Positions 1-64,000 of a DNA stretch of 64,000 bases are shown here, one piece after another. Position 1 is the first letter of the stretch. Each line of letters starts with the position of its first letter. Origin of the DNA: Planctomycetota bacterium (lineage in GTDB: Bacteria > Planctomycetota > Planctomycetia > Pirellulales > UBA7805). The notes beneath the pieces are model-generated. The model was not told where the DNA came from and did not search any database. It was given only the letters and a program-made list of their open reading frames with translations. The translations under genes were made by a program, and so were the position numbers. The stretch is taken from the NCBI GenBank assembly GCA_021413705.1, contig JAIOPX010000077.1, forward strand, positions 12,026 to 76,025, written 5' to 3'.

Positions 1-728
1 CGATAGTTGTCGAAATGGATGCCGTGCGTGTCGGCATAGCGGGCCGCGTCGAGCCAATAGCGCGCCCGATGCTCGCCCCATTGCTTCGAGGCCAACATCG
101 TATCGACCAGTTTTTCATAGGCGTTGTCTGACTTGTCTTGGACAAAAATTTCCACCAGCGCCGGCTCAGGGGGGAGGCCGGTCAGATCCAACGCCAACCG
201 GCGGGCCAGCGTGCGACGATCGGCCTCGGCGGCCGGCGCGAAGCCCGCCTGCTCCAGTCTCGCCAGCACAAAACGGTCGATCGGGTTGCGCACCCAGCCG
301 CCGTTCTTGACCGGGGGCAATTCTCCTCGCTTAGGCGCGATGAACGACCAGTGGGGCTGATACTCGGCACCCGCGGCGATCCATTGCTTCAAGGTGGCCA
401 GTTGTTGTGGTGTGACTTTTTTCTTGGTGGCTGGCGGCGGCATCTGCTCGTCCGCATCGTGCGAGGCGATGCGGCTCAGCAGTTCGCTTTCGTCCGGCTT
501 GCCAGGCACGATAGCTTTCATCTCCACGGCTGCCTCGCGCTTGTCGAGCCGCAGATCGGCCTTGCGAGCGGCGCTATCCGGGCCGTGACAGGCGAAACAG
601 TTGTCCGCCAGGATGGGGCGGATGTCGTGGTTGTATTGCGGTATCGGCTCGGCGGCGGTTGCAGAGGCCGAAACCAGCGGCAGTAGGGCCAATAGACTTG
701 TCTGCAACCAGCGGAGGGTGAAATTCAT
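1..728 (-). CDS. PSCyt1/DUF1549-type planctomycete cytochrome-c-domain protein, N-terminal part (gene continues past the left edge)
   Basis: My translation from ATG at 728..726: MNFTLRWLQTSLLALLPLVSASA (signal peptide), IRPILADNCFACHGPD (CxxCH), then WSF..P...NPIDRFV..LE..G and RYWLDAARYADTHG, typical of the PSCyt1+DUF1549 family. Absent from the ORF track because it is open at the edge. Confidence 0.75.
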   Translation of the reverse strand, partial: MNFTLRWLQTSLLALLPLVSASATAAEPIPQYNHDIRPILADNCFACHGPDSAARKADLRLDKREAAVEMKAIVPGKPDESELLSRIASHDADEQMPPPATKKKVTPQQLATLKQWIAAGAEYQPHWSFIAPKRGELPPVKNGGWVRNPIDRFVLARLEQAGFAPAAEADRRTLARRLALDLTGLPPEPALVEIFVQDKSDNAYEKLVDTMLASKQWGEHRARYWLDAARYADTHGIHFDNY

Positions 729-939
729 CAGACAGTAATCCTGGGTCAATATCCGTGACAACTTATGGTGGGCGTCTTTTGTCGGGAGGCCAGACTGGAA
801 TCCGGTGGCTACAATAACTCCAGCACTACCACTCATTTTACTGGAAATCGCCGCAAAAGTCTCATGTCGACTCCAAGGTTGGCTCAAACGCTCATCAGTA
901 GTAAGATGATATGTATAAGTACCTTACGTGAGGCATCCC

Positions 940-1203
940 ATGAGTAATCACCTTCCACCAACTCTGAAGAAATTTGCCCCAGCCAAGCAACGGCGCCTTG
1001 ATGCACTGCTGGAAAAAAATGCGGAGGGGAAGATTACCGCATCAGAAAAAACGCGGCTCGAAGCACTGGTTGCCGAAGCCGAGCGGTTGATGGTGAGCAA
1101 TGCTAGGCTGCTGGTCGAGTTTTCAAAGAGCCATCCCGTCAGCCCCCCCTCAGGTGCGGTTCCCGTTACGGTTTGGGTGAAACCCGAACACGCTGGCCCA
1201 TAA
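940..1203 (+). CDS. small hypothetical protein, upstream partner of the HNH endonuclease
   Basis: ORF 928..1203; the first ATG is at 940 (MSNHLPP). Its stop lies 3 nt before the HNH gene start, so the two look like one cassette. Confidence 0.45.
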   Translation: MSNHLPPTLKKFAPAKQRRLDALLEKNAEGKITASEKTRLEALVAEAERLMVSNARLLVEFSKSHPVSPPSGAVPVTVWVKPEHAGP

Positions 1204-1206
1204 GGC

Positions 1207-1629
1207 ATGACCAGTTCTGAAGCCTATCGACAACTCGTTGTCGCGCGTGCCGGAGGCGCCTGCGAATACTGTCGGTTGATTGAAGCAGCCACGGGGGTCA
1301 CGTTTCACGTCGAACACGTCCGACCCCAATCGCTGGGAGGGCAAACAAACCTAAGCAATTTGTCGCTTAGTTGTCCTGGTTGCAATCTGGCCAAGGGTGA
1401 TCGGACTACGGGCTTAGACGCACACGCAAATGTTCAGCCGCTGTTCCGTCCTCGAGACTTCGAGCCGTCAAGGTTGGGATGGCATTTACATTTCATTCTG
1501 GACCTTGCCTCTGGTATCATCGTCCCCCGTACAACGATCGCTGAGGCCACGGTGGCAACGCTCAAAATAAACAGCCAGAACCGTGTTTACGCACGAAAAC
1601 TGCAAATTCAATTCGGACTGATGGGATAA
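1207..1629 (+). CDS. HNH endonuclease
   Basis: CEYC...HVEHVRPQSLGG...NLSLSCPGCNLAKGD: an HNH motif with two Cys pairs. Confidence 0.8.
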   Translation: MTSSEAYRQLVVARAGGACEYCRLIEAATGVTFHVEHVRPQSLGGQTNLSNLSLSCPGCNLAKGDRTTGLDAHANVQPLFRPRDFEPSRLGWHLHFILDLASGIIVPRTTIAEATVATLKINSQNRVYARKLQIQFGLMG

Positions 1630-1675
1630 ACAGAACCTCAGCCGAGGTATTTTGAATGCGTGGCTTCTAGCACAA

Positions 1676-2185
1676 CTACTTCGGCGACAAGATGCACACG
1701 ATTCGCCGTCCTTGCTGGCTGGGCGGCGACTCGGGCTTGGAGATGTCGGCCAAACTCTGGACGAACTGCTCCAGCACTTTGCGACCTTCATCAATGTGAG
1801 CCAGTTCGCGGCCGCGGAAGATCACGGAGACGGTGACCTTATCACGATGCTGCAAAAACTCGCGGGCGTGCTTGATCTTGAAGTCGATGTCGTGCTGCCC
1901 TGTCTTGGGACGCACGCGAATCTCTTTCAACCGGCCGTGATGGGCGTGGGTCTTATGTTTGTGATCGCGCTTCTTCTGGCGATACTTGTGCTTGCCGAAG
2001 TCCATGATACGGCAGACCGGCGGACGTTCGGTGGGCGCAACTTCGACCAGGTCGAGTTCCGCCGCACGGGCGATGGCCATCGCCTCATCCGTCGTGATAA
2101 TGCCTAATTGATTGCCTTCGGCGTCGATGACCCGAATGGGAGAAATGCGGATCTGCTCATTGATCCTTTGGTTCTTGTTGTCGAT
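1676..2185 (-). CDS. infC: translation initiation factor IF-3, non-AUG start
   Basis: ORF 1676..2080 matches the IF-3 C-terminal domains. The frame stays open upstream and encodes IDNKNQRINEQIRISPIRVIDAEGNQLGIITTDEA (IF-3 N-domain). ATC at 2185..2183 lies 8 nt after GGAGGA (2200..2195); an alternative ATT is at 2215. Confidence 0.85.
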   Translation of the reverse strand: MDNKNQRINEQIRISPIRVIDAEGNQLGIITTDEAMAIARAAELDLVEVAPTERPPVCRIMDFGKHKYRQKKRDHKHKTHAHHGRLKEIRVRPKTGQHDIDFKIKHAREFLQHRDKVTVSVIFRGRELAHIDEGRKVLEQFVQSLADISKPESPPSQQGRRIVCILSPK

Positions 2186-2401
2186 CGCAGGGGTCCTCCA
2201 TCGAGTGTGTGAAATGCGAAACCCGGCCGAGTCGGATGCGTCCCCTTAACGAAAAGAGGGGAACGTCGCAGGCGCCAAAGTTCGCGTAAGTAGTAAAGTA
2301 TGGCCCACGAAAACGGGGGCCGTCAAGCGGTTTGGGGCGGAAAGTACCCTTCACGCTCCGCGTGAAGCCCTCATCACGCGGAGCGTGATGGATACTATGG
2401 C

Positions 2402-4411
2402 TCAATATTCATTCCCCTGGGCCAGCTCCCCCAAGCCAGACCCGCCGGAAGCCGCGGCCACCTGCCGTACCTGCCGGTTGGCATTTTCCGTCTTCAACCG
2501 GTCAATCATCTCGGCCAGGGTTAAAGTCACCTGGGCTCCGTCGATCCGGTCCCGGAGCGAAACGGTGCCAGCCGCCTCATCCTTCGGGCCGACGACCACG
2601 GTATACGGTATCTTTTCCATCTGCGAATCGCGGATTTTGGCCCCCAGCTTTTCCGCCCGATAGTCGCCAAAGACTCGGAACCCTGCGGCCCGGAGCATCT
2701 CCTCGATCTTGCGGCCATAGCTTTCCGACTTCTCGCTGACGGTGCATACCCTGACCTGCTCGGGGGACAGCCACAGCGGAAACGCCCCGGCAAAATGCTC
2801 GATCAGCACACCGATGAACCGCTCAAAGCTCCCCAGCGGCGCCCGGTGGATCATTACTGGCTGGTGGACCTGGTTGTCCGCCCCGACATATTGCAGGCCG
2901 AAACGGTCGGAACTGGGTAATACATAATCAAGCTGCACAGTCCCCAACTGCCACTCGCGACCGATGCAATCGGTCACCACGAAGTCTGCCTTCGGTCCAT
3001 AAAAGGCCGCCTCGCCCGGCTCGCCAACCGCGTCGATCCCCAGCCCCTTGCATACATCCACCAATTCCGACTGCGCCCGGTCCCAGCTTTTCGGATCGCC
3101 CACGTACTTGTCGCTCTTCGGGTCGCGAAACCCGAGCCGCACACGATAGTCGTTCATCCCCAGCGACTTCAGAATCTGCTGAGTCATCTCGATGCAGTTG
3201 CGGAACTCTTCCGCCACCTGGTCCTGGGTGCAGAAAATATGTGCATCGTCCTGGGTGAACCCGCGTACGCGGGTCATGCCGTTAAGCTGCCCCGACTTCT
3301 CGTAGCGATAGACTGACCCGAACTCCGCCAGCCGCACCGGCAGTTCGCGATAGCTCCGCGGCCGCGCCTGGAAGATCTTGATATGGTGCGGGCAGTTCAT
3401 TGGTTTCAACAGGTAGCGCTCGTCATCCTCCATGGTGATCGGCGCGAACTGGCTGTCGCTGTAGTACGGAAAATGCCCGGAGGTTTCATAGAGTTCCACG
3501 CGGCCGATATGAGGAGTGTAGACCGGCTGATAGCCGCGGCGGGACAGTTCGTCCTTGAGATAACCCTCCAACACGCCTCGAATGGTCGCTCCCTTGGGCA
3601 TCCACAGGATCAAACCCTGGCCGACCATCGGGTCGATGGTGAACAGATCGAGCTGTTTTCCCAGCAGCCGGTGATCGCGCCGCTTGGCCTCTTCTAAATG
3701 AGTGAGATAGGCCTCAAGTTCTTCCTTCGACCAGAACGCGGTGGCATAGACGCGCTGCAACTGCTGGCGCGAGCTGTCTCCCTTCCAGTAGGCTCCGGCC
3801 ACGGAGAGGAGCTTGAAGGCGTTTCCCACCACGCCGGCGCTGCGCACATGCGGCCCGCGGCAGAGGTCGATGAACTCACCCTGGCGGTAGAAGGAGAGGG
3901 ACGGATGCTCGGCCAATCCGTGCTCGATATGTTCTACCTTGAGCGGCTGGGCCAGATCGCGGCAGATGCCGATGGCGCTGTCGCGCGATTCCTCTAGCCG
4001 CTCGAATGCCTCGTCGGCCTTGACGATCTTCCGCATCTCTTCTTCGATGGCCGGAAAGTCTTCCTCGGTGATCGCCCGGGGGAGTTCAAAGTCGTAGTAG
4101 AAGCCATTGTCGATGGTCGGCCCGAATGCTAGCTGCACGTTGTCGTACAGCCGCATCACGGCCCGGGCCATGAGATGGGCCGCACTGTGCCGCATGACCC
4201 CCAGGGCGGCGGCGTCTTTCTTAGTCAGCAGCTTCAGCCCCACGGCCCCTTCGCGCGGCAGCAGGGTATCGAGCCCCACGACGCGCCCGTCGATCTCGGC
4301 CGCAATGGCCGCCTTGGCCAACCCTGGCCCAATATCGGCCGCGACCTGAAAGGGAGTAGCCTGATCCTTATATTGCCGCGAACTGCCGTCGGGAAGAGTG
4401 ATAGTGAGCAT
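2402..4411 (-). CDS. thrS: threonyl-tRNA synthetase
   Basis: ORF 2402..4696. The conserved TGS-domain start [10 protein letters not shown] corresponds to the ATG at 4411. Class II aaRS core and anticodon-binding regions are recognisable. Confidence 0.93.
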
Positions 4412-4794
4412 AGGATATCCGGGGGCTGTCCCAATTTTTGTCTCAGCACAGTGATGCTGGCTTGCAGGGCAAGAGTGGGACTGTCCCCTTGGCGTACAGG
4501 GAAAGTAATGTTTCTGGGAACGGTCGAGCGCCGGCAAGTATAGGGTTCGCGGCAAAAGTGACATAGCCCAGCCAAGGCCACCCGGCGAGCCGCCGAGCCT
4601 GAAATAAGGCCAGCCCGCGAAGCCGTCTCCCGCCCGCAATCCGCCACCATTTTCAAAGGACCGCCGAGCCACTAGAATGGTTCGCAGCCGGCACATTAAC
4701 TAGCCCGAAGCGCCAGCGAGGGGAGTATCCACTCCCCTTCGGGAGCGAGTAAGAAAGCAGCCGCCACGGCTCCACCGTGGTAAAAGCGACCCAA

Positions 4795-4868
4795 GGGCGA
4801 TTAGCTCAGTTGGTTAGAGCACTACCTCGACAAGGTAGGGGTCACAAGTTCGAGTCTTGTATCGCCCA
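4795..4868 (+). tRNA. tRNA-Val (anticodon GAC at 4829..4831)
   Basis: Cloverleaf by hand: acceptor GGGCGAT/ATCGCCC, D arm GCTC-AGTTGGTTA-GAGC, anticodon stem CTACC/GGTAG with loop TCGACAA, variable GGGTC, T arm ACAAG-TTCGAGT-CTTGT, discriminator A. No encoded CCA. Confidence 0.85.
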
Positions 4869-4992
4869 CTCAACATTAAGTTACGCCGATACCAGCACTT
4901 CTGTTACTTGCCGACGTTCGGCAATGCGGCGCGTTTTTCCTGAGCCCGGACGGTAATTACCGTCCACTGGCAATTTAGGAAAGGACCGCGTC

Positions 4993-6264
4993 ATGCCACG
5001 TTTCTCCGACCGTTATCGCGCGCGCACGCCGAGCTACCGCCGTCACAAAGCCAGTGGCCAGGCGGTCGTCACCATTGAGGGTAAGGATTTCTACTTGGGG
5101 CTGTACGGCAGCAAGATCAGTCACATTGAGTTTGACCGCATCGTTGGCGAATGGCTCGCCGCCGGTCGGCGGCTTCCGAACGACCCGTTCGACGTGACGA
5201 TCGACGAAGTCATGGCTGCCTTCTGGCAACACGCCGAGAAGTATTATCAGAAGCGGGGCAAACCGACGGGGGAACTCAACAATTTCCTCTATGCGTTGCG
5301 GCCTCTTCAGAAGCTGTATGGCCACACCCTGGCATGTGACTTCGGCCCGCTTTCCTTGAAGGCCGTCCGCCACAAAATGCTCAAAACCGGATTGAGCCGC
5401 GGCGTCATCAACTCACGGGTCCGCAAAATCAAACGGATGTTCGCCTGGGCCGTGGCCGAGGAAATGATCCCCGTCGAGGTGCATCAAGCGCTACTGAAAG
5501 TTGAGGCGTTTAAGAAGGGTCGGTCACCGGCCCGAGAAACCAAACGAATAAGACCGGCTCCTTATGCCCTGGTCGAAGCCGCCCTCGCGCACATGGCCCC
5601 CGTACCGGCTGACATGGTGAGGCTGCAAAGGTTGACAGGCATGAGACCGGGCGAGGTCCGTATCATGCGCTCCGGCGACATTGACCGATCGGAAGACGTT
5701 TGGGCGTACCGGCCCGACTGGCACAAGACTGAGCATTACGACAAAGAGCGAGTGATTTTTCTCGGACCGCGCGCTCAGCAGATTTTGGCACCATATCTCC
5801 TGCGCGATGCGGAGTCGTATTGCTTTGTCCCAAGCGACTCCGAGCGCCGACGTAGCAGAGCCCTACGCTCCAGGCGAAAGACGCGAGTTCAGCCGAGCCA
5901 ACAGGGCCGACGCGGCCGCACGTCACCACCCCGTTCCTATGCCGACTGTTACGAAAAGCAGGCTTACAATCGGGCCATCCGCCGAGCCTGTGCATTAGCT
6001 GCGGGGCTGAAGCGACCACGGCGTCCGGCCGACCCGACCGAAATGTCCCGTTACAAGGCCGACTTGGCAGAGTACAACTCGCAGCTCAAGCAGGTGCTTT
6101 GGACCCCCAACCAGTTGCGGCACACAGCAGCGACCGAGCTCCGCAAGCAGTTTGGGCTGGAGGAGGCACGGGTTGTCCTGGGTCACAGCAAGCCGAATAT
6201 GACCGAGACGTACGCAGAAAAAGATATGAGCAAGGCCGCGGCGATCATGCGGCAAGTCGGCTGA
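4993..6264 (+). CDS. tyrosine recombinase / phage-type integrase
   Basis: LTGMRPGEV (catalytic Arg region), NQLRHTAATEL (HxxR) and VLGHSKPNMTETYAE (C-terminal Tyr). Confidence 0.9.
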   Translation: MPRFSDRYRARTPSYRRHKASGQAVVTIEGKDFYLGLYGSKISHIEFDRIVGEWLAAGRRLPNDPFDVTIDEVMAAFWQHAEKYYQKRGKPTGELNNFLYALRPLQKLYGHTLACDFGPLSLKAVRHKMLKTGLSRGVINSRVRKIKRMFAWAVAEEMIPVEVHQALLKVEAFKKGRSPARETKRIRPAPYALVEAALAHMAPVPADMVRLQRLTGMRPGEVRIMRSGDIDRSEDVWAYRPDWHKTEHYDKERVIFLGPRAQQILAPYLLRDAESYCFVPSDSERRRSRALRSRRKTRVQPSQQGRRGRTSPPRSYADCYEKQAYNRAIRRACALAAGLKRPRRPADPTEMSRYKADLAEYNSQLKQVLWTPNQLRHTAATELRKQFGLEEARVVLGHSKPNMTETYAEKDMSKAAAIMRQVG

Positions 6265-6359
6265 TTGGGTGTGAAGCGTTTACACGGTACAATTTCAACA
6301 TACGGGCTAGCCGGCTGATCCCCGGCGTGTCCTGTTGCCAACACCGGTAGCACCTTGCC

Positions 6360-7349
6360 GTGTGTTGGCGACGGGCGGCCCGTGACCCCAAAGGTGCAAA
6401 CGTGTCCAGCCACTCTCAGTCAACCTCGCTTGGCAGACTTCCTGAAACTCGGGAGGTTGATCCAAAACCACGCGCCGCCGCAGAATTAGGATTTTACATT
6501 GGTTGCTGGGCAACCGATGTCCTGACAGATGCACTCACGACATTGTTCAGCGATATTCATCCCAACCTCTATACCGCGCTCGGCCAAGAACTTACACGCG
6601 TTGACTCGTATATCGTAGCGGAGCAGGCCAAGGTAAACGAAAGTCTCGTGCGGTGCGATGGTCCACCGCATCCCGCTCCGTATTATTGGATGACTACATC
6701 ATTTCGAAAGATGGCCGACGAGGCTATCAGGGGAAAGGCTTATTTTGCCTGGTATACATTGGGCGCCGCGGTGGGAGATCTTTACGCTCATAGCACGACG
6801 GCTCATAGCACGACGTGGGTAGTGGCTACTAATATAAACGATCGTCCAGTCCCTGCGCGCCGCCCCCGACGCAAAATCGTGCCGTTGGGTGTCGATGACG
6901 CCATTCGGTTGCTTCGAATCATCGACGACTTGCCACATGACGAATTGCAGCAGGTAGCCGTTTTGAAGGAATTAGTTTCTCTCGCCACGGAGCCGGTTGG
7001 GCTTGACGAGCTACTGGCCGCCATCCTGCCCAGTTCACCGCGGGACACCCCTCGCCTCTTGAAGGACTTCTTTAGGGCAATCGCAGATGACCTGGGAAAA
7101 ATATCGCGCCCCGTAATAACAAAAGCCAACCCGCAGGCGGAACGAAACAAATGGATTTATGATCAATGCTGTGGACCAAAGCACTACGAAGATATTATCC
7201 GCGAGCTGAAGACCCAGTGCACCCAAAAACCGGATTGGCGTCGCATTAAGACCACGCCGGGCTTGAAGAATGCTGCTGCCCAGTACGCACGAGACAACGA
7301 CCTGCCACGTCCTCCAGAACGTGAGCCAGGTCGGCCGCAGAAAAACTAA
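6360..7349 (+). CDS. hypothetical protein (element-borne)
   Basis: 329-aa ORF with a GTG start at 6360; the true start may be further downstream. It contains a perfect 15-bp tandem duplication at 6786..6815 (HSTTAHSTT). Confidence 0.45.
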   Translation: MCWRRAARDPKGANVSSHSQSTSLGRLPETREVDPKPRAAAELGFYIGCWATDVLTDALTTLFSDIHPNLYTALGQELTRVDSYIVAEQAKVNESLVRCDGPPHPAPYYWMTTSFRKMADEAIRGKAYFAWYTLGAAVGDLYAHSTTAHSTTWVVATNINDRPVPARRPRRKIVPLGVDDAIRLLRIIDDLPHDELQQVAVLKELVSLATEPVGLDELLAAILPSSPRDTPRLLKDFFRAIADDLGKISRPVITKANPQAERNKWIYDQCCGPKHYEDIIRELKTQCTQKPDWRRIKTTPGLKNAAAQYARDNDLPRPPEREPGRPQKN

Positions 7350-7442
7350 TCTAAAAACTAATCTCCGTCGCGGCGCCAATTTCATTCGATTTCATTTCGC
7401 ATAGAGTGTTTTCAGGTCCCAATACCTGGAGGCATCTTCGAA

Positions 7443-7805
7443 ATGAGTATCGACGTCGAACGTGAGCGTTTGCAGACGTTTAACGAGGCCGCGGAGGAGG
7501 TACTGCCCCACGGCTCGCGGCCCTCTTATGCCACCTGGTGGCGGTGGTGGCGACATGGAGTCCACGGCGTTCGTCTGGAGACGGTGCGTGTGGGGGGCCG
7601 TCGGCTAACATCCGCTGCGGCCGTCCGGCGATTTCTCGCCGACGTCACCGCTGCCGTACAGGGCGAAGCACCGCCCGTTCGCACACACCAGCGGCGCCAA
7701 CGAGATCGCCGACAAGCAAAGCAGGTGCTTGCCGACGCCAAGTTGATCGACGCGACCACGGACAACCCAGCGCCTGCCAATCGTGCTACCGACCGTATCG
7801 ACTGA
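7443..7805 (+). CDS. DUF1580-like DNA-binding protein (excisionase/AlpA-like candidate)
   Basis: TFNEAAEEV...SYATWWRWWRHGVHGVRLETVRVGGRRLTSAAAVRRFL resembles the planctomycete DUF1580 / winged-HTH excisionase pattern as I recall it. Confidence 0.55.
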   Translation: MSIDVERERLQTFNEAAEEVLPHGSRPSYATWWRWWRHGVHGVRLETVRVGGRRLTSAAAVRRFLADVTAAVQGEAPPVRTHQRRQRDRRQAKQVLADAKLIDATTDNPAPANRATDRID

Positions 7806-7885
7806 TCATTAACGGCGGCAGCGGCAATCAGGGCCTGGCCGAGCCGTCCGATTAACCCGCAGGCCCCAGAATAAGGAGTGATGTA

Positions 7886-8539
7886 ATGGATGTATCTGGT
7901 TTCCTCGGCGGCAGTGTCCTGACCCAACTGGATCTTCTCCAGCCGTGCCAAGTGTGGACCATTGGCCAAGTCAAGCAACAGCTGGTGGGGACGGACCCTA
8001 AGATCGCCGTGACGTTTGTTGAGTTCTCCAGTAAGCCACTTGCGCTCAACAAGATCAACCTGCGACGCCTGGCCCAGTTGTATGGCACCCATGCCGACAA
8101 CTGGGTGGGTAAGCCCCTGGTGGTTTATCGCAGCATGACTAGCTACCAAGGCCAAAGCATGCCCTGCGTACGCGTCTGCGGACCACAGCAGGTGCCGCCG
8201 GATCTGATTTGCGATCAGCGAGGTAACCCGGTTGTGTATCAGAACGCCGCTCCGCAGGTTGGGCAGGTGTCGGCCGCGGCCGCCGCTTCCGTTGCCGCTC
8301 CGCAGTTTGCTCAGCCCGTTACCGCGCCGCGGGTCAACCCTGTGGTGTATCAGCCGGTGCCGCCACAGCAGCCGCAAGTGGCTTGGTCACCGGCACCCGC
8401 GGCACCACCGCAGGAAGCAATCCCCCAGGCCGGCCAGCAGCCCGTTGCTGCACCTCACCAGCCGGCGGTACCTGCCCAGCCGCAGGCCACGGCCACGCCC
8501 TGGGAAAACAAAAACGGCAACAGCCCGCCCAGCGCGTAG
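7886..8539 (+). CDS. hypothetical protein with a P/Q/A-rich C-terminal tail
   Basis: 217-aa ORF with a globular N-terminal half and then a low-complexity PQ-rich tail. It is followed by a terminator hairpin. Confidence 0.45.
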   Translation: MDVSGFLGGSVLTQLDLLQPCQVWTIGQVKQQLVGTDPKIAVTFVEFSSKPLALNKINLRRLAQLYGTHADNWVGKPLVVYRSMTSYQGQSMPCVRVCGPQQVPPDLICDQRGNPVVYQNAAPQVGQVSAAAAASVAAPQFAQPVTAPRVNPVVYQPVPPQQPQVAWSPAPAAPPQEAIPQAGQQPVAAPHQPAVPAQPQATATPWENKNGNSPPSA

Positions 8540-8561
8540 CTGGTGAGCTGTTGCCAACCTA

Positions 8562-8611
8562 GCGGCCCGCCTCTAGCACATTGCAGGGCGGGGGGCGGGC
8601 CGCGCATTTTT
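8562..8611 (+). terminator. rho-independent terminator candidate
   Basis: GCGGCCCGCC (8562..8571) pairs perfectly with GGCGGGCCGC (8594..8603) and is followed by GCATTTTT. Confidence 0.5.
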
Positions 8612-8628
8612 AACCACCATCATTGTAC

Positions 8629-10698
8629 ATGAAACCCGACAAAAATGGAATCACACACACCCTGGCCGTGCTCTTCCAGCCTGGCGATACGATCGAATTG
8701 CGTTGCGTTGGCCATCGCCCGATAAATGGATACTACCGTGATCCGACAAAGCTGACGGAGCATGCCTGCCAGCTAAACGGCGAGGATTTCCACCCGCCGC
8801 AGAACGTCTACGTCTGTTTGAATCCCGTGCGGCCGGATCTGTACGCCCGGCGGGATGATCAATTTGGCCACGCGGCCAAAGGTGAGGGAGTTAAGGACCA
8901 GGACATCCTCCTCCGCCGTTGGCTGCTGATCGATATTGATCCCATCCGCCCGCAAGGCGTATCAGCAACGAACAATCAAAAGCAGGCCGCGATCGACCTG
9001 GCAGGGCGAGTCTACCCCTGGCTGCAGGAGCAGTTAGGCAGCAACTGCATCGTGTGCGCCGATTCCGGTAACGGCGTACACATGTTAATCCGTCTGGACG
9101 ACGTTCCGGCAGACGGACAAACGCGCTGGGTTTGCGAGAACTTCCTGAAGTTGCTCGATCAGCAATTCAGCACTAGCCAGGCCTATGTCGACAAGACGAC
9201 CTTCAACGCAGCCCGAATCTGCACCCTGTACGGCACGGTCAAGCGCAAGGGTAGCGATATCCCCGAGCAGCCGCACCGGCTGAGCAAGCTGGAACACGTA
9301 CCCGGTCAATTGCAGCCCGTGGACTGGCAGCGGCTGGCTGCATTGGTGCATCCGTATCCTGGCGATCAGGCAACGCAGCAGACCGCAACGCAACCGATTG
9401 CAGGCAGCCAGAGCTGGAACATCGAGCAGTTGCTGCAACAGCACGGGTGGGAATACCGGCGCGACGTGAACTACCACACCGAAAATGGCGAGGTGGCGAC
9501 GAGATGGGAACTGCCCGTCTGCCCCTGGAACCCCGAGCACAACGACAACGCAGCCTGGATCATCCAGTGGCCGAATGGCGCAGTTGCTGCCGGTTGTCAT
9601 CACAATGGTTGCACCGACAAGGGCTGGCAGGCGCTCAAGCAATTGTGGCAGCTGCCTGCCAGTAACGGCATCACCACGGCCGACATTATTCTGCCCCCGC
9701 CGCCGTCGCTAGAGTTGGTAATCGTTCGTTCCCAAGACGTACAGCCTGAGCCAATTGGCTGGCTGTGGCCAGACCACGTCGTTGTCGGCGGCATCAATCT
9801 GTTCTGTGGCCGCGGTGGTATTGGGAAGACGTTCTTCCTCTGCGATCTGGTGGCACGGATTACCAACCAGACGCTGTGTGCGCCGAACGGTGATCCGCTC
9901 CGACATGGGCGCGTGCTGTACACCACAGGCGAAGACCACATTGCGAAAGTACTCGAACCCCGCATGCAGCAGCACGCTGTGGACCGCACTCGGTTGGAGT
10001 ACATCAAAGGGCTGCCTGCGGGGGTGTACGTACAGTTGCTGGACGTGGTCAACCACTGCGATTTGCTGCGGGATACCCTGCGGCAGCGGCCAGACACCGT
10101 GGCGCTGGTACTCGACCCGATCTCGTCGTTTCAGGGGGGGGCAGACAGCAACAAGGTCTCCGCCGTGCGGCAGTTCACGGCCGTGCTGACGCAGCTGGCC
10201 GAAGAGTTCAACATCGCCGTGCTGGGCATCCATCATTTTAATAAGGGAAAGCGGGAGGTCGCGGGCGATTCGATCAGCGGCAGCCACGCCTACCGCGACG
10301 CTGCCCGCGCCGCTTGGTTATTCGCTTTGGATGCCGAGGATCCGACACGGCGGCTGATGGTGTGCGACAAGCACAACTGGTCCGAGCAATGGCCGCCAGG
10401 GCTGGCCTACCGTATCGAGAGCGGCCGGATCCAATACGAGGCCGAACCGCTGGACATGACTGCGGACGAGCTGCTCTCCCAGGCGACTCCAAAGCCGGTG
10501 GAGGTTGCCTGTGCGTGGCTGGCGGCACAATTGTCTTCTGGCCCACAGCCCGCGGCCAATCTGCAGATCGCCGCGACATTGGACCACGTTTCCAAACGCA
10601 CGTTGGACCGCGCCAAGGAACGCCTGAAGGTTAAGTCCGAAAAAGAAGGGGATCACTGGGTCTGGTCACTGCCGATGGCCACGGAGCCTCCAAAATGA
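8629..10698 (+). CDS. AEP-type primase-polymerase fused to a RecA-fold (RepA/AAA_25-like) ATPase/helicase
   Basis: LLIDIDP (DxD) and SGNGVHML (sGxGxH) are AEP motifs. CPWNPEH...GCHHNGC is a zinc-binding module. Walker A is GRGGIGKT and Walker B-like is VALVLDP. The first ATG is at 8629; the track start at 8623 is TTG. Confidence 0.8.
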   Translation: MKPDKNGITHTLAVLFQPGDTIELRCVGHRPINGYYRDPTKLTEHACQLNGEDFHPPQNVYVCLNPVRPDLYARRDDQFGHAAKGEGVKDQDILLRRWLLIDIDPIRPQGVSATNNQKQAAIDLAGRVYPWLQEQLGSNCIVCADSGNGVHMLIRLDDVPADGQTRWVCENFLKLLDQQFSTSQAYVDKTTFNAARICTLYGTVKRKGSDIPEQPHRLSKLEHVPGQLQPVDWQRLAALVHPYPGDQATQQTATQPIAGSQSWNIEQLLQQHGWEYRRDVNYHTENGEVATRWELPVCPWNPEHNDNAAWIIQWPNGAVAAGCHHNGCTDKGWQALKQLWQLPASNGITTADIILPPPPSLELVIVRSQDVQPEPIGWLWPDHVVVGGINLFCGRGGIGKTFFLCDLVARITNQTLCAPNGDPLRHGRVLYTTGEDHIAKVLEPRMQQHAVDRTRLEYIKGLPAGVYVQLLDVVNHCDLLRDTLRQRPDTVALVLDPISSFQGGADSNKVSAVRQFTAVLTQLAEEFNIAVLGIHHFNKGKREVAGDSISGSHAYRDAARAAWLFALDAEDPTRRLMVCDKHNWSEQWPPGLAYRIESGRIQYEAEPLDMTADELLSQATPKPVEVACAWLAAQLSSGPQPAANLQIAATLDHVSKRTLDRAKERLKVKSEKEGDHWVWSLPMATEPPK

Positions 10699-10700
10699 TC

Positions 10701-10921
10701 AAGATCGCCAACTGCGTCCGTATCTGCGACCGGCAAGGATGCCAACCTTCAGCACTTGGCATCCTTGCCGCGGTTCCCCTCGCAGGGAACAAGATTGCCA
10801 ACTTTCCCTATGTACGTGGTTGGCAACCTTGCCAACTTCCTTCCAGTGGCAACCTTGCCAACCTCAAATATCTGGCAACCTTGCCAACTACGTGTATAGG
10901 CGCGGCTGGCAATCTTGACGG
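10701..10921. repeat. iteron array (candidate replication origin of the element)
   Basis: Three perfect TGGCAACCTTGCCAAC copies at 10821, 10847 and 10873 (26-bp phasing). Degenerate copies occur at about 10701, 10731, 10756, 10787 and 10906. The unit is itself an inverted repeat (TTGGCAA/TTGCCAA). Confidence 0.7.
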
Positions 10922-10936
10922 AGCGGAGGATCTGAA

Positions 10937-13252
10937 ATGACAACCGTGTCAGCCCTCTCAAATGCGGATGCAGCCGGCTTGCATCAGAAAGAGCCAGCTT
11001 CGTACGGTCCACCAGCTACACAATTCCCCATACAGATCGAACTCGGCGGCCAGGCGTACACTGTCCCCGTCTGGAAGGGTGAGCAACTTCCTGATCAGTT
11101 GCTGGCCTACGACACCGAGACCCGGGCCATCGAGGCGAAGGAGATCCCGCAGATCGCGCTGGCCACCGTCTACGGCGACCAAGGCAGCGCATACTTCATC
11201 CACCCTGATCAGCTGTCCCAGTTCATCATACAACACAGCCAGGTGCACTGGTGCTGTCACAATGCGACGTTCGATTTCTGGGTGACGGCCTTGCACCTCC
11301 AGGATGATCCGGCGGCCGTAGCGGCCTGGTGGGATATGGTGGGAGACAGCCGGCTGCTATGCACCATGCTGCTTGACAATCTGATCGGTCTGGCACGCAC
11401 TGACGAAGAACCGATCAGCCGCGACTTAGCAACCGTTGCCGCGGAATACTGCCCAGGGCTGCACCTGGATAAGGATGATCCTTACCGGCTGCGATACGGG
11501 GAGCTGATCGGACTGCCGGTTGCCGCCTGGCCGGCCACCGAGCCGGGGTTCTGGCACTACGCGGCCCGCGATCCGGTTGCAACGTTACTGGTGGCACAGC
11601 GGCAGTTCCAGATCACCCAGCAATTGATCGCTCCCTACGGCACCGCTTTGCTGCCCGATGCCCTGCGTCGTTTCGGACCACTGACGGCCTGCCTTCAGGT
11701 GCAGGGCAGCATCGCCCTGGATTACGCCAGCCGCAGCGGCGTGCAGCTCGATCTAGAGCAGGCCAAGCAGTTGCAGGAGAGCATCACTATTCTGGTTGAA
11801 CAGCACGGGCGGGAGATGGAGACGATGCTCCCCGGCTGCTTCAAGCGCTACGGATCGCGAAGCCAACGGGCCGGCCAGATGCAACTTACAGATGCCGGTG
11901 TACCGAAGCGCAACGCCAAGCTGATAAAAGGTGAATTGCAGCGCATTGCCGAAGCTGGCGACCCCCCATTGCAGCCGCCCCGTAACAAAGACCAATTGGT
12001 TACAGATTCGGTCAAATACTGGGAGCAACATCGCGATCTCAATCCGTTTGTTGCTACCTTCGTGGGGTACAGCGAGCAGGCGAAGTTGGCGCAGTTTTTT
12101 AAGCAGCTCGATCAGCAGCGTATCTACCCCCGATACCGCCCGCTTGTTCGCACGGGCCGCACCAGCTGTAGCAATCCGAACCTACAGCAATTGCCGCGCG
12201 ATTCTCGCTTTCGGGAGATGATCATCGCCCCGCCTGGGTACTGGCTGTTGCAGGTCGACTACTCCGTGCTGGAGCTGCGTACGCTGGCCCAGATCTGCCT
12301 GGGCCGTTACGGGAGGAGCGTATTGGCTGACTTGTTCCACCAGGGCATTGATCCCCACAAGTACACTGCCACCCTGTTGCTGGGCACGACGCTGGAGCAG
12401 TTCCAGCAGCTGCCTGAAAAAGAACAGAAGCAGCATCGACAGCGGGCCAAGGCGGTCAATTTCGGCGTGCCCGGCGGGCTCGGGGCACTCAGCCTGGTCT
12501 CGTACGCCAAACACAGCTACGGCGTGCAGCTGACACTTGATGAAGCGAAGCAGTTCCGCCAGAAGCTGGTCAGAGAAGTTTACCCGGAGTTGCAGGCTTA
12601 CCTGACGGACAATCAGCACGCCGACATCTCGCGCAACTTGCAGGCGACTGAGGCCCAAGTCAAACAGGCCCTGTACAGTCGTGACCAGATCCTCACAGTC
12701 GAGCGAATTGTATCGGGCTGCAAGTCCACACTGTCCGGCGATGAGTACCACCCGGAGCTGGTACAAAATGTCTGGGCCTTATTACAGCAGCTAAATCGGA
12801 ATCCGGACCTCGTGTCGGATCTGGCTGCGCAGCAATCTGACAGCACACTGATGCGGCGGATCCTTTACGGCGATGCACTGACCATTAGCGGCCGGCTCCG
12901 TGGCCACGTGGGGTACACGCAACGCGCAAACACGCCATTTCAGGGGCTGGCCGCCGACGGCAATAAACTGGCCCTATTTCGCCTGCTGCGGGCCGGCTTT
13001 CAGGTCTGCGGTTTCATTCACGATGAGATGCTGGTGTTGATACCAGACGGCGTGGACTACGTAGCTGCGGTGCAGCACGTGCAGCAGATCCTGGCAGACG
13101 CGATGCAGGAGTTGACGCCGGACATCCCGATCTCAACCGAGTATCTGTTGGCCGACAGGTGGTACAAGGATGTCGATGACCAACCGATCGACGGCGCCGG
13201 GCGTATTGTGCCTTACAGGCAATCCAGGGCAGGACAGGAACTCACGTGTTGA
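10937..13252 (+). CDS. family A DNA polymerase with a 3'-5' exonuclease domain
   Basis: ExoI is LAYDTETRA, ExoII is HNATFDFWV and ExoIII is YAARDPV. Pol motif A is VDYSVLELRTLAQ, motif B is RQRAKAVNFGVPGG and motif C is GFIHDEMLV. Confidence 0.9.
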   Translation: MTTVSALSNADAAGLHQKEPASYGPPATQFPIQIELGGQAYTVPVWKGEQLPDQLLAYDTETRAIEAKEIPQIALATVYGDQGSAYFIHPDQLSQFIIQHSQVHWCCHNATFDFWVTALHLQDDPAAVAAWWDMVGDSRLLCTMLLDNLIGLARTDEEPISRDLATVAAEYCPGLHLDKDDPYRLRYGELIGLPVAAWPATEPGFWHYAARDPVATLLVAQRQFQITQQLIAPYGTALLPDALRRFGPLTACLQVQGSIALDYASRSGVQLDLEQAKQLQESITILVEQHGREMETMLPGCFKRYGSRSQRAGQMQLTDAGVPKRNAKLIKGELQRIAEAGDPPLQPPRNKDQLVTDSVKYWEQHRDLNPFVATFVGYSEQAKLAQFFKQLDQQRIYPRYRPLVRTGRTSCSNPNLQQLPRDSRFREMIIAPPGYWLLQVDYSVLELRTLAQICLGRYGRSVLADLFHQGIDPHKYTATLLLGTTLEQFQQLPEKEQKQHRQRAKAVNFGVPGGLGALSLVSYAKHSYGVQLTLDEAKQFRQKLVREVYPELQAYLTDNQHADISRNLQATEAQVKQALYSRDQILTVERIVSGCKSTLSGDEYHPELVQNVWALLQQLNRNPDLVSDLAAQQSDSTLMRRILYGDALTISGRLRGHVGYTQRANTPFQGLAADGNKLALFRLLRAGFQVCGFIHDEMLVLIPDGVDYVAAVQHVQQILADAMQELTPDIPISTEYLLADRWYKDVDDQPIDGAGRIVPYRQSRAGQELTC

Positions 13253-13259
13253 AACGAGC

Positions 13260-14330
13260 ATGAAGATCACCCCAAAAATGTTTCCGAATACCGGGCGAAT
13301 TTGCTACAATAAAAAGGTTCTCACGAACATGCCTTCCATGGATTTGGAACGCTGCTCAATGCACGGACGCTTAACGATGTTCACGTTGCCCAATCCGCCT
13401 GCGAACTCAGATCTCATCGCGTCTGTCGTTGGCACCGCGTTGGCATCCACCGCTGGTAATAACCTTGTTCCTGCCTCCCGCGGCCATGACTACTTCCGCG
13501 GAGTCGCTTCCTGGCCGGACATCGACTGTTTTTTTGAGGCTGTCGGCAAAGCCCTTCTGGCTTGCGATTTTCAGACCGGTTTGGCCGCGGGTGTTACCCT
13601 CTCTCCCGAGGGCAGATTGACATTCCGCGACCCGTCGCCAGCCGCGCATTCGATCCTCAGGTCCATCGCCGAGGCCGGAACTGGATTCCATTCGACCGAT
13701 GCGGAAGGAGTCCGGTGGGCGATGCAGATCAACGCACATCTTCCCGGCCGACCAGGGGCTTGGCTGGCGCATGGGCTCTCAATTGACCGCGACTGTAGGC
13801 TATTCGGTCCTGACTACCGAGAGGCGGTGCTGCAGCGACTAAAGACCCGCCTGGATGTGCTGCTCCGCCATCGCCATTGCCTTTCCGCCAATGGGTACCG
13901 ACGGCGGGCAAAACTGACCCGGCAGCACAGGCGAATCTCACTGATCGGCCAGGCACTCGACATCATGTCCTGGATCTTGACACAGATTGAGCACGGCACA
14001 GGGGGGCTGGATCTGAAGGCGAAATCCGCAGGGCTTGCAACCGTCTTGTGGGGCGTAGATTCATCCCTGTGGCCGCTCCATTGGCAAGCCGAATTGTTTG
14101 CCTCGGTGGCAATGTTAGGCAGGCTGCAGCAAATAGAAATCGAGTTCTCTAAAACAGGCTGGGGGCCTAGACCTACCGCCTCTGAGACCGCCTTGCAATC
14201 GGTTCGTCAGCAGGGTGAAGACCTGATTCTTTCCTTCTCGCCTGGGTTTTTACAGTCCTTGCGCCTGTTCGGTGACATAATGCCCAAACAATTGATCGAG
14301 AATAATGCGCCGCCCACGAACCAGACTTGA
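13260..14330 (+). CDS. hypothetical protein
   Basis: ORF 13170..14330. The first ATG after the PolA stop is at 13260 (MKITPK). No motif recognised. Confidence 0.45.
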   Translation: MKITPKMFPNTGRICYNKKVLTNMPSMDLERCSMHGRLTMFTLPNPPANSDLIASVVGTALASTAGNNLVPASRGHDYFRGVASWPDIDCFFEAVGKALLACDFQTGLAAGVTLSPEGRLTFRDPSPAAHSILRSIAEAGTGFHSTDAEGVRWAMQINAHLPGRPGAWLAHGLSIDRDCRLFGPDYREAVLQRLKTRLDVLLRHRHCLSANGYRRRAKLTRQHRRISLIGQALDIMSWILTQIEHGTGGLDLKAKSAGLATVLWGVDSSLWPLHWQAELFASVAMLGRLQQIEIEFSKTGWGPRPTASETALQSVRQQGEDLILSFSPGFLQSLRLFGDIMPKQLIENNAPPTNQT

Positions 14331-14362
14331 TGCCAACGCAGCCGCTGACCATGGAGTGAAAG

Positions 14363-15091
14363 ATGAGCCCTCAACCACCGCCGATTCCAGATGGCCTGAC
14401 TCCCGAGGAGGAGGAGACGTTTCTGCAACTCCACGGGTATGCGTTCAACCTAAAGGAAAAGACCGGTGCTGCTTATTTGTCCGCTACGGGGGGCGCCTCG
14501 TTGGGGGATAACGTCCCCGCTCAAGCATTTGATTTTTACATGCAAGGGCTCCTGAAAGAGGCAGGACAACCCACCGATCCCATCGAGCGTATGCTGGTCG
14601 AACAGATTGCGCTGGCGCACCACAATATCGGGCGCCTCTACCTCCTGGCTGCGGGTGCGGAGACTTTGGTTCAGGCCGCCACGTACAACGCAGCAGCCGT
14701 TCGACTTGTCGCCGAATTCAGGCGAACTGCTCTGTCGCTGAAGAAATACCGTGAGCCGCCCGCGGCAAAGCATTTCACGGTTGTGAAGCAACAAAATCTT
14801 GCCCAGAACCAGCAGGTCGCCCTTATTACCGCGGAGGAGGCTGATCAGCAAAGATTTTCAAAGCAGTGTGACAGCGAACTGACTAGTAACAAGGCGATTG
14901 AACATGTGCCCCAGCAAAATATCATCTCCCAACCCCAAACGCGTGGCAGCCGGGAAACGGAACCGGTCGAAGCGCAGAGGGCTAACGCCAGAAGGCCGGC
15001 AACGCCTGCGCGACGCGGCCCTGTCCGACCGCCCGTGGCGGTTCGCGACTGGTCCGAGGACTGCGAAGGGGAAGATGAGATCGGCAGCTAA
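14363..15091 (+). CDS. hypothetical protein
   Basis: 242-aa ORF. The C-terminal 60 aa or so look like an out-of-frame translation and overlap the next ORF. Confidence 0.4.
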   Translation: MSPQPPPIPDGLTPEEEETFLQLHGYAFNLKEKTGAAYLSATGGASLGDNVPAQAFDFYMQGLLKEAGQPTDPIERMLVEQIALAHHNIGRLYLLAAGAETLVQAATYNAAAVRLVAEFRRTALSLKKYREPPAAKHFTVVKQQNLAQNQQVALITAEEADQQRFSKQCDSELTSNKAIEHVPQQNIISQPQTRGSRETEPVEAQRANARRPATPARRGPVRPPVAVRDWSEDCEGEDEIGS

Positions 15092-15239
15092 CGGAAAGCT
15101 ACGACGGAAGGGGTCAGTTTCCATCCGAGAACTGAAGGCGAGCTTGTCCGAATTCCGGAGCTTGGCCAAGAGCCTAGCCGGAATTCAGAAGACTGTAGGA
15201 GTGTTGATTAGTGCCCGCGACGGTACATCCAACCCATAA
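14898..15239 (+). CDS. small basic hypothetical protein
   Basis: NPKRVAAGKRNRSKRRGLTPEGRQRLRDAAL..PWRFATGPRTAKGK looks protein-like and basic. It overlaps the 3' end of the previous ORF in another frame. Confidence 0.4.
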   Translation: MNMCPSKISSPNPKRVAAGKRNRSKRRGLTPEGRQRLRDAALSDRPWRFATGPRTAKGKMRSAANGKLRRKGSVSIRELKASLSEFRSLAKSLAGIQKTVGVLISARDGTSNP

Positions 15240-15253
15240 GGGAGATTAGATTC

Positions 15254-15877
15254 ATGTCGGCTATTGAAGATGGAGGAAATAGTGGTGCCATAACACTAGA
15301 AGCCCTTATCGACGGGTTGCGTGTTGCGAGGCCACCGTTGAACCAAAAATGCACCTTGGCAATCCGTGCTCTGGGTAACCGCGTAATTCCATGGCTCACT
15401 ATAGTTGCGGACGACAAAGGCATAGGACTAGGACATCGCCAGCGGTTACTGGCAATTATTGACCAGATAGAAGAGGCAGATGATGAAATCAGTGACGGCG
15501 TAGCCGGGTTAATTCTGGATGCGTTGCTCGCGGCGCTGCGCGTGTCTGATCCCGAGCTAAACCATAAGGCCACACGTGCGATTATATGTTCCGTACCCGA
15601 CAGCGTGGATTTGTTCAGCCGGGAAGCCCTCGCCCACGTCAAGCAAACGAACTATTGCCTCAATTTGTTGAGGGCCGCTGAACTGACAGGTCAAAGACCA
15701 GGCGTCGAGACCTTCTTCGATCTTTGGGCCTTCCTCCAACACAAGAATCCGGATATTCGTAACCAGGTCATGCGAATCTTCTTGTCATGGTCGCCACATT
15801 GTGGGCCACCCAAGGAGGATCAAGATGACAATTGTCGGCCTGGCTGGGCGACTGCAACCGTGGTAGCGAAACAATAA
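15254..15877 (+). CDS. hypothetical protein with HEAT/ARM-like repeats
   Basis: An internally repeated pattern: LIDGLRVARPPLNQKCTLAIRALG and LLAALRVSDPELNHKATRAIICSV. Confidence 0.45.
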   Translation: MSAIEDGGNSGAITLEALIDGLRVARPPLNQKCTLAIRALGNRVIPWLTIVADDKGIGLGHRQRLLAIIDQIEEADDEISDGVAGLILDALLAALRVSDPELNHKATRAIICSVPDSVDLFSREALAHVKQTNYCLNLLRAAELTGQRPGVETFFDLWAFLQHKNPDIRNQVMRIFLSWSPHCGPPKEDQDDNCRPGWATATVVAKQ

Positions 15878-16499
15878 AGGTTCTGACTCAGTCAATTGCC
15901 GATATGTTGCTTCCTCCCTCCGCACGGAGACTTTTTCACCCGAATCAGCCCTCATAGTGGTAGTGGCCTGTGACGCTTTATCAGACAAGCGTGGCCGACC
16001 TTCGGAACCAATCCACCATCGCCGTAAATCGACAACAGGACAGGATTCGAACAACTACGGAAAACAAGGCGATTCCTGGGGATGCTTCCCAAAGCGGCGC
16101 ATTTTCCGGCTCACTATCCGCAGATTTCAGCCCGGCAATGTCACCCGGTGATCCTGCCCTGGCGACCGTGATCGACGCATGGCCGACGCTGCCCCAGGCG
16201 ATTCGGGACGGCATCCTGGCAATGGTCAAGGCGGCTGGGGGGGGTAACTTCGTTTCGACGGGGCTAGCGCCAGATTTGACGCCCTTAAATAGACTATCGT
16301 TGCCCGGGTTGCCCTTCAGGTCGTCCTATTGCGATCGGCCATGCTAGGGACTCACCACGTTGGCTAAGCACGTGCTCGCCGACGACCTTGTCAGCTTTTG
16401 TATTGCCACCGGAGAGAGTGTGATCTTCCACAACTCCAGGCATCCCCGTCGTTCTATCTGTCCCTGGCTTTACTCCACGCCTCGGGGGAGCATGCGGTC

Positions 16500-17195
16500 T
16501 GCCTCCGGTTTCATGCAGTGCCACTGTGGATCGTCTCGACCACCGCAGGCAGGTTCTTCCCATGGTCACCCATCATCGGCATCAACGAGATAGTAGATTC
16601 TCCAAAGTACCAACGACTGCGAAGCATCTGCGCGGCGTATACATCCATCGCCGGACCAGATGACCCGGCTGCAGCACTAGCACCACACAGGCGCCACAGC
16701 TGATGGGAATGCTGGAAGTCTGCTCGGTCACCACGGCAGGGCCGCTGTCAGCCGCGGTTGACCCGGCCAACATCGCCACGGGTGATTGCTTTCGCCAGAG
16801 CTGCTCAATCACCCCGTGGCACAGACAATTGATGGTGGAAAGCAGTCGATTTACTGGGGTACGTTAGTCGTACTTCCTCAACAGATTCTTTGCGATCGCT
16901 TGTGCCGGCCCAAAGTGCGGGCCAGGTCCAAACGCTGCCGAATCCGCCAGCGCCGGCGTCTTTCGCCTTCTCCTTGCACCCGCAAAACGACCATATTTCA
17001 TCCAATTGAACCCGCGATGATGACAGGCCGCGAACGTACAGATTGTGATATTGCTCGCAAAATGTACCGGCATCGGCCAGCAGCCGGAGAACCGTGACCT
17101 TCGACGCCGCAGTAATTCGGCAGGTGGCGTTGATGCTGTTGCCGTCGCAAAAGGCCGAAAGGATTGCGGTTCTTTTCTGGGCTTAGCTTTCCCAT
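16500..17195 (-). pseudogene. decayed IS1-like DDE transposase
   Basis: Pieces lie in three minus-strand frames: DEIWSFCGCKEK...VWTWPAL (DE.WSFV / W.W.A. block) and RRCFAVVGTLENL (FSK..eNh-like). Multiple frameshifts and no intact ORF. Confidence 0.4.
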
Positions 17196-17212
17196 ATTAC
17201 TTTTCTCTGATA

Positions 17213-17253
17213 TGCTTGACAGCTTAGCATTCGGTATGCTAAGCTGTCAAGCA
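17213..17253. promoter_or_regulatory. perfect 18-bp inverted repeat carrying TTGACA on each arm (operator/promoter candidate)
   Basis: TGCTTGACAGCTTAGCAT (17213..17230), loop TCGGT, ATGCTAAGCTGTCAAGCA (17236..17253). It sits 50 bp upstream of the ATG at 17303. Confidence 0.6.
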
Positions 17254-17302
17254 AAGGCAGGCAATTTCGCCAAGATTTCCCAGATATTTTGAGAGGTGAT
17301 TT

Positions 17303-18406
17303 ATGGAAGAGTTCGGATCAAGCGAAGCGGGCAAGAAGGGTGGCGATGCTCGGTCCAAGAAGTTGTCCAAAGAACAACGGAGCGAAATCGCACGACTCGG
17401 AGCTCAAGCTCGGTGGGGAAGTGCGTCGATCACCGCTAACCCGTTGTCAGTAAATAAGTTGCCTGCCCAAACAGCCCGTTCGGCGATCACCGACAATGCC
17501 CAGCGCTCGCTATTCGTGGACAAGGAAAAGGAAATCGATGGCGTCGGAATGGGCGTGCTATCGGACGGTACGGCATTTCTGACGGGTCGCGGCCTCGCGC
17601 GGCTGTGTGACATATCAAATGCCCGCATTGTTGAGATGGGGCAGAATTGGGATGTGGCATCCAAGAATGCGATGGCTGAGGGCGTGAAGAGTATTCTTCG
17701 GGAAAAGGGCTTGATGCCAGAAGTTCCGTACATCGAAGTAACTCAGCGCAGCGGCGTCTTCTATGCGTATTCCGATGTGGTGTGCTTGGCCGTCTTGGAA
17801 TACTACGCCTTCGACCAACCTACGGAGCACGCGAAAAAGAACTTCAGACTGCTTGCCGGAAAGGCGCTTCATGATTTTATCTATGCGCAAGTCGGCTACG
17901 ATCCCACTAACCACGTCCCGGAGCAGTGGCGTCAATTCCATGACCGCGTATCGCTAACCTACAACTCCGTGCCCGCCGGATACTTTTCAGTGTTCAAGGA
18001 AATTGCAGATATGATCGTTCACCTTGGACAGATCGGCCTCACCATAGACAGCAGTTTCGTCCCGGATATTTCAGTTGGCATTCACTGGAGTAAGTATTGG
18101 GGCGAACAGGAACTTGCTCAGAAATATGGTGAACGAATTAAGTTTGAGCACAACTACCCAAGCTACTTTCCGCAATCAAAATCCAATCCGCAACTTCCGT
18201 GGTGCTATCCAGAAATGTCGCTCGGCGAGTTTAAGCGATGGATTCGCCAAACGTATATCAAAGAGGGTAAATTCAAGAAGTACCTGGAAAGCCAAGTAGA
18301 CAAAAAGGCCCTTCCGCCATCGTTTGCCCAGATTGCTGTTGCGGCATACGACGGATCAAACAGCCTCAAACAACTGCCCGCCCCGACTCCCAGCCTGCCT
18401 CAATAG
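17303..18406 (+). CDS. P63C-like domain protein (prophage-associated family)
   Basis: The N-terminal KKGGDARSKKLSKEQRSEIARLGAQARW motif is followed by a ...GVGMGVLSDGTAFLTGRGLARL block, the pattern I associate with P63C-domain proteins. Visibly more A/T-rich than its flanks. Confidence 0.5.
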   Translation: MEEFGSSEAGKKGGDARSKKLSKEQRSEIARLGAQARWGSASITANPLSVNKLPAQTARSAITDNAQRSLFVDKEKEIDGVGMGVLSDGTAFLTGRGLARLCDISNARIVEMGQNWDVASKNAMAEGVKSILREKGLMPEVPYIEVTQRSGVFYAYSDVVCLAVLEYYAFDQPTEHAKKNFRLLAGKALHDFIYAQVGYDPTNHVPEQWRQFHDRVSLTYNSVPAGYFSVFKEIADMIVHLGQIGLTIDSSFVPDISVGIHWSKYWGEQELAQKYGERIKFEHNYPSYFPQSKSNPQLPWCYPEMSLGEFKRWIRQTYIKEGKFKKYLESQVDKKALPPSFAQIAVAAYDGSNSLKQLPAPTPSLPQ

Positions 18407-18521
18407 CAGCCTTGAGCAACGTCATGCCGCGATCATCGACGTTCTGAATGTGGCTGGACCATTCGGCCCAGCCTCATTCGCAGCGACGGACAGGGCAGCA
18501 ACCGCCTGCTAGAATCGGGGT

Positions 18522-18791
18522 ATGGAAAAACCCCGCTCCCAGTTCACGATCCGTGACATTCTGTGGGCCACGTTTTGGGCGTCATTAACTGCACTGGCCT
18601 GGGCCGGTTTCGTCAGCATGTGTGCCCGCGGGCAGGCGGATACGCGGGCGGATATGTTATCGATGGTGTTTTCGGTTGCTGGTCCGTGCGTGACTATTGG
18701 CGCACTCTTTCGGCGGACTTGGATTGGAATTGGGGTGGGCCTCTTGATGGTCGTGCTGGCGATTCCAGTCGCCATGGTTTTGGGGTGCTAG
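18522..18791 (+). CDS. small membrane protein
   Basis: 89 aa with two hydrophobic helices (ILWATFWASLTALAWAGFV; IGIGVGLLMVVLAIPVAMVLG). Confidence 0.4.
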   Translation: MEKPRSQFTIRDILWATFWASLTALAWAGFVSMCARGQADTRADMLSMVFSVAGPCVTIGALFRRTWIGIGVGLLMVVLAIPVAMVLGC

Positions 18792-19081
18792 CCGAAGGGC
18801 TTCTTGTCTCATCAAGTCGGGGCAACAGGACACGGTTAGAACTTTTTCGGCCAGCTAGCGTGGTGTCTGCCGGTCGTCTGGGTAGTGCGTCAGCCTTATT
18901 CAAGGCGGCCATTATTCCACGGAATTGCTGTGCTAGCGGCCAAGATTTGGGAAAGGGCACAGCTCTGGGCCGGCTCCGCAAGGCGGCGAAATCGTTGCTC
19001 GCTGTGCTCGTCGCCCGGTACCCGGCATGTCTCTCGCTGCTGAATTGGCCGCGGCGAAGGCCGGTATTCTTCTGTAAGAAG

Positions 19082-19771
19082 TTAGTGACATCCGCACCGC
19101 TTGGGTATATCTTCGAGCCAATACCATCGATCGGCGACGAAACTGAGTTGGAATACGCCAGGAGATATTTCTCGGCGGCGAGTGGCCCACGTTTCAACTA
19201 TTAGACGCCTGCCGCCAATATCCATTTCCACACTTTGATTATTGGCAGCCGCTACGGCCAGGTTGGTGATCTTCTCAAGGACGATTTGGCGTTGCCTATC
19301 GATTTGCGTTTCGTACACCCATTGACCGCCTCCTGGCCCTGGTACATGACGGGCCACTTTCCGATCCACTATTTTTTCGACTTCGGCCCGGCGCCAGAAG
19401 CCGCGCAGGTCTCCACCAATTGTGGAAATCGGGGGGCGGCCTATTGCAATCGGATATTGTGGATTCCAACGGGCCGAGGTTCTTTGGATTTCCACGGTTC
19501 CTGTGAGTTGACGCGAGCGATCCTTACTCTCCCATGAAGCAGTGACAACCAAAAACTCGTTAGCGGGCAGGTCTCCTGCGTCATAAATCCCTTGGAGGCC
19601 GGCTTTTCCACCGTTTATTCGACCTCCTCCATCCTCCGGTCGATGAGACACCGTGACATCAGCTTCGACCAGCTCGATGTTATTTAAGTCGGTGATTTGA
19701 AACTTGGTGGCGAAAGCGCGGGGGCACGCTATCAATAGCAACAAGATGGCTACACAGGCTCGAAAAGTCAT
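19082..19771 (-). CDS. secreted hypothetical protein
   Basis: Signal peptide MTFRACVAILLLLIACPRAFA. No recognised domain. Confidence 0.5.
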   Translation of the reverse strand: MTFRACVAILLLLIACPRAFATKFQITDLNNIELVEADVTVSHRPEDGGGRINGGKAGLQGIYDAGDLPANEFLVVTASWESKDRSRQLTGTVEIQRTSARWNPQYPIAIGRPPISTIGGDLRGFWRRAEVEKIVDRKVARHVPGPGGGQWVYETQIDRQRQIVLEKITNLAVAAANNQSVEMDIGGRRLIVETWATRRREISPGVFQLSFVADRWYWLEDIPKRCGCH

Positions 19772-19780
19772 TGAAGTATC

Positions 19781-20536
19781 TCACGGTTGGAGCGCCGAAA
19801 TATCGATCCGCCCATCCGTGGCCTCAATCCTCTTCAACACAACACTCGCATTTGGCTGCGGCAGGTCAACGTGATAGCGAAGCCGCAAATAAATCATCCT
19901 TTTGTCGCCCACCTTGGGCCAGCTTATCCACTGCGTCGATCGATTGGACTTCGATTCATGAATTGACGGTGGCGGAAGGTCGGCTTTTCCTGAATTGACT
20001 TTCGAAACGCCGCTGGCATCCGCCAATGTCATCTGATTGGCCAGAATCGGTGGAAGTTGAACTTTAATCCACAAAGGGTCTGGGATCTGCCCACGGACGA
20101 AAAGATTTCGTGAAATCGGCACGAACAAGTCCACACCAGGATCTTTTTTCTTGATGGTCAAATCCTTGTAGGTGGAATCATTTTCGAATTCGTATGGGTG
20201 AGCCTCTCCCACTGGTAATCTGGCCGGCTCCACAGCTTGACCTGGAATCGCCTCAAAGAAAAAGGCAATAACCACTGCAATCAGCACCCCCAGATAGATT
20301 CGAAAAGATAGGATTGCCGACCGCCGAGTAACAGCATGGAATGAGGGAGTGTTAAACCTTAACATCCAGAAAAGAGAGGGAAGGGTGATCAATGCACACG
20401 CTGCCAGGATGTTCCATCGAAACGACTTTTCCTGCACGTAGGCTATCAGCGCAACGATTGTGGCCAGCAATATCGTTTGCAGCCCGATCAGTTCTTGTTC
20501 TGCGCGCGGCAATTCTGGAGGCGTTTCAGCATTCAT
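19781..20536 (-). CDS. membrane protein, hypothetical
   Basis: ORF 19781..20650. An internal start MNAETPPEL at 20536 avoids a zero-length divergent spacer with the next gene. Several TM helices. Confidence 0.45.
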   Translation of the reverse strand: MNAETPPELPRAEQELIGLQTILLATIVALIAYVQEKSFRWNILAACALITLPSLFWMLRFNTPSFHAVTRRSAILSFRIYLGVLIAVVIAFFFEAIPGQAVEPARLPVGEAHPYEFENDSTYKDLTIKKKDPGVDLFVPISRNLFVRGQIPDPLWIKVQLPPILANQMTLADASGVSKVNSGKADLPPPSIHESKSNRSTQWISWPKVGDKRMIYLRLRYHVDLPQPNASVVLKRIEATDGRIDISALQP

Positions 20537-20650
20537 GAGAGTAGGATAGTCCACCGGCCATGCTGTCGCAACGCGAGCTGAAAAGGGCGTGTCTGGCAAC
20601 AGATTTGAGACGCCTGTATACTGCTCCAAACCACCTCCGGAGCGTGACAA

Positions 20651-21568
20651 ATGGGGCAGAAGACAGCAGCGCTTGAATTGTTCGAAGAAATCATGGCCAG
20701 TCCGCTGGACGTCTTGTCGCGGATGGTGGCCACCAATCAGGCTGAGACGGAGTATCTGGAGTTTAAGGGGGGGGGCATTGCCAAGGCCATCGATCAGGCC
20801 AAAGGCCCTTTCAGCGAAGTCCTCTCAGCCTTCGCAAATACGTCGGGCGGAGTATTGGTATTCGGGATCGATGCCCGGCGGGATCCGAAAACCATAATCG
20901 ACGGCGCCAGCGCTCAGATCCTCGTTGCGAACGCGCTGGAGTTTCGCGAGCAGCTTTGGGCCCGCAGGCTGCAAGCGACGAGCGATCATATCGTCGGCCT
21001 TCGAGTGGAAGCCATTCGATCGCAGGGGGACGAAGGGTTTGTCGTCTGCTATGTACCCGAGGGACAGAACAAACCCTATCGAGCGGAGTTTGCCGAATCC
21101 AAGTATTTTCTTAGGATCGGTGATTCGAACGCCATCATGCCGCACGCAATACTGCGGACAATGTTCTACCCACAGGCCGTGGTGGCCTTTGATTGCCGGC
21201 TTTGGTATCGAAATCCCTCCGGTGGCGAACACCACTATGGAATCACTCTCACGAACACCGGCACGGCGAGCGCGGAGGATCTCTATATCAAACTGACGGT
21301 AACATCTCCAGACGTCCGATTCGACACCGAGCCGCCCTTGGTGCTGGGGGACAACTCATTGACAGCGGAGAGAAGCATTCACCCAGGTGAGCAACTGGTG
21401 CTGATTGGTGCGACTGGATCGACACTTAGCAGCCGTTGCCGGATAGAGTTTTTAATCTTCTGCAAAAATGCAGCCCCTCGCCGCTATCGATTGATCATTT
21501 ATTACTTTAGAGTTATTCAACACACAGAAGAATTGGACTTTGATGAGATTCCAGTCGATGCGGAGTAG
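20651..21568 (+). CDS. Schlafen/AlbA_2-like DNA-binding domain protein
   Basis: ETEYLEFKGGG and LSAFANTSGGVLVFGID match the hallmark E..lEFK / aNt.GG.l.iGv blocks of the AlbA_2 domain. The C-terminal half is unknown. Confidence 0.55.
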   Translation: MGQKTAALELFEEIMASPLDVLSRMVATNQAETEYLEFKGGGIAKAIDQAKGPFSEVLSAFANTSGGVLVFGIDARRDPKTIIDGASAQILVANALEFREQLWARRLQATSDHIVGLRVEAIRSQGDEGFVVCYVPEGQNKPYRAEFAESKYFLRIGDSNAIMPHAILRTMFYPQAVVAFDCRLWYRNPSGGEHHYGITLTNTGTASAEDLYIKLTVTSPDVRFDTEPPLVLGDNSLTAERSIHPGEQLVLIGATGSTLSSRCRIEFLIFCKNAAPRRYRLIIYYFRVIQHTEELDFDEIPVDAE

Positions 21569-21600
21569 TCTGATCGGCTTGCGATCGCAGTTGCTTCGTA

Positions 21601-22182
21601 ATGCCCGGCGGACAACACGAGGGGCAACCACTAACTCGACCAGAGTGCTACGTCTTGGAGGCAATCGTGACCGATCGCACAAAGTTGGCGTTCGATTTTT
21701 TCAAACACCTTTCCACCTTGAGTACGGCCTGCATTCTGGTGGTGGCGGCGCTCGTCGAGAAAGTCTGCAACCAACCGATCAACCAAAAGGATCTGTTGCA
21801 CGTGACTATTGCGTTCGGTATCGCCCTGACGGCCTCGTTGGTGGTGATGATCTGCCTGATGATGATCCCCGACAAATGGCAGGAGAACAACAAATTACAC
21901 GATATGCTAGCGGCCTTACTATTTATGGCCACGGCCCTTTCCGTAGTGAGCTTTCTGGTGGGACTCGATGGCGCCAGCAACCTCCTCTCTGCCCAGGGGG
22001 TGCAGAAACAAGCGGATCCTCCTCCCCCTGTGCCGACGCCCGTGGACACGCCACCGCCAGATCCACCGAACCTACCTAATCTGGAACCGGGAGGAGAGAC
22101 GAGTCCCTCGGGAGAGTCGAGCCCAACCCAGGCCCCCGATCGCGGCCGCCGACCGAGAGGCCGAGGTGCTGATGAACGATAG
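21601..22182 (+). CDS. membrane protein, paralog A
   Basis: DRTKLAFDFFKHLSTLSTACILVVAALVEKV followed by TM helices and a P-rich tail. Confidence 0.45.
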   Translation: MPGGQHEGQPLTRPECYVLEAIVTDRTKLAFDFFKHLSTLSTACILVVAALVEKVCNQPINQKDLLHVTIAFGIALTASLVVMICLMMIPDKWQENNKLHDMLAALLFMATALSVVSFLVGLDGASNLLSAQGVQKQADPPPPVPTPVDTPPPDPPNLPNLEPGGETSPSGESSPTQAPDRGRRPRGRGADER

Positions 22183-22543
22183 CGATCGACTGAAATTGGC
22201 GTTCGAGTTTTTCAAACACTTGTCGCTATTGAACACGGCAAGTATCGGCCTGATGGCGAGCTTGGCCGAGCGCGTCCTGACAAAAGTTCACCCCGACGAT
22301 TTGGCCGTCGTGTTCATTTGGTTCGGGTTGTCCCTCGTTGGCTCTCTATTTTCCATGGCAGTCATGGTACTGCCGCACGGTACAACGCCGGAACCCGCAC
22401 CGACCAACCCATGGAAGAAGCCGATCACGTATTTTCAACTCGCGATGCTGTTTTTGGCAGGAGCGACGTTCAGCCTGGGCATATTGACTGGAGCCTATGT
22501 CGTGATGGGAAATAGTCTACGGATTCGAGGATTGATCCCCTGA
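22172..22543 (+). CDS. membrane protein, paralog B
   Basis: ATG at 22172 (MNDSDRLKLAFEFFKHLSLLNTASIGLMASLAERV), paralogous to the previous gene and overlapping its end by 11 nt. Confidence 0.45.
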   Translation: MNDSDRLKLAFEFFKHLSLLNTASIGLMASLAERVLTKVHPDDLAVVFIWFGLSLVGSLFSMAVMVLPHGTTPEPAPTNPWKKPITYFQLAMLFLAGATFSLGILTGAYVVMGNSLRIRGLIP

Positions 22544-22561
22544 CCCCGGCACGGCGGAGCC

Positions 22562-22888
22562 CTAGACCAGCTTCCGACGGACAGCCCAGACGGCCGCCTG
22601 GGTTCGGTCGGCCACGCCGAGTTTACGCAAGACGTTTTGCACGTGCTCCTTCACTGTATCCATCCTAATCTTCAGCGCGAGGGCGATCTCCTTGTTGGAC
22701 AGGCCCATCGCAATATGCCGCAGCACCTGGCTCTCGCGGTTAGTCAGCGATACGTCTTCGTCGGCTACAGGACGTTTTGCCATGTCGGCCGCGACCCGAC
22801 GCAACTCGCTTCGGTGTGAGGGAATCTCATTGGCAGCCGCCGCCCGAATGGCCCCAATCAACTCTTTACGGCCCGTCACTTTGAGCAC
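22562..22888 (-). CDS. LuxR-type HTH protein, probably the remnant of a response regulator lacking its receiver domain
   Basis: LTNRESQVLRHIAMGLSNKEIALALKIRMDTVKEHVQNVLRKLGV is a LuxR/GerE HTH. Only about 40 aa precede it. Confidence 0.7.
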   Translation of the reverse strand: MLKVTGRKELIGAIRAAAANEIPSHRSELRRVAADMAKRPVADEDVSLTNRESQVLRHIAMGLSNKEIALALKIRMDTVKEHVQNVLRKLGVADRTQAAVWAVRRKLV

Positions 22889-22901
22889 GTAATTCTACCC
22901 C

Positions 22902-23288
22902 TCACGTTCGAGGGCCGGAATCAGCGTCGAGTTGATCCCCCGGCGGTAACAGAATCATGGCCTGCGTCGTCGCCTCGTTCTTCTCTGTGATGCGGGCACG
23001 CCCGAGGTCTACAGCAACGAGGGCATCTCCCTTGATCAACCAGGCCCCGCGACAGCCTTGGCCCTCGCCAATGAGCACGTCCACGATGTAAACCCGCGTG
23101 GTGACTAGGTGCGCCAGGCGTTCCAGGCGCTCGACGGTCGGCCCCTGCGAATGGACGACGGTCGGGACAGGCGTGGCATTGGGAAGGGGGCGAGGCAGAA
23201 TAAAGATCGCGGAAATGGCGGCGATCACCAAAATCACCAGCAGAGCAATTGCAGCTCGCATAACAGTTGGTTCTCCAAATCGAATCAC
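22902..23288 (-). CDS. membrane-anchored hypothetical protein
   Basis: N-terminal TM helix AAIALLVILVIAAISAIFIL. No confident family call. Confidence 0.35.
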   Translation of the reverse strand: MIRFGEPTVMRAAIALLVILVIAAISAIFILPRPLPNATPVPTVVHSQGPTVERLERLAHLVTTRVYIVDVLIGEGQGCRGAWLIKGDALVAVDLGRARITEKNEATTQAMILLPPGDQLDADSGPRT

Positions 23289-23691
23289 TTCTGGCCGGTG
23301 CCGGCGGCTTTGTCGGCGGGCCGTACCGAGGTTTTGTCTTCATAGCCCGTGAGCTGGCCTTTCCAGCGAATGACGTGGGGCTGCTCTGGGACGGACGGGT
23401 TTTTCGAGGAGCAGCCCACGCAGGCTGCCAAACACGATCCCAGCTTGAGTAACAATTCCACCGCCCGTGACAAAGAACATTTCATTTTCAACACTCCAGA
23501 AACAAGCAGACCGCCCTGCCCACGTGGCATGAGCAGGGCGGCCTTTGAGGTAAACAGGACCAAGTCCGGACACCGGCCACGTCACCGGGGGCCATGGTCC
23601 AGTAGTGGCACTTGCAGTGACAGAGCTGCCTGGTGATAATTGCCAATGTCGGGGACGGTTCGCCGTTCCTGGCCCGCCCTTCACTGGTACT

Positions 23692-23718
23692 GCCCCACCT
23701 GTGAGGGGCTCTTTTTTT
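23692..23718 (+). terminator. hairpin plus T7 tract
   Basis: GCCCCAC..GTGAGGGGC stem followed by CTTTTTTT (T run 23712..23718). No convincing plus-strand CDS lies upstream. Confidence 0.4.
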
Positions 23719-23989
23719 GCGCCGCTGTCGGATTGAATGAACAGCGAGCAATGAGCGTATCGGCGTGAGGTACCGAAGCACCTTGCAACCAGTGGGCTGC
23801 GCGCTCAGGACACGCCCACCTTACGCACTTCAGCCACTGTCCAATTCGCATCCGAGTGAGGCACGTGTGAAGCCACCGGAGCGTCGTGTCATGTGCGATC
23901 CAGGTTGCTGAATCTGAGAAAAGCATGGCCGCAGAACTGCCAGTTTGCCGACCCGCTATCGGGGGCCCCACGTTCCCAGGAACCCCGGC

Positions 23990-24380
<391 letters not shown>

Positions 24381-24896
24381 CGGAAGAGGTCGCCTTTGTT
24401 CTGATATTATCCACCCGATGCCGCAGAGTCCCAGAAAGACCAACTCGGCTCCAATCACCACGGCGACATGCTTTAGATTTGTCCTCTTCGTGAAATAATT
24501 GTGCGTAGAAGCACCCGTAAAAGTGAAAAGAATCAACGCCACACACAAATAGAACGGATTGTGCAATTCGATTCCTGTGAAACGGTCCTGACAGTTTATG
24601 GAAAAGGAAAATACCCCTAGCCCGCATCCGATTGGATACACGATGAGCCAACAGAACTTTAGATGTGCAAGCCCTCATTCTACCGAAGTTATGCGGAAGC
24701 CGGTAGAATCAAGCCAGTAGCCTCGCCATGCCAAAGAATCAGCGCAATTCGCCTCGCAAACCAGCGACGAAGTTCGCCCATCTTCGCAAGAAGATGCAGC
24801 AGCGGAAGATCGAGGCTGGTCTGGTCAGAAATGGAGCAAATGACTACAGGTTCGCCCCCGCCATCACCGTTTCAAAGCGATTCAAGGAGAAACCCA

Positions 24897-25088
24897 ATGA
24901 CATGTGTTCACTTACAGGAACTCTACCACCTGTGCCAGCAAAACGATTTGAAGCTGTCGAGTTCAGACCTCATTCACATCGTTTGCAAGCAATGCAACAA
25001 AGAGGAAGTGTGTCCGTCCACGTTGGCAGCAGAATACGATTCAAAACATGTCGCAGTCCATGAAGAACCCTCGGACGATGCAGGCTAG
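24897..25088 (+). CDS. small Cys-rich protein
   Basis: ATG at 24897 lies 7 nt after AGGAG. 63 aa: MTCVHLQELYHLCQQ...CKQCNKEEVC. Confidence 0.45.
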   Translation: MTCVHLQELYHLCQQNDLKLSSSDLIHIVCKQCNKEEVCPSTLAAEYDSKHVAVHEEPSDDAG

Positions 25089-25091
25089 TCC

Positions 25092-25406
25092 ATGACGAAC
25101 TACACGCACATCCTCGACCTGGCCAATGAAGCCGATCCGCCTGCGGATGGCATTTTAAGCCGAACGATATTCCAAGATGATCGGGTCAAGGCGGTCATCT
25201 TTGGCTTCGGCCAAGGCCAAGAGCTTTCGGAGCACACCGCCTCGAAACCGGCCATGCTGCACTTCGTCAAAGGCGAGGCTGCCGTGGGCCTCGGTGACGA
25301 CACAAAGGAAGCCCAGGCAGGAACCTGGGTCCACATGCCAGCGGGCCTCAAGCACTCGATCAAGGCGAAGACGCCGGTGGTCATGCTGCTGGTGTTACTG
25401 AAGTGA
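25092..25406 (+). CDS. cupin domain protein
   Basis: GQELSEHTASKPAMLHFVKGEA...WVHMPAGLKHSIKA is the two-motif cupin pattern. Confidence 0.7.
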   Translation: MTNYTHILDLANEADPPADGILSRTIFQDDRVKAVIFGFGQGQELSEHTASKPAMLHFVKGEAAVGLGDDTKEAQAGTWVHMPAGLKHSIKAKTPVVMLLVLLK

Positions 25407-27621
25407 CCTTCTTGAAAGAGTGTCCGGTCTTGAGCCCGGCGACGAACAGTACCAACGCCACGGCTCCTAGAAAGAAGATAGTATCGCCAGGAATTCGCAT
25501 CCAGCGCAGGTTTTGCATCAGCGGTGTTTGCATAAACTCGCTGCTACGTGCGTACCAGTAACCGTGCTCGACGGATGCCCAGGTTTGCATCAGTCCTACA
25601 GGCAGGAGGCTGAGGACGCACATCGCCATGAGTCCTCCGTTGAGCGCCCAAAACGAGAATCGCAGCAGACCATCCTTCCATTCTCGACCAGGGACCAGGA
25701 CTCGCAAACAGATCAGCATCAAGCCGATCCCCAGCATTCCATAGACGCCGAACAACGCAGCGTGACCATGCAAAGGCGTCGTGTTGAGGCCCTGCATGTA
25801 ATAGAGAGCAATCGGCGGGTTAATCATGAACCCAAACAGTCCGGCCCCGACCATATTCCAGAATGCCACGGACACGAAAAAGTAGATCGGCCACTTGTAG
25901 CGTTGCACCCACGGTGAAGTTCTCGACCGACGCAAGTCGTCCATCGCATCGAACCCGACGAGAACCAAAGGGACCACTTCCAAGGCACTGAAGACCGCTC
26001 CCCAGGCTAAGGCGACGGGTGGCGTGCCGGAAAAGTACAGATGATGGCACGTCCCGATGATGCCGCCCGCCAGGAAGATCGTGGCGGATAGCAAAGCCGC
26101 CGCAGCAGCGATCCCCGGTCGAATCAGATTCAACCGCATAAAGATGAAGGCGATGACCGTTGTGGCAAAGACCTCGAAGAAGCCCTCGACCCACAGATGA
26201 ACGACCCACCATCGCCAGTATTCAACTATCGACAAGTGCGTATGTTGTCCCCAGGTCAGCCCCGCCCCGTAGAAGAGGGCGATGGCACCCGTGGAGACGG
26301 CCAGCAATGCCACTAGCTGTTTCTGTTCCCCTTCTTTTCGCAGGGCCGGTCGCAAAACTCGAATCATCAAAAACAGCCAGAGCAGCAGGCCGACGAACAG
26401 TGCAATCTGCCACGCTCGCCCTAGGTCCACATACTCATAGCCCTGATGGCCGAAGTAGAAAGACACCGCATCCGTCATCTTGTTCTGAATGCTCAACCAT
26501 TCGCCGGTCAAGGAACCGACCACAACGAGCAGCAGAGCCAGAAACAGCACGTTGACGCCCAGGCGTTGTCCTTTCGGTTCCTTCTCGCTCACCAACGGGC
26601 CGATGAACAATCCGGCTGCCAACCATGCCGTGGCGATCCAGAAGAGGCCCAACTGAATGTGCCACGTCCGAGTTACGCTGTAGGGCAACCACTTCGAGAG
26701 GGGAAATCCATAGAAGGCGTCACCTTCAACGCCGTAGTGCGCTGTTATGACGCCCAAGAGCATCTGCAAGAGAATCAAAGCTGAAACAACCCAGAAGTAT
26801 TTGACCGTCGCTTTCTGGGAAGGAGTGGCTTGCCAACTGCCGAGGGGATCGGTTTCCGGCGCAACCCGCACTTCCTCGGCCTCTCGGCGAGACGCATACC
26901 ACCACCCCATCGCCGAGATTCCGGCCAGCAGCATGATAATGCTCACGCCCGTCCAGACGACCGCTTCGCCGGTAGCTCGATTAGCGACCAGCGGTTCGTA
27001 AGGCCAGTTGTTTGTGTAGCTGATGTGATCGTTGGGTCGATTGGTGGATGCCGCCCAAGCGGTCCAGAAATAGAAAGCTGAAAGCTGTCGCAAGCGGGCT
27101 GGATCAGTCACGGCTCCCGCAGGGATTGCGTACTCGGTTTTTCCATTCGAGAACACATCCGAATAGTGGGCCAAGTTCGACTCGAACGCATCGGCACGAA
27201 CGGGGGCGACCGTGACCGTCTGCGTTGTCGAATCGTAGGTATTGGTCCGCATGAGCGTTGCTAGGCGACCGCTCAGTTGTGCCTGTTGTTCCCCATTCAG
27301 CGCCTCATAGCGTTTGCCGAAATCGCTCGTCGCCCAGCGGTCGAGTATGAAAATGGCTTCTCGATGCAGCCAATCAGCGGTCCAGTCGGGTGCGACGTAG
27401 CTGCCGTGCCCCCATACCGAGCCGACTTCCATGCCGCCGAGCGTCTGCCAGACGTTCTGCCCTGCTTGAATCTCACCTGCGTCGATGACCACCTTGCCAT
27501 CGGTCGTGACCACCTTGTTCACAAGCGGTGGGGCTTCCTGGTAAATCCGAGTACCGATCCAACCGAGAATGGCAAAGGAGACGAGTAAAACGAGAGCGAA
27601 AGCAATCCATAGTTTCTTCAT
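25381..27621 (-). CDS. norZ: quinol-dependent nitric oxide reductase (qNOR)
   Basis: About 746 aa. The N-terminal extension with GQNVWQTLGGMEVGSVWGHGSYVAPDWTADWLH is followed by a 12-TM haem-copper-oxidase-like core. Start is MKKLWIA at 27621; an alternative is at 27642. Confidence 0.88.
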   Translation of the reverse strand: MKKLWIAFALVLLVSFAILGWIGTRIYQEAPPLVNKVVTTDGKVVIDAGEIQAGQNVWQTLGGMEVGSVWGHGSYVAPDWTADWLHREAIFILDRWATSDFGKRYEALNGEQQAQLSGRLATLMRTNTYDSTTQTVTVAPVRADAFESNLAHYSDVFSNGKTEYAIPAGAVTDPARLRQLSAFYFWTAWAASTNRPNDHISYTNNWPYEPLVANRATGEAVVWTGVSIIMLLAGISAMGWWYASRREAEEVRVAPETDPLGSWQATPSQKATVKYFWVVSALILLQMLLGVITAHYGVEGDAFYGFPLSKWLPYSVTRTWHIQLGLFWIATAWLAAGLFIGPLVSEKEPKGQRLGVNVLFLALLLVVVGSLTGEWLSIQNKMTDAVSFYFGHQGYEYVDLGRAWQIALFVGLLLWLFLMIRVLRPALRKEGEQKQLVALLAVSTGAIALFYGAGLTWGQHTHLSIVEYWRWWVVHLWVEGFFEVFATTVIAFIFMRLNLIRPGIAAAAALLSATIFLAGGIIGTCHHLYFSGTPPVALAWGAVFSALEVVPLVLVGFDAMDDLRRSRTSPWVQRYKWPIYFFVSVAFWNMVGAGLFGFMINPPIALYYMQGLNTTPLHGHAALFGVYGMLGIGLMLICLRVLVPGREWKDGLLRFSFWALNGGLMAMCVLSLLPVGLMQTWASVEHGYWYARSSEFMQTPLMQNLRWMRIPGDTIFFLGAVALVLFVAGLKTGHSFKKVTSVTPAA

Positions 27622-27685
27622 CAGACATTTCCCTTCGGCCAATCAGAATGCTGTGTCAGAGGAGCGAACAAGTTTAGCGACACCG

Positions 27686-28282
27686 CTATGATACTGCCGC
27701 AGGAACGATGGCTTGTTGATAATGGCGGTTGATGAGGTCGTTTTGTAGCCAGAGTAGTTTGTTGAAGGCACGCAACGTCTGCACTTCCAACGCTCGCTCC
27801 AATCCGAGGCCCAAGATCGTGTTCGTTAGGGCATCCGCTACAAAGCCGAGCAAGGCATTCATTTGTACCAGTGGTACGTTGAGTTCTTTGGACCCGGCCT
27901 TCGGAGTGTGCATCTTGCCGACCCCATCGAGATAGGTAACCATCTTGGCGTCGTAGGGTTTGGTGACGAGTGCCGCTAGGTAGCGAGCCAGATGAGCTTT
28001 GCGAAAACGGATCATCTCATGGTCGGGCGTGACTTCTTCGAGACTCGTCGGCACAACCCCCTCGTACCCGAACTGCCTGGGCAGGAAGTGCCTCCAGGTT
28101 GCGTCGTAGCGGTGAAGTTTGTCGTACACGGCATCCACTAATGTCGGAACGAGTGGGGCAATAACGGGTGCAGCACCGTGAATCGCCGCCACGTCCTCCT
28201 CCCCAAATCCCATGAATTCGACGAGGTATTCAAAGCGATAGCCGAGGTCGGATTCCAGGCGTTGTTCGTTAATTTGGATCAT
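27686..28282 (-). CDS. stand-alone protoglobin-family protein
   Basis: The ATG at 28282 is preceded by GGAG. LGYRFEYLVEFMGFGEEDVAAIHGAAPVI...LWLQNDLINRHY resembles the protoglobin / globin-coupled-sensor globin domain. No output domain. Confidence 0.65.
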   Translation of the reverse strand: MIQINEQRLESDLGYRFEYLVEFMGFGEEDVAAIHGAAPVIAPLVPTLVDAVYDKLHRYDATWRHFLPRQFGYEGVVPTSLEEVTPDHEMIRFRKAHLARYLAALVTKPYDAKMVTYLDGVGKMHTPKAGSKELNVPLVQMNALLGFVADALTNTILGLGLERALEVQTLRAFNKLLWLQNDLINRHYQQAIVPAAVS

Positions 28283-28377
28283 TTGTGGCTCCTGGCAGGC
28301 AGGTTGACGCTGGGCGCACTTGAGCAGATAATCGGACATCAATATCCATTTTGAAGTCAAGATATATTCGCCCATAA

Positions 28378-28393
28378 TGGATGTCAAGGTCCA
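28378..28393 (-). promoter_or_regulatory. Rrf2/NsrR-type operator candidate overlapping the -35 box of the protoglobin-qNOR promoter
   Basis: The minus strand reads TGGACCTTGACATCCA. TTGACA, a 17-nt spacer and TATCTT follow in the direction of the ATG at 28282. It is near-identical to the site at 45064..45079. Confidence 0.5.
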
Positions 28394-28419
28394 CGTTTAG
28401 GGCTTGGGGGGACAGTCGT

Positions 28420-28863
28420 ATGTTTTCGCAGACCGTCGAGTACGCCTTGCGAACCGTCGTCCATTTGGCCGACCAGTCGCCCTCGCCTCGGACCACCGAC
28501 CAGATTGCGACGGCCACCCTAGTTCCCAAGGCTTACTTGTCGAAGGTGATTCAGGGATTATGCCGTGCCAACATCTTGCAGTCGAAGCGTGGCATCGGCG
28601 GTGGAATTGCACTGGTGAAATCACCGTCCAAATTGACCATTCTCGAAGTCGTTAATGCCGTGGAACCGATTGCCCGCATTCGAGAATGCCCGCTCGGCTT
28701 AAAGACCCACGGAGTACGTCTTTGCCCCCTCCACAAGCGTATGGACAACGCCTTGGCGATGGTCGAAGCGGTGTTTCGGGAAACTACGCTGGCCGAGGTC
28801 TTGGCTGAGCCGACCCACAGTCATCCGTTGTGCGAGTTGCCTACGAGAAAGAAATCCCGTTGA
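28420..28863 (+). CDS. Rrf2-family transcriptional regulator (NsrR-like)
   Basis: MFSQTVEYALRTVVHLA...SKRGIGGGIALV plus the three-Cys cluster motif C..GLKTHGVRLCPLHKR. Divergent from the qNOR operon. Confidence 0.85.
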   Translation: MFSQTVEYALRTVVHLADQSPSPRTTDQIATATLVPKAYLSKVIQGLCRANILQSKRGIGGGIALVKSPSKLTILEVVNAVEPIARIRECPLGLKTHGVRLCPLHKRMDNALAMVEAVFRETTLAEVLAEPTHSHPLCELPTRKKSR

Positions 28864-28925
28864 TGAATCGTGAATCGGAAGGAGTGGCGACCTTGAAACT
28901 GCTCTTTGTCGGTGTGCTCGGTACG

Positions 28926-29135
28926 TCAAGCTCTAATGGGGTCCGTGATCGTGACGCTACTCGCTCGCTTGATTTGCGGATACATTAAGGGGACATTCAC
29001 TACCGCTCGGCCATTTCGCAGTGCGTGGCAAACGGTCCAGGCGGGCACAAGCAGCGCAAGAAACGCCGCGAAAACTGCCAGTATCAGGATACGAACAACA
29101 TCACTTTGCCTTGAGACATGGGTGGTGGCGAACAT
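28926..29135 (-). CDS. small membrane protein (candidate)
   Basis: The ATG at 29135 lies 6 nt after a strong AGGAGG. 69 aa with one TM helix (ILILAVFAAFLALLVPAW). Confidence 0.35.
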   Translation of the reverse strand: MFATTHVSRQSDVVRILILAVFAAFLALLVPAWTVCHALRNGRAVVNVPLMYPQIKRASSVTITDPIRA

Positions 29136-29553
29136 GACACACCTCCTTGGGCGTTTGACCCGTTCTCGTCCATTGGAAGAAAGGGGCAAAGCCCATGCCG
29201 TCGCTGCCGAACTCGGAAAAGTATGCCCCTGCAGGGGTATTCGGAGGACGTCTAGCCTGATCGCGCAAACCTTTCCGAAGTCGCTAGCATGGCCCTGCCA
29301 AATGACGGTGTGTCTGAACAGCGCACATGAGCGGCCACAGGCCGCGCGCTCCGCACATAGTTCATGAGGCGGCGCATTCACCGCACAGTGTCTCCGCTCA
29401 ACTCCGACCAGAATGCACCATGGAAGCGCCGCCTTCGTCACGCTCCAAGGTCCCTCTATTCACTAAGTGTGCCAAGCTGCACGCGTGCGGTAAAATGAGG
29501 GCCCCAGACCGGTCAGTTTGATCAAGGTTCCTCGGTGTAACGCGAGGTGCAAT

Positions 29554-29802
29554 ATGAAGTTCATGGTTCAATTCCGACTTAATCCTGGCAGCAAGAAAAA
29601 AGCGGTGGAGAGCTTTGAGCGAATGGGACCGAATCGCAATCCCGGCGTGGCCTTTCGCGGAGCGTGGATCGCAGTGCGATCCGACGTGGTCTTTGTTTTG
29701 ACGGAGAGCGACGACGAGGCACTCGTGGCAAAGGTCTCCGAAATATGGAGCGAATACGGGGACTGCCAGATTCACCCAGTGATCGACGTCGAAAACTTCT
29801 GA
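29554..29802 (+). CDS. DUF3303-like small protein
   Basis: MKFMVQFRLNPG...GVAFRGAWIAV..DVVFVLTESDDEALV...WSEYGDCQIHPVIDV fits the DUF3303 pattern as I recall it. Confidence 0.55.
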   Translation: MKFMVQFRLNPGSKKKAVESFERMGPNRNPGVAFRGAWIAVRSDVVFVLTESDDEALVAKVSEIWSEYGDCQIHPVIDVENF

Positions 29803-30076
29803 AGACCAGACCGCTTACCGGACGAGATGGCACAAGGGGAATGGCATTTCAGTCTTGGGGACGAGTTCTTGGGACTCATGCTGCTCCAGCCGAGGGACCT
29901 CTGCGGTCATCAATGGGTCGTTAGTTGACCGATGTCGGCAAACGTATGGGCACCGAGACGATGGGGTGCCCATTGGAGGGGCTGCGGAAACGAGGTGTCC
30001 TGCATCGATATGATCGACCGGTGCAAGACGATGGGGACTGTTTTGGGATGATATTTGCCGTGCTGCACATCCACTA

Positions 30077-31639
30077 TCAGAAGTTCATCTGGTACTGGAC
30101 GTACGCAAAATCCGCATCTCCGGTAAATGGAGGAGGCGTGGGATTCGTGCTATACCAGGAGCCCGTGAAGTAGTGAGAGTAACCGAACAGCCAACTGGTA
30201 TGCGGCGTCATGTTCCAGGTCGCCAGGAAATCCAGTTCCTGACCTAGATACCGGCTGCCCCCCGGTGTGGTGACAAACGGCGTGCCGTTGATTCGGTACG
30301 GCACATCATTGCCATTTTGCAGGTGAAAGATGTGCCACCACAGCAGCAGTTTCCAGTCCTTCCGCGGCTGCATCTCCAATTGAAAATTCAGATCCTCGAT
30401 ATTCGTCCGGGCGTAGAAATCCATGAAGCCCAGATACTTGTGACCGAGCGGAAAGTTTTGATTAAATCCGTTCCCAATGGTGTCATCGCCGGAGGCCCAA
30501 TCGTAGTAGGCCCACAACGTCGGCTTCCAGCAGTCTTCCCGCAGTTGACGGCCGCAGCCAAGCGTGAAGAAACCGGCTGAATGCGACATGTCGCCAAACG
30601 CGCCAAATTGATAGCCCCCTTCCACCTCCCCCAGCCAGCCGCAGTATGCGCCCTTCCATCGGCCGCCGACGGTCTCGAAAGCAAACGTGCGTCCTGCCTG
30701 GAACGGCGAGTCGTAGTCGTGATAACCGATCCAGTAGAGGTCGTAGACGTGTCCCTCGTGCCCCTTGTAGGTTCCCCACAGCGCATAGAACTCTTGGGTT
30801 CCATCGGGGGAATTGAGGCTTTCCGGTTCGCCGAAGATGGGGCGCACCCAGAAGCCATCGACGTTCCAGTCACTGCCGCGATAGAAGAGCTTGGCGCCGT
30901 CAAACGTGCGGCGCGTGTTGGCCCAGTCCAGCGGAGAGATCAATCGCTGCGAACCATAGAGCAGCTCCTGGCGACCGACACGTCCCCAGATGTCGCCATC
31001 GCAGGTGTCCCATACCCGCGCATCAACGAACAGATTTTGTATCTCGTGCGGGTCGTGTTCGATGGCCCGCGGCGGAAAATCGTCGAAGTCGCTGTTGGCC
31101 GACAAATATTCGGCGTAGCAGCGCAGCCAATCATTGACGTGCCAATCGGCGTACAGCCGCATGCGACGCAAAAGAAAATCGTCTGATAAGCCGGTCAGGC
31201 CCAGCCCCCGCATATTTTGTTCGTCCTGGAAGCGGAGGCGATATTGTCCGCCGATGTCGAGCACACCGGAATCCTCGCAGGCGCGGAGCTGTTTGAGCCT
31301 CTCTCCTAAATGCCAACCGTCGTAGCACGGGTCGTTCAGATACTTAAAATCGTTGTCGTAGAACGGATCCTTGTAGGCCGCGGCCGCAGCCGCCTTGAGG
31401 GCAGCCAGTTTTTTCGGCGGACAAGGTACGACGCTTCCATCGTCGGCCCCTGACTCACTTTCCAGCGCCTCACTTACAAGCTGAAAGGGTGCATTTTCTG
31501 CCATGGATCCGGAAATCTGTTCCGGCTCCGGGGGTCCGCCACCAAGAGACTGCTCTGCGCGAACAACAGGAGCCCTGCTGACCTGACAGGCCAGGACCAG
31601 GGCGATCACCCAACCGAAGGGGCGCAACGACGGGCGCAT
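30077..31639 (-). CDS. outer-membrane beta-barrel, alginate-export-like family
   Basis: Signal peptide MRPSLRPFGWVIALVLACQVSRA (start 31639). DIGGQYRLRFQDE and alternating aromatic-rich strands ending in ...YVQYQMNF. Confidence 0.55.
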   Translation of the reverse strand: MRPSLRPFGWVIALVLACQVSRAPVVRAEQSLGGGPPEPEQISGSMAENAPFQLVSEALESESGADDGSVVPCPPKKLAALKAAAAAAYKDPFYDNDFKYLNDPCYDGWHLGERLKQLRACEDSGVLDIGGQYRLRFQDEQNMRGLGLTGLSDDFLLRRMRLYADWHVNDWLRCYAEYLSANSDFDDFPPRAIEHDPHEIQNLFVDARVWDTCDGDIWGRVGRQELLYGSQRLISPLDWANTRRTFDGAKLFYRGSDWNVDGFWVRPIFGEPESLNSPDGTQEFYALWGTYKGHEGHVYDLYWIGYHDYDSPFQAGRTFAFETVGGRWKGAYCGWLGEVEGGYQFGAFGDMSHSAGFFTLGCGRQLREDCWKPTLWAYYDWASGDDTIGNGFNQNFPLGHKYLGFMDFYARTNIEDLNFQLEMQPRKDWKLLLWWHIFHLQNGNDVPYRINGTPFVTTPGGSRYLGQELDFLATWNMTPHTSWLFGYSHYFTGSWYSTNPTPPPFTGDADFAYVQYQMNF

Positions 31640-32115
31640 GCTGGGACAAGTCCTTTTGTCCGATGTGGGGGATCTGCAATACCAGGAGTTAATTCGACCG
31701 TGAACAGGCGGTTTTCCAGGCAAGAATTTCCAAAGCGGCAAAGTCAGCGTAAAAGGTACATGAATGACGCCGAAGGGGCCGTGAGTTTGACGCCTAAGGG
31801 CGACTTGGCACAGCAGCAGGCACCGTCTGAGCGAAATCGCTCATACGGGAGTTGAGGGCCGCTGCCATGGAAGCGGCCGCGGGTGAAAATGCACGGAGGG
31901 ATTGTCGTCGTATGCGGCAACCTACTATACTCTCCGCGGCACATGTGGCAGACGATAATTTTGCCAATGATGCTGCGGTCTTGTCTCGTTACGTGTCCGT
32001 TTTTCTTTCAGGCTGTAGTGGTTGCGGTGGGTCGGACGGAATAGGCTCCAAGGCTGGCTTTCGCAACGCGACCGACCTGATAAACATCCCGTGCAACCGC
32101 CGGGACGGTTTGCAA

Positions 32116-32637
32116 ATGTCGGAATCGCCATCATCTCATCCTGACGATTCGCGCGGGAACTCCCGTCGTCGATTCTTGTTTCTGATTCTCCCCTGGGGGA
32201 TCGTCGCTGCTGCGTACGGCACGTTGGCCGCGTTGGCGGTGCGGTTTCTCTTTCCGAGCCAGCGCCGTCGCCAGGACTGGCAATTCGTGACCACCACGGC
32301 TGAGTTGAAGACGGGACAATCGCTCACGTTTACGTCACCTGACGGGTCGAAGATCGTGTTGGCCCGGCAGCGGGATGGCGACGAACAAGATTCGTTTATT
32401 GCGCTGTCGAGCGTTTGCCCCCACCTGGGTTGTGCAGTGCATTGGGAACCGCACAACAACCGTTTCTTCTGTCCCTGTCATAACGGGGCTTTCGATGCGG
32501 CCGGCGCGCCCACGAGCGGCCCGCCCGCCAAGGCGGGTCAGCCTCTGACTCGTTTTCCCCTGCGCGTGGACCGTGGGCGGTTGTTCATTCGCGTGCCGCT
32601 GGAACGTGTGACGGAGTCTCGTGAGAGGACGGTCTAG
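32116..32637 (+). CDS. Rieske [2Fe-2S] subunit of a cytochrome bc-type complex (Tat signal)
   Basis: SRRRFLF twin-arginine motif. CPHLGCAV...CPCHNGAF Rieske boxes. Start at the ATG at 32116. Confidence 0.85.
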   Translation: MSESPSSHPDDSRGNSRRRFLFLILPWGIVAAAYGTLAALAVRFLFPSQRRRQDWQFVTTTAELKTGQSLTFTSPDGSKIVLARQRDGDEQDSFIALSSVCPHLGCAVHWEPHNNRFFCPCHNGAFDAAGAPTSGPPAKAGQPLTRFPLRVDRGRLFIRVPLERVTESRERTV

Positions 32638-32707
32638 GCCACGCACAGTAAATCCTGGAATGCAAAAATCAGGCAATAGCCCGCACATTTCGTGAGGTTC
32701 ACGGCTT

Positions 32708-33757
32708 ATGGCAGGACTGGCACAATGGTGGGCGCAGCGCGTGCCCATCTCCGGCGAGCAGCTTCGAGAGCTGACAAACGAGCCGGTTCCCAACCACCTG
32801 AAGCGGTGGTGGTTCTGCCTGGGTGGGACGCCGGCCTATCTATTCGTGGTACAGATTGTCACGGGCATCCTACTGGCTTTTTACTATCAGGCCTCTCCGC
32901 AATCGGCCTACGAATCGGTGCGGTACATCACGGAAGAGGCCAGCTACGGTTGGTTTTTTCGCAGCCTGCATCGGTGGTCGGCCACGCTGATGATCGCGGC
33001 GGTGATTCTGCACCAGATGCGGGTCTACTTCACCGGCGCCTACCGCAAACCGCGGGAATTGAATTGGGTGATCGGGATGTGCCTGCTGATGTGCGTGCTG
33101 CTGACCGGCTTCACGGGCTACAGTCTCGTGTTTGAGCAGCTCAGTTACTGGGGGGCCAATGTGGCCGCGAACATCTCGAATTCCGTTCCCCTGTTCGGCA
33201 CCGCCCTGAAGCAATTGCTGCTGGGAGGCGAAGCCTACAATGCGCATACCCTGTCCCGATTCTACGTGCTCCACGCGGCCGTTCTGCCGGGGACGATGAT
33301 TCTCCTGCTTTTCGTGCATGTCACGCTGATTCGGCTGCACGGAGTGAGCGATCTTAAGTTTGCCGATGAAGCACCTGACCAACCTCAACACTTCAATTTC
33401 TTTCCAGACCATCTCCTCACGGAGATCATGGTGGGGCTGGTCCTGATGCTGATCCTCTGCGCGCTGGCCACGCTCGTGCCGGCGCATCTGGGGCAGAGGG
33501 CCGATCCGCTGACGACGCCGGAAGTGATCAAGCCCGAATGGTATTTCTACGTGACGTTTCGGTGGCTCAAGCTGTTTTCACTGAGCTTCGCGGTGCTGAG
33601 TATGGGGCTGATCGTCGCTGCGATGTTCATTTGGCCGTGGATTGACATGCTGTTGCGGCGGATCACGGGTCGTGAAGAGGCGAGCGTTTATATCGGCATT
33701 GTGGCTACTTTGTTGTTGATCGGTTTCACAGTCTGGGAAGCGGTCGTCGCGCATTAA
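32708..33757 (+). CDS. cytochrome b (b6 + subunit IV-like fusion)
   Basis: FYYQASP..AYESV..I......GWFFRSLHRWSA and the PEWYF motif (KPEWYFY), with multiple TM helices. Confidence 0.9.
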   Translation: MAGLAQWWAQRVPISGEQLRELTNEPVPNHLKRWWFCLGGTPAYLFVVQIVTGILLAFYYQASPQSAYESVRYITEEASYGWFFRSLHRWSATLMIAAVILHQMRVYFTGAYRKPRELNWVIGMCLLMCVLLTGFTGYSLVFEQLSYWGANVAANISNSVPLFGTALKQLLLGGEAYNAHTLSRFYVLHAAVLPGTMILLLFVHVTLIRLHGVSDLKFADEAPDQPQHFNFFPDHLLTEIMVGLVLMLILCALATLVPAHLGQRADPLTTPEVIKPEWYFYVTFRWLKLFSLSFAVLSMGLIVAAMFIWPWIDMLLRRITGREEASVYIGIVATLLLIGFTVWEAVVAH

Positions 33758-33805
33758 CGGTCCGTTATTTTTCTCCTTGTCCTTTGTCTTTGAAAGTATC
33801 GACCC

Positions 33806-34237
33806 ATGTCGCTTCGCACCAAACAATGGATTATCGCGGTTCTGGGTTCCGCCTTCCTGGTGTCACTGCTTTTTGTCCAGTGGCGTGAGGTCGCGCGCGT
33901 CCGCGAGGAGGCCGGTTTGGTGCCTCCCCATATCGCCGTCCCGGCCAGTTCGGAGTCGTGCGTGAAGTGCCATGGCGAATCCTCTCCAGGCATCATCGAC
34001 CATTGGAAGGGAAGCACGCACGCTGTGAAGGGAGTGGGCTGTGTCGAATGTCATCAGGCAGACGCCAAGGACGCCGACGCCTTTGAGCATTATGGGGCGA
34101 CGATCGCCACCGTCGTGACGCCACGCGATTGTGCCCGTTGCCACGTGAATGAGGCGAACGAATTTGCCCACAGTCACCATGCCCGGGGAGGAAACATTCT
34201 GGCCTCGCTGGACAATACCCTGGCAGAGGTGGTGTAA
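33806..34237 (+). CDS. HAO-family octahaem cytochrome c, N-terminal fragment (haems 1-3)
   Basis: TM anchor followed by CVKCH...W.GSTHA, VGCVECH and CARCH. These align by eye with haems 1-3 of Nitrosomonas HAO (CVECH..W..STHA, VGCIDCH, CGTCH). It ends at TAA 34235..34237. Confidence 0.75.
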   Translation: MSLRTKQWIIAVLGSAFLVSLLFVQWREVARVREEAGLVPPHIAVPASSESCVKCHGESSPGIIDHWKGSTHAVKGVGCVECHQADAKDADAFEHYGATIATVVTPRDCARCHVNEANEFAHSHHARGGNILASLDNTLAEVV

Positions 34238-34246
34238 GGGGCTAAA

Positions 34247-35431
34247 GTGCCGTTCAATCCGCACTCCCCCACGCCAGGCATGACAGTCGATAAGGTCAAC
34301 GGCATGGCCAGCGTAAACACGGGGTGCAAACAATGCCACGGAGGCAAGGTGGGCCTGCAGAAGTCGGACGGCGGTATGCTTACCGTGGACGATTTGAAGC
34401 CTGGCGCGGATGGCAAACCCACGCAGGAAGATCTGCTGGCGTTGGTGGCCCGGGACAAACAGGGGCGTCCACTGCTGCATCCTGATACTTGGCCGAACAC
34501 AGGCATAGGTCGGATGAATCTCGATGGCTCGCTGGGTTCGTGTTCCGCCTGCCATTCGAGACACGATTTTTCACCGCGGCGGGCTCGGCAGCCGGAAAAC
34601 TGCGCCAAGTGCCACCTCGGTCCGGATCATCCGCAGAAAGAGATCTATGAAGAGTCGAAACATGGGGTGGCTTTTCGAGACTTGAAGGACAAGATGAACC
34701 TGGATGCACACCGCTGGGTGCTGGGCAAGGACTACAGTCAGGCGCCCACTTGTGCTACGTGTCACATGTCGGCCAACAAGCTCAACGGCGAGAAAGTTAC
34801 GCATAATCCCGGCCAGCGCATCTCCTGGACCAATCGACCGGAGGTGAGCCTGGTCATGGATACGGACGCCAAGGGCGAGGTCATCAAGGAAACGGATCCC
34901 GCCAAGCGTCGTGACCTGGTGAAAGACACCTGGCAGGACAAGCGGATGCGAATGACCCAGGTCTGCATTCATTGCCACACGCCGGACTATGTCAGTGCGT
35001 TCTACAAGCAATACGACGATTTCGTGATCAACTACAATGAGAAGTTTGCCAAGCCGGGACAGAAGATCATGGCCGCCTTGCGGCAAGACGGCCTGCTGAC
35101 GCCCAAGCAGTTCGATGAAAAAATCGAATGGACATGGTTCTATCTGTGGCACCACGAAGGTCGCCGCGCGCGGCACGGCGCTTCGATGATGGCGCCGGAC
35201 TATGCCCACTGGCACGGCATGTTCGAGGTCGCGGAGAGATTCTATAAGGAATTGATCCCCGAGGCCCGTGAACTGGCCGAAAAGGCCGAACACAACGGCG
35301 GCAAGGCGGAACATACACGGGCCGCAATCCGCGACATACTGGCCCGCCCCGAACATCAATGGTTCGAAGCCGCGAAGGCCGACGGACTGAAGCCGGCAAC
35401 GCCTCCACCGCCGAAGTCTGAAGAAAAGTGA
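34247..35431 (+). CDS. HAO-family octahaem cytochrome c, C-terminal fragment (haems 4-8)
   Basis: Same reading frame as the previous ORF. GCKQCH, CSACHSRHDFS....PENCAKCH..PDH....Y..SKHG, APTCATCHM and CIHCH parallel HAO haems 4-8. The track start is a GTG 3 codons after the TAA. Confidence 0.75.
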   Translation: MPFNPHSPTPGMTVDKVNGMASVNTGCKQCHGGKVGLQKSDGGMLTVDDLKPGADGKPTQEDLLALVARDKQGRPLLHPDTWPNTGIGRMNLDGSLGSCSACHSRHDFSPRRARQPENCAKCHLGPDHPQKEIYEESKHGVAFRDLKDKMNLDAHRWVLGKDYSQAPTCATCHMSANKLNGEKVTHNPGQRISWTNRPEVSLVMDTDAKGEVIKETDPAKRRDLVKDTWQDKRMRMTQVCIHCHTPDYVSAFYKQYDDFVINYNEKFAKPGQKIMAALRQDGLLTPKQFDEKIEWTWFYLWHHEGRRARHGASMMAPDYAHWHGMFEVAERFYKELIPEARELAEKAEHNGGKAEHTRAAIRDILARPEHQWFEAAKADGLKPATPPPPKSEEK

Positions 35432-35473
35432 GCTACCTGGGGGGAGCAACTCGGAGGCAAGGTCCGAGCTTGG

Positions 35474-35953
35474 CTACAACTCAACGGTGGCCAGGACGCG
35501 CACCGACATTCCGGGGGACAGCATACCGACCCGGACAACGGCGGCCATGTATCCAAATCTGCCAACGACCACTTCCTTCAAACGTGGATCGATGGCGTCA
35601 AGTACGTAACAGGGCTTGCGCGGTTGGGTGAGCTGCAAGACCACGTCGCCGATTTTCAGCAGTGTTCCCGGCTCCAGGTGCTGAACGTCGAGTCCCTCCA
35701 CCGTCAGGTTCTCACCCGCGGCGCCCGGCGAGAGCGCGAATCCTTCTCCGATCAATTGTCGCATGATTTCAATATCCCACAGGCAGACCGCTCGATCGGG
35801 TCGGCAGTGCTTGGCGTGCGCGTGCGCATCGCCATCAAGGCCGGTTTCGGTTACCCGGGCCAAGGGTTGAGGTCGCTTGGGGATGCCGCCGGGTGAGCGA
35901 CAGACAGCGATGACCGCGGGAGCATCTTCAAGTCTCTGGTGCATAACCGTCAC
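35474..35953 (-). CDS. MOSC domain protein (YiiM-like)
   Basis: GENLTVEGLD......GT.L.IGDVVLQLTQPRKPCYVLD is the MOSC signature with the conserved Cys. Confidence 0.75.
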   Translation of the reverse strand: MTVMHQRLEDAPAVIAVCRSPGGIPKRPQPLARVTETGLDGDAHAHAKHCRPDRAVCLWDIEIMRQLIGEGFALSPGAAGENLTVEGLDVQHLEPGTLLKIGDVVLQLTQPRKPCYVLDAIDPRLKEVVVGRFGYMAAVVRVGMLSPGMSVRVLATVEL

Positions 35954-36020
35954 TCGAATCCGTTACGTCTGGCGTTGGTTGTGTCGTATCCGTAGCCGAC
36001 TCCCAGGGCGTGCGACATGA

Positions 36021-36824
36021 CTACTGCGGGCCAAGCTGGCAGCCTTCACACTCCTCAGGCCGTTCGACCGAACTGGGGGCAGCGCCCACTCTGGGATGTT
36101 CAATGCCGCACAAGCTCCGTTCGGCCGCTATCAAGGCGCCGAGCAAGACGCCGACTGCTTCATAGTATCCACCAGGATTTTCGCGCCCTAACAAGCGGCC
36201 GAACGCCGGGGCCCACCAGGCCAGATGCTCGTGGAGAAACCGTCGGGCGGCATCGCGACAGATGGCGGCGCGTTGGGCACCGCCCTGATCGCCGCATTCC
36301 GCTGCCCGACGTTCCAGTCCCAGCAGGAATGCCATGAACTCCAATTCCAGGACGATATGGTCGTGCTGCTCACGGCGCTGCGGGGACGGTTCCAGGCCGA
36401 ACGCCTGATAAAACCCGCTCACGTCAGCCAAAGCGTGCGATCTCTGAAAGGTGAACTTGCTGTTGATGTAGTCCGTTTCATGTGGCGGACAGGTGCTGCT
36501 GGCCAAGAGTCCGAAAGTGGATTCAAACAGCTCATTCAGTGCGTGACGCGACGCAGGGAGACGGGCGACGACCGGGGCCGGATTCAGCTCCTCTAAGGGC
36601 TGCTCCCCGAGGGCCAACTCCGCTGACGCGGCAGCCGCTTCGTTGCGCAGTAAGTCGGCCGCGTCGTTCAGGAGCGAATTGTTTGGTAGCGACGTCAGCT
36701 CGAGCCAAGCGCCGGCCCGTGGATCCGCCAGCGCCATGGCGATGAATCGATATAGGATCTGCCGTGCCTGGCTGACGGCAGGATCCCAGGCCACCTCAAC
36801 CCGTGCATTGTCGATCGTGGTCAT
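36021..36824 (-). CDS. TorD/NarJ-family redox-enzyme maturation chaperone (delta subunit)
   Basis: It lies at the distal end of the molybdoenzyme operon. The helical protein carries a YR.IA.AL..P pattern and EFMAFL block typical of NarJ/TorD/EbdD-like chaperones. Confidence 0.6.
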   Translation of the reverse strand: MTTIDNARVEVAWDPAVSQARQILYRFIAMALADPRAGAWLELTSLPNNSLLNDAADLLRNEAAAASAELALGEQPLEELNPAPVVARLPASRHALNELFESTFGLLASSTCPPHETDYINSKFTFQRSHALADVSGFYQAFGLEPSPQRREQHDHIVLELEFMAFLLGLERRAAECGDQGGAQRAAICRDAARRFLHEHLAWWAPAFGRLLGRENPGGYYEAVGVLLGALIAAERSLCGIEHPRVGAAPSSVERPEECEGCQLGPQ

Positions 36825-36845
36825 AGCTGTTGCTTTCGTTGGAAT

Positions 36846-38141
36846 TCAGATCGAGTTGACGTGCTCTGCCGCTGGCCGCTCGAAGGTCGGCTCCTCGACC
36901 GTCACACGGACTACTTCTTCGCCAAGTTTGTTGTAGCCGATGACCGTATCATTGAAGATTTCCTGGGTCTTGCTGCTGCCATCAGGCATGGTCACCTGCA
37001 CCTCAGCGACCTTGGGCCCCTGTTTGATTTCAAAACGAAAAACGATCTGTTGGCTCGCGCGGAACAACTGCAATACGGCGAGCAGTTCACGGTCGGGACA
37101 GCTGTATTGCTCGATGGCGTGTTCCACGCCGGGACCGAACATCTGGACCAGGTAGCCGCGAGGCACCCAGCGGGGCGGGATATAGAAGCCGTTCGGCTCC
37201 GTGCCGAATTGCGGGTAGAGTGGCAGAGCAATCTTCCGCTCTCGGATCAAATAGTACAGCGGGTTCTGGGGATCCTTGGCCCACGTGCCGTCCTCGGCGA
37301 TTTTCACCAGTCCTTGCAGCCGGATCTTGCCGACGCAGGCCGCCATACAGCGCGTCTCGGCGGGAGCACCGGTGGGACTGATGGTGGGATCCTTCCCTTC
37401 GATCCGGGGGTAGCAGCCAACGCATTTTTCGCTGGTCCCGGTCGTCGGCCGATACATCGCCTTCTTATAGGGGCAGCCTTCCACGCACTTGCGATAGCCG
37501 CGGCAACGGCTCTGATCGATCAGCACGATACCGTCCTCGGGGCGCTTGTAGATGGCGTTGCGAGGACAGGATCCCAGGCATCCCGGATAGGTGCAATGGT
37601 TGCAGATTCGGGCCAGATGAAAAAACCAAACTTTATGCTCGGGGAGTTGCGTGGAGGCACCAAATTGTTCCGCACGCTGGAATGTGCCCCCGGTGGCCGT
37701 GTCTTCGTGGATGTTGGGACTCCGCCACTCATCGTCGGTCGGCAGGTAGCCCAGCGCCTGTTGCGGGCCGTCGGGGCCGGGCTTCTTCTGCGCCGCCTCG
37801 AAGATCGTCAGACCCTCGAACGTGCCATAGGGCTTGCGATCCGGTTCGGCTGTAGACTTATTCCAGACCTGCTGGCCGGGGTTGGCCTCTTCAAGCATCG
37901 CGAGCAGCTTCGCGTCCCAATGTTGAGGATAACCGCCGTAGGGTTTGGTTTCGACATTATTCCACCACATTAATTCCTGACCCTTGGAGAACGTCCAAGT
38001 GCTCTTGCATGCCATGGTGCAGGTTTGGCAGCCGATGCAGCGATTCGGATTGAAGACGAAGGCAAACTGCCATTTCGGGTGCCGTTCTTCATGCGGATAA
38101 CCCATTTCCCGCCCGAGCTGCCAGTTATAGACGTTGGCCAT
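36846..38141 (-). CDS. Fe-S beta subunit of a type II DMSO-reductase-family enzyme (NxrB/NarH-like)
   Basis: CIGCQTCTMACK, CNHCTYPGCLGSCP, CRGYRKCVEGCP and CVGCYPRIEG. MWWNNVETKPYGGYP block. 431 aa. Confidence 0.88.
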   Translation of the reverse strand: MANVYNWQLGREMGYPHEERHPKWQFAFVFNPNRCIGCQTCTMACKSTWTFSKGQELMWWNNVETKPYGGYPQHWDAKLLAMLEEANPGQQVWNKSTAEPDRKPYGTFEGLTIFEAAQKKPGPDGPQQALGYLPTDDEWRSPNIHEDTATGGTFQRAEQFGASTQLPEHKVWFFHLARICNHCTYPGCLGSCPRNAIYKRPEDGIVLIDQSRCRGYRKCVEGCPYKKAMYRPTTGTSEKCVGCYPRIEGKDPTISPTGAPAETRCMAACVGKIRLQGLVKIAEDGTWAKDPQNPLYYLIRERKIALPLYPQFGTEPNGFYIPPRWVPRGYLVQMFGPGVEHAIEQYSCPDRELLAVLQLFRASQQIVFRFEIKQGPKVAEVQVTMPDGSSKTQEIFNDTVIGYNKLGEEVVRVTVEEPTFERPAAEHVNSI

Positions 38142-38153
38142 GGTCGCCTTTCC

Positions 38154-38525
38154 TTACGCGTTAGGCGGCAGTGTAATCTGCACCAGCCGCTCGGAGAGCG
38201 GTTGACTGTGCGTGGTGGTCACTCTCACAACTCCGCAGCGCGCCAGGATCGCCCTGATCCGCTCTTTCAGCGGCTCCTCCCCCAAGAGCCTCCACAAACC
38301 GTGGAACCCCGTATAAAAAGGGTCGCGGGACAGTGTCATGAGCGCGTCGAGCCCATTTCCCATCCGGGCATATTCCTCGACCAGCAGGCGCAGCATCAGT
38401 TCCGGGTCACCATCGACCTCGACACCGCTGAGTTCCAGAGGATCCTCCGGCAGCATCTCGCGCGAAACAGGATGCACCTTGGGCCCAATGTTGTTCAGAT
38501 CATCTAGCATGACACTGCTCCCCAT
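38154..38525 (-). CDS. small hypothetical protein between the alpha and beta subunit genes
   Basis: 123-aa ORF, tightly packed (20 nt after the alpha stop, 12 nt before the beta start). No signal peptide or motif recognised. Confidence 0.5.
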   Translation of the reverse strand: MGSSVMLDDLNNIGPKVHPVSREMLPEDPLELSGVEVDGDPELMLRLLVEEYARMGNGLDALMTLSRDPFYTGFHGLWRLLGEEPLKERIRAILARCGVVRVTTTHSQPLSERLVQITLPPNA

Positions 38526-38545
38526 GCGATTTCGTCACGTTCGGG

Positions 38546-41500
38546 TTATTCTTTGATCTTGATCAGCGCGCCGGTCAAATACGCTTCACTCTCGGGCGTC
38601 TTTTCACCTGGACTATAGCCGCTCTGCCCCGGCTTCCAGACGCCCACCCCGTCCAGGCCGCCACTTTCCGCCTTGGTGATTCGGACGAGCGTTTCTTTCG
38701 GCACCGTGTTGATGGCGTGGTTGTCGATATCCGCACCAAAGGTGAACGCCATACTGCCGGTCTTCTTGTGAAACAGGCTATCCGTCTGGTGCATGGGCAT
38801 CATCCAGTTGCGGGTGATGCTTTGATGCGAGCCATAGCGGTAGCTGGCCTGGTAACCGGTTTCCGCAGACAGGGCACGGCCGTCGGCGCGGGTTTCATGG
38901 GCGCGCACGGTTCGTTCCGTGGCAATCCAGCCCGTGTGCTTCATGATCGTGAACGTGTAGGGGAGCCCCGGATTGAGCTTCACGCGGACCATGCAGCGGA
39001 AGGCTTTATGGCGCGGACCTTTGTCGTCTTTCCAGCCGATGTAGGGGCGATCCAGTTCATTGGCGTCGACGTAGACATAGTCCCCTTCATGCAGTCCCAG
39101 GTCGGCGGCCGCCTGGGGGTTCATCTGAATCTGTCGATCCGCCACGCCTGGCGCCCGCTTGTCGGTGCGGTGCGGATCGCCAAAGTTATCGCTCCACAGC
39201 CAGTGCCAATCGACGGTGGACCAGGATGAGTGGGTCGAATGGCGGCTCTTGGGTGTGCTGCAGAAGAATTGATATCCCTGCTTCCAAAGCGGGTTGACGG
39301 TTTGCTTGACCTCCGCCCAGGGCAGCTTGACGTTGCGCACTTGGCGCAAGTCAGGATCAGCCGTGTCGGCCGGAATACCAAAGTCAGCGGGTCGCACAAA
39401 TGGGCTGGTAGAAACGATGACGTTCGGCAGATAGGGAGTCGCCTCGACTCCTTCGCGGTGGACGATCAGGTTTTCGCCATACTCGATAGCCTCGGGCAGA
39501 TCGCAATAGCTGGCCAGCCGCCCGCAATCCGTGTAGAACGGGATGGAATCGTGTACTTGCTCCCAGAACGGTACGCGCGGGTAGGTGCGAAACAGCATCA
39601 GTGCCGCGCCGGGCTCGCCTCCATATTCTCCGGCAATCATCTTGTCGACCTGATAAGGACCGTCCTTGCCGCGCGTCGTCGTGGAATTGTCAAAGACACG
39701 TTGCAGATAGACTTTGGCCTTTTTCTCCGTAACAAATTTGAAATAATCGGCGAACCGGCGATCGCCGGTCTTCTTCGCCAGGGCACGGGCGACGCCGGCG
39801 AACACTTCAGCGTCGTCCACCGAATCGTGAACCGGCTTGATGCCTCCCTTCCAGACCTGGATGAAGGGATTCGAGCAGGAGCCGCCGCATTCGTAGTCCT
39901 CCTGCTCGACCCAGGAATTGACCGGCAGCACCACGTCGGCGTATTCGGCGCTGCCGGTCCATTCGATCTGTTGGTCGACGATCATGTCAACTTTAGGCAG
40001 CACGTTGACAATGATATTGTAGATCCACTTAGACTGGTTCAAGAAGTTGGCGTTGTTGTACCAGATCACCTTGGTGGGGGTTGGCAGGTGCGTCTTGCCA
40101 GTGAAGTTGCGACGGCCGCCTTTGGGCAAATCGACCGTCGTCGTCCTCTCTCCACAGGCCCAGTAAGACGGATCCTCGCCATCGCTCAGGTGTCGCAGAT
40201 GTTCGTGCGTGATTCGCGTTGCTTCGTCGAGGACGGGATGGAAAGGATCTTCATGCGTGTAACTGCCGACTCCCGGCCCGCTCCAAGGGGAGGCCTGCAT
40301 CAGCGCTCCCTTGTAGTTGCCGGCCCAGGTGAAGCAGCCGGCACCATGCCGGCCGATGTTTCCGGTGAGCATCACGGGCAGGTAAGCGGCTCGATTGTGG
40401 AGGGTGGCATGGAAATAGTGGTTGACACCTTCACCGATGTGGATCGCTACGGGATGGCCTGCCTCGGTCGTTTTCCAGATGTCCTCGGCCAAGCGACGGA
40501 CCAGATGTGCGGGCGCGCCGGAGATCTCCTCGACCGTTTTTTCGTCGTAGTCCCGCAAATGCCGCTTATACATTTCCAGGATCGGCATCACTTCAACCTG
40601 GCGACCGTCGGCGAGTTGGACCTGGTAGGTTCCTTCCAAGGCGGCCGCCACATTCAAATTCTTGCCTACCTCATCACGGCTGATGAAGACCACTCGCTTG
40701 CCAGCGGTGTCCCACACACAAAAGTCGCCGATGCGCCGCCGCTGTGAATCCGTCAGCCCCTGGATTTTGTAGGAGGGACCGGCCGAGATGTCCTTGGGGC
40801 GATAGCCGGCCATCACGTCCTCGGGCCGCAGCCTGCGAAGCGTATCGGTTCGCACGAGCAGCGGGAAATCCGTGAACTGGCGGCAGAAATCTGGTTTGTA
40901 CCAGTGGTTGTCGAGCATGATTTTCGTCACGCCCAAGAGTACCGAGGTATCGCTTAGCCCCGGCCGTACGCCGATCCAGTAATCACTCTTGGTGGCCGGG
41001 CAGTTGTATTCCGGGGCGATGTCCACCAGTCGGCCGCCGCGCTCCATAACTTCATTGAGCCAATGCGACTCGGGCATCTTGTTTTCGATCAGGTTCTTGC
41101 CGATTTGGATCACCAGCTTGGAAAACCGCAGGTCATTGAAATCCATGTCGGCGGTCTGCAAGCCATGCACAAACGGCTGCCCGGGCGCCTGGTCGCCGCG
41201 CCAGGTGTACTCGTTCCAGTCGCGCGCGCCGTGCGCTTTTTCTGCCGGCACGCCGCGGACATGATGATCCAAGAGTCCCAGCAGGTTGGCGAAACGATAG
41301 ATGCCGAACTTCCCCACGATGCCGTGGATTGGCAAGTTGGAGCCCATCTTGATCACGCGTGTGCCGGCCCCTTCCACCTTGTCGATCATCACCTGCTCGT
41401 AGCCGTCGCGCTTCAGTCGCTCGACACCATCAGCGCCGCTGTACGTGCGGGACACCGCTTCCAGACCGGCCGCCACATAGTCGGATATCTCCCCCCAACT

Positions 41501-42016
41501 GAGCCGCACATAGCCATCGTTGCCCCGGTCATCGAATTTGTACTTGCTCCGGAGTTCAGGGTTCTCCGAAAGCGAGGGGAACCCGGCGTCGGCCCAATCC
41601 TTCCATCCTTTGCGCAATACCGGGCCCTTCAGCCGGTACGGGCCATAGACCCGCCGTTGCATGGTAAATCCCTTGGGGCAGCCACGAGGATTCCAGGCCT
41701 TGGTGGCCTTGTTGCCATACAGATCGCCGTAGCGGTCATGATCGTAATTTTGCTCGCTGCGAATCATCACGCCGTTGCGGACATACGCTCGCAGCCGGCA
41801 CATGTGCGTATCGTTCGGAGCGCAGACCCAAGTAAAGGTCCGGTCATAGCGGTACTGATCAAGATAAATCTTCTCCCAATCGCGGCTGGGATAGGCGCCC
41901 AGTGGGCTTTCACCGCTGACAGGAGCGAACGCCCAGCCCTGCGCTCCCTGAGCCAGCAACACGCTACCGCCGGTAGCCGCGCAAGATTTCAGGAAGTGAC
42001 GTCTTGAGATGGTCAT
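38546..42016 (-). CDS. molybdopterin alpha subunit, Tat-exported (NxrA / periplasmic NarG-like)
   Basis: MTISRRHFLKSCAATGG..AQGAQGWA is a Tat signal (start 42016). VCAPNDTHMCRLRAYVRNGVM is the N-terminal Fe-S region. About 1156 aa, larger than Pcr/Ser/Ebd alpha subunits. Confidence 0.88.
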   Translation of the reverse strand: MTISRRHFLKSCAATGGSVLLAQGAQGWAFAPVSGESPLGAYPSRDWEKIYLDQYRYDRTFTWVCAPNDTHMCRLRAYVRNGVMIRSEQNYDHDRYGDLYGNKATKAWNPRGCPKGFTMQRRVYGPYRLKGPVLRKGWKDWADAGFPSLSENPELRSKYKFDDRGNDGYVRLSWGEISDYVAAGLEAVSRTYSGADGVERLKRDGYEQVMIDKVEGAGTRVIKMGSNLPIHGIVGKFGIYRFANLLGLLDHHVRGVPAEKAHGARDWNEYTWRGDQAPGQPFVHGLQTADMDFNDLRFSKLVIQIGKNLIENKMPESHWLNEVMERGGRLVDIAPEYNCPATKSDYWIGVRPGLSDTSVLLGVTKIMLDNHWYKPDFCRQFTDFPLLVRTDTLRRLRPEDVMAGYRPKDISAGPSYKIQGLTDSQRRRIGDFCVWDTAGKRVVFISRDEVGKNLNVAAALEGTYQVQLADGRQVEVMPILEMYKRHLRDYDEKTVEEISGAPAHLVRRLAEDIWKTTEAGHPVAIHIGEGVNHYFHATLHNRAAYLPVMLTGNIGRHGAGCFTWAGNYKGALMQASPWSGPGVGSYTHEDPFHPVLDEATRITHEHLRHLSDGEDPSYWACGERTTTVDLPKGGRRNFTGKTHLPTPTKVIWYNNANFLNQSKWIYNIIVNVLPKVDMIVDQQIEWTGSAEYADVVLPVNSWVEQEDYECGGSCSNPFIQVWKGGIKPVHDSVDDAEVFAGVARALAKKTGDRRFADYFKFVTEKKAKVYLQRVFDNSTTTRGKDGPYQVDKMIAGEYGGEPGAALMLFRTYPRVPFWEQVHDSIPFYTDCGRLASYCDLPEAIEYGENLIVHREGVEATPYLPNVIVSTSPFVRPADFGIPADTADPDLRQVRNVKLPWAEVKQTVNPLWKQGYQFFCSTPKSRHSTHSSWSTVDWHWLWSDNFGDPHRTDKRAPGVADRQIQMNPQAAADLGLHEGDYVYVDANELDRPYIGWKDDKGPRHKAFRCMVRVKLNPGLPYTFTIMKHTGWIATERTVRAHETRADGRALSAETGYQASYRYGSHQSITRNWMMPMHQTDSLFHKKTGSMAFTFGADIDNHAINTVPKETLVRITKAESGGLDGVGVWKPGQSGYSPGEKTPESEAYLTGALIKIKE

Positions 42017-42064
42017 GTCAGTTGTTCCTTGAACCATCCTGCCTGACGGCCGTATTGCGGCTCC

Positions 42065-43792
42065 TCAGTGGGGTGGCTTCTCCAAAAGCAAATCCTGCCA
42101 GATGCTGATCAACTTCTGTCCGTTGCGGTCGCGATGATCCCCATCCCAGACTGCCAGCGCAATCGAGGCCCGCTCACCCGGCACCAACGACACGCCGGAT
42201 GCTCCCTCAACGACGAGCGGGCGCGTCATCACGACGGTCCAACGACCCTCCCGCCATTGCCCGCGGGCGGTCACCAGGCGACTCTTCGGCAACCGGAACG
42301 CCACGCTTCCCGGCCCGCTGGCCGTGAGCGACGAACTGCCGGATGCACCGGCGGCCGGCACAACAGGGTTGCCGCTGGCCTTGGCCGGCAGCGAAATATC
42401 GGGTTGTTCCTTCCGCTGCGTGCCAGGCCGCTGATATTCGGCGGTGGAAACGGTTTTTTCGCTCAACGGATATTGATCCACCACGGTGCGAGGATAGATC
42501 TGCTCGACATCGGGCGGGCCGGTCGGCGGTTCCGCCTGCCAAAACCACACGTCAACCGGCGCGTCGGTCGAGCCCATCCCCAGAAATGGCTCGACTGTGC
42601 CACGGTACAACTCGACTGCGATCGCATCGCGGAACGCCTGGGTGCGGGCCGCGTCGCTGTTGGATGTCGCATCCTGCCAGCGGAGCCGGATGGCAATGTC
42701 GCGTCCGTCGTGGACCGCTTGCACAGTCAGCCCGGGATCAGCGTCATCGCGCCACCACAGCGGTGTCATTCGTAGCCGCACCGCAGGACTCATCTCCCAT
42801 TGCGACGAGGCCTGATCTCCGGGCAGTTTAGCAACATACTTGGCCACAATTTGCTCACGCTTCAATAGCGACGCTTCGCGCTGTGCATCGGTGGAGAGCG
42901 ACCGCAGAAAATTCACGAGATCGGTTATCTCTTCCGGTTTAAGGTTGGCACTGGCGGGCATGGGAGTACCGGGCATCCCTAGAGCGATCCGACGATAGAA
43001 GGAGGTTGGGTCCGGGCTCCCCTTGTAAATGCCACGGGTCAAATCGCGGGGGCGTGTCGGCAATCCCTCCGCGTCAACCATCTTCTGCTGCCCATCTCCG
43101 CGCCCTTCGTTGCCATGGCACGAATGACAACTCTGCTTGACATACAGCTCCTTGCCGCGAGCGATACTCTTGGCATCCGGGGGGCCGATGGCCGGCACGG
43201 CGAATACCGCGGCGGGCAGGGTGCGGTTCTCGACGAATTGTTTGACTTCTTGCTCGTCAATTTGCTCTTCCCCCTGCTCCTTCAGGGTACGGATGATTTC
43301 TTCACGCGCGCCCTCGCGACGAAATCGCAACACTTCATCCACCAGCAGCGATCGATCCCGCGGGCTCAGATGGGCCCAGGAAGGCATAGCCGATCCGGGC
43401 ATTCCTCGCACCAACATCGCCTCGATATCCTCCCGAGATGGCACGCCGTTGACCGTGCTGACAAGCCGGTAAGGACTTGCACGGAGGTTGCGTGGCTTGG
43501 GGTAGATAAATCTGGCGGCCAGACCCTGCCCGTCTCCTTGATCGCCGTGGCACGCCGCACAGTGCCGGGTGTAGAGTTCGGTAGCGGTGAGAGGTTTGGT
43601 GGCCACAGCTACAGGGACCGCAGTTTCTCCCGAAGTTCGCTGTCCGCCGACCCCAGCATCACCCCTCGTCGTGTCCTGACGTGGGGTCGGTGGGGGAGCG
43701 GATGGTTGACAGCCGACAGCCATCCACGCCAGGAATGCGCAGATCATGAACTCAATTCTGTCGCGTTTGAGTCCTTCCGCCATCATTCCCAT
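42065..43792 (-). CDS. gamma subunit: lipoprotein with two cytochrome c domains fused to an EB_dh/DOMON-like haem-b domain
   Basis: The lipobox-like WMAVGC is followed by CAACHGDQGDG and CHSCHGNEGRG. The C-terminal ...IALAVWDGDHRDRNGQKLISIW is typical of ethylbenzene-dehydrogenase gamma-like domains. Confidence 0.75.
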   Translation of the reverse strand: MGMMAEGLKRDRIEFMICAFLAWMAVGCQPSAPPPTPRQDTTRGDAGVGGQRTSGETAVPVAVATKPLTATELYTRHCAACHGDQGDGQGLAARFIYPKPRNLRASPYRLVSTVNGVPSREDIEAMLVRGMPGSAMPSWAHLSPRDRSLLVDEVLRFRREGAREEIIRTLKEQGEEQIDEQEVKQFVENRTLPAAVFAVPAIGPPDAKSIARGKELYVKQSCHSCHGNEGRGDGQQKMVDAEGLPTRPRDLTRGIYKGSPDPTSFYRRIALGMPGTPMPASANLKPEEITDLVNFLRSLSTDAQREASLLKREQIVAKYVAKLPGDQASSQWEMSPAVRLRMTPLWWRDDADPGLTVQAVHDGRDIAIRLRWQDATSNSDAARTQAFRDAIAVELYRGTVEPFLGMGSTDAPVDVWFWQAEPPTGPPDVEQIYPRTVVDQYPLSEKTVSTAEYQRPGTQRKEQPDISLPAKASGNPVVPAAGASGSSSLTASGPGSVAFRLPKSRLVTARGQWREGRWTVVMTRPLVVEGASGVSLVPGERASIALAVWDGDHRDRNGQKLISIWQDLLLEKPPH

Positions 43793-44080
43793 GACCCGCT
43801 CCGTCTAGTTGGCGTCAGTCCTTTCGACTGGCAATCGTTCTGTCATTGTCACCGCTTCGTGAGGAGTCAGCAGATGTCATGCCGAAGGCAGACTGCGTAT
43901 GCCGCTCCATGCAAGTGGGTGGATTTGCTTAACCGTCCTCAGTTCAAGGGTGCATAAGGTGTATTCGTTCGGCACGCACAGTGCGGCCTCGCACACTCTC
44001 TGGCCTGGTGAGCGAAGTTAGCAATTCCTTCGCAGTCGCCGATTACATTCGTAGCCAAAATCTGCAGGTAACCGGCAGGA

Positions 44081-44530
44081 TTACTCCGAATCGCCAAGAT
44101 CTCGCTCATAAGCTTCCTGAACTAACCCGTTCTCCATACGTTCGTGTTCCAGAAACTCTCCTAGGAAGTAGTAAAAGAGCTGCTCCAGTGCCTGCCAGCA
44201 GCGAGGCGATCCGCGGTGAACGCGACTGAGGGCACGGAATTGGTCCAGGGTGGTGCGAAACTCGGCATGTTGTTGCCGCAAAATGTCGATTTTTTGCTGG
44301 AGGCGCGGAGCCTCAGCGAGCACTTCAGAAAAATAACCTCCCTCCTCCTCTTCGTGGCCAAAGTGGGACTCGATCAGATTCGCCAAGCCTGTCATACGAA
44401 TCGTCAATTCGTGGCGATCCGCGTTTCTGGCCGCCAACAGCCTCTGAAACTGCTGTAACAGGCGGCGGAGTTCGTCATGCTCGTCGGCGATCTCATGGTC
44501 GGTGCCGCGATTGAGGTCTATTTTTGTCAT
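44081..44530 (-). CDS. hemerythrin-like (HHE cation-binding) domain protein
   Basis: Start is MTKIDL at 44530. DEHDEL..., H..HFGHEEEEGGYF and EFLEHERMEN are di-iron His/Glu motifs. Confidence 0.7.
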   Translation of the reverse strand: MTKIDLNRGTDHEIADEHDELRRLLQQFQRLLAARNADRHELTIRMTGLANLIESHFGHEEEEGGYFSEVLAEAPRLQQKIDILRQQHAEFRTTLDQFRALSRVHRGSPRCWQALEQLFYYFLGEFLEHERMENGLVQEAYERDLGDSE

Positions 44531-44555
44531 GACAACGTCTCCAGGAGGAATCGCC

Positions 44556-45035
44556 CTACCATGCCGCACAGTCCAAAACGCCCGGCGATGGCAGCGGCCC
44601 AGACAAACAGGGAAATCGGCAGCCCAGTTTACGAGGCTGCGCGGTCAGCAGCTCGTCGATCGTGGTTGACTGGAAAGACTCTTCGACCAGCGCAACCGCG
44701 TTGTCGAGTCGCCGGTGCAGCGGGCAAAGCTGCTCCGCGTGTGCTTCCAGATCCAGCGGACACGTCCGGATTCGCTGCAAAGGATCCACTGTATTGACGA
44801 CGTCGAGTACGGTGAGTTCGGTTGCGGCCTTGACGAGCATAAAGCCCCCGTGCAGGCCGCGCTGCGATCGGACCATACCGGATCGGCACAGACTTTGCAT
44901 GACTTTGGAAAGGTACCCGCAGGGGACACGCGTCGCACTGGCAATTTCGGCTGTCGTGGCCGGTTCGTCGTGTCGCGCAAGGAAAACGATCGCTCGCAGG
45001 GCGTATTCGGCGGTTTGGGAAATCATGGTTGGCAT
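44556..45035 (-). CDS. Rrf2-family transcriptional regulator (second NsrR-like copy)
   Basis: MISQTAEYALRAIVFLA...SQRGLHGGFMLV and CPLDLEAHAEQLCPLHRR (three Cys). An alternative start is at 45026. Confidence 0.85.
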   Translation of the reverse strand: MPTMISQTAEYALRAIVFLARHDEPATTAEIASATRVPCGYLSKVMQSLCRSGMVRSQRGLHGGFMLVKAATELTVLDVVNTVDPLQRIRTCPLDLEAHAEQLCPLHRRLDNAVALVEESFQSTTIDELLTAQPRKLGCRFPCLSGPLPSPGVLDCAAW

Positions 45036-45063
45036 TTCGTAAAATCGACCTTAATTGGATATC

Positions 45064-45079
45064 TGGATCTTGACATCCA
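45064..45079 (+). promoter_or_regulatory. Rrf2/NsrR-type operator candidate overlapping the -35 box of the ytfE promoter
   Basis: TGGATCTTGACATCCA. TTGACA (45070..45075), a 16-nt spacer and TAGAAT (45092..45097), upstream of the ATG at 45196. Confidence 0.5.
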
Positions 45080-45195
45080 TAATACACCCGTTAGAATGTC
45101 CTTGTCAAGCGGGAACTTCCCCCGTGGCAGGTTGACGCGCGGATGGGAGTCGGACGGCTTACTTAAAAACGGACATTCCCGAGAGGAGAATTTCC

Positions 45196-45972
45196 ATGAG
45201 CAATACGGCACTGCTCCCTACTCCGCTGCCCCAGCAGCGGGTGGGAGATCTGGTTCGCGAGCGTCCGCTACTCGGAAGAGTCTTTGACGGCCTGGGCATC
45301 GACTACTGTTGCGGAGGCAACCGCACTCTGGCCGGCGCCTGTGCAGCGGCTGACGTGCCACTCGTGACAGCAATTGGGCTACTTAGCCAGTCCGATGGCG
45401 AATCATTGACTGCGTCTGAGGCAGACTGGTCTACGGCGTATCTCTCTGCGTTGATCGACCATGTCGTCGACAAGCACCATCGCTATTTGCGGGAGGAATT
45501 GCCGCGGCTAGCGGCCTTGCTTCCTCGCGTGATCAAAGCTCATGGCCAACAGCATCCCGAACTTCGCGAATTGGAGCAGGTTTTCGGAAAACTGGTCGAC
45601 GAACTGACGACCCATCTGCTCAAGGAGGAGCAGGTGTTGTTTCCCGCAGTGAAGCAATTGGAGGAGCGTCGACCTCATGAATCGACAAGGCAAGTCAGCC
45701 CCAGTCTCAGTATCCACCTGCCGATCGGCAGGATGGAAGACGAACATCGCTTCGTGGGGGGAGCCTTGCGGCGAATCCGCTGGTTGACTGGCGACTATCG
45801 GCCACCCCAGGACGCTTGCAGCACCTATCGGGTCTTGCTCGCTGGTTTGCACGACTTGGAGGCGGACCTGCATTTGCACATCCACAAGGAGAACAACATC
45901 CTGTTTCCTCGAGCAAAGCAGCTTTGGATAGAAATCGATACCGGCAGCATTCCAATCGAGGCGGATCGATGA
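45196..45972 (+). CDS. ytfE: iron-sulfur cluster repair di-iron protein (RIC, YtfE/ScdA family)
   Basis: N-terminal ScdA_N motif GIDYCCGGNRTL followed by hemerythrin-like H/E motifs (HHRYLREELP, HLLKEEQVLFP, HIHKENNILFP). Confidence 0.85.
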   Translation: MSNTALLPTPLPQQRVGDLVRERPLLGRVFDGLGIDYCCGGNRTLAGACAAADVPLVTAIGLLSQSDGESLTASEADWSTAYLSALIDHVVDKHHRYLREELPRLAALLPRVIKAHGQQHPELRELEQVFGKLVDELTTHLLKEEQVLFPAVKQLEERRPHESTRQVSPSLSIHLPIGRMEDEHRFVGGALRRIRWLTGDYRPPQDACSTYRVLLAGLHDLEADLHLHIHKENNILFPRAKQLWIEIDTGSIPIEADR

Positions 45973-46031
45973 TGCAGGGTTGGCCCGACTATCGGAAACT
46001 GCCCCCGTCCCGCACTTAGAGGAGATCAGCA

Positions 46032-46802
46032 ATGTCGCTCCGAATTTGGCTCTGTGGTGTAATTGTGATGACCTTTTCGTTGATCGGAACCTGCGGCGCA
46101 GCCCAGGATCAGGCGATCATCAAGGGGCGATTTGTTTATGACGGTACGCCGCCCGTTCCGGAGAAACTTGCCCCAGATAAAGATAGGGAAGTTTGCGGCA
46201 AACACACGTTGGTGCGCGAACAAGTGACCGTGGGCAAAGATGGTGGGCTGGCCAATGTGGCCGTGTGGCTTTCCAGTAAAGGAATTTCTCCCGCCGCAGA
46301 CACGCCTGTGCCAGGAGCAGCGGTGATTGACAACAAGGACTGTCGTTTCGAGCCGCACGTCATCGTTCTCCGCACTGGCCAGCCGCTCGAACTCAAGAAC
46401 TCCGACCCTGTTGGCCACAATACGATGGCCAGTCCCCAAAGCAACCCAACCTTCAACGTCCTCATCCCTGCCAACGGCTCGCAGACGGTCAAGAGTTTGA
46501 CGCGATCCGAACGCATGCCATTCGAGGTCAAATGCAGTATCCATCCGTGGATGAATGCTTGGGTAGTGCTGCAGGACCATCCCTTTACGGCCGTGAGTGG
46601 CCCCGACGGCAGCTTTGAAATCAAGGGGCTCCCGGCAGGCAAGAAGCTGGAATTCCAGGTGTGGCAGGAAAAGGCTCGCTATTTGAAAAATGTCGACGTG
46701 GGAAGCACTAAGACTTCTGCCTTTGGCAGGTTTTCATTGACTCTCAAGCCGGGAGAGAACGATCTGGGTGCGATTAAGGTTTCGGCCAGCGCCTTCAAGT
46801 AG
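46032..46802 (+). CDS. secreted cupredoxin-like (type 1 copper-site-like) protein with a C-terminal beta-sandwich domain
   Basis: Signal peptide. DPVGHN...CSIHPWM supplies a His...Cys-x2-His-x2-Met ligand pattern. The C-terminal SGPDGSFEIKGLPAGK is carboxypeptidase-regulatory-like. Confidence 0.5.
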   Translation: MSLRIWLCGVIVMTFSLIGTCGAAQDQAIIKGRFVYDGTPPVPEKLAPDKDREVCGKHTLVREQVTVGKDGGLANVAVWLSSKGISPAADTPVPGAAVIDNKDCRFEPHVIVLRTGQPLELKNSDPVGHNTMASPQSNPTFNVLIPANGSQTVKSLTRSERMPFEVKCSIHPWMNAWVVLQDHPFTAVSGPDGSFEIKGLPAGKKLEFQVWQEKARYLKNVDVGSTKTSAFGRFSLTLKPGENDLGAIKVSASAFK

Positions 46803-47404
46803 CAATGGATCGCTGGTAGCTCCGACACGTTCGGAAGAAATCGCCGCGCCACGATATCCAAGATCTCCGAGAATTTCACGCCAACAATCTGACACACTAT
46901 TGGACCTATTGGACCCATGTGAATGCCATGGATGATGACACGCGAAGCCAACGCATCATCCGCGAAAGTGCTTGCCCGACAGCGGCTTGCCCACCCAAGT
47001 GTCCTCCAAGACCAACACTACTGACATGACAAACGGGTCGCCTTAAAATCCTGTGCGGTTCCATCCTCGTCCTGGAGTACGTTCAGTTGAACGGACCAAT
47101 GTTACCTGTAATGGTACCCACTATCTTTCTTGCGGGATCAGTGGCTCGGTGAGGGTCCGCGACGGGCGTGGCGTTTGAAAAGCGAGCCGCCACATCCGGG
47201 CTCTATTACGTTCCGTCACATTGACGTCACATCGGCCGAATGCAACTGGCCAACTGCGTAAGGACGAACCGACATTGGACACTTCCCGTCAAGTTGCAAC
47301 CCGCTTCGGCCACATCGCCACCGAACCCCCGCTATTTTCAACTCATCGGTTGCTGCGGGGGGCATGGACAAAAAACGCTTCATCTCCAAATCCACAAATA
47401 ATCA

Positions 47405-47440
47405 GGCCGCCCTGCCCGGGGTGGTGCGAACAGGGCGGCC
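47405..47440 (-). terminator. terminator hairpin downstream of the sigma-like gene
   Basis: GGCCGCCCTG (47405..47414) pairs perfectly with CAGGGCGGCC (47431..47440). A T-rich tract follows on the minus strand. Confidence 0.4.
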
Positions 47441-47462
47441 TTCGAAGGTAAGCAGTACAACG

Positions 47463-48095
47463 CTACGCCGCCTCGGGTGTGGGGTTATCGCCGACAAACC
47501 CTTCCCAGGCTTCCTTCAGTTCAGTGCGTAGCTGCGAAACGCGGCCAGGGCTCAGATGGAACTTCCGTGCGGTCTTCTGGGTGGTTTCCCCCGTGGCCAG
47601 AGTCGTGGCAACCTTTCGCTTCTGGCCTGACAAGCTGCGGAGCCAGGATGCAAAGTCGATTCTGCTCGCGGCCGTCTCCGCCGGCCCGGCAGTGCGATCC
47701 TCGATCAGCACTTCTGTCCAAGCCATTTCTTCGTCATCAAAGTAATCCAACCGATCTATGTGGACTCCCTTGTTCAACTGGCAGTGGACGGAAGTCACGT
47801 CACGAACATTGAGAGAACCTCCCAGGCGCCGACCGGCACGGACCTGTGCCACACCATAGCGAGCTAACGCCGAGGGGTAGGCTACTTGTTCCTTCTTCAA
47901 CTCCACCAGCCGGCGATAAGCGGCCATGGCATTGCAAATCACCTCCTGCACGGCCTCCGCGCGGGCTTCCGGGTCAAGCTGGCGAAATGAAACCGCGGCG
48001 TGACGGCGGATCAGCGGCAGCATGGCCAGAAATTTCTTGTGCCAGCGAGGAACGGAACGCTTCGACGACCGAATGGGCTTCGCAACCGCAATCAT
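47463..48095 (-). CDS. sigma-70 region-4-like / ECF-sigma-like DNA-binding protein
   Basis: ORF 47463..48170, likely start MIAVAKP at 48095. The C-terminal LSGQKRKVATTLATGETTQKTARKFHLSPGRVSQLRTEL resembles a sigma region 4 HTH. Confidence 0.45.
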   Translation of the reverse strand: MIAVAKPIRSSKRSVPRWHKKFLAMLPLIRRHAAVSFRQLDPEARAEAVQEVICNAMAAYRRLVELKKEQVAYPSALARYGVAQVRAGRRLGGSLNVRDVTSVHCQLNKGVHIDRLDYFDDEEMAWTEVLIEDRTAGPAETAASRIDFASWLRSLSGQKRKVATTLATGETTQKTARKFHLSPGRVSQLRTELKEAWEGFVGDNPTPEAA

Positions 48096-48494
48096 AGGGA
48101 CGATCTCCTGTGGGTAGAGACCGCCCCGGACGGGGGCGGTCATGTTTGGGAAAACACAACCGCCCCGCACAGCACGAGGCGAACGACGACAACAATCAAT
48201 GATGAGTCAGCGTGCGATCGGGCGTCGGGTGGATTCGCAGCACCTCGGGTCCACAGACATCTCCCCCATGAGCCGACCACAATCGGCAATCTCAGGACCG
48301 GCAGAGGCTACGATGGCCGGAAAACCGCAGTCGGAATGGACTATCGAAAGATTCGTCGTGTCCCTTCCGGCCGCAGTGGGAGATAAAATAAAGGGATGGG
48401 CCGAGTTCGGCCGGCTTGCGTATAGCAAACCGAAGGTCACCAAGCGGGATTTTCCCCAAAGCTGGGCGGTCTGCAAGCAACAAGGGTTGGTGGA

Positions 48495-49646
48495 ATGACG
48501 AGAGAACAAGAAGTTGATGCAATGATGCAAGAATTAGTTGCTAGCCGGCGGGTGCTTATCAACCCGGTTGGTATCCGGCCAGCGAGTGAAATGACAAGAG
48601 AACAAGAAGTTGATGCGTTTTTGAAAGACCTCTACGAGCGTCGGCGGATACTTCCTAATCCGCCTATGTTGTTCGACCAAGACAAATCCGAGAAGGCGTT
48701 CTGTCCCACGGGTCCTGGGGGTCGGGTGGATAACTCCTGTCCGCCAAAGGAGGCTAAAATGAACATGCGATTATCCTACGACGATCCCCTAACGGCAGTT
48801 TTTCTACGAACGCTGGCATGGGAACTGTACGTGGCTGACCGTAAACTACTCGTCAAGGAAATCGCTGAGAAGTTAGTGCAGACCGCCAGAGGAGATTTGG
48901 GCCTTCTGAAAAACAAGGGAGGTGCCCCCCACGCCTTTATTCAATCCCTACAAAAACCGGGGAAACAGGGGAAACAACTGCTGTCACGCGCCCCAATAAG
49001 ACCCTTGGAAAGGGGATGGCAAGACGCGTGGAGACTCCTGTATCTGCCAAGCCATCGATTCGTCAGGATGTTGTCGGACAACCCTGTCTGGACGCACCTG
49101 TCAGACAAAACAAAAAAAGCCGAGCCACTCCAGTTGTCGCTTTCACTTCGTACACCTGCTGCGCCAAAATTACTGGTCACGGTCGGAAGTGGCCCTCCAA
49201 CAAAATCCTTGCTGGATAAAGCACCATGCGGTCTCTACTTCTTACGCGAAACTGAAGGTCTTTACGTCGGGCAAAGCGATGAATTTGACGTGCGTTGGCG
49301 CCAGCACACAAAAAAGAATTTGAAGTGGTGGGTCTTTATTGCCCCCGAAGAGGAAAACACTCATTTCTACCGTGATGCATTGTATGCTGCTGAAGGGTTA
49401 TTGATATCCTTCTGGACCGAAATTTGCACCACAACGAACTGGAAGCGCAGCAAAGATAAGAAGCCCGCTTTCACTTTCCTTCAGCCTGCGATACTGCTCG
49501 TTGAGGCGGCTTCCGCTGCGATGATTTGGCTGATTCGGGAGAGAAGGGATCTTGGACTCAAACCATGGGAGCTGCCATTCAAGAGCTGTCGTGCCGACCA
49601 TTGGCCGAGCTGTTATTTAAGGCCGTTCAACGAGATGGTTGATTAA
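48495..49646 (+). CDS. GIY-YIG nuclease-domain protein with a duplicated N-terminus
   Basis: GLYFLRETEGLYVGQSDEFDVRWRQH...E is a GIY-YIG core. The N-terminal MTREQEVDA module occurs twice, at 48495 and 48591. Confidence 0.6.
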   Translation: MTREQEVDAMMQELVASRRVLINPVGIRPASEMTREQEVDAFLKDLYERRRILPNPPMLFDQDKSEKAFCPTGPGGRVDNSCPPKEAKMNMRLSYDDPLTAVFLRTLAWELYVADRKLLVKEIAEKLVQTARGDLGLLKNKGGAPHAFIQSLQKPGKQGKQLLSRAPIRPLERGWQDAWRLLYLPSHRFVRMLSDNPVWTHLSDKTKKAEPLQLSLSLRTPAAPKLLVTVGSGPPTKSLLDKAPCGLYFLRETEGLYVGQSDEFDVRWRQHTKKNLKWWVFIAPEEENTHFYRDALYAAEGLLISFWTEICTTTNWKRSKDKKPAFTFLQPAILLVEAASAAMIWLIRERRDLGLKPWELPFKSCRADHWPSCYLRPFNEMVD

Positions 49647-50348
49647 GACAACAGCAGGGACCCATGATGACCGCTGTTGAAGCCGGTGACCGACGAATTG
49701 TTCTTCAACTCGGACCAGGGGTACTCTTGCAGTAACCGGCCCAATCGGACCAGACCCGTTCCTGATGGGCCGATTGGGCCCATTTGCGTACACGGTGGAT
49801 GCTGTCCCCGGAAATCCTTGCTTGTACGCCCGCGGCCAATAGCAACGATGCCGAAGTTTGCCGCAGGTCGTGGAAGCGGATTCCCAAATGCTCGTTTAAC
49901 AGGGCTGCCAACCCAGAGATTCTCTGGCGCTCCACAGAACGAGTGCCGTGTGATGCGGTCGGCAACAAGACCGCGGAGGCGAGAATCAAGCCGCACCAGA
50001 CACCGAAATTGTCGGTCGGCAAAGCTAGGCGGCCGTACCAGGTGGTTATGCCGCAGTTGGCAGGAATCTTTAGGTCAACCTGTCACCGCCAGATTTTCAG
50101 CACGTCGCCAGTAATCGGGTGTGTACGTCACTTCGGACGATTATTAAGATGCTCGAACTGGCCATGAAGCACCTCGGGCTGATCGTGGCCGACCCGAAGC
50201 TGGCAAACCAGTACAATCTGAGTCTCGACGCCACGACCTCGGATAACTTCTTGGCCACCTTGCTGAAGCAAGTCGAGGAGACGCGCTCCAGGAACGTAAT
50301 CGATTCACGGACGATAGAAAGCCGGACCAATGGAACACTATGAGCCAT
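49643..50348 (-). pseudogene. frameshifted tyrosine recombinase
   Basis: IRFHDLRQTSASLLLAAGV (HxLR box) lies in frame 49705..50022. An N-terminal core-binding-like piece is in 50097..50348 and the C-terminal piece is in a third frame. At least two frameshifts. Confidence 0.55.
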
Positions 50349-52647
50349 CGCTTTCCGACCCGGTGAGCTTCTGGCCCTCTGCTATCCGGCCTTCAGCCTT
50401 ACCACTCTTTGCACCGTGTTCTTGCAGAATGCGTACAAGATTCTTGGGGGGATACGGAAATTGCTCCACCAGATCGAGCGGAGTTCGTCCCGTTCTGTCC
50501 CTCGCATTGACATCAGCACCGGTTGTTAGGAGATACTGTATGACCTCATCCCGTAGCCGGGGCCAAGCAGCTTTGTGCAAAGGAGTCTGTCCCCTGTTGT
50601 CTTTCACTTCAATATCCGCACCGTGGTCTACGAGCAGACGTGCGGTTTCTATCTGACCCCCTCCGGCCGCCCAATGCAAAGGCGTGCTACCACCCTTTTC
50701 GGCACGTAAGAGTCGCGGGTCCGACTTCAAATACTCTCGCACCGCTTCGCACATGCCTGATCCGGCGGCAATGTGAATATCGAGTGTGGCCCCTTGCGCA
50801 AGCAGAACATCAGCCGTATTCCGATTGCCTATTCTTGCCGCGACTTCTATCGGCGTTGCACTGTTAATATCTCTCTTTGCATTCACGTCCGCACCATATT
50901 TCAGCAGTAGTGCTACTATCGCTGCGACATTTGAACATCGCGCCGCTGCGTGAAGTGGAGTTTCACCATCGCTATCTTCCGCGTTGACGTCTGCTCCATG
51001 GGCGAGTAACTGTTCGATTACGCCTTTTTTTCCGACTTCCTTTTCAAAGGCAAGCGCCGCCGCCGCTTCGTGAAGCGGTGTTTTACCATCGCCATCCGCC
51101 GCTTTGACATCGGCTCCGTGGGTCAGCAATAGTTCAACCACGTCCTCTTTTGAGCCATTCGCCGCTTTGTGAAGTGGAGTTTCACCATCGCTATCTTCCG
51201 CGTTGACTTCGGCTCCATGGGCCAGCAACAGTTCGATCACGTCCTTTCTTGTCGCAAGATGCAGTGGCATAAAACCGTCGCAATCTTGAGCGTTAACCTC
51301 AACTCCATCGTTTAGCAGTTTTTGCACGAGGTCGGTTTGGTCGTGCTCAGCGGCAAAATGAAGTACTGTCTTTTCTTGGTCATCGATTGCGTGCGGATCT
51401 GCCCCCTTTGCGAGCAGCGTCCGAGCTGTTGCGTACGCGAATTGGGATAATGCGTGGTGGAGTGGAGTTCGACCAGTGGAGTCGCGTTTATCAACGTCTG
51501 CACCGTGGGCGATAAGAAGTTCCGCTATCTCGCTTAATTCGGTCTCGCCAATTGTGTCAGCAACATGCAGTGGAGTTCGACCGCTATTGTCGGTGCCATG
51601 TATATCGGCCCCGTGTGAAATTAAGAGATCGACAACGCCGGTCCTCCCGTTGGTAGCTGCCACATGCAGGAGAGTGCTACCGTCAGGAATTCGTGCGTTT
51701 GCCGTGCTGCCTTTGCTTAGATACTCCCTAACGATTTTGACGACGCCACCTTTAACTGCGGCGTGCAATAGCGTCGTTCCGTCGTCTGCCGTGATATGAA
51801 TGTCTGCTGCATTGGCGATCAGGAAGTCCATGACGTCTTCATGGCCATTAGCTGCCGCCGCCAGAAGAGGCGTCCATCCGAGGAGCGAGCGAGGTGGCTT
51901 GCCAAGATTATGTCGCCCATTCACTGAAGCGCCATGAGATAGCAGAATCTTGACGACCTCAATATGACCGCTAGAACATGCGAAGTATAAAGGTGAATAT
52001 CCATAGGTCGTTAATACATCCGGCCTCGCACCATGTTCAAGCAAAAACTTTACCACTTCTGCATGTCCGTGTTCCGACGCTTGGTGCAACGGCGATCGTT
52101 TCACATCGCGACGGCATGCGTTCACATCAACACCTGCTGCGAACGCCCTCTTCGCCAAATCCAGAAGTCCGCCCGTTGCTGCGCCGTAGAGGATTGTTTC
52201 TTGCGGTTGTGTTACGGCGGTCAGATTAGCCCCTTGTGCAACCAGGATGTCTACAACCTCTGCGTGTCCACACCATGCCGCCTCAAAGAGGGGAGTTTTC
52301 CCCGCAATGTTTGTAGGATCAACCGCAGCTCCATATTCCAGGAGTACTTGTGCGACGTTCGCATGGCCATGTTCCGCTGCAAAATGGAGAGGCACTTTTT
52401 CGTAACGTGCTTCTGCATGGACCTGGTTAGGGTTTGCGGCCAGAATTGCTCGAACGGAGTTAACGTCTCCCGCGCTGGCCGCCTCGTGGATGTCTCGTAT
52501 CAGCGCAGCCAAGCCGGTATTGGCCAATTTTTCCAAACGCGCCAGATCGGCAAGACCTCTCGATACGAGCGTAGCCGAACGCAGTGCGATTTCAGTTTTT
52601 GTCACAGGCACTATTGCGCGTCCATCGTTCGACCGGGATTCACTCAT
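50338..52647 (-). CDS. ankyrin-repeat protein (about 20 ANK repeats)
   Basis: Repeated G.TPLH.AA..GH...V..LL..GA.VN units throughout. The ATG at 52647 lies 6 nt after AGGAGG and overlaps the J-domain gene stop (ATGAGTGA). Confidence 0.9.
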   Translation of the reverse strand: MSESRSNDGRAIVPVTKTEIALRSATLVSRGLADLARLEKLANTGLAALIRDIHEAASAGDVNSVRAILAANPNQVHAEARYEKVPLHFAAEHGHANVAQVLLEYGAAVDPTNIAGKTPLFEAAWCGHAEVVDILVAQGANLTAVTQPQETILYGAATGGLLDLAKRAFAAGVDVNACRRDVKRSPLHQASEHGHAEVVKFLLEHGARPDVLTTYGYSPLYFACSSGHIEVVKILLSHGASVNGRHNLGKPPRSLLGWTPLLAAAANGHEDVMDFLIANAADIHITADDGTTLLHAAVKGGVVKIVREYLSKGSTANARIPDGSTLLHVAATNGRTGVVDLLISHGADIHGTDNSGRTPLHVADTIGETELSEIAELLIAHGADVDKRDSTGRTPLHHALSQFAYATARTLLAKGADPHAIDDQEKTVLHFAAEHDQTDLVQKLLNDGVEVNAQDCDGFMPLHLATRKDVIELLLAHGAEVNAEDSDGETPLHKAANGSKEDVVELLLTHGADVKAADGDGKTPLHEAAAALAFEKEVGKKGVIEQLLAHGADVNAEDSDGETPLHAAARCSNVAAIVALLLKYGADVNAKRDINSATPIEVAARIGNRNTADVLLAQGATLDIHIAAGSGMCEAVREYLKSDPRLLRAEKGGSTPLHWAAGGGQIETARLLVDHGADIEVKDNRGQTPLHKAAWPRLRDEVIQYLLTTGADVNARDRTGRTPLDLVEQFPYPPKNLVRILQEHGAKSGKAEGRIAEGQKLTGSESDGS

Positions 52648-53425
52648 GTCGCGCCTCCTTTTCGATCGCATTTAGATTATGTTTCGCAGTCTGTATGTCA
52701 CGGTCTAAGGTCGCAATCATTTCAGCCAATAGATCACGCCCTTGTTTCTGGGCTTCTTCCACTCGCGTTTTTAGTTGAAATAGCTCGCTGCTCCCGACCT
52801 CTGCAATTTCTGAGGTGATCTTTTCGATTCGCTTTCTGGCCTGGGAAATCCTACGAATCGTACGAACGAGTTCCGCCCCCACGTCGTCACCATCCACCTG
52901 ATCAGGACTCGACTGCCATTCACGCAGAATCTCAGCTACAGCGGCCTCATCACAATCCTCGAATGCCTGGTTGAGCCGCTGCATGGCCCTTTCCCGAAGA
53001 CGTCTGCCGGCCTCGTCGGTCGCTAGATCGGGATGGATACCCTTAGCGGCATCGCGATAGAGCTTCTTTAGCCGTTCAGTTGGTGTAAAGGCGTGATCAG
53101 CCGCGCTCGCGTCCATGCCACGAGTGGCTGCCTCAGCGTCGTCCGCAGCCCGCCGAGCTTCAAACGCTGCGTCCTGGGCAGCACGGTCGCCGGGGTGCCG
53201 GCGTGCGTGAACAGCGGCGATTAAGGCATTCAGATTATCTAGTTCGGCATACCGACGACCCACCGTAGCGTAATATCGCTGCCCAAACGAATGCACCTCA
53301 GCATTGAGAGTTGCAATCTCAAGTTCACGTCGGCAAAGTTCTTCTTGCAGCTTTGACAGCTCATCTCGCTTACATGCCAGTTCCTCTTCTTCGGGTGCCG
53401 GGGCTGGACGTAGTGAAGATGTCAT
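52640..53425 (-). CDS. J-domain (DnaJ-like) coiled-coil protein
   Basis: LKKLYRDAAKGIHPDLATDEAGRRLRERAMQRLNQAFEDCD contains the HPD tripeptide. Coiled-coil-like regions flank it. Confidence 0.8.
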   Translation of the reverse strand: MTSSLRPAPAPEEEELACKRDELSKLQEELCRRELEIATLNAEVHSFGQRYYATVGRRYAELDNLNALIAAVHARRHPGDRAAQDAAFEARRAADDAEAATRGMDASAADHAFTPTERLKKLYRDAAKGIHPDLATDEAGRRLRERAMQRLNQAFEDCDEAAVAEILREWQSSPDQVDGDDVGAELVRTIRRISQARKRIEKITSEIAEVGSSELFQLKTRVEEAQKQGRDLLAEMIATLDRDIQTAKHNLNAIEKEARHE

Positions 53426-53531
53426 TTTAGTCCTCTCAAACCAAGCTGGACGAACCGGTTCCTACATCACGTGTTGACAGTCCGCACGGCTGCCTCCGCT
53501 GTCCCGCGAAGACGGGACCCACTCAACAACC

Positions 53532-56657
<3,126 letters not shown>

Positions 56658-56666
56658 ACTTTGCCC

Positions 56667-57677
56667 CTAATTCAAGGCAGCTTCGGAAGGTATTGCGGTC
56701 AACGTCTTGACACGCTTCGCAAATACGGCCGTAAACTTCTCCAAATTCTTCAAAAGCCACTCGTGGTACGCGGGCCACTCGGCACGGTCGTCGAAGTTCG
56801 CGGATCTCTTCACGTAGATTTTGCTTTGCTTCTTGTTTGGCGTTTCTGCCCAAATGAGAGGCCCGTCGAAGTTTGCTTCAATCACTGCTTTTGAAACCTC
56901 TAATTGCCCAAAGTAGTTTTTCGCGAACTCATCCGATAGGACGAGTTCAACGCGCAACTGGTGGCTATCAGGAGTCGCAGATTCGGTATCCTGTGTTGCC
57001 GCAATTGCCACGAGGGCGAACCCGCTTCTGCCGATGGAAACGGTCATCCACGCTTGCGGCAATGGCTTGGTCGGCTTGACGACCGAGCCACGGTCCAACA
57101 CAAACTCTCTAAAACTCGTCCAAAACTCAAACTGTAACTGTTTAGCGCCAGTAAGTTCTCCCTGTTCAACATTCTTCTTGACTTGCGTTACCGTCTGCGT
57201 CCAGTTGTTGGGGGCGCAGGCGAGGTTGAACTTGGGTGCTGCGGCCGACTCTCCAATCTTCCAAACCTCAACTTCCAGTCCGAAGAAATTAAAGTCCCCA
57301 GTCGTGATCTCGTTGAGCCAATCCACGGCTGCTCGATGTTCGTCTGTAAAACGGCTGGCAATCCAAATGATCGTGACGGCCTTCAATCCTGCGGCGTAAG
57401 TAATAAGCTGCCCAAGATGGCAGTGATCCGTTCGTTCGAGTTGATTCTCGACTAGTACCCAGTTTCCGGTGATGGTGTCCTTGCAAAGAATGTCCGCGCG
57501 AAACGGCCCCACATCTTTCTCCTGGGCCTCCACCTCCAGTTCCAAGCCAATAGTGTCTCCTAGTAGTTGGATGTTGGCTTCCTCGGCAAGCCAAGGCGTA
57601 AAGTCATTGGCCTCATTCGTCCACACCCCGCGTATATCGACTTTTTCGAGTTGGCTCAGCGAGATAGAGGTTGGCAT
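56667..57677 (-). CDS. PD-(D/E)xK-like nuclease / DUF4268-like protein
   Basis: Start is MPTSISL at 57677. GPFRADILCKD...WVLVENQLERTDHCHLGQLITYAAG is a D...E.Q restriction-endonuclease-fold core. It ends 9 nt before hsdR. Confidence 0.55.
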   Translation of the reverse strand: MPTSISLSQLEKVDIRGVWTNEANDFTPWLAEEANIQLLGDTIGLELEVEAQEKDVGPFRADILCKDTITGNWVLVENQLERTDHCHLGQLITYAAGLKAVTIIWIASRFTDEHRAAVDWLNEITTGDFNFFGLEVEVWKIGESAAAPKFNLACAPNNWTQTVTQVKKNVEQGELTGAKQLQFEFWTSFREFVLDRGSVVKPTKPLPQAWMTVSIGRSGFALVAIAATQDTESATPDSHQLRVELVLSDEFAKNYFGQLEVSKAVIEANFDGPLIWAETPNKKQSKIYVKRSANFDDRAEWPAYHEWLLKNLEKFTAVFAKRVKTLTAIPSEAALN

Positions 57678-57808
57678 AATCACTAGACCCTTTGCAAAAG
57701 TAATCGATAGGCGATGCAGTGAGAAAGTTCTGCGCTCGGCAGCTTCGGCCACCGTGCGTTCTCTAGGGTGGGAAGTGTGGGATACAGGTCAGATTCTCTT
57801 GACTGTTG

Positions 57809-58321
57809 TCATGGTTTGCTAATTTTGCTCCATCGAGAAATGACGGCCTCGCGCCATCCCCGGATCATCCGGACGAACTCCTCAGTAAGTTGCTCATCCA
57901 TCTCTTCCTGTTTTACGTCGAAGTCGGTCATGATTGGCAGCGTGAAGCGATCTGCCCATTCGAGGTAAGATTCAATCAATCCTCGGGCGTGTGACTCGTC
58001 TTCCTCCCCACCATCGAACACAACCCACTGAAATCCCTCCGGCCAACTAGACTGCATTGCGCTGAATTGGGCATCGCCCAGCGATTCCAGCTCCGATTGG
58101 CATGGCAGGCAGTGATAGAGCTGCCCGTCTATCCAATTGGATTGAATATCACCGCTCACATCCTCATTCGCGCTAGGTTGAAGATCAGAATCTAGCGGGC
58201 GACTGAGTAAAAGGCGGCATCCCACGACGGGCAACAACGCACAACGCGCAGACTTGTCCGCCAGCCCGCACAAACGGACCAGCAATTCAGCACCTGTGGA
58301 ATCTGCCGTGGGTTCAAGCAT
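57809..58321 (-). CDS. hypothetical protein with an acidic C-terminal half
   Basis: ORF 57809..58354, likely start MLEPT at 58321, which overlaps the stop of the hsdS remnant (ATGCTTGA). The C-terminal region is D/E-rich. Confidence 0.45.
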   Translation of the reverse strand: MLEPTADSTGAELLVRLCGLADKSARCALLPVVGCRLLLSRPLDSDLQPSANEDVSGDIQSNWIDGQLYHCLPCQSELESLGDAQFSAMQSSWPEGFQWVVFDGGEEDESHARGLIESYLEWADRFTLPIMTDFDVKQEEMDEQLTEEFVRMIRGWREAVISRWSKISKP

Positions 58322-58424
58322 GGTTCTTGGCGGCCTCTGTCTCACGCAACTCACCGCTCAGCAGCTTCGGCAGCAGCGAGTCAGGTAGGGCGGGGTCTTC
58401 GACGAATGATTGGTTGAGCATCAT
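58314..58424 (-). pseudogene. remnant of an hsdS 3' end (36 codons)
   Basis: It encodes [36 protein letters not shown]. Bases 58347..58378 match the intact hsdS tail 58858..58889 at 31 of 32 positions. Confidence 0.55.
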
Positions 58425-58435
58425 GGAAATGTGCT

Positions 58436-58819
58436 TTATCCTGAAACGCCAAGCATGAATCGGATCAGGCTTTGGGCCAGTTGTTCATCGACGCAATTGT
58501 CAAAACGCCCGTTGGCGGGGTCAGCGCCGAATTCCGCCAACACTTTCTGAGGAACGTCTGTGATTTTGGGAAGCACCAACTCCACTTTCACCTGAAATGG
58601 AAACTTGCCACCCCAAATCTTGGGCACAAGGTTTCGCCCCCCATCGGAGGTCGCCTTCCATAACCCCAGCAGGCCCCCGATCTCGTAGTGGTGCAGCAGG
58701 CAGTAGTCACCTTGTTTGATCTCCAGCGGCCAAGGCTTGTTGGAGCCGAATAGCTTTTTCTCGACACAGTCGAGGTAGGTTCCGCTACTGCATTCAAAGA
58801 TGTAGGTCTTCAAAGTCAT
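58436..58819 (-). CDS. DCD/EVE-like (PUA-fold) domain protein
   Basis: YIFECSSGTYLDCVEKKLFG...GDYCLLHHY..GGLLGLWKATSDGGRNLVP..WGGKFPFQVKV matches the DCD domain blocks (IF.C...T..eC....FG; G.f.A.SdG..n; fP.QV) as I recall them. Confidence 0.5.
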   Translation of the reverse strand: MTLKTYIFECSSGTYLDCVEKKLFGSNKPWPLEIKQGDYCLLHHYEIGGLLGLWKATSDGGRNLVPKIWGGKFPFQVKVELVLPKITDVPQKVLAEFGADPANGRFDNCVDEQLAQSLIRFMLGVSG

Positions 58820-60201
58820 GCGCCTATCAAGGCTCGCTTTTTGGTCTCGGCTACACTCAACTCTCCGCTCAGCAGCTTCGGCAGCAGCGTGTCACGCAGG
58901 GTGGCGAGGGTATGGGCTTGTTTCTGGCTGTTCTTCATCTGTGTGAACAGAGGCTTTACTGTTCTTTCAAATGCTTCGGCGATTGATTTGTGCGGGATAA
59001 GAACGCGAATACCGCGAACCATGTCTGAGTTGATGGCGGTGGCAATTGATGAAGTGCTGCCAAGTTGGTCGTAGCTGAATCCTTTGAGGTAGCAGTAGAG
59101 GTAGGAAGTGCCAAAAGGAGTTTTCGGGTTCAGGCGGAAGTGGGCGATGGCCTCGTTCGACAGCATTTCGCCGTCGGTAATCGCGACTCGCCCCATCGTC
59201 AGTTTGAAGCTCAAGACAACTGTGTCGTTAGGAATCCGTCGCACACGGAACTTTTCGACTGCTTCGGCGGTGAGGAACTCGGAAGTGTGTGAGATGAAAA
59301 CACCTGCATCGCCGAGGTCGCGAATGGACATCCACGGCATGTCCGACGGGTTGTCCGAAAACCATTGATGCTCCTTGCGTGGTGGCGTCTTTCCAATGCC
59401 GACTGTCGAGACTTCATCAGCGGTCTTCACCTCCCACCCCTGTGGAATGGGGCCGAGGGGAGAATCTTGAAAGTGAACGGGAAAGAGGTCGGCGGTGGCA
59501 GCGTCGAGGCCGGCGGGTTTGCGGCCGTCGAGTTTGGCGCGGACGGGGTCGAAATCCACGAACCAGTTTTGGAACAGTGCCCGCGCCATCGCCTCCAGCG
59601 TCACGTTCATCCGCCGGTTCAACTCGATTTTGTCGTCCAGCGACCCGAGGATTTGAGCAATAGCCTTTTGTTCGGGGAGGGAGGGGAGCGGAATCTCGAA
59701 CGACTCAATGTGTCCCTTCGTTATAGCCCTTCGACTGCCGCCCGAGTTGAACGACTCAATGTAGCCTTTCGTAGCAGGATGGGTTAGCACCGACAGAAGA
59801 TAGCCAGGGTCGCATGCGCGATGGTCAGGCCGAATGATAGAGACGTGCTGGTTGACGCATGCGGGAAGGATTCGGTCAGGCACTATACATGAACGTCCAA
59901 AGGTCACACCGTCCCCCGTAATGTTGAGCAGAATGTCGCCTGATTGGACCTCGGCATTCCGAAGCTCTCTGGCGTGTAGGTCTGAGATGAAAGCCAAGCC
60001 TGACACATCGAATCGCCGGTCAAATACGTGTTGGCTACGCACAAGCGCGTGGCTGACCCGCGAATTGAGGTAGACTTCACTGCCGCCGCGCGGGGTCGCA
60101 CCCGTTCCAATCTTGGTGCAGAACGAACCAAGCCTTTTCACCTGCCACCCGGCTGGTAGCTCTTCGACAGTCGGGCACATTCCCACCGGCTCACCCGCCA
60201 T
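58816..60201 (-). CDS. hsdS: Type I R-M specificity subunit
   Basis: Two target-recognition domains separated by the [21 protein letters not shown] conserved spacer. C-terminal [14 protein letters not shown]. Confidence 0.9.
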
Positions 60202-61756
60202 AACCCAGCCCCCTCAAGTTCGCCTTGATTGCCTTTTCCAGCTTTGATGACTCGGCGAATTGGCCGTGCAGTTCGGCCACGAGACGGGTCATCTTTTCCT
60301 CGAACGGCTCGCCATCATCCTCGACTTCCTCGGCACCAACATAGCGACCAGGTGTGAGGACATGGCCGTGGGTGGCGATTTCGGCGGTGGTCGCGGACTT
60401 GCAGAAGCCGGCGATGTCTTCATACTGGCCCGCGCCTTTTTCACCGCGCCATGCGTGGTACGTGGAGACGACCCTGGTGATGTCGGCGTCGGTCAGCTCG
60501 CGGTGGACGCGGTCGATGAGGGTGCCGAGCTTGCGGGCGTCGATGAATAGGGTCTGCTGCCGGCGGTCGCGGCGTTTCTTGTCGTTTTTGTTCTTCGTGA
60601 GGAACCAGAGGCAGACGGGAATCTGCGTCGAGTAGAAGAGCTGGCCGGGCATGGCGACCATGCAGTCCACGAGATCGGCGTCGATGATCGCCTTGCGGAT
60701 GTCCCCTTCGCCCGACTGGTTGGATGACATGCTGCCATTTGCCAGGACGAAGCCGGCATAGCCATCAGGCGCAAGGTGGTGGATGAAGTGCTGCACCCAG
60801 GCAAAGTTGGCGTTCCCCTTCGGCGGGACGCCGTAGGCCCAACGCACATCGTCGTCGGCGCGGTGCCAGTCCGAATCATTGAATGGCGGATTGGCCAGGA
60901 CGAACTGGGCTTTGAGGTCTTTGTGCAGGTCGCGGCGGAACGTGTCGGCCTGCTCGGGTCCGAAGTCGGCCTCGATGCCCCGAATGGCGAGGTTCATGAT
61001 CGCCAGCCGGCGGGTCGTGGCGTTACTCTCCTGGCCGTAGATGGCGAGGTCGCCGATCCGGCCCCCGTGTTCCAGCACGAACTTCTCCGACTGCACGAAC
61101 ATCCCGGCCGAGCCGCAGCACGGATCGTAGACCCGGCCCTTGTAGGGAGCGAGCATGCCCACCAGCAGGCGGACGACGCAGTTCGGCGTGTAGAACTGGC
61201 CGCCGTTCTTTCCTTCGGCACTAGCGAACTGGGTGAGGAAGTATTCGTACACGCGGCCCAAAATGTCCTTGGAGCGGTTGGCGGCATCCCCCAGGCCGAT
61301 GGTGCCGATCAGGTCGATCAGTTCGCCCAGGCGGTGCTTGTCGAGCGAGGGGCGGGCGTAGTCTTTGGGCAATACGCCCTTGAGCCGAGGGTTGTCCCGT
61401 TCGAGCGCGACCATGGCGTCGTCCACGACTTTGCCGATGGCGGGCTGCTTGGCGCTGGCCTGGAGGTGGGACCACCGGGCTTCCTTCGGAACCCAGAAGA
61501 CATTCTCGGCGCGGTATTCGTCGGGGTCCTCCGGGTCGGAGCCTTTATAGTCCCCTTTGCCGGCGATGAGCTTGGCCCGCATTTCCTCGAAGGCGTCGGA
61601 AATGTACTTGAGGAAGATCAGGCCCAGCACGACGTGCTTGTATTCCGCCGCGTCCATGTTGTTGCGCAACTTGTCGGCGGCCAGCCAGAGCTTGGCCTCG
61701 AAGCCGAGGTTGGCGGCGGAATCGTTCGAGTTCTTCTTGGATTTGGTGCGGGCCAT
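60191..61756 (-). CDS. hsdM: Type I R-M N6-adenine DNA methyltransferase subunit
   Basis: HsdM N-terminal helical domain (FLKYISD), the SAM-binding [11 protein letters not shown] and the catalytic LANPPFN. Confidence 0.95.
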
Positions 61757-61780
61757 GGTGCTGTTATCTTCTGTTGGTTG

Positions 61781-61996
61781 CTATCTCGGCTTTTTGACCC
61801 GCACAAGCCGTTCTGGCCGAGCGGCCCGGCTGAGGAACTTCTCCAGGTCGTCCCGGCGGAACAGCCGATAACCGTTGGCCGGATTGCGGGACACGCGCAG
61901 CTTCCCGGCGGCAGCCCAGGTGCGGATGGTGTTGATCGAGACGCCGAGGATTTCAGCAGCCTCGGACGTTTGTACGTATTCACAGAGCCTGGTCAC
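61781..61996 (-). CDS. excisionase/MerR-family HTH DNA-binding protein
   Basis: TSEAAEILGVSINTIRTWAAAGKL......GYRLFRRDDLEKFL. It lies directly upstream of hsdM. Confidence 0.7.
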   Translation of the reverse strand: MTRLCEYVQTSEAAEILGVSINTIRTWAAAGKLRVSRNPANGYRLFRRDDLEKFLSRAARPERLVRVKKPR

Positions 61997-62405
61997 GGCA
62001 GAAACCCCTACGATGAGAAGTGCCCCATAGAAGTGCGGCCCCCATAGCCTACCAAACCATCCGGACGTGCGAAAGCATCGGGGGCAAGCCCACGAATTAT
62101 CTAATGGTGGCCGTGTCGGCCCCGGCGACGACCTTGACGACTAACTCGACTGCAGAGAATTGGCCGGACGGCAGCAGGAGGACGACAGCCATCAGGGAGC
62201 GGGAAACACCCCGGCCATTATCGGCCAGGGCGCCTGGAGCAATCCCGACATGATGATCCGCAGCGGCAGCCGCACCACGCAGTTATTGTTGCTGCCTACA
62301 AAGACAGTCTACAAGCTCTATGACACCCACAAGGTTGAGTTAAAATGGCGATCATTCCATCGCTAGATCGTTTTCAGCTTGGGATAGCTCATTCGAGGTC
62401 GAGAC

Positions 62406-63896
62406 ATGCCAACTAAGCGACATGGAACTTTGAAGGACTTTCACATACTGCGACGAGAACTAAAAAAATGGCATCGGCTTCACGGAACTCCTGGTGTGAT
62501 GCCCACGGCTCGCGCCCTGCGACACACCGGTCGCCATGATCTAGTCAACGCAATTTGTTTACCGGTCCACGGTGGTTTCTATAAAGTCGCAGACAATATG
62601 GAAATGGGCTGGAAAGTAAAGTACAAGCCGGTTGGTCATTGGGACGACCCCGACAAGTTAAAACACGCGATCTTCGAGGCCATCGAGCAACATGGGGAAC
62701 CGGGCGTCATGCCCACTCACGGGCAACTGATCGCCTGGAAAATGAGTGGATTAAGCGCCGCGATAAGTGACCACGGCGGATTTCCGGCCGTTGCAAAGCG
62801 TCTGGGACTCAAGCTGAATCGGAAGGAAAACGGTTACTGGACCGACCTTCGAATTGAACTTGATGTCCGCCAGTTGGCGGAACGTCTCGGCACTCCGGGA
62901 GTTATCCCCACGGGCAAACAAATGCGATTGGAAAACCGGAGCGATCTGGATAACGCGATCTGGCGTTCGAGTGGAAAGCTGCGCGGACTGGCAAAACGAA
63001 TGGGTTGGGAGACACATGCCAGTAAACCTAACGACTTTTGGCCGAACCCGCTGAATATCGATGCAGAGATTCGGCAGTTCATGGATTGCAGCGGCCTTGC
63101 TGAATACATCCCGACACAAGACGAGTGCTTTGCTGCTGGACGGCTCGACATTGTAAATGCGCTTTTCCGGTACGGCGGAGGAACCCACGCGACGGCAGAG
63201 CGTCTTGGCTTGAAGGTTCGCGAAAAGCCGAAGGGATATTGGCTAAAGCTCGCGAATGTGGCCCGTGAGATAGCCACCTTCAATGTCAGAAGAAATGTCA
63301 CGCGCGTGATGCCCACTGCCGATGAGTTGTCCACCGCTGAGGAATGGGGCCTCATGCGAGCCATTGAGAATCATGGCGGCTATCCGTCCGTGCGTCGAAG
63401 ACTGGGATTAAAATGGTCTTCTCCCATCCTGAGGCCATACTCGCGGGATCAGATTTATCTAGCGTATGAATTAGGAGGTTTTTTCAATCCTGAATTGGAG
63501 GTAGAAGTCAGTCATCGCTGCCGCGCGGTGGATATTGTGCTGAGAGAGCAATTTCTAATTATTGAATACGATGGATCACACTTCCACGCTGGGAATGAAG
63601 AGAAAGACGAACGCAAGACCGACCATTTAACTCAAGAAGGTTGGCACGTAATCAGAGTGAGGGAGAAGCCTCTTAGAGCCTTGTCATCGAACGACGTGAC
63701 TGCACGGCCAAACCGCTACAAGGAGACGGCGAATCGGGTGTTGCAAAAGATCGAGCAAATGCTCGGCACTTCCATCAAGGGTCTATCTGAATACTTGGCC
63801 CTCGACGGTTTAGTGAGAGCACGTGGGGCACAGGAATTTATTGACGCAATCTTGCGAGATAAAGTGGGTCCTGTTTCCGAGACAAAGAGACACTAA
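62406..63896 (+). CDS. repeat-containing protein with a C-terminal DUF559/Vsr-like endonuclease domain
   Basis: About five ~65-aa repeats (HG.PGVMPT...L.....DL.NAI...GG....A.RLGLK). The C-terminal VDIVLREQFLIIEYDGSHFH....KDERKTDHLTQEGWHVIRVRE is a Vsr/DUF559 core. Confidence 0.6.
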   Translation: MPTKRHGTLKDFHILRRELKKWHRLHGTPGVMPTARALRHTGRHDLVNAICLPVHGGFYKVADNMEMGWKVKYKPVGHWDDPDKLKHAIFEAIEQHGEPGVMPTHGQLIAWKMSGLSAAISDHGGFPAVAKRLGLKLNRKENGYWTDLRIELDVRQLAERLGTPGVIPTGKQMRLENRSDLDNAIWRSSGKLRGLAKRMGWETHASKPNDFWPNPLNIDAEIRQFMDCSGLAEYIPTQDECFAAGRLDIVNALFRYGGGTHATAERLGLKVREKPKGYWLKLANVAREIATFNVRRNVTRVMPTADELSTAEEWGLMRAIENHGGYPSVRRRLGLKWSSPILRPYSRDQIYLAYELGGFFNPELEVEVSHRCRAVDIVLREQFLIIEYDGSHFHAGNEEKDERKTDHLTQEGWHVIRVREKPLRALSSNDVTARPNRYKETANRVLQKIEQMLGTSIKGLSEYLALDGLVRARGAQEFIDAILRDKVGPVSETKRH

Positions 63897-64000
63897 CCCG
63901 CCGGCTCAACACATTCCGGCCCCTGATTGCTCGCCTTGCTGACGTAGGAAGTGACCGGGATAGCGGTCCAGTCACCATCGGGCAACGGCGCAAGCAACTG

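Follow-up and report, generated by a model that had tools for sequence, protein, structure and literature searches.

The window, a stretch of 64,000 nucleotides from a Planctomycetota bacterium, carries two overlapping genes on its minus strand. The first (52640..53425) is an ORF for a 261-aa all-helical protein, here called the J-hub, which is the conserved component of the module described below. The second (50338..52647), defined by its ORF and by Pfam, encodes a 769-aa protein, here called the cargo, in which a leader is followed by an ankyrin solenoid. The longest ORF possible in the cargo reading frame would start at 52671 and comprise 777 aa; the start codon giving 769 aa is backed by an alignment in which its Met coincides with that of over 100 homologous leaders. 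The genes meet at a translational-coupling junction (52640..52660, minus strand), in which an AAGGAGG Shine-Dalgarno sequence (52660-52654) lies 6 nt 5′ of the cargo ATG (52647-52645) and the hub stop codon TGA occupies 52642-52640, leaving an 8-nt overlap, ATGAGTGA. An earlier interpretation made from the letters of this DNA (hereafter the sequence-only reading) had described two overlapping genes of these sizes with an AGGAGG motif before the ankyrin start, located 106 bp from hsdR (53532-56657), and the ORFs and codons bear out each of these points. The view that this is a true module, with its two genes coupled in translation, is supported.

The Type I R-M genes hsdR, hsdS and hsdM were all confirmed beside the pair, in an operon that also holds a PDC-S11/DUF4268 gene. 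The frameshifted tyrosine recombinase reported next to the pair does show an HDLR motif, but it is merely a short remnant (49705-50022, minus strand; Phage_integrase E = 0.1), and there is no tRNA near it. The pair had also been thought A/T-rich; its GC content (54.2%) is indeed below that of the window (57.6%), but this places it at the 8th percentile of equal-sized windows, a mildly reduced value that does not stand out as an outlier.

The center of the hub contains a divergent J-domain-like core (aa 113-171; 52913..53089, minus strand), delineated by Pfam, PDB profile matches and the AF2 model, and consisting of helix II (LKKLYRDAAKGI), an HPD motif, helix III (RERAMQRLNQAFE) and helix IV. 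The motif lies within GIHPDLA (aa 129-135), and its codons, CAT CCC GAT for H131-P132-D133, can be read at 53027..53035 (minus strand). It does not vary among the 114 relatives that were aligned (114 of 114) and is kept in 155 of the 156 hub ORFs recovered from 160 loci. The Pfam DnaJ model (PF00226) gives the hub 17.0 bits (E = 0.0064), below its cut-off of 27.8, and the match spans profile positions 14-51 of 63, covering helices II-III only; about 15 of 120 relatives have a precomputed PF00226 match. When a profile of the hub family was compared with the PDB, the top matches were all J-domains (best E = 1.2e-4). DnaJ contacts Hsp70 through a basic/aromatic face of helix II (Y25, K26) and a hydrophobic residue of helix III (F47), positions known to be important from mutagenesis and from the structure of DnaK bound to a J-domain. 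In an HPD-anchored alignment the two helix II residues correspond to hub Y123 and R124, each with at least 90% conservation, and F47 corresponds to M148, which is invariant. Residues K119/K120 precede Y123/R124 in helix II, and family alignments add N152, A154 and Y155 to the conserved residues of the core. In the AF2 model, helices 117-130, 138-156 and 160-171 correspond to J-domain helices II, III and IV, respectively. The model has no separate helix I, and its residues 104-110 are disordered. Foldseek with the whole hub model returned generic coiled coils only, and the G/F-rich region, zinc finger and DnaJ_C domain of class A/B DnaJ/CbpA proteins were absent from the hub according to Pfam and NCBIfam. 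The description of this region as a bona fide J-domain was overstated, as the region is divergent and its Pfam score falls under the cut-off, although the HPD and the key residues of helices II and III are conserved. The deduction that the hub recruits DnaK/Hsp70 is supported as plausible, because the hub keeps the HPD signature.

The hub is predicted to be helical throughout (AF2 pLDDT 87.8, pTM 0.69). Its N-terminal part is a long helical hairpin (aa 11-102; 53120..53395, minus strand; AF2 helices 11-76 and 81-102) with columns conserved in two alignments and the motif TPEE.EL...ELA.RELDLATL.AEL..FE..Y...VG.RYAELD; Pfam and PDB give no match to it beyond generic coiled coils. The C-terminal region (aa 182-260; 52646..52882, minus strand) comprises three helices (182-212, 214-227 and 232-260, pLDDT >90), has conserved residues L186, R188, R191, R199 and I203 in family alignments, and is our candidate for a leader-docking surface. 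A sequence search with the window hub gave more than 750 matches (self E = 1.3e-159), with relatives 45-52% identical. The family spans many phyla and numbers 908 representative clusters at E ≤ 1e-30, a lower bound with clusters defined at 50% identity, and 2275 at E ≤ 1e-10.

A conserved stretch of some 40 aa, the leader (MSESRSNDGRAIVPVTKTEIALRSATLVSRGLADLARLEK, aa 1-40; 52528..52647, minus strand), opens the cargo; we propose it to be a docking tag. Its consensus is ..LVPS....L..RSS.LV.RGL..L, and R30, G31 and L32 are each at least 90% conserved among 52-68 leaders. Identity at codon positions 1, 2 and 3 is 0.53, 0.79 and 0.28, respectively, a pattern that shows the leader to be under selection at the level of the predicted protein. 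The ankyrin-repeat solenoid follows (aa ~52-744, roughly 20 repeats; 50416..52494, minus strand) and would here be the variable part, either an output domain or one that binds a target. Pfam gives Ank_2 457.9 bits (E = 2.5e-140) and Ank (PF00023) 396.3 bits (E = 1.1e-123), with 14-15 repeats matched over aa 52-744. The sequence-only reading, which held the protein to be almost entirely ANK repeats, was right that these are overwhelming but overlooked the conserved leader within the first ~47 aa, which are non-ANK. The nearest ANK matches of the window protein are generic. Comparison with Legionella-type Dot/Icm ankyrin effectors (NCBIfam AnkY, AnkH and others) gave repeat-only matches, of which the best scored 257 bits where the full-length equivalog cut-off is 600. 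Three ankyrin-containing PADLOC entries (PDC-M72A, "Ankyrin", and MzaA of MZA, for which an MzaA sigma-70 domain plus MzaB-E were sought) were rejected, as the matches fell on ANK repeats only and the partner genes were absent.

We defined the module as an HPD-containing hub homologue and a same-strand gene that starts about -22 to +64 nt from the hub stop and carries the leader. The window pair fits this definition, with an HPD hub, an 8-nt overlap and a leader match by HMM at aa 1-39 (E = 8.7e-11). Conservation of the two genes as neighbors had been set as a check, and among the 159 loci whose hub had room downstream, 127 have a leader-bearing ORF directly 3′ of the hub. Approximately 7 further leader-bearing neighbors were found once the threshold was relaxed, so that hub and leader gene follow one another in about 80-86% of these loci, across many phyla. 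The spacing between them lies between -22 and +64 nt and is most often -4, an overlap of 4 nt (42 loci). Beyond the adjacent ORF, the leader HMM matched only tandem second or third cargo genes, and it had no match in 270 hub-family and other collected proteins. Besides the cargo, no neighboring gene is conserved in the compared loci, and DnaK/GrpE genes are not linked.

The part of the cargo that follows the leader is exchangeable over at least 15 domain types. In 118 related loci we counted TPR (28), WD40 or WD40-like (24), LRR (about 19), REC (10) and Sel1 (6) domains, and more rarely ANK (4), GAF-GGDEF (3), FGE-sulfatase (3) and sigma-70 (2); WG repeats are also present. A J-domain paired with ANK repeats, as had been assumed, is therefore not the defining partnership, since just 4 of the 118 loci have an ANK cargo; it is the leader-bearing partner that defines the module. 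In two cargoes (L090 and L042, the latter also with ANK) an Hsp70 linker and substrate-binding domain comes straight after the leader. Natural fusions join the hub covalently to LRR (P0217), TPR (P0227) or REC (P0240) domains and carry no leader. This argues for the leader as a tether, since its loss from fusions would be expected if tethering were its sole function. Three tandem leader-bearing genes come after a kinase-hub fusion in locus L161, an arrangement in which one hub can serve several tagged proteins. Leader and hub identities are correlated (Mantel r = 0.655 overall), but almost no correlation is left once the paired loci differ in cargo class (r = 0.106). It is therefore a product of common ancestry and does not count as separate support for co-evolution. 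Neither the hub family nor anything equivalent to the module was found in the curated libraries Pfam, NCBIfam and PADLOC or in the papers that could be searched, in line with the earlier remark that no such two-gene system was known. The window pair exemplifies a large, widespread and apparently undescribed two-gene module of bacteria.

We consider it about an even proposition that the module is a split class-C (type III) J-domain protein, linking exchangeable partners to DnaK. DnaK/Hsp70 in its ATP-bound state is the predicted binding partner of the central J-like motif of the hub (helix II, HPD, helix III), which would set off ATP hydrolysis. The cargo would be synthesized in step with the hub through translational coupling and would attach to it non-covalently by its ~40-aa leader. 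The solenoid most likely binds a specific protein target, and either this target or the ankyrin protein itself, as the putative client, may then be brought beside the J-motif for DnaK action. The link to Hsp70 is based on the near-universal HPD, the retained DnaJ-equivalent residues, the J-domain matches in the PDB and the Hsp70 substrate-binding-domain cargoes. Counting against this interpretation are the Pfam shortfall, the lack of an evident helix I, the coiled-coil-only Foldseek result and the lack of linked DnaK/GrpE. In addition, the REC, sigma-70 and GAF-GGDEF cargoes suit a regulated output better than a client adaptor.

These regulator cargoes would be sensible controlled outputs of a chaperone-titration switch in the style of sigma-32, an alternative that we regard as unlikely. 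In such a switch the cargo is itself the client: the hub recognizes the leader and passes the cargo to DnaK, by which it is kept inactive or unstable, until unfolded proteins arising during stress or infection titrate DnaK and free an ankyrin, REC or sigma-factor cargo to act. The sigma-70 cargoes (L010 and L013), the ten loci with REC and the three with GAF-GGDEF fit this scheme, as do the conserved HPD and, in our own reading, the hydrophobic core of the leader with its basic flanks (L-V-R-R-G-L), which loosely resembles a DnaK-binding peptide. However, a leader acting as a DnaK-binding handle is hard to reconcile with covalent hub-cargo fusions that lack it, and the cargoes, for the most part protein-binding solenoids and in one case an Hsp70 substrate-binding domain, look like recognition modules and not like regulated outputs. 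Alternatively, the J-like segment may be a relic without Hsp70 contact, and the hub a coiled-coil scaffold or localization factor that anchors leader-tagged proteins. The sub-threshold DnaJ score and the generic coiled-coil structural matches would be expected in that case, and the DUF6804 N-terminal membrane domain or kinase fusion found on some hubs would suit a scaffold. Retention of the HPD and of functional positions in helices II and III over many phyla is, however, difficult to account for unless Hsp70 contact is under selection, and the Hsp70 substrate-binding-domain cargoes connect the module to Hsp70, so we find a relic very improbable. That unrelated genes overlap by chance, or through an annotation artefact, has practically no likelihood: apart from ankyrin proteins being common and the nearest ANK matches generic, nothing speaks for it, and it is refuted by conserved adjacency in many phyla, with the shared leader exactly at the junction, and by the hub-cargo fusions.

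The pair lies between a Type I R-M operon and an integrase remnant, and a defense, counter-defense or toxin-control role had been suggested for it. An anti-phage or conflict module, analogous to the systems of Kaur et al. 2020, would use the variable solenoid to detect or sequester a protein of the invader, and its J-hub would enlist or divert DnaK as part of immunity. Such a module would be consistent with this location, with the patchy phyletic spread, and with the occurrence of the same cassette in different contexts, such as beside an integrase and transposase (L162) or among housekeeping genes (L163). Locus L161 adjoins an nSTAND NTPase and a reverse transcriptase, and the cargo repertoire (TPR, WD40, LRR, ANK, Sel1, FGE-sulfatase) and host phyla overlap those of the conflict systems in PMC7159879. 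Against it, the 137 nearest flanking genes are heterogeneous and mostly housekeeping, with a few toxin-antitoxin-like and a few mobile-element genes and scattered PIN, HEPN, AbiEii-like and methyltransferase matches, and no defense gene recurs beside the module. No hub relatives occur in 2.9 million viral contigs (IMG/VR), no nuclease, pore or NADase-type effectors or other toxin-type enzymes were seen among the 118 cargoes, and the hub has no significant match in PADLOC (best E = 0.004, to the JetC coiled coil), where the ankyrin protein matches through its repeats alone. We therefore judge a defense function unlikely, and because comparative evidence does not back it, the Type I R-M adjacency seems to be a chance local feature of a variable region. 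An ankyrin/J-domain pair beside a restriction system need not be a defense system.

Among known systems, class C DnaJ-TPR proteins, including DNAJC3, DNAJC7 and bacterial DnaJ-TPR architectures (catalogued in PMC10410713), likewise combine a J-domain with a protein-binding solenoid that sets the target of Hsp70, and the rare TPR, LRR and REC fusions provide real counterparts here. In the module, however, the halves are usually separate polypeptides probably joined by the ~40-aa leader, the J-motif sits midway along the helical hub and not in a four-helix domain at one terminus, and the cargo is freely exchangeable. The EAD-coupled conflict systems, with their variable "superstructure-forming repeat" and FGS effectors (Kaur, Burroughs, Iyer and Aravind 2020, PMC7159879), resemble it in having a constant core gene and an adjacent short N-terminal adaptor before a highly variable repeat or FGS-type domain, and in their host phyla. 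EADs are homotypic and occur on core and effector alike (PMC7159879), whereas the hub holds no copy of the leader, and the NTPase, vWA or peptidase core and a conserved third gene are missing here. The Hsp70-linked systems in the same work (GAP1-N2 GTPase, HSP70, GrpE and FNIII-DnaJ) also differ in composition.

Specialized J-proteins encoded beside a specific partner are a further point of likeness. IscU is a client handed to an Hsp70 in HscB-IscU-HscA, and CbpM is a modulator encoded directly downstream of cbpA. Each of these has one fixed partner, in contrast to a portable tag on many, and no HSCB_C, DnaJ_C or MerR-like matches were found in the module proteins with Pfam and NCBIfam. DjlA, a membrane-anchored class C protein, is another bacterial J-protein outside the DnaJ/CbpA type, and some hubs bear a membrane-like DUF6804, but its TerB-like domain, C-terminal J-domain and sequence have no match here. 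As a functional analogy only, the leader recalls encapsulin cargo-loading peptides, microcompartment encapsulation peptides and dockerin-cohesin pairs, in which a short portable tag brings unrelated proteins to one conserved partner; here there is no shell protein or sequence similarity, and the receptor bears a predicted chaperone-recruiting motif.

Bacterial J-domain co-chaperones are generally thought to be a handful (DnaJ, CbpA, DjlA, HscB and DjlB/C). Large J-protein catalogues based on Pfam/InterPro use domain models for which the J region of most of the hub family is too divergent. If the hub recruits DnaK and the leader docks, a multi-phylum family of at least 908 clusters at 50% identity would join them, and a portable docking tag would be a new route to diversify Hsp70 targeting. 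We tentatively suggest that, widely among environmental bacteria, the J-hub is a receptor for a portable 40-residue N-terminal tag that places any protein bearing it under DnaK control in a plug-and-play fashion. Bacteria would thereby have their own version of the class-C J-protein expansion of eukaryotes, reached by docking and not by gene fusion, and the module could serve as a proteostasis-sensing signaling or immune hub. In practice, such a tag would be a short peptide with which any chosen protein could be directed to a defined scaffold that recruits chaperones. Among the tagged proteins are binders of the ankyrin, TPR, LRR and WD40 types, outputs such as response regulators and sigma factors, and even an Hsp70 substrate-binding domain on its own. 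The DUF6804 extension is N-terminal on the hubs that bear it, and the fused kinase is of the Ser/Thr type in some lineages, where it would add a further layer of control.

The gene pair in the window belongs to a genuine two-gene J-module, and what makes it interesting is above all the general design, hub plus leader, that it reveals. The upstream gene encodes a helical protein with an HPD motif (the hub), and the downstream gene encodes a partner (the cargo) that begins with a conserved leader. Among 160 hub loci from genomes and metagenomes, 159 hub genes have room downstream, and 127 of these are directly followed on the same strand by a leader-bearing ORF, with about seven further loci having weaker leaders. 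The leader spans about 40 residues with the consensus M-S-[DE]-x(6-8)-[LI]-[VI]-P-S-x(4)-L-x(2)-R-S-S-x-L-[VI]-x-R-G-L-x-x-L. The spacing between hub and cargo ranges from -22 to +64 nt, a 4-nt overlap being the commonest arrangement (42 loci), and no neighbor other than the cargo is conserved across loci. At the conserved leader columns, pairwise nucleotide identity at codon positions 1, 2, and 3 is 0.53, 0.79, and 0.28, respectively, and the leader is thus under selection at the protein level. We also considered a nucleic-acid element (RNA or DNA) or an artifact of gene overlap as the source of leader conservation and rejected both, because the overlap in the window is just 8 nt and codon position 3 is at random level, as opposed to 0.79 at position 2.

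In the window, both genes lie on the minus strand where the sequence-only reading had placed them. The hub gene (52640-53425) encodes 261 aa and contains the reported motif GIHPDLA, and the cargo, from an ATG at 52647, is a 769-aa protein whose ankyrin nature was borne out by an overwhelming model match (Ank_2, E = 2.5e-140). The junction reads AAGGAGG-cgcgac-ATGAGTGA, so that the consensus Shine-Dalgarno site 6 nt 5′ of the cargo ATG and the 8-nt overlap of the cargo start with the hub TGA can be read directly from the sequence, as had been stated. While the mechanical longest ORF would start at 52671 and encode 777 aa, the leader matches at aa 1-39 of the 769-aa protein (HMM E = 8.7e-11), which confirms the start codon chosen from sequence alone. 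The gene had also been described as A/T-rich; the GC content of the pair is indeed lower than that of the window (54.2% vs. 57.6%), although it ranks only at the 8th percentile among windows of that size. A promoter and terminator scan of 49900-53700 returned none on the minus strand. The sequencing data available for expression comprised a single DNA run and a very small metatranscriptome of one freshwater sample, and the metatranscriptome had no words in common with the locus.

The hub family is large. We found more than 750 relatives with 41-52% identity over the full length, nearly all of 255-275 aa, and when 1.84 billion representative proteins were searched exhaustively with a profile, 908 clusters passed E ≤ 1e-30 and 2275 passed E ≤ 1e-10. 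Genome matches come from Planctomycetota, Acidobacteriota, Chloroflexota, Nitrospirota, Cyanobacteria, and Bacillota, as well as from Desulfobacterota-type lineages, Armatimonadota, Omnitrophota, and others. Nostoc and Calothrix strains are among the cultivable carriers. In the source databases these proteins are mostly nameless and sometimes labeled “molecular chaperone DnaJ”. Some hubs carry additional N-terminal kinase or DUF6804 domains. A Ser/Thr protein kinase domain is fused to the hub N-terminus in locus L161 (5001-9387) and in proteins P0156, P0229, and P0234, while P0127, P0241, and P0042 are extended at the N-terminus by DUF6804 or a hydrophobic stretch, suggestive of anchoring in the membrane. 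In one subfamily (L162:7339-9702 and L163:7339-9723), a 221-aa protein without a Pfam match is encoded directly upstream of the hub with a 4-nt overlap, making a three-gene cassette with hub and cargo by translational coupling.

The hub had been said to contain a bona fide J-domain. The HPD motif is present, but the Pfam match is below threshold (17.0 vs. 27.8 bits) and covers helices II-III only. Of 156 hub ORFs from the 160 loci, 155 contain HPD, and in an alignment of 114 sequences H131, P132, and D133 are invariant, with Y123, R124, M148, N152, A154, and Y155 invariant or nearly so. In DnaJ, residues Y25, K26, and F47 and the helix III INEAY segment contact Hsp70, and when the sequences are aligned on HPD the conserved hub residues fall at these positions. 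When the family profile was compared with all PDB sequences, the best matches were J-domains, DNAJB, auxilin, and CbpA among them (best E = 1.2e-4). When hhalign compared the family with one E. coli DnaJ J-domain sequence, 24 columns around HPD aligned at a probability of only 15.8%, too weak to serve as proof. AlphaFold2 with the family alignment gave a confident all-helical model (pLDDT 87.8, pTM 0.69). Residues 11-102 form a long N-terminal hairpin, and a disordered link leads from it to three short helices (aa 117-171) that match helices II-IV of the J-domain; three further helices (aa 182-260) make up the C-terminal part. A Foldseek search of the full-length model against the PDB returned generic coiled coils only, none at E ≤ 0.001, and was uninformative on the J core. 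Taken together, these results lead us to describe the hub as a divergent J-like motif set in a new helical hub rather than a textbook J-domain.

The sequence-only reading described a J/ANK pair. Ankyrin is not the defining partner; the common element is the leader. The 118 adjacent cargoes that we classified comprise TPR (28), WD40 or WD40-like propellers (24), LRR (about 19), receiver (REC) domains (10), Sel1 (6), ANK (4; L019, L033, L042, and L122), GAF-GGDEF (3), FGE-sulfatase (3), sigma-70 (2), WG repeats (1), a LigA-type OB/zinc finger (1), and a few small proteins of no assigned type. Given this variety and the four ANK cargoes, the J/ANK pairing is a rare variant of a general design. 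In two of the 118, the leader is directly followed by an Hsp70 linker and substrate-binding domain (L090:907-1443 and L042:10404-11735; HSP70 profile positions ~381-516, E about 1e-38 to 1e-40), and in L042, also counted under ANK, ankyrin repeats come after this domain. An Hsp70 client-binding domain lacking its ATPase and joined to a J-hub by a predicted leader tether is unusual in itself.

Rare covalent fusions also support a functional unit. Hub+LRR (P0217), hub+TPR (P0227), and hub+REC (P0240) proteins combine the hub with domain types found in separate cargoes, and none of the three contains the leader. Had they been gene pairs merged by sequencing frameshifts, the leader would have persisted; we therefore consider the fusions real, and absence of the leader is the pattern expected if it tethers cargo to hub. 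At several loci two or three leader-bearing genes occur in a row. In L161 the kinase-hub fusion precedes three of them (a 205-aa protein with no assigned domain, an LRR protein, and a TPR protein), and this locus adjoins a 1232-aa nSTAND-type NTPase and a reverse transcriptase. A mirror-tree (Mantel) comparison of leader and hub similarity gave r = 0.655 overall and r = 0.106 among pairs of different cargo classes; the correlation thus mirrors common descent, and we did not count it as independent evidence of co-evolution.

A leader-profile search of a 5.8-billion-protein collection returned four short matches of 64-76 aa, the word-index method being ill-suited to a 40-aa motif, and aa 1-140 of the ankyrin protein retrieved only generic ANK proteins matching the repeat part. 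Automatic gene calling sometimes trims the leader. In L164 the gene call begins the cargo after it, creating a false “intergenic gap” of ~95 bp (8367-8462) that hides the tag; such leader-trimming may be one reason the module escaped notice. Directly 3′ of some hubs are mini-proteins of 64-76 aa with the tag and no cargo domain (L021:1659-1883, L075:2564-2764, and P0121-P0124); these may act as competitors or regulators, or may stem from cargo genes in decay.

The best-supported reading is that the module is a split class-C J-domain protein, for which we infer leader-hub binding, DnaK recruitment, and client identity. The hub would supply the Hsp70-activating motif, the leader would dock the partner on it, and the variable domain (in this pair a solenoid of ~20 ankyrin repeats) would provide target binding or an output function; the overlap and Shine-Dalgarno site would couple translation and favor stoichiometric synthesis of both proteins. 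That the J-protein recruits DnaK, as had been proposed, is plausible from its sequence, the observations themselves concerning the anatomy of the module and its conservation. We favor an adaptor model, in which the cargo chooses what DnaK acts on, because of the cargoes with Hsp70 substrate-binding domains and the predominance of protein-binding solenoids. Regulator-type cargoes keep alive an alternative in which the cargo is itself the client, switched as in the case of sigma-32.

The defense role proposed from sequence alone is unsupported. A conflict system would be consistent with the patchy distribution of the module, with the occurrence of one cassette in two unrelated contexts (L162, between LpxK and an integrase-transposase pair, and L163, among ClpS, EF-P, and AccBC), and with a cargo repertoire resembling the “superstructure-forming repeat” and FGS effectors of the systems described in PMC7159879. 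However, two traits define those systems, a homotypic EAD adaptor and a core that is an NTPase, vWA, or peptidase; the module has neither. At 80 genome loci the genes closest to the module are a mixture that includes MreB, PntB, chorismate-binding enzymes, peptidases, and outer-membrane proteins, with only scattered PIN (3), HEPN (2), AbiEii-like ATPase (2), and methyltransferase matches and no recurrent partner. The annotated contexts of L162, L163, and L164, the last near a two-component system, are equally mixed. No relatives turned up among 2.9 million viral contigs. The best PADLOC match of the hub, to a JetC coiled-coil model, is not significant (E = 0.004), and the ankyrin protein meets PADLOC and Legionella-effector models via its repeats only, far under the cut-offs.

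The two-gene J-module is apparently undescribed. Pfam-A (2025), NCBIfam (2026), and PADLOC have no model for the hub helical parts or the leader, and we found no description in the literature searched, which was open-access, so that an earlier account is possible. A large J-domain protein survey (PMC10410713), which relied on matches to InterPro J-domain models, includes fused DnaJ-TPR architectures and nothing like the hub-leader module; most hub-family members fail InterPro J-domain matching. We rate the module as a class-C J-protein realized as a putative docking system.

In the window, hsdR (TIGR00348, E = 1.4e-175) ends 106 bp upstream of the pair, as had been noted. The Type I R-M operon comprises hsdM, hsdS, a 181-aa ORF, a DUF4268/PDC-S11 gene, and hsdR. 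The DUF4268 gene (56667-58354, minus strand), a very strong match to the PADLOC candidate defense family PDC-S11 (E = 8e-119), and the unannotated 181-aa ORF are inserted between hsdR and hsdS. The reported integrase pseudogene stands as a tyrosine-recombinase trace, but is only a short remnant (49705-50022, minus strand; RFHDLRQT, containing the HDLR motif; Phage_integrase E = 0.1) lacking an intact N-terminal part, and within 40-64 kb there is no tRNA gene. With its patchy GC content (52-63%), the 47-64 kb region resembles a variable island. A 383-aa ORF (48495-49646, plus strand), located between the remnant and an ECF-like sigma factor gene (47463-48170), has only a weak GIY-YIG match (E = 0.0027), and at its N-terminus the segment MTREQEVDA occurs twice, ~32 residues apart. 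A four-gene cluster for a molybdoenzyme of the type II DMSO-reductase family occupies 36021-43792 (minus strand). Its alpha subunit (1163 aa) has a Tat signal, its Fe-S beta subunit is 431 aa long, its gamma subunit is fused to cytochrome c domains, and the fourth gene encodes a TorD-like chaperone. All score well under the cut-offs of NarG, EbdA, and other equivalog models, and we therefore read the cluster as a divergent, possibly nitrite-oxidoreductase-like enzyme.
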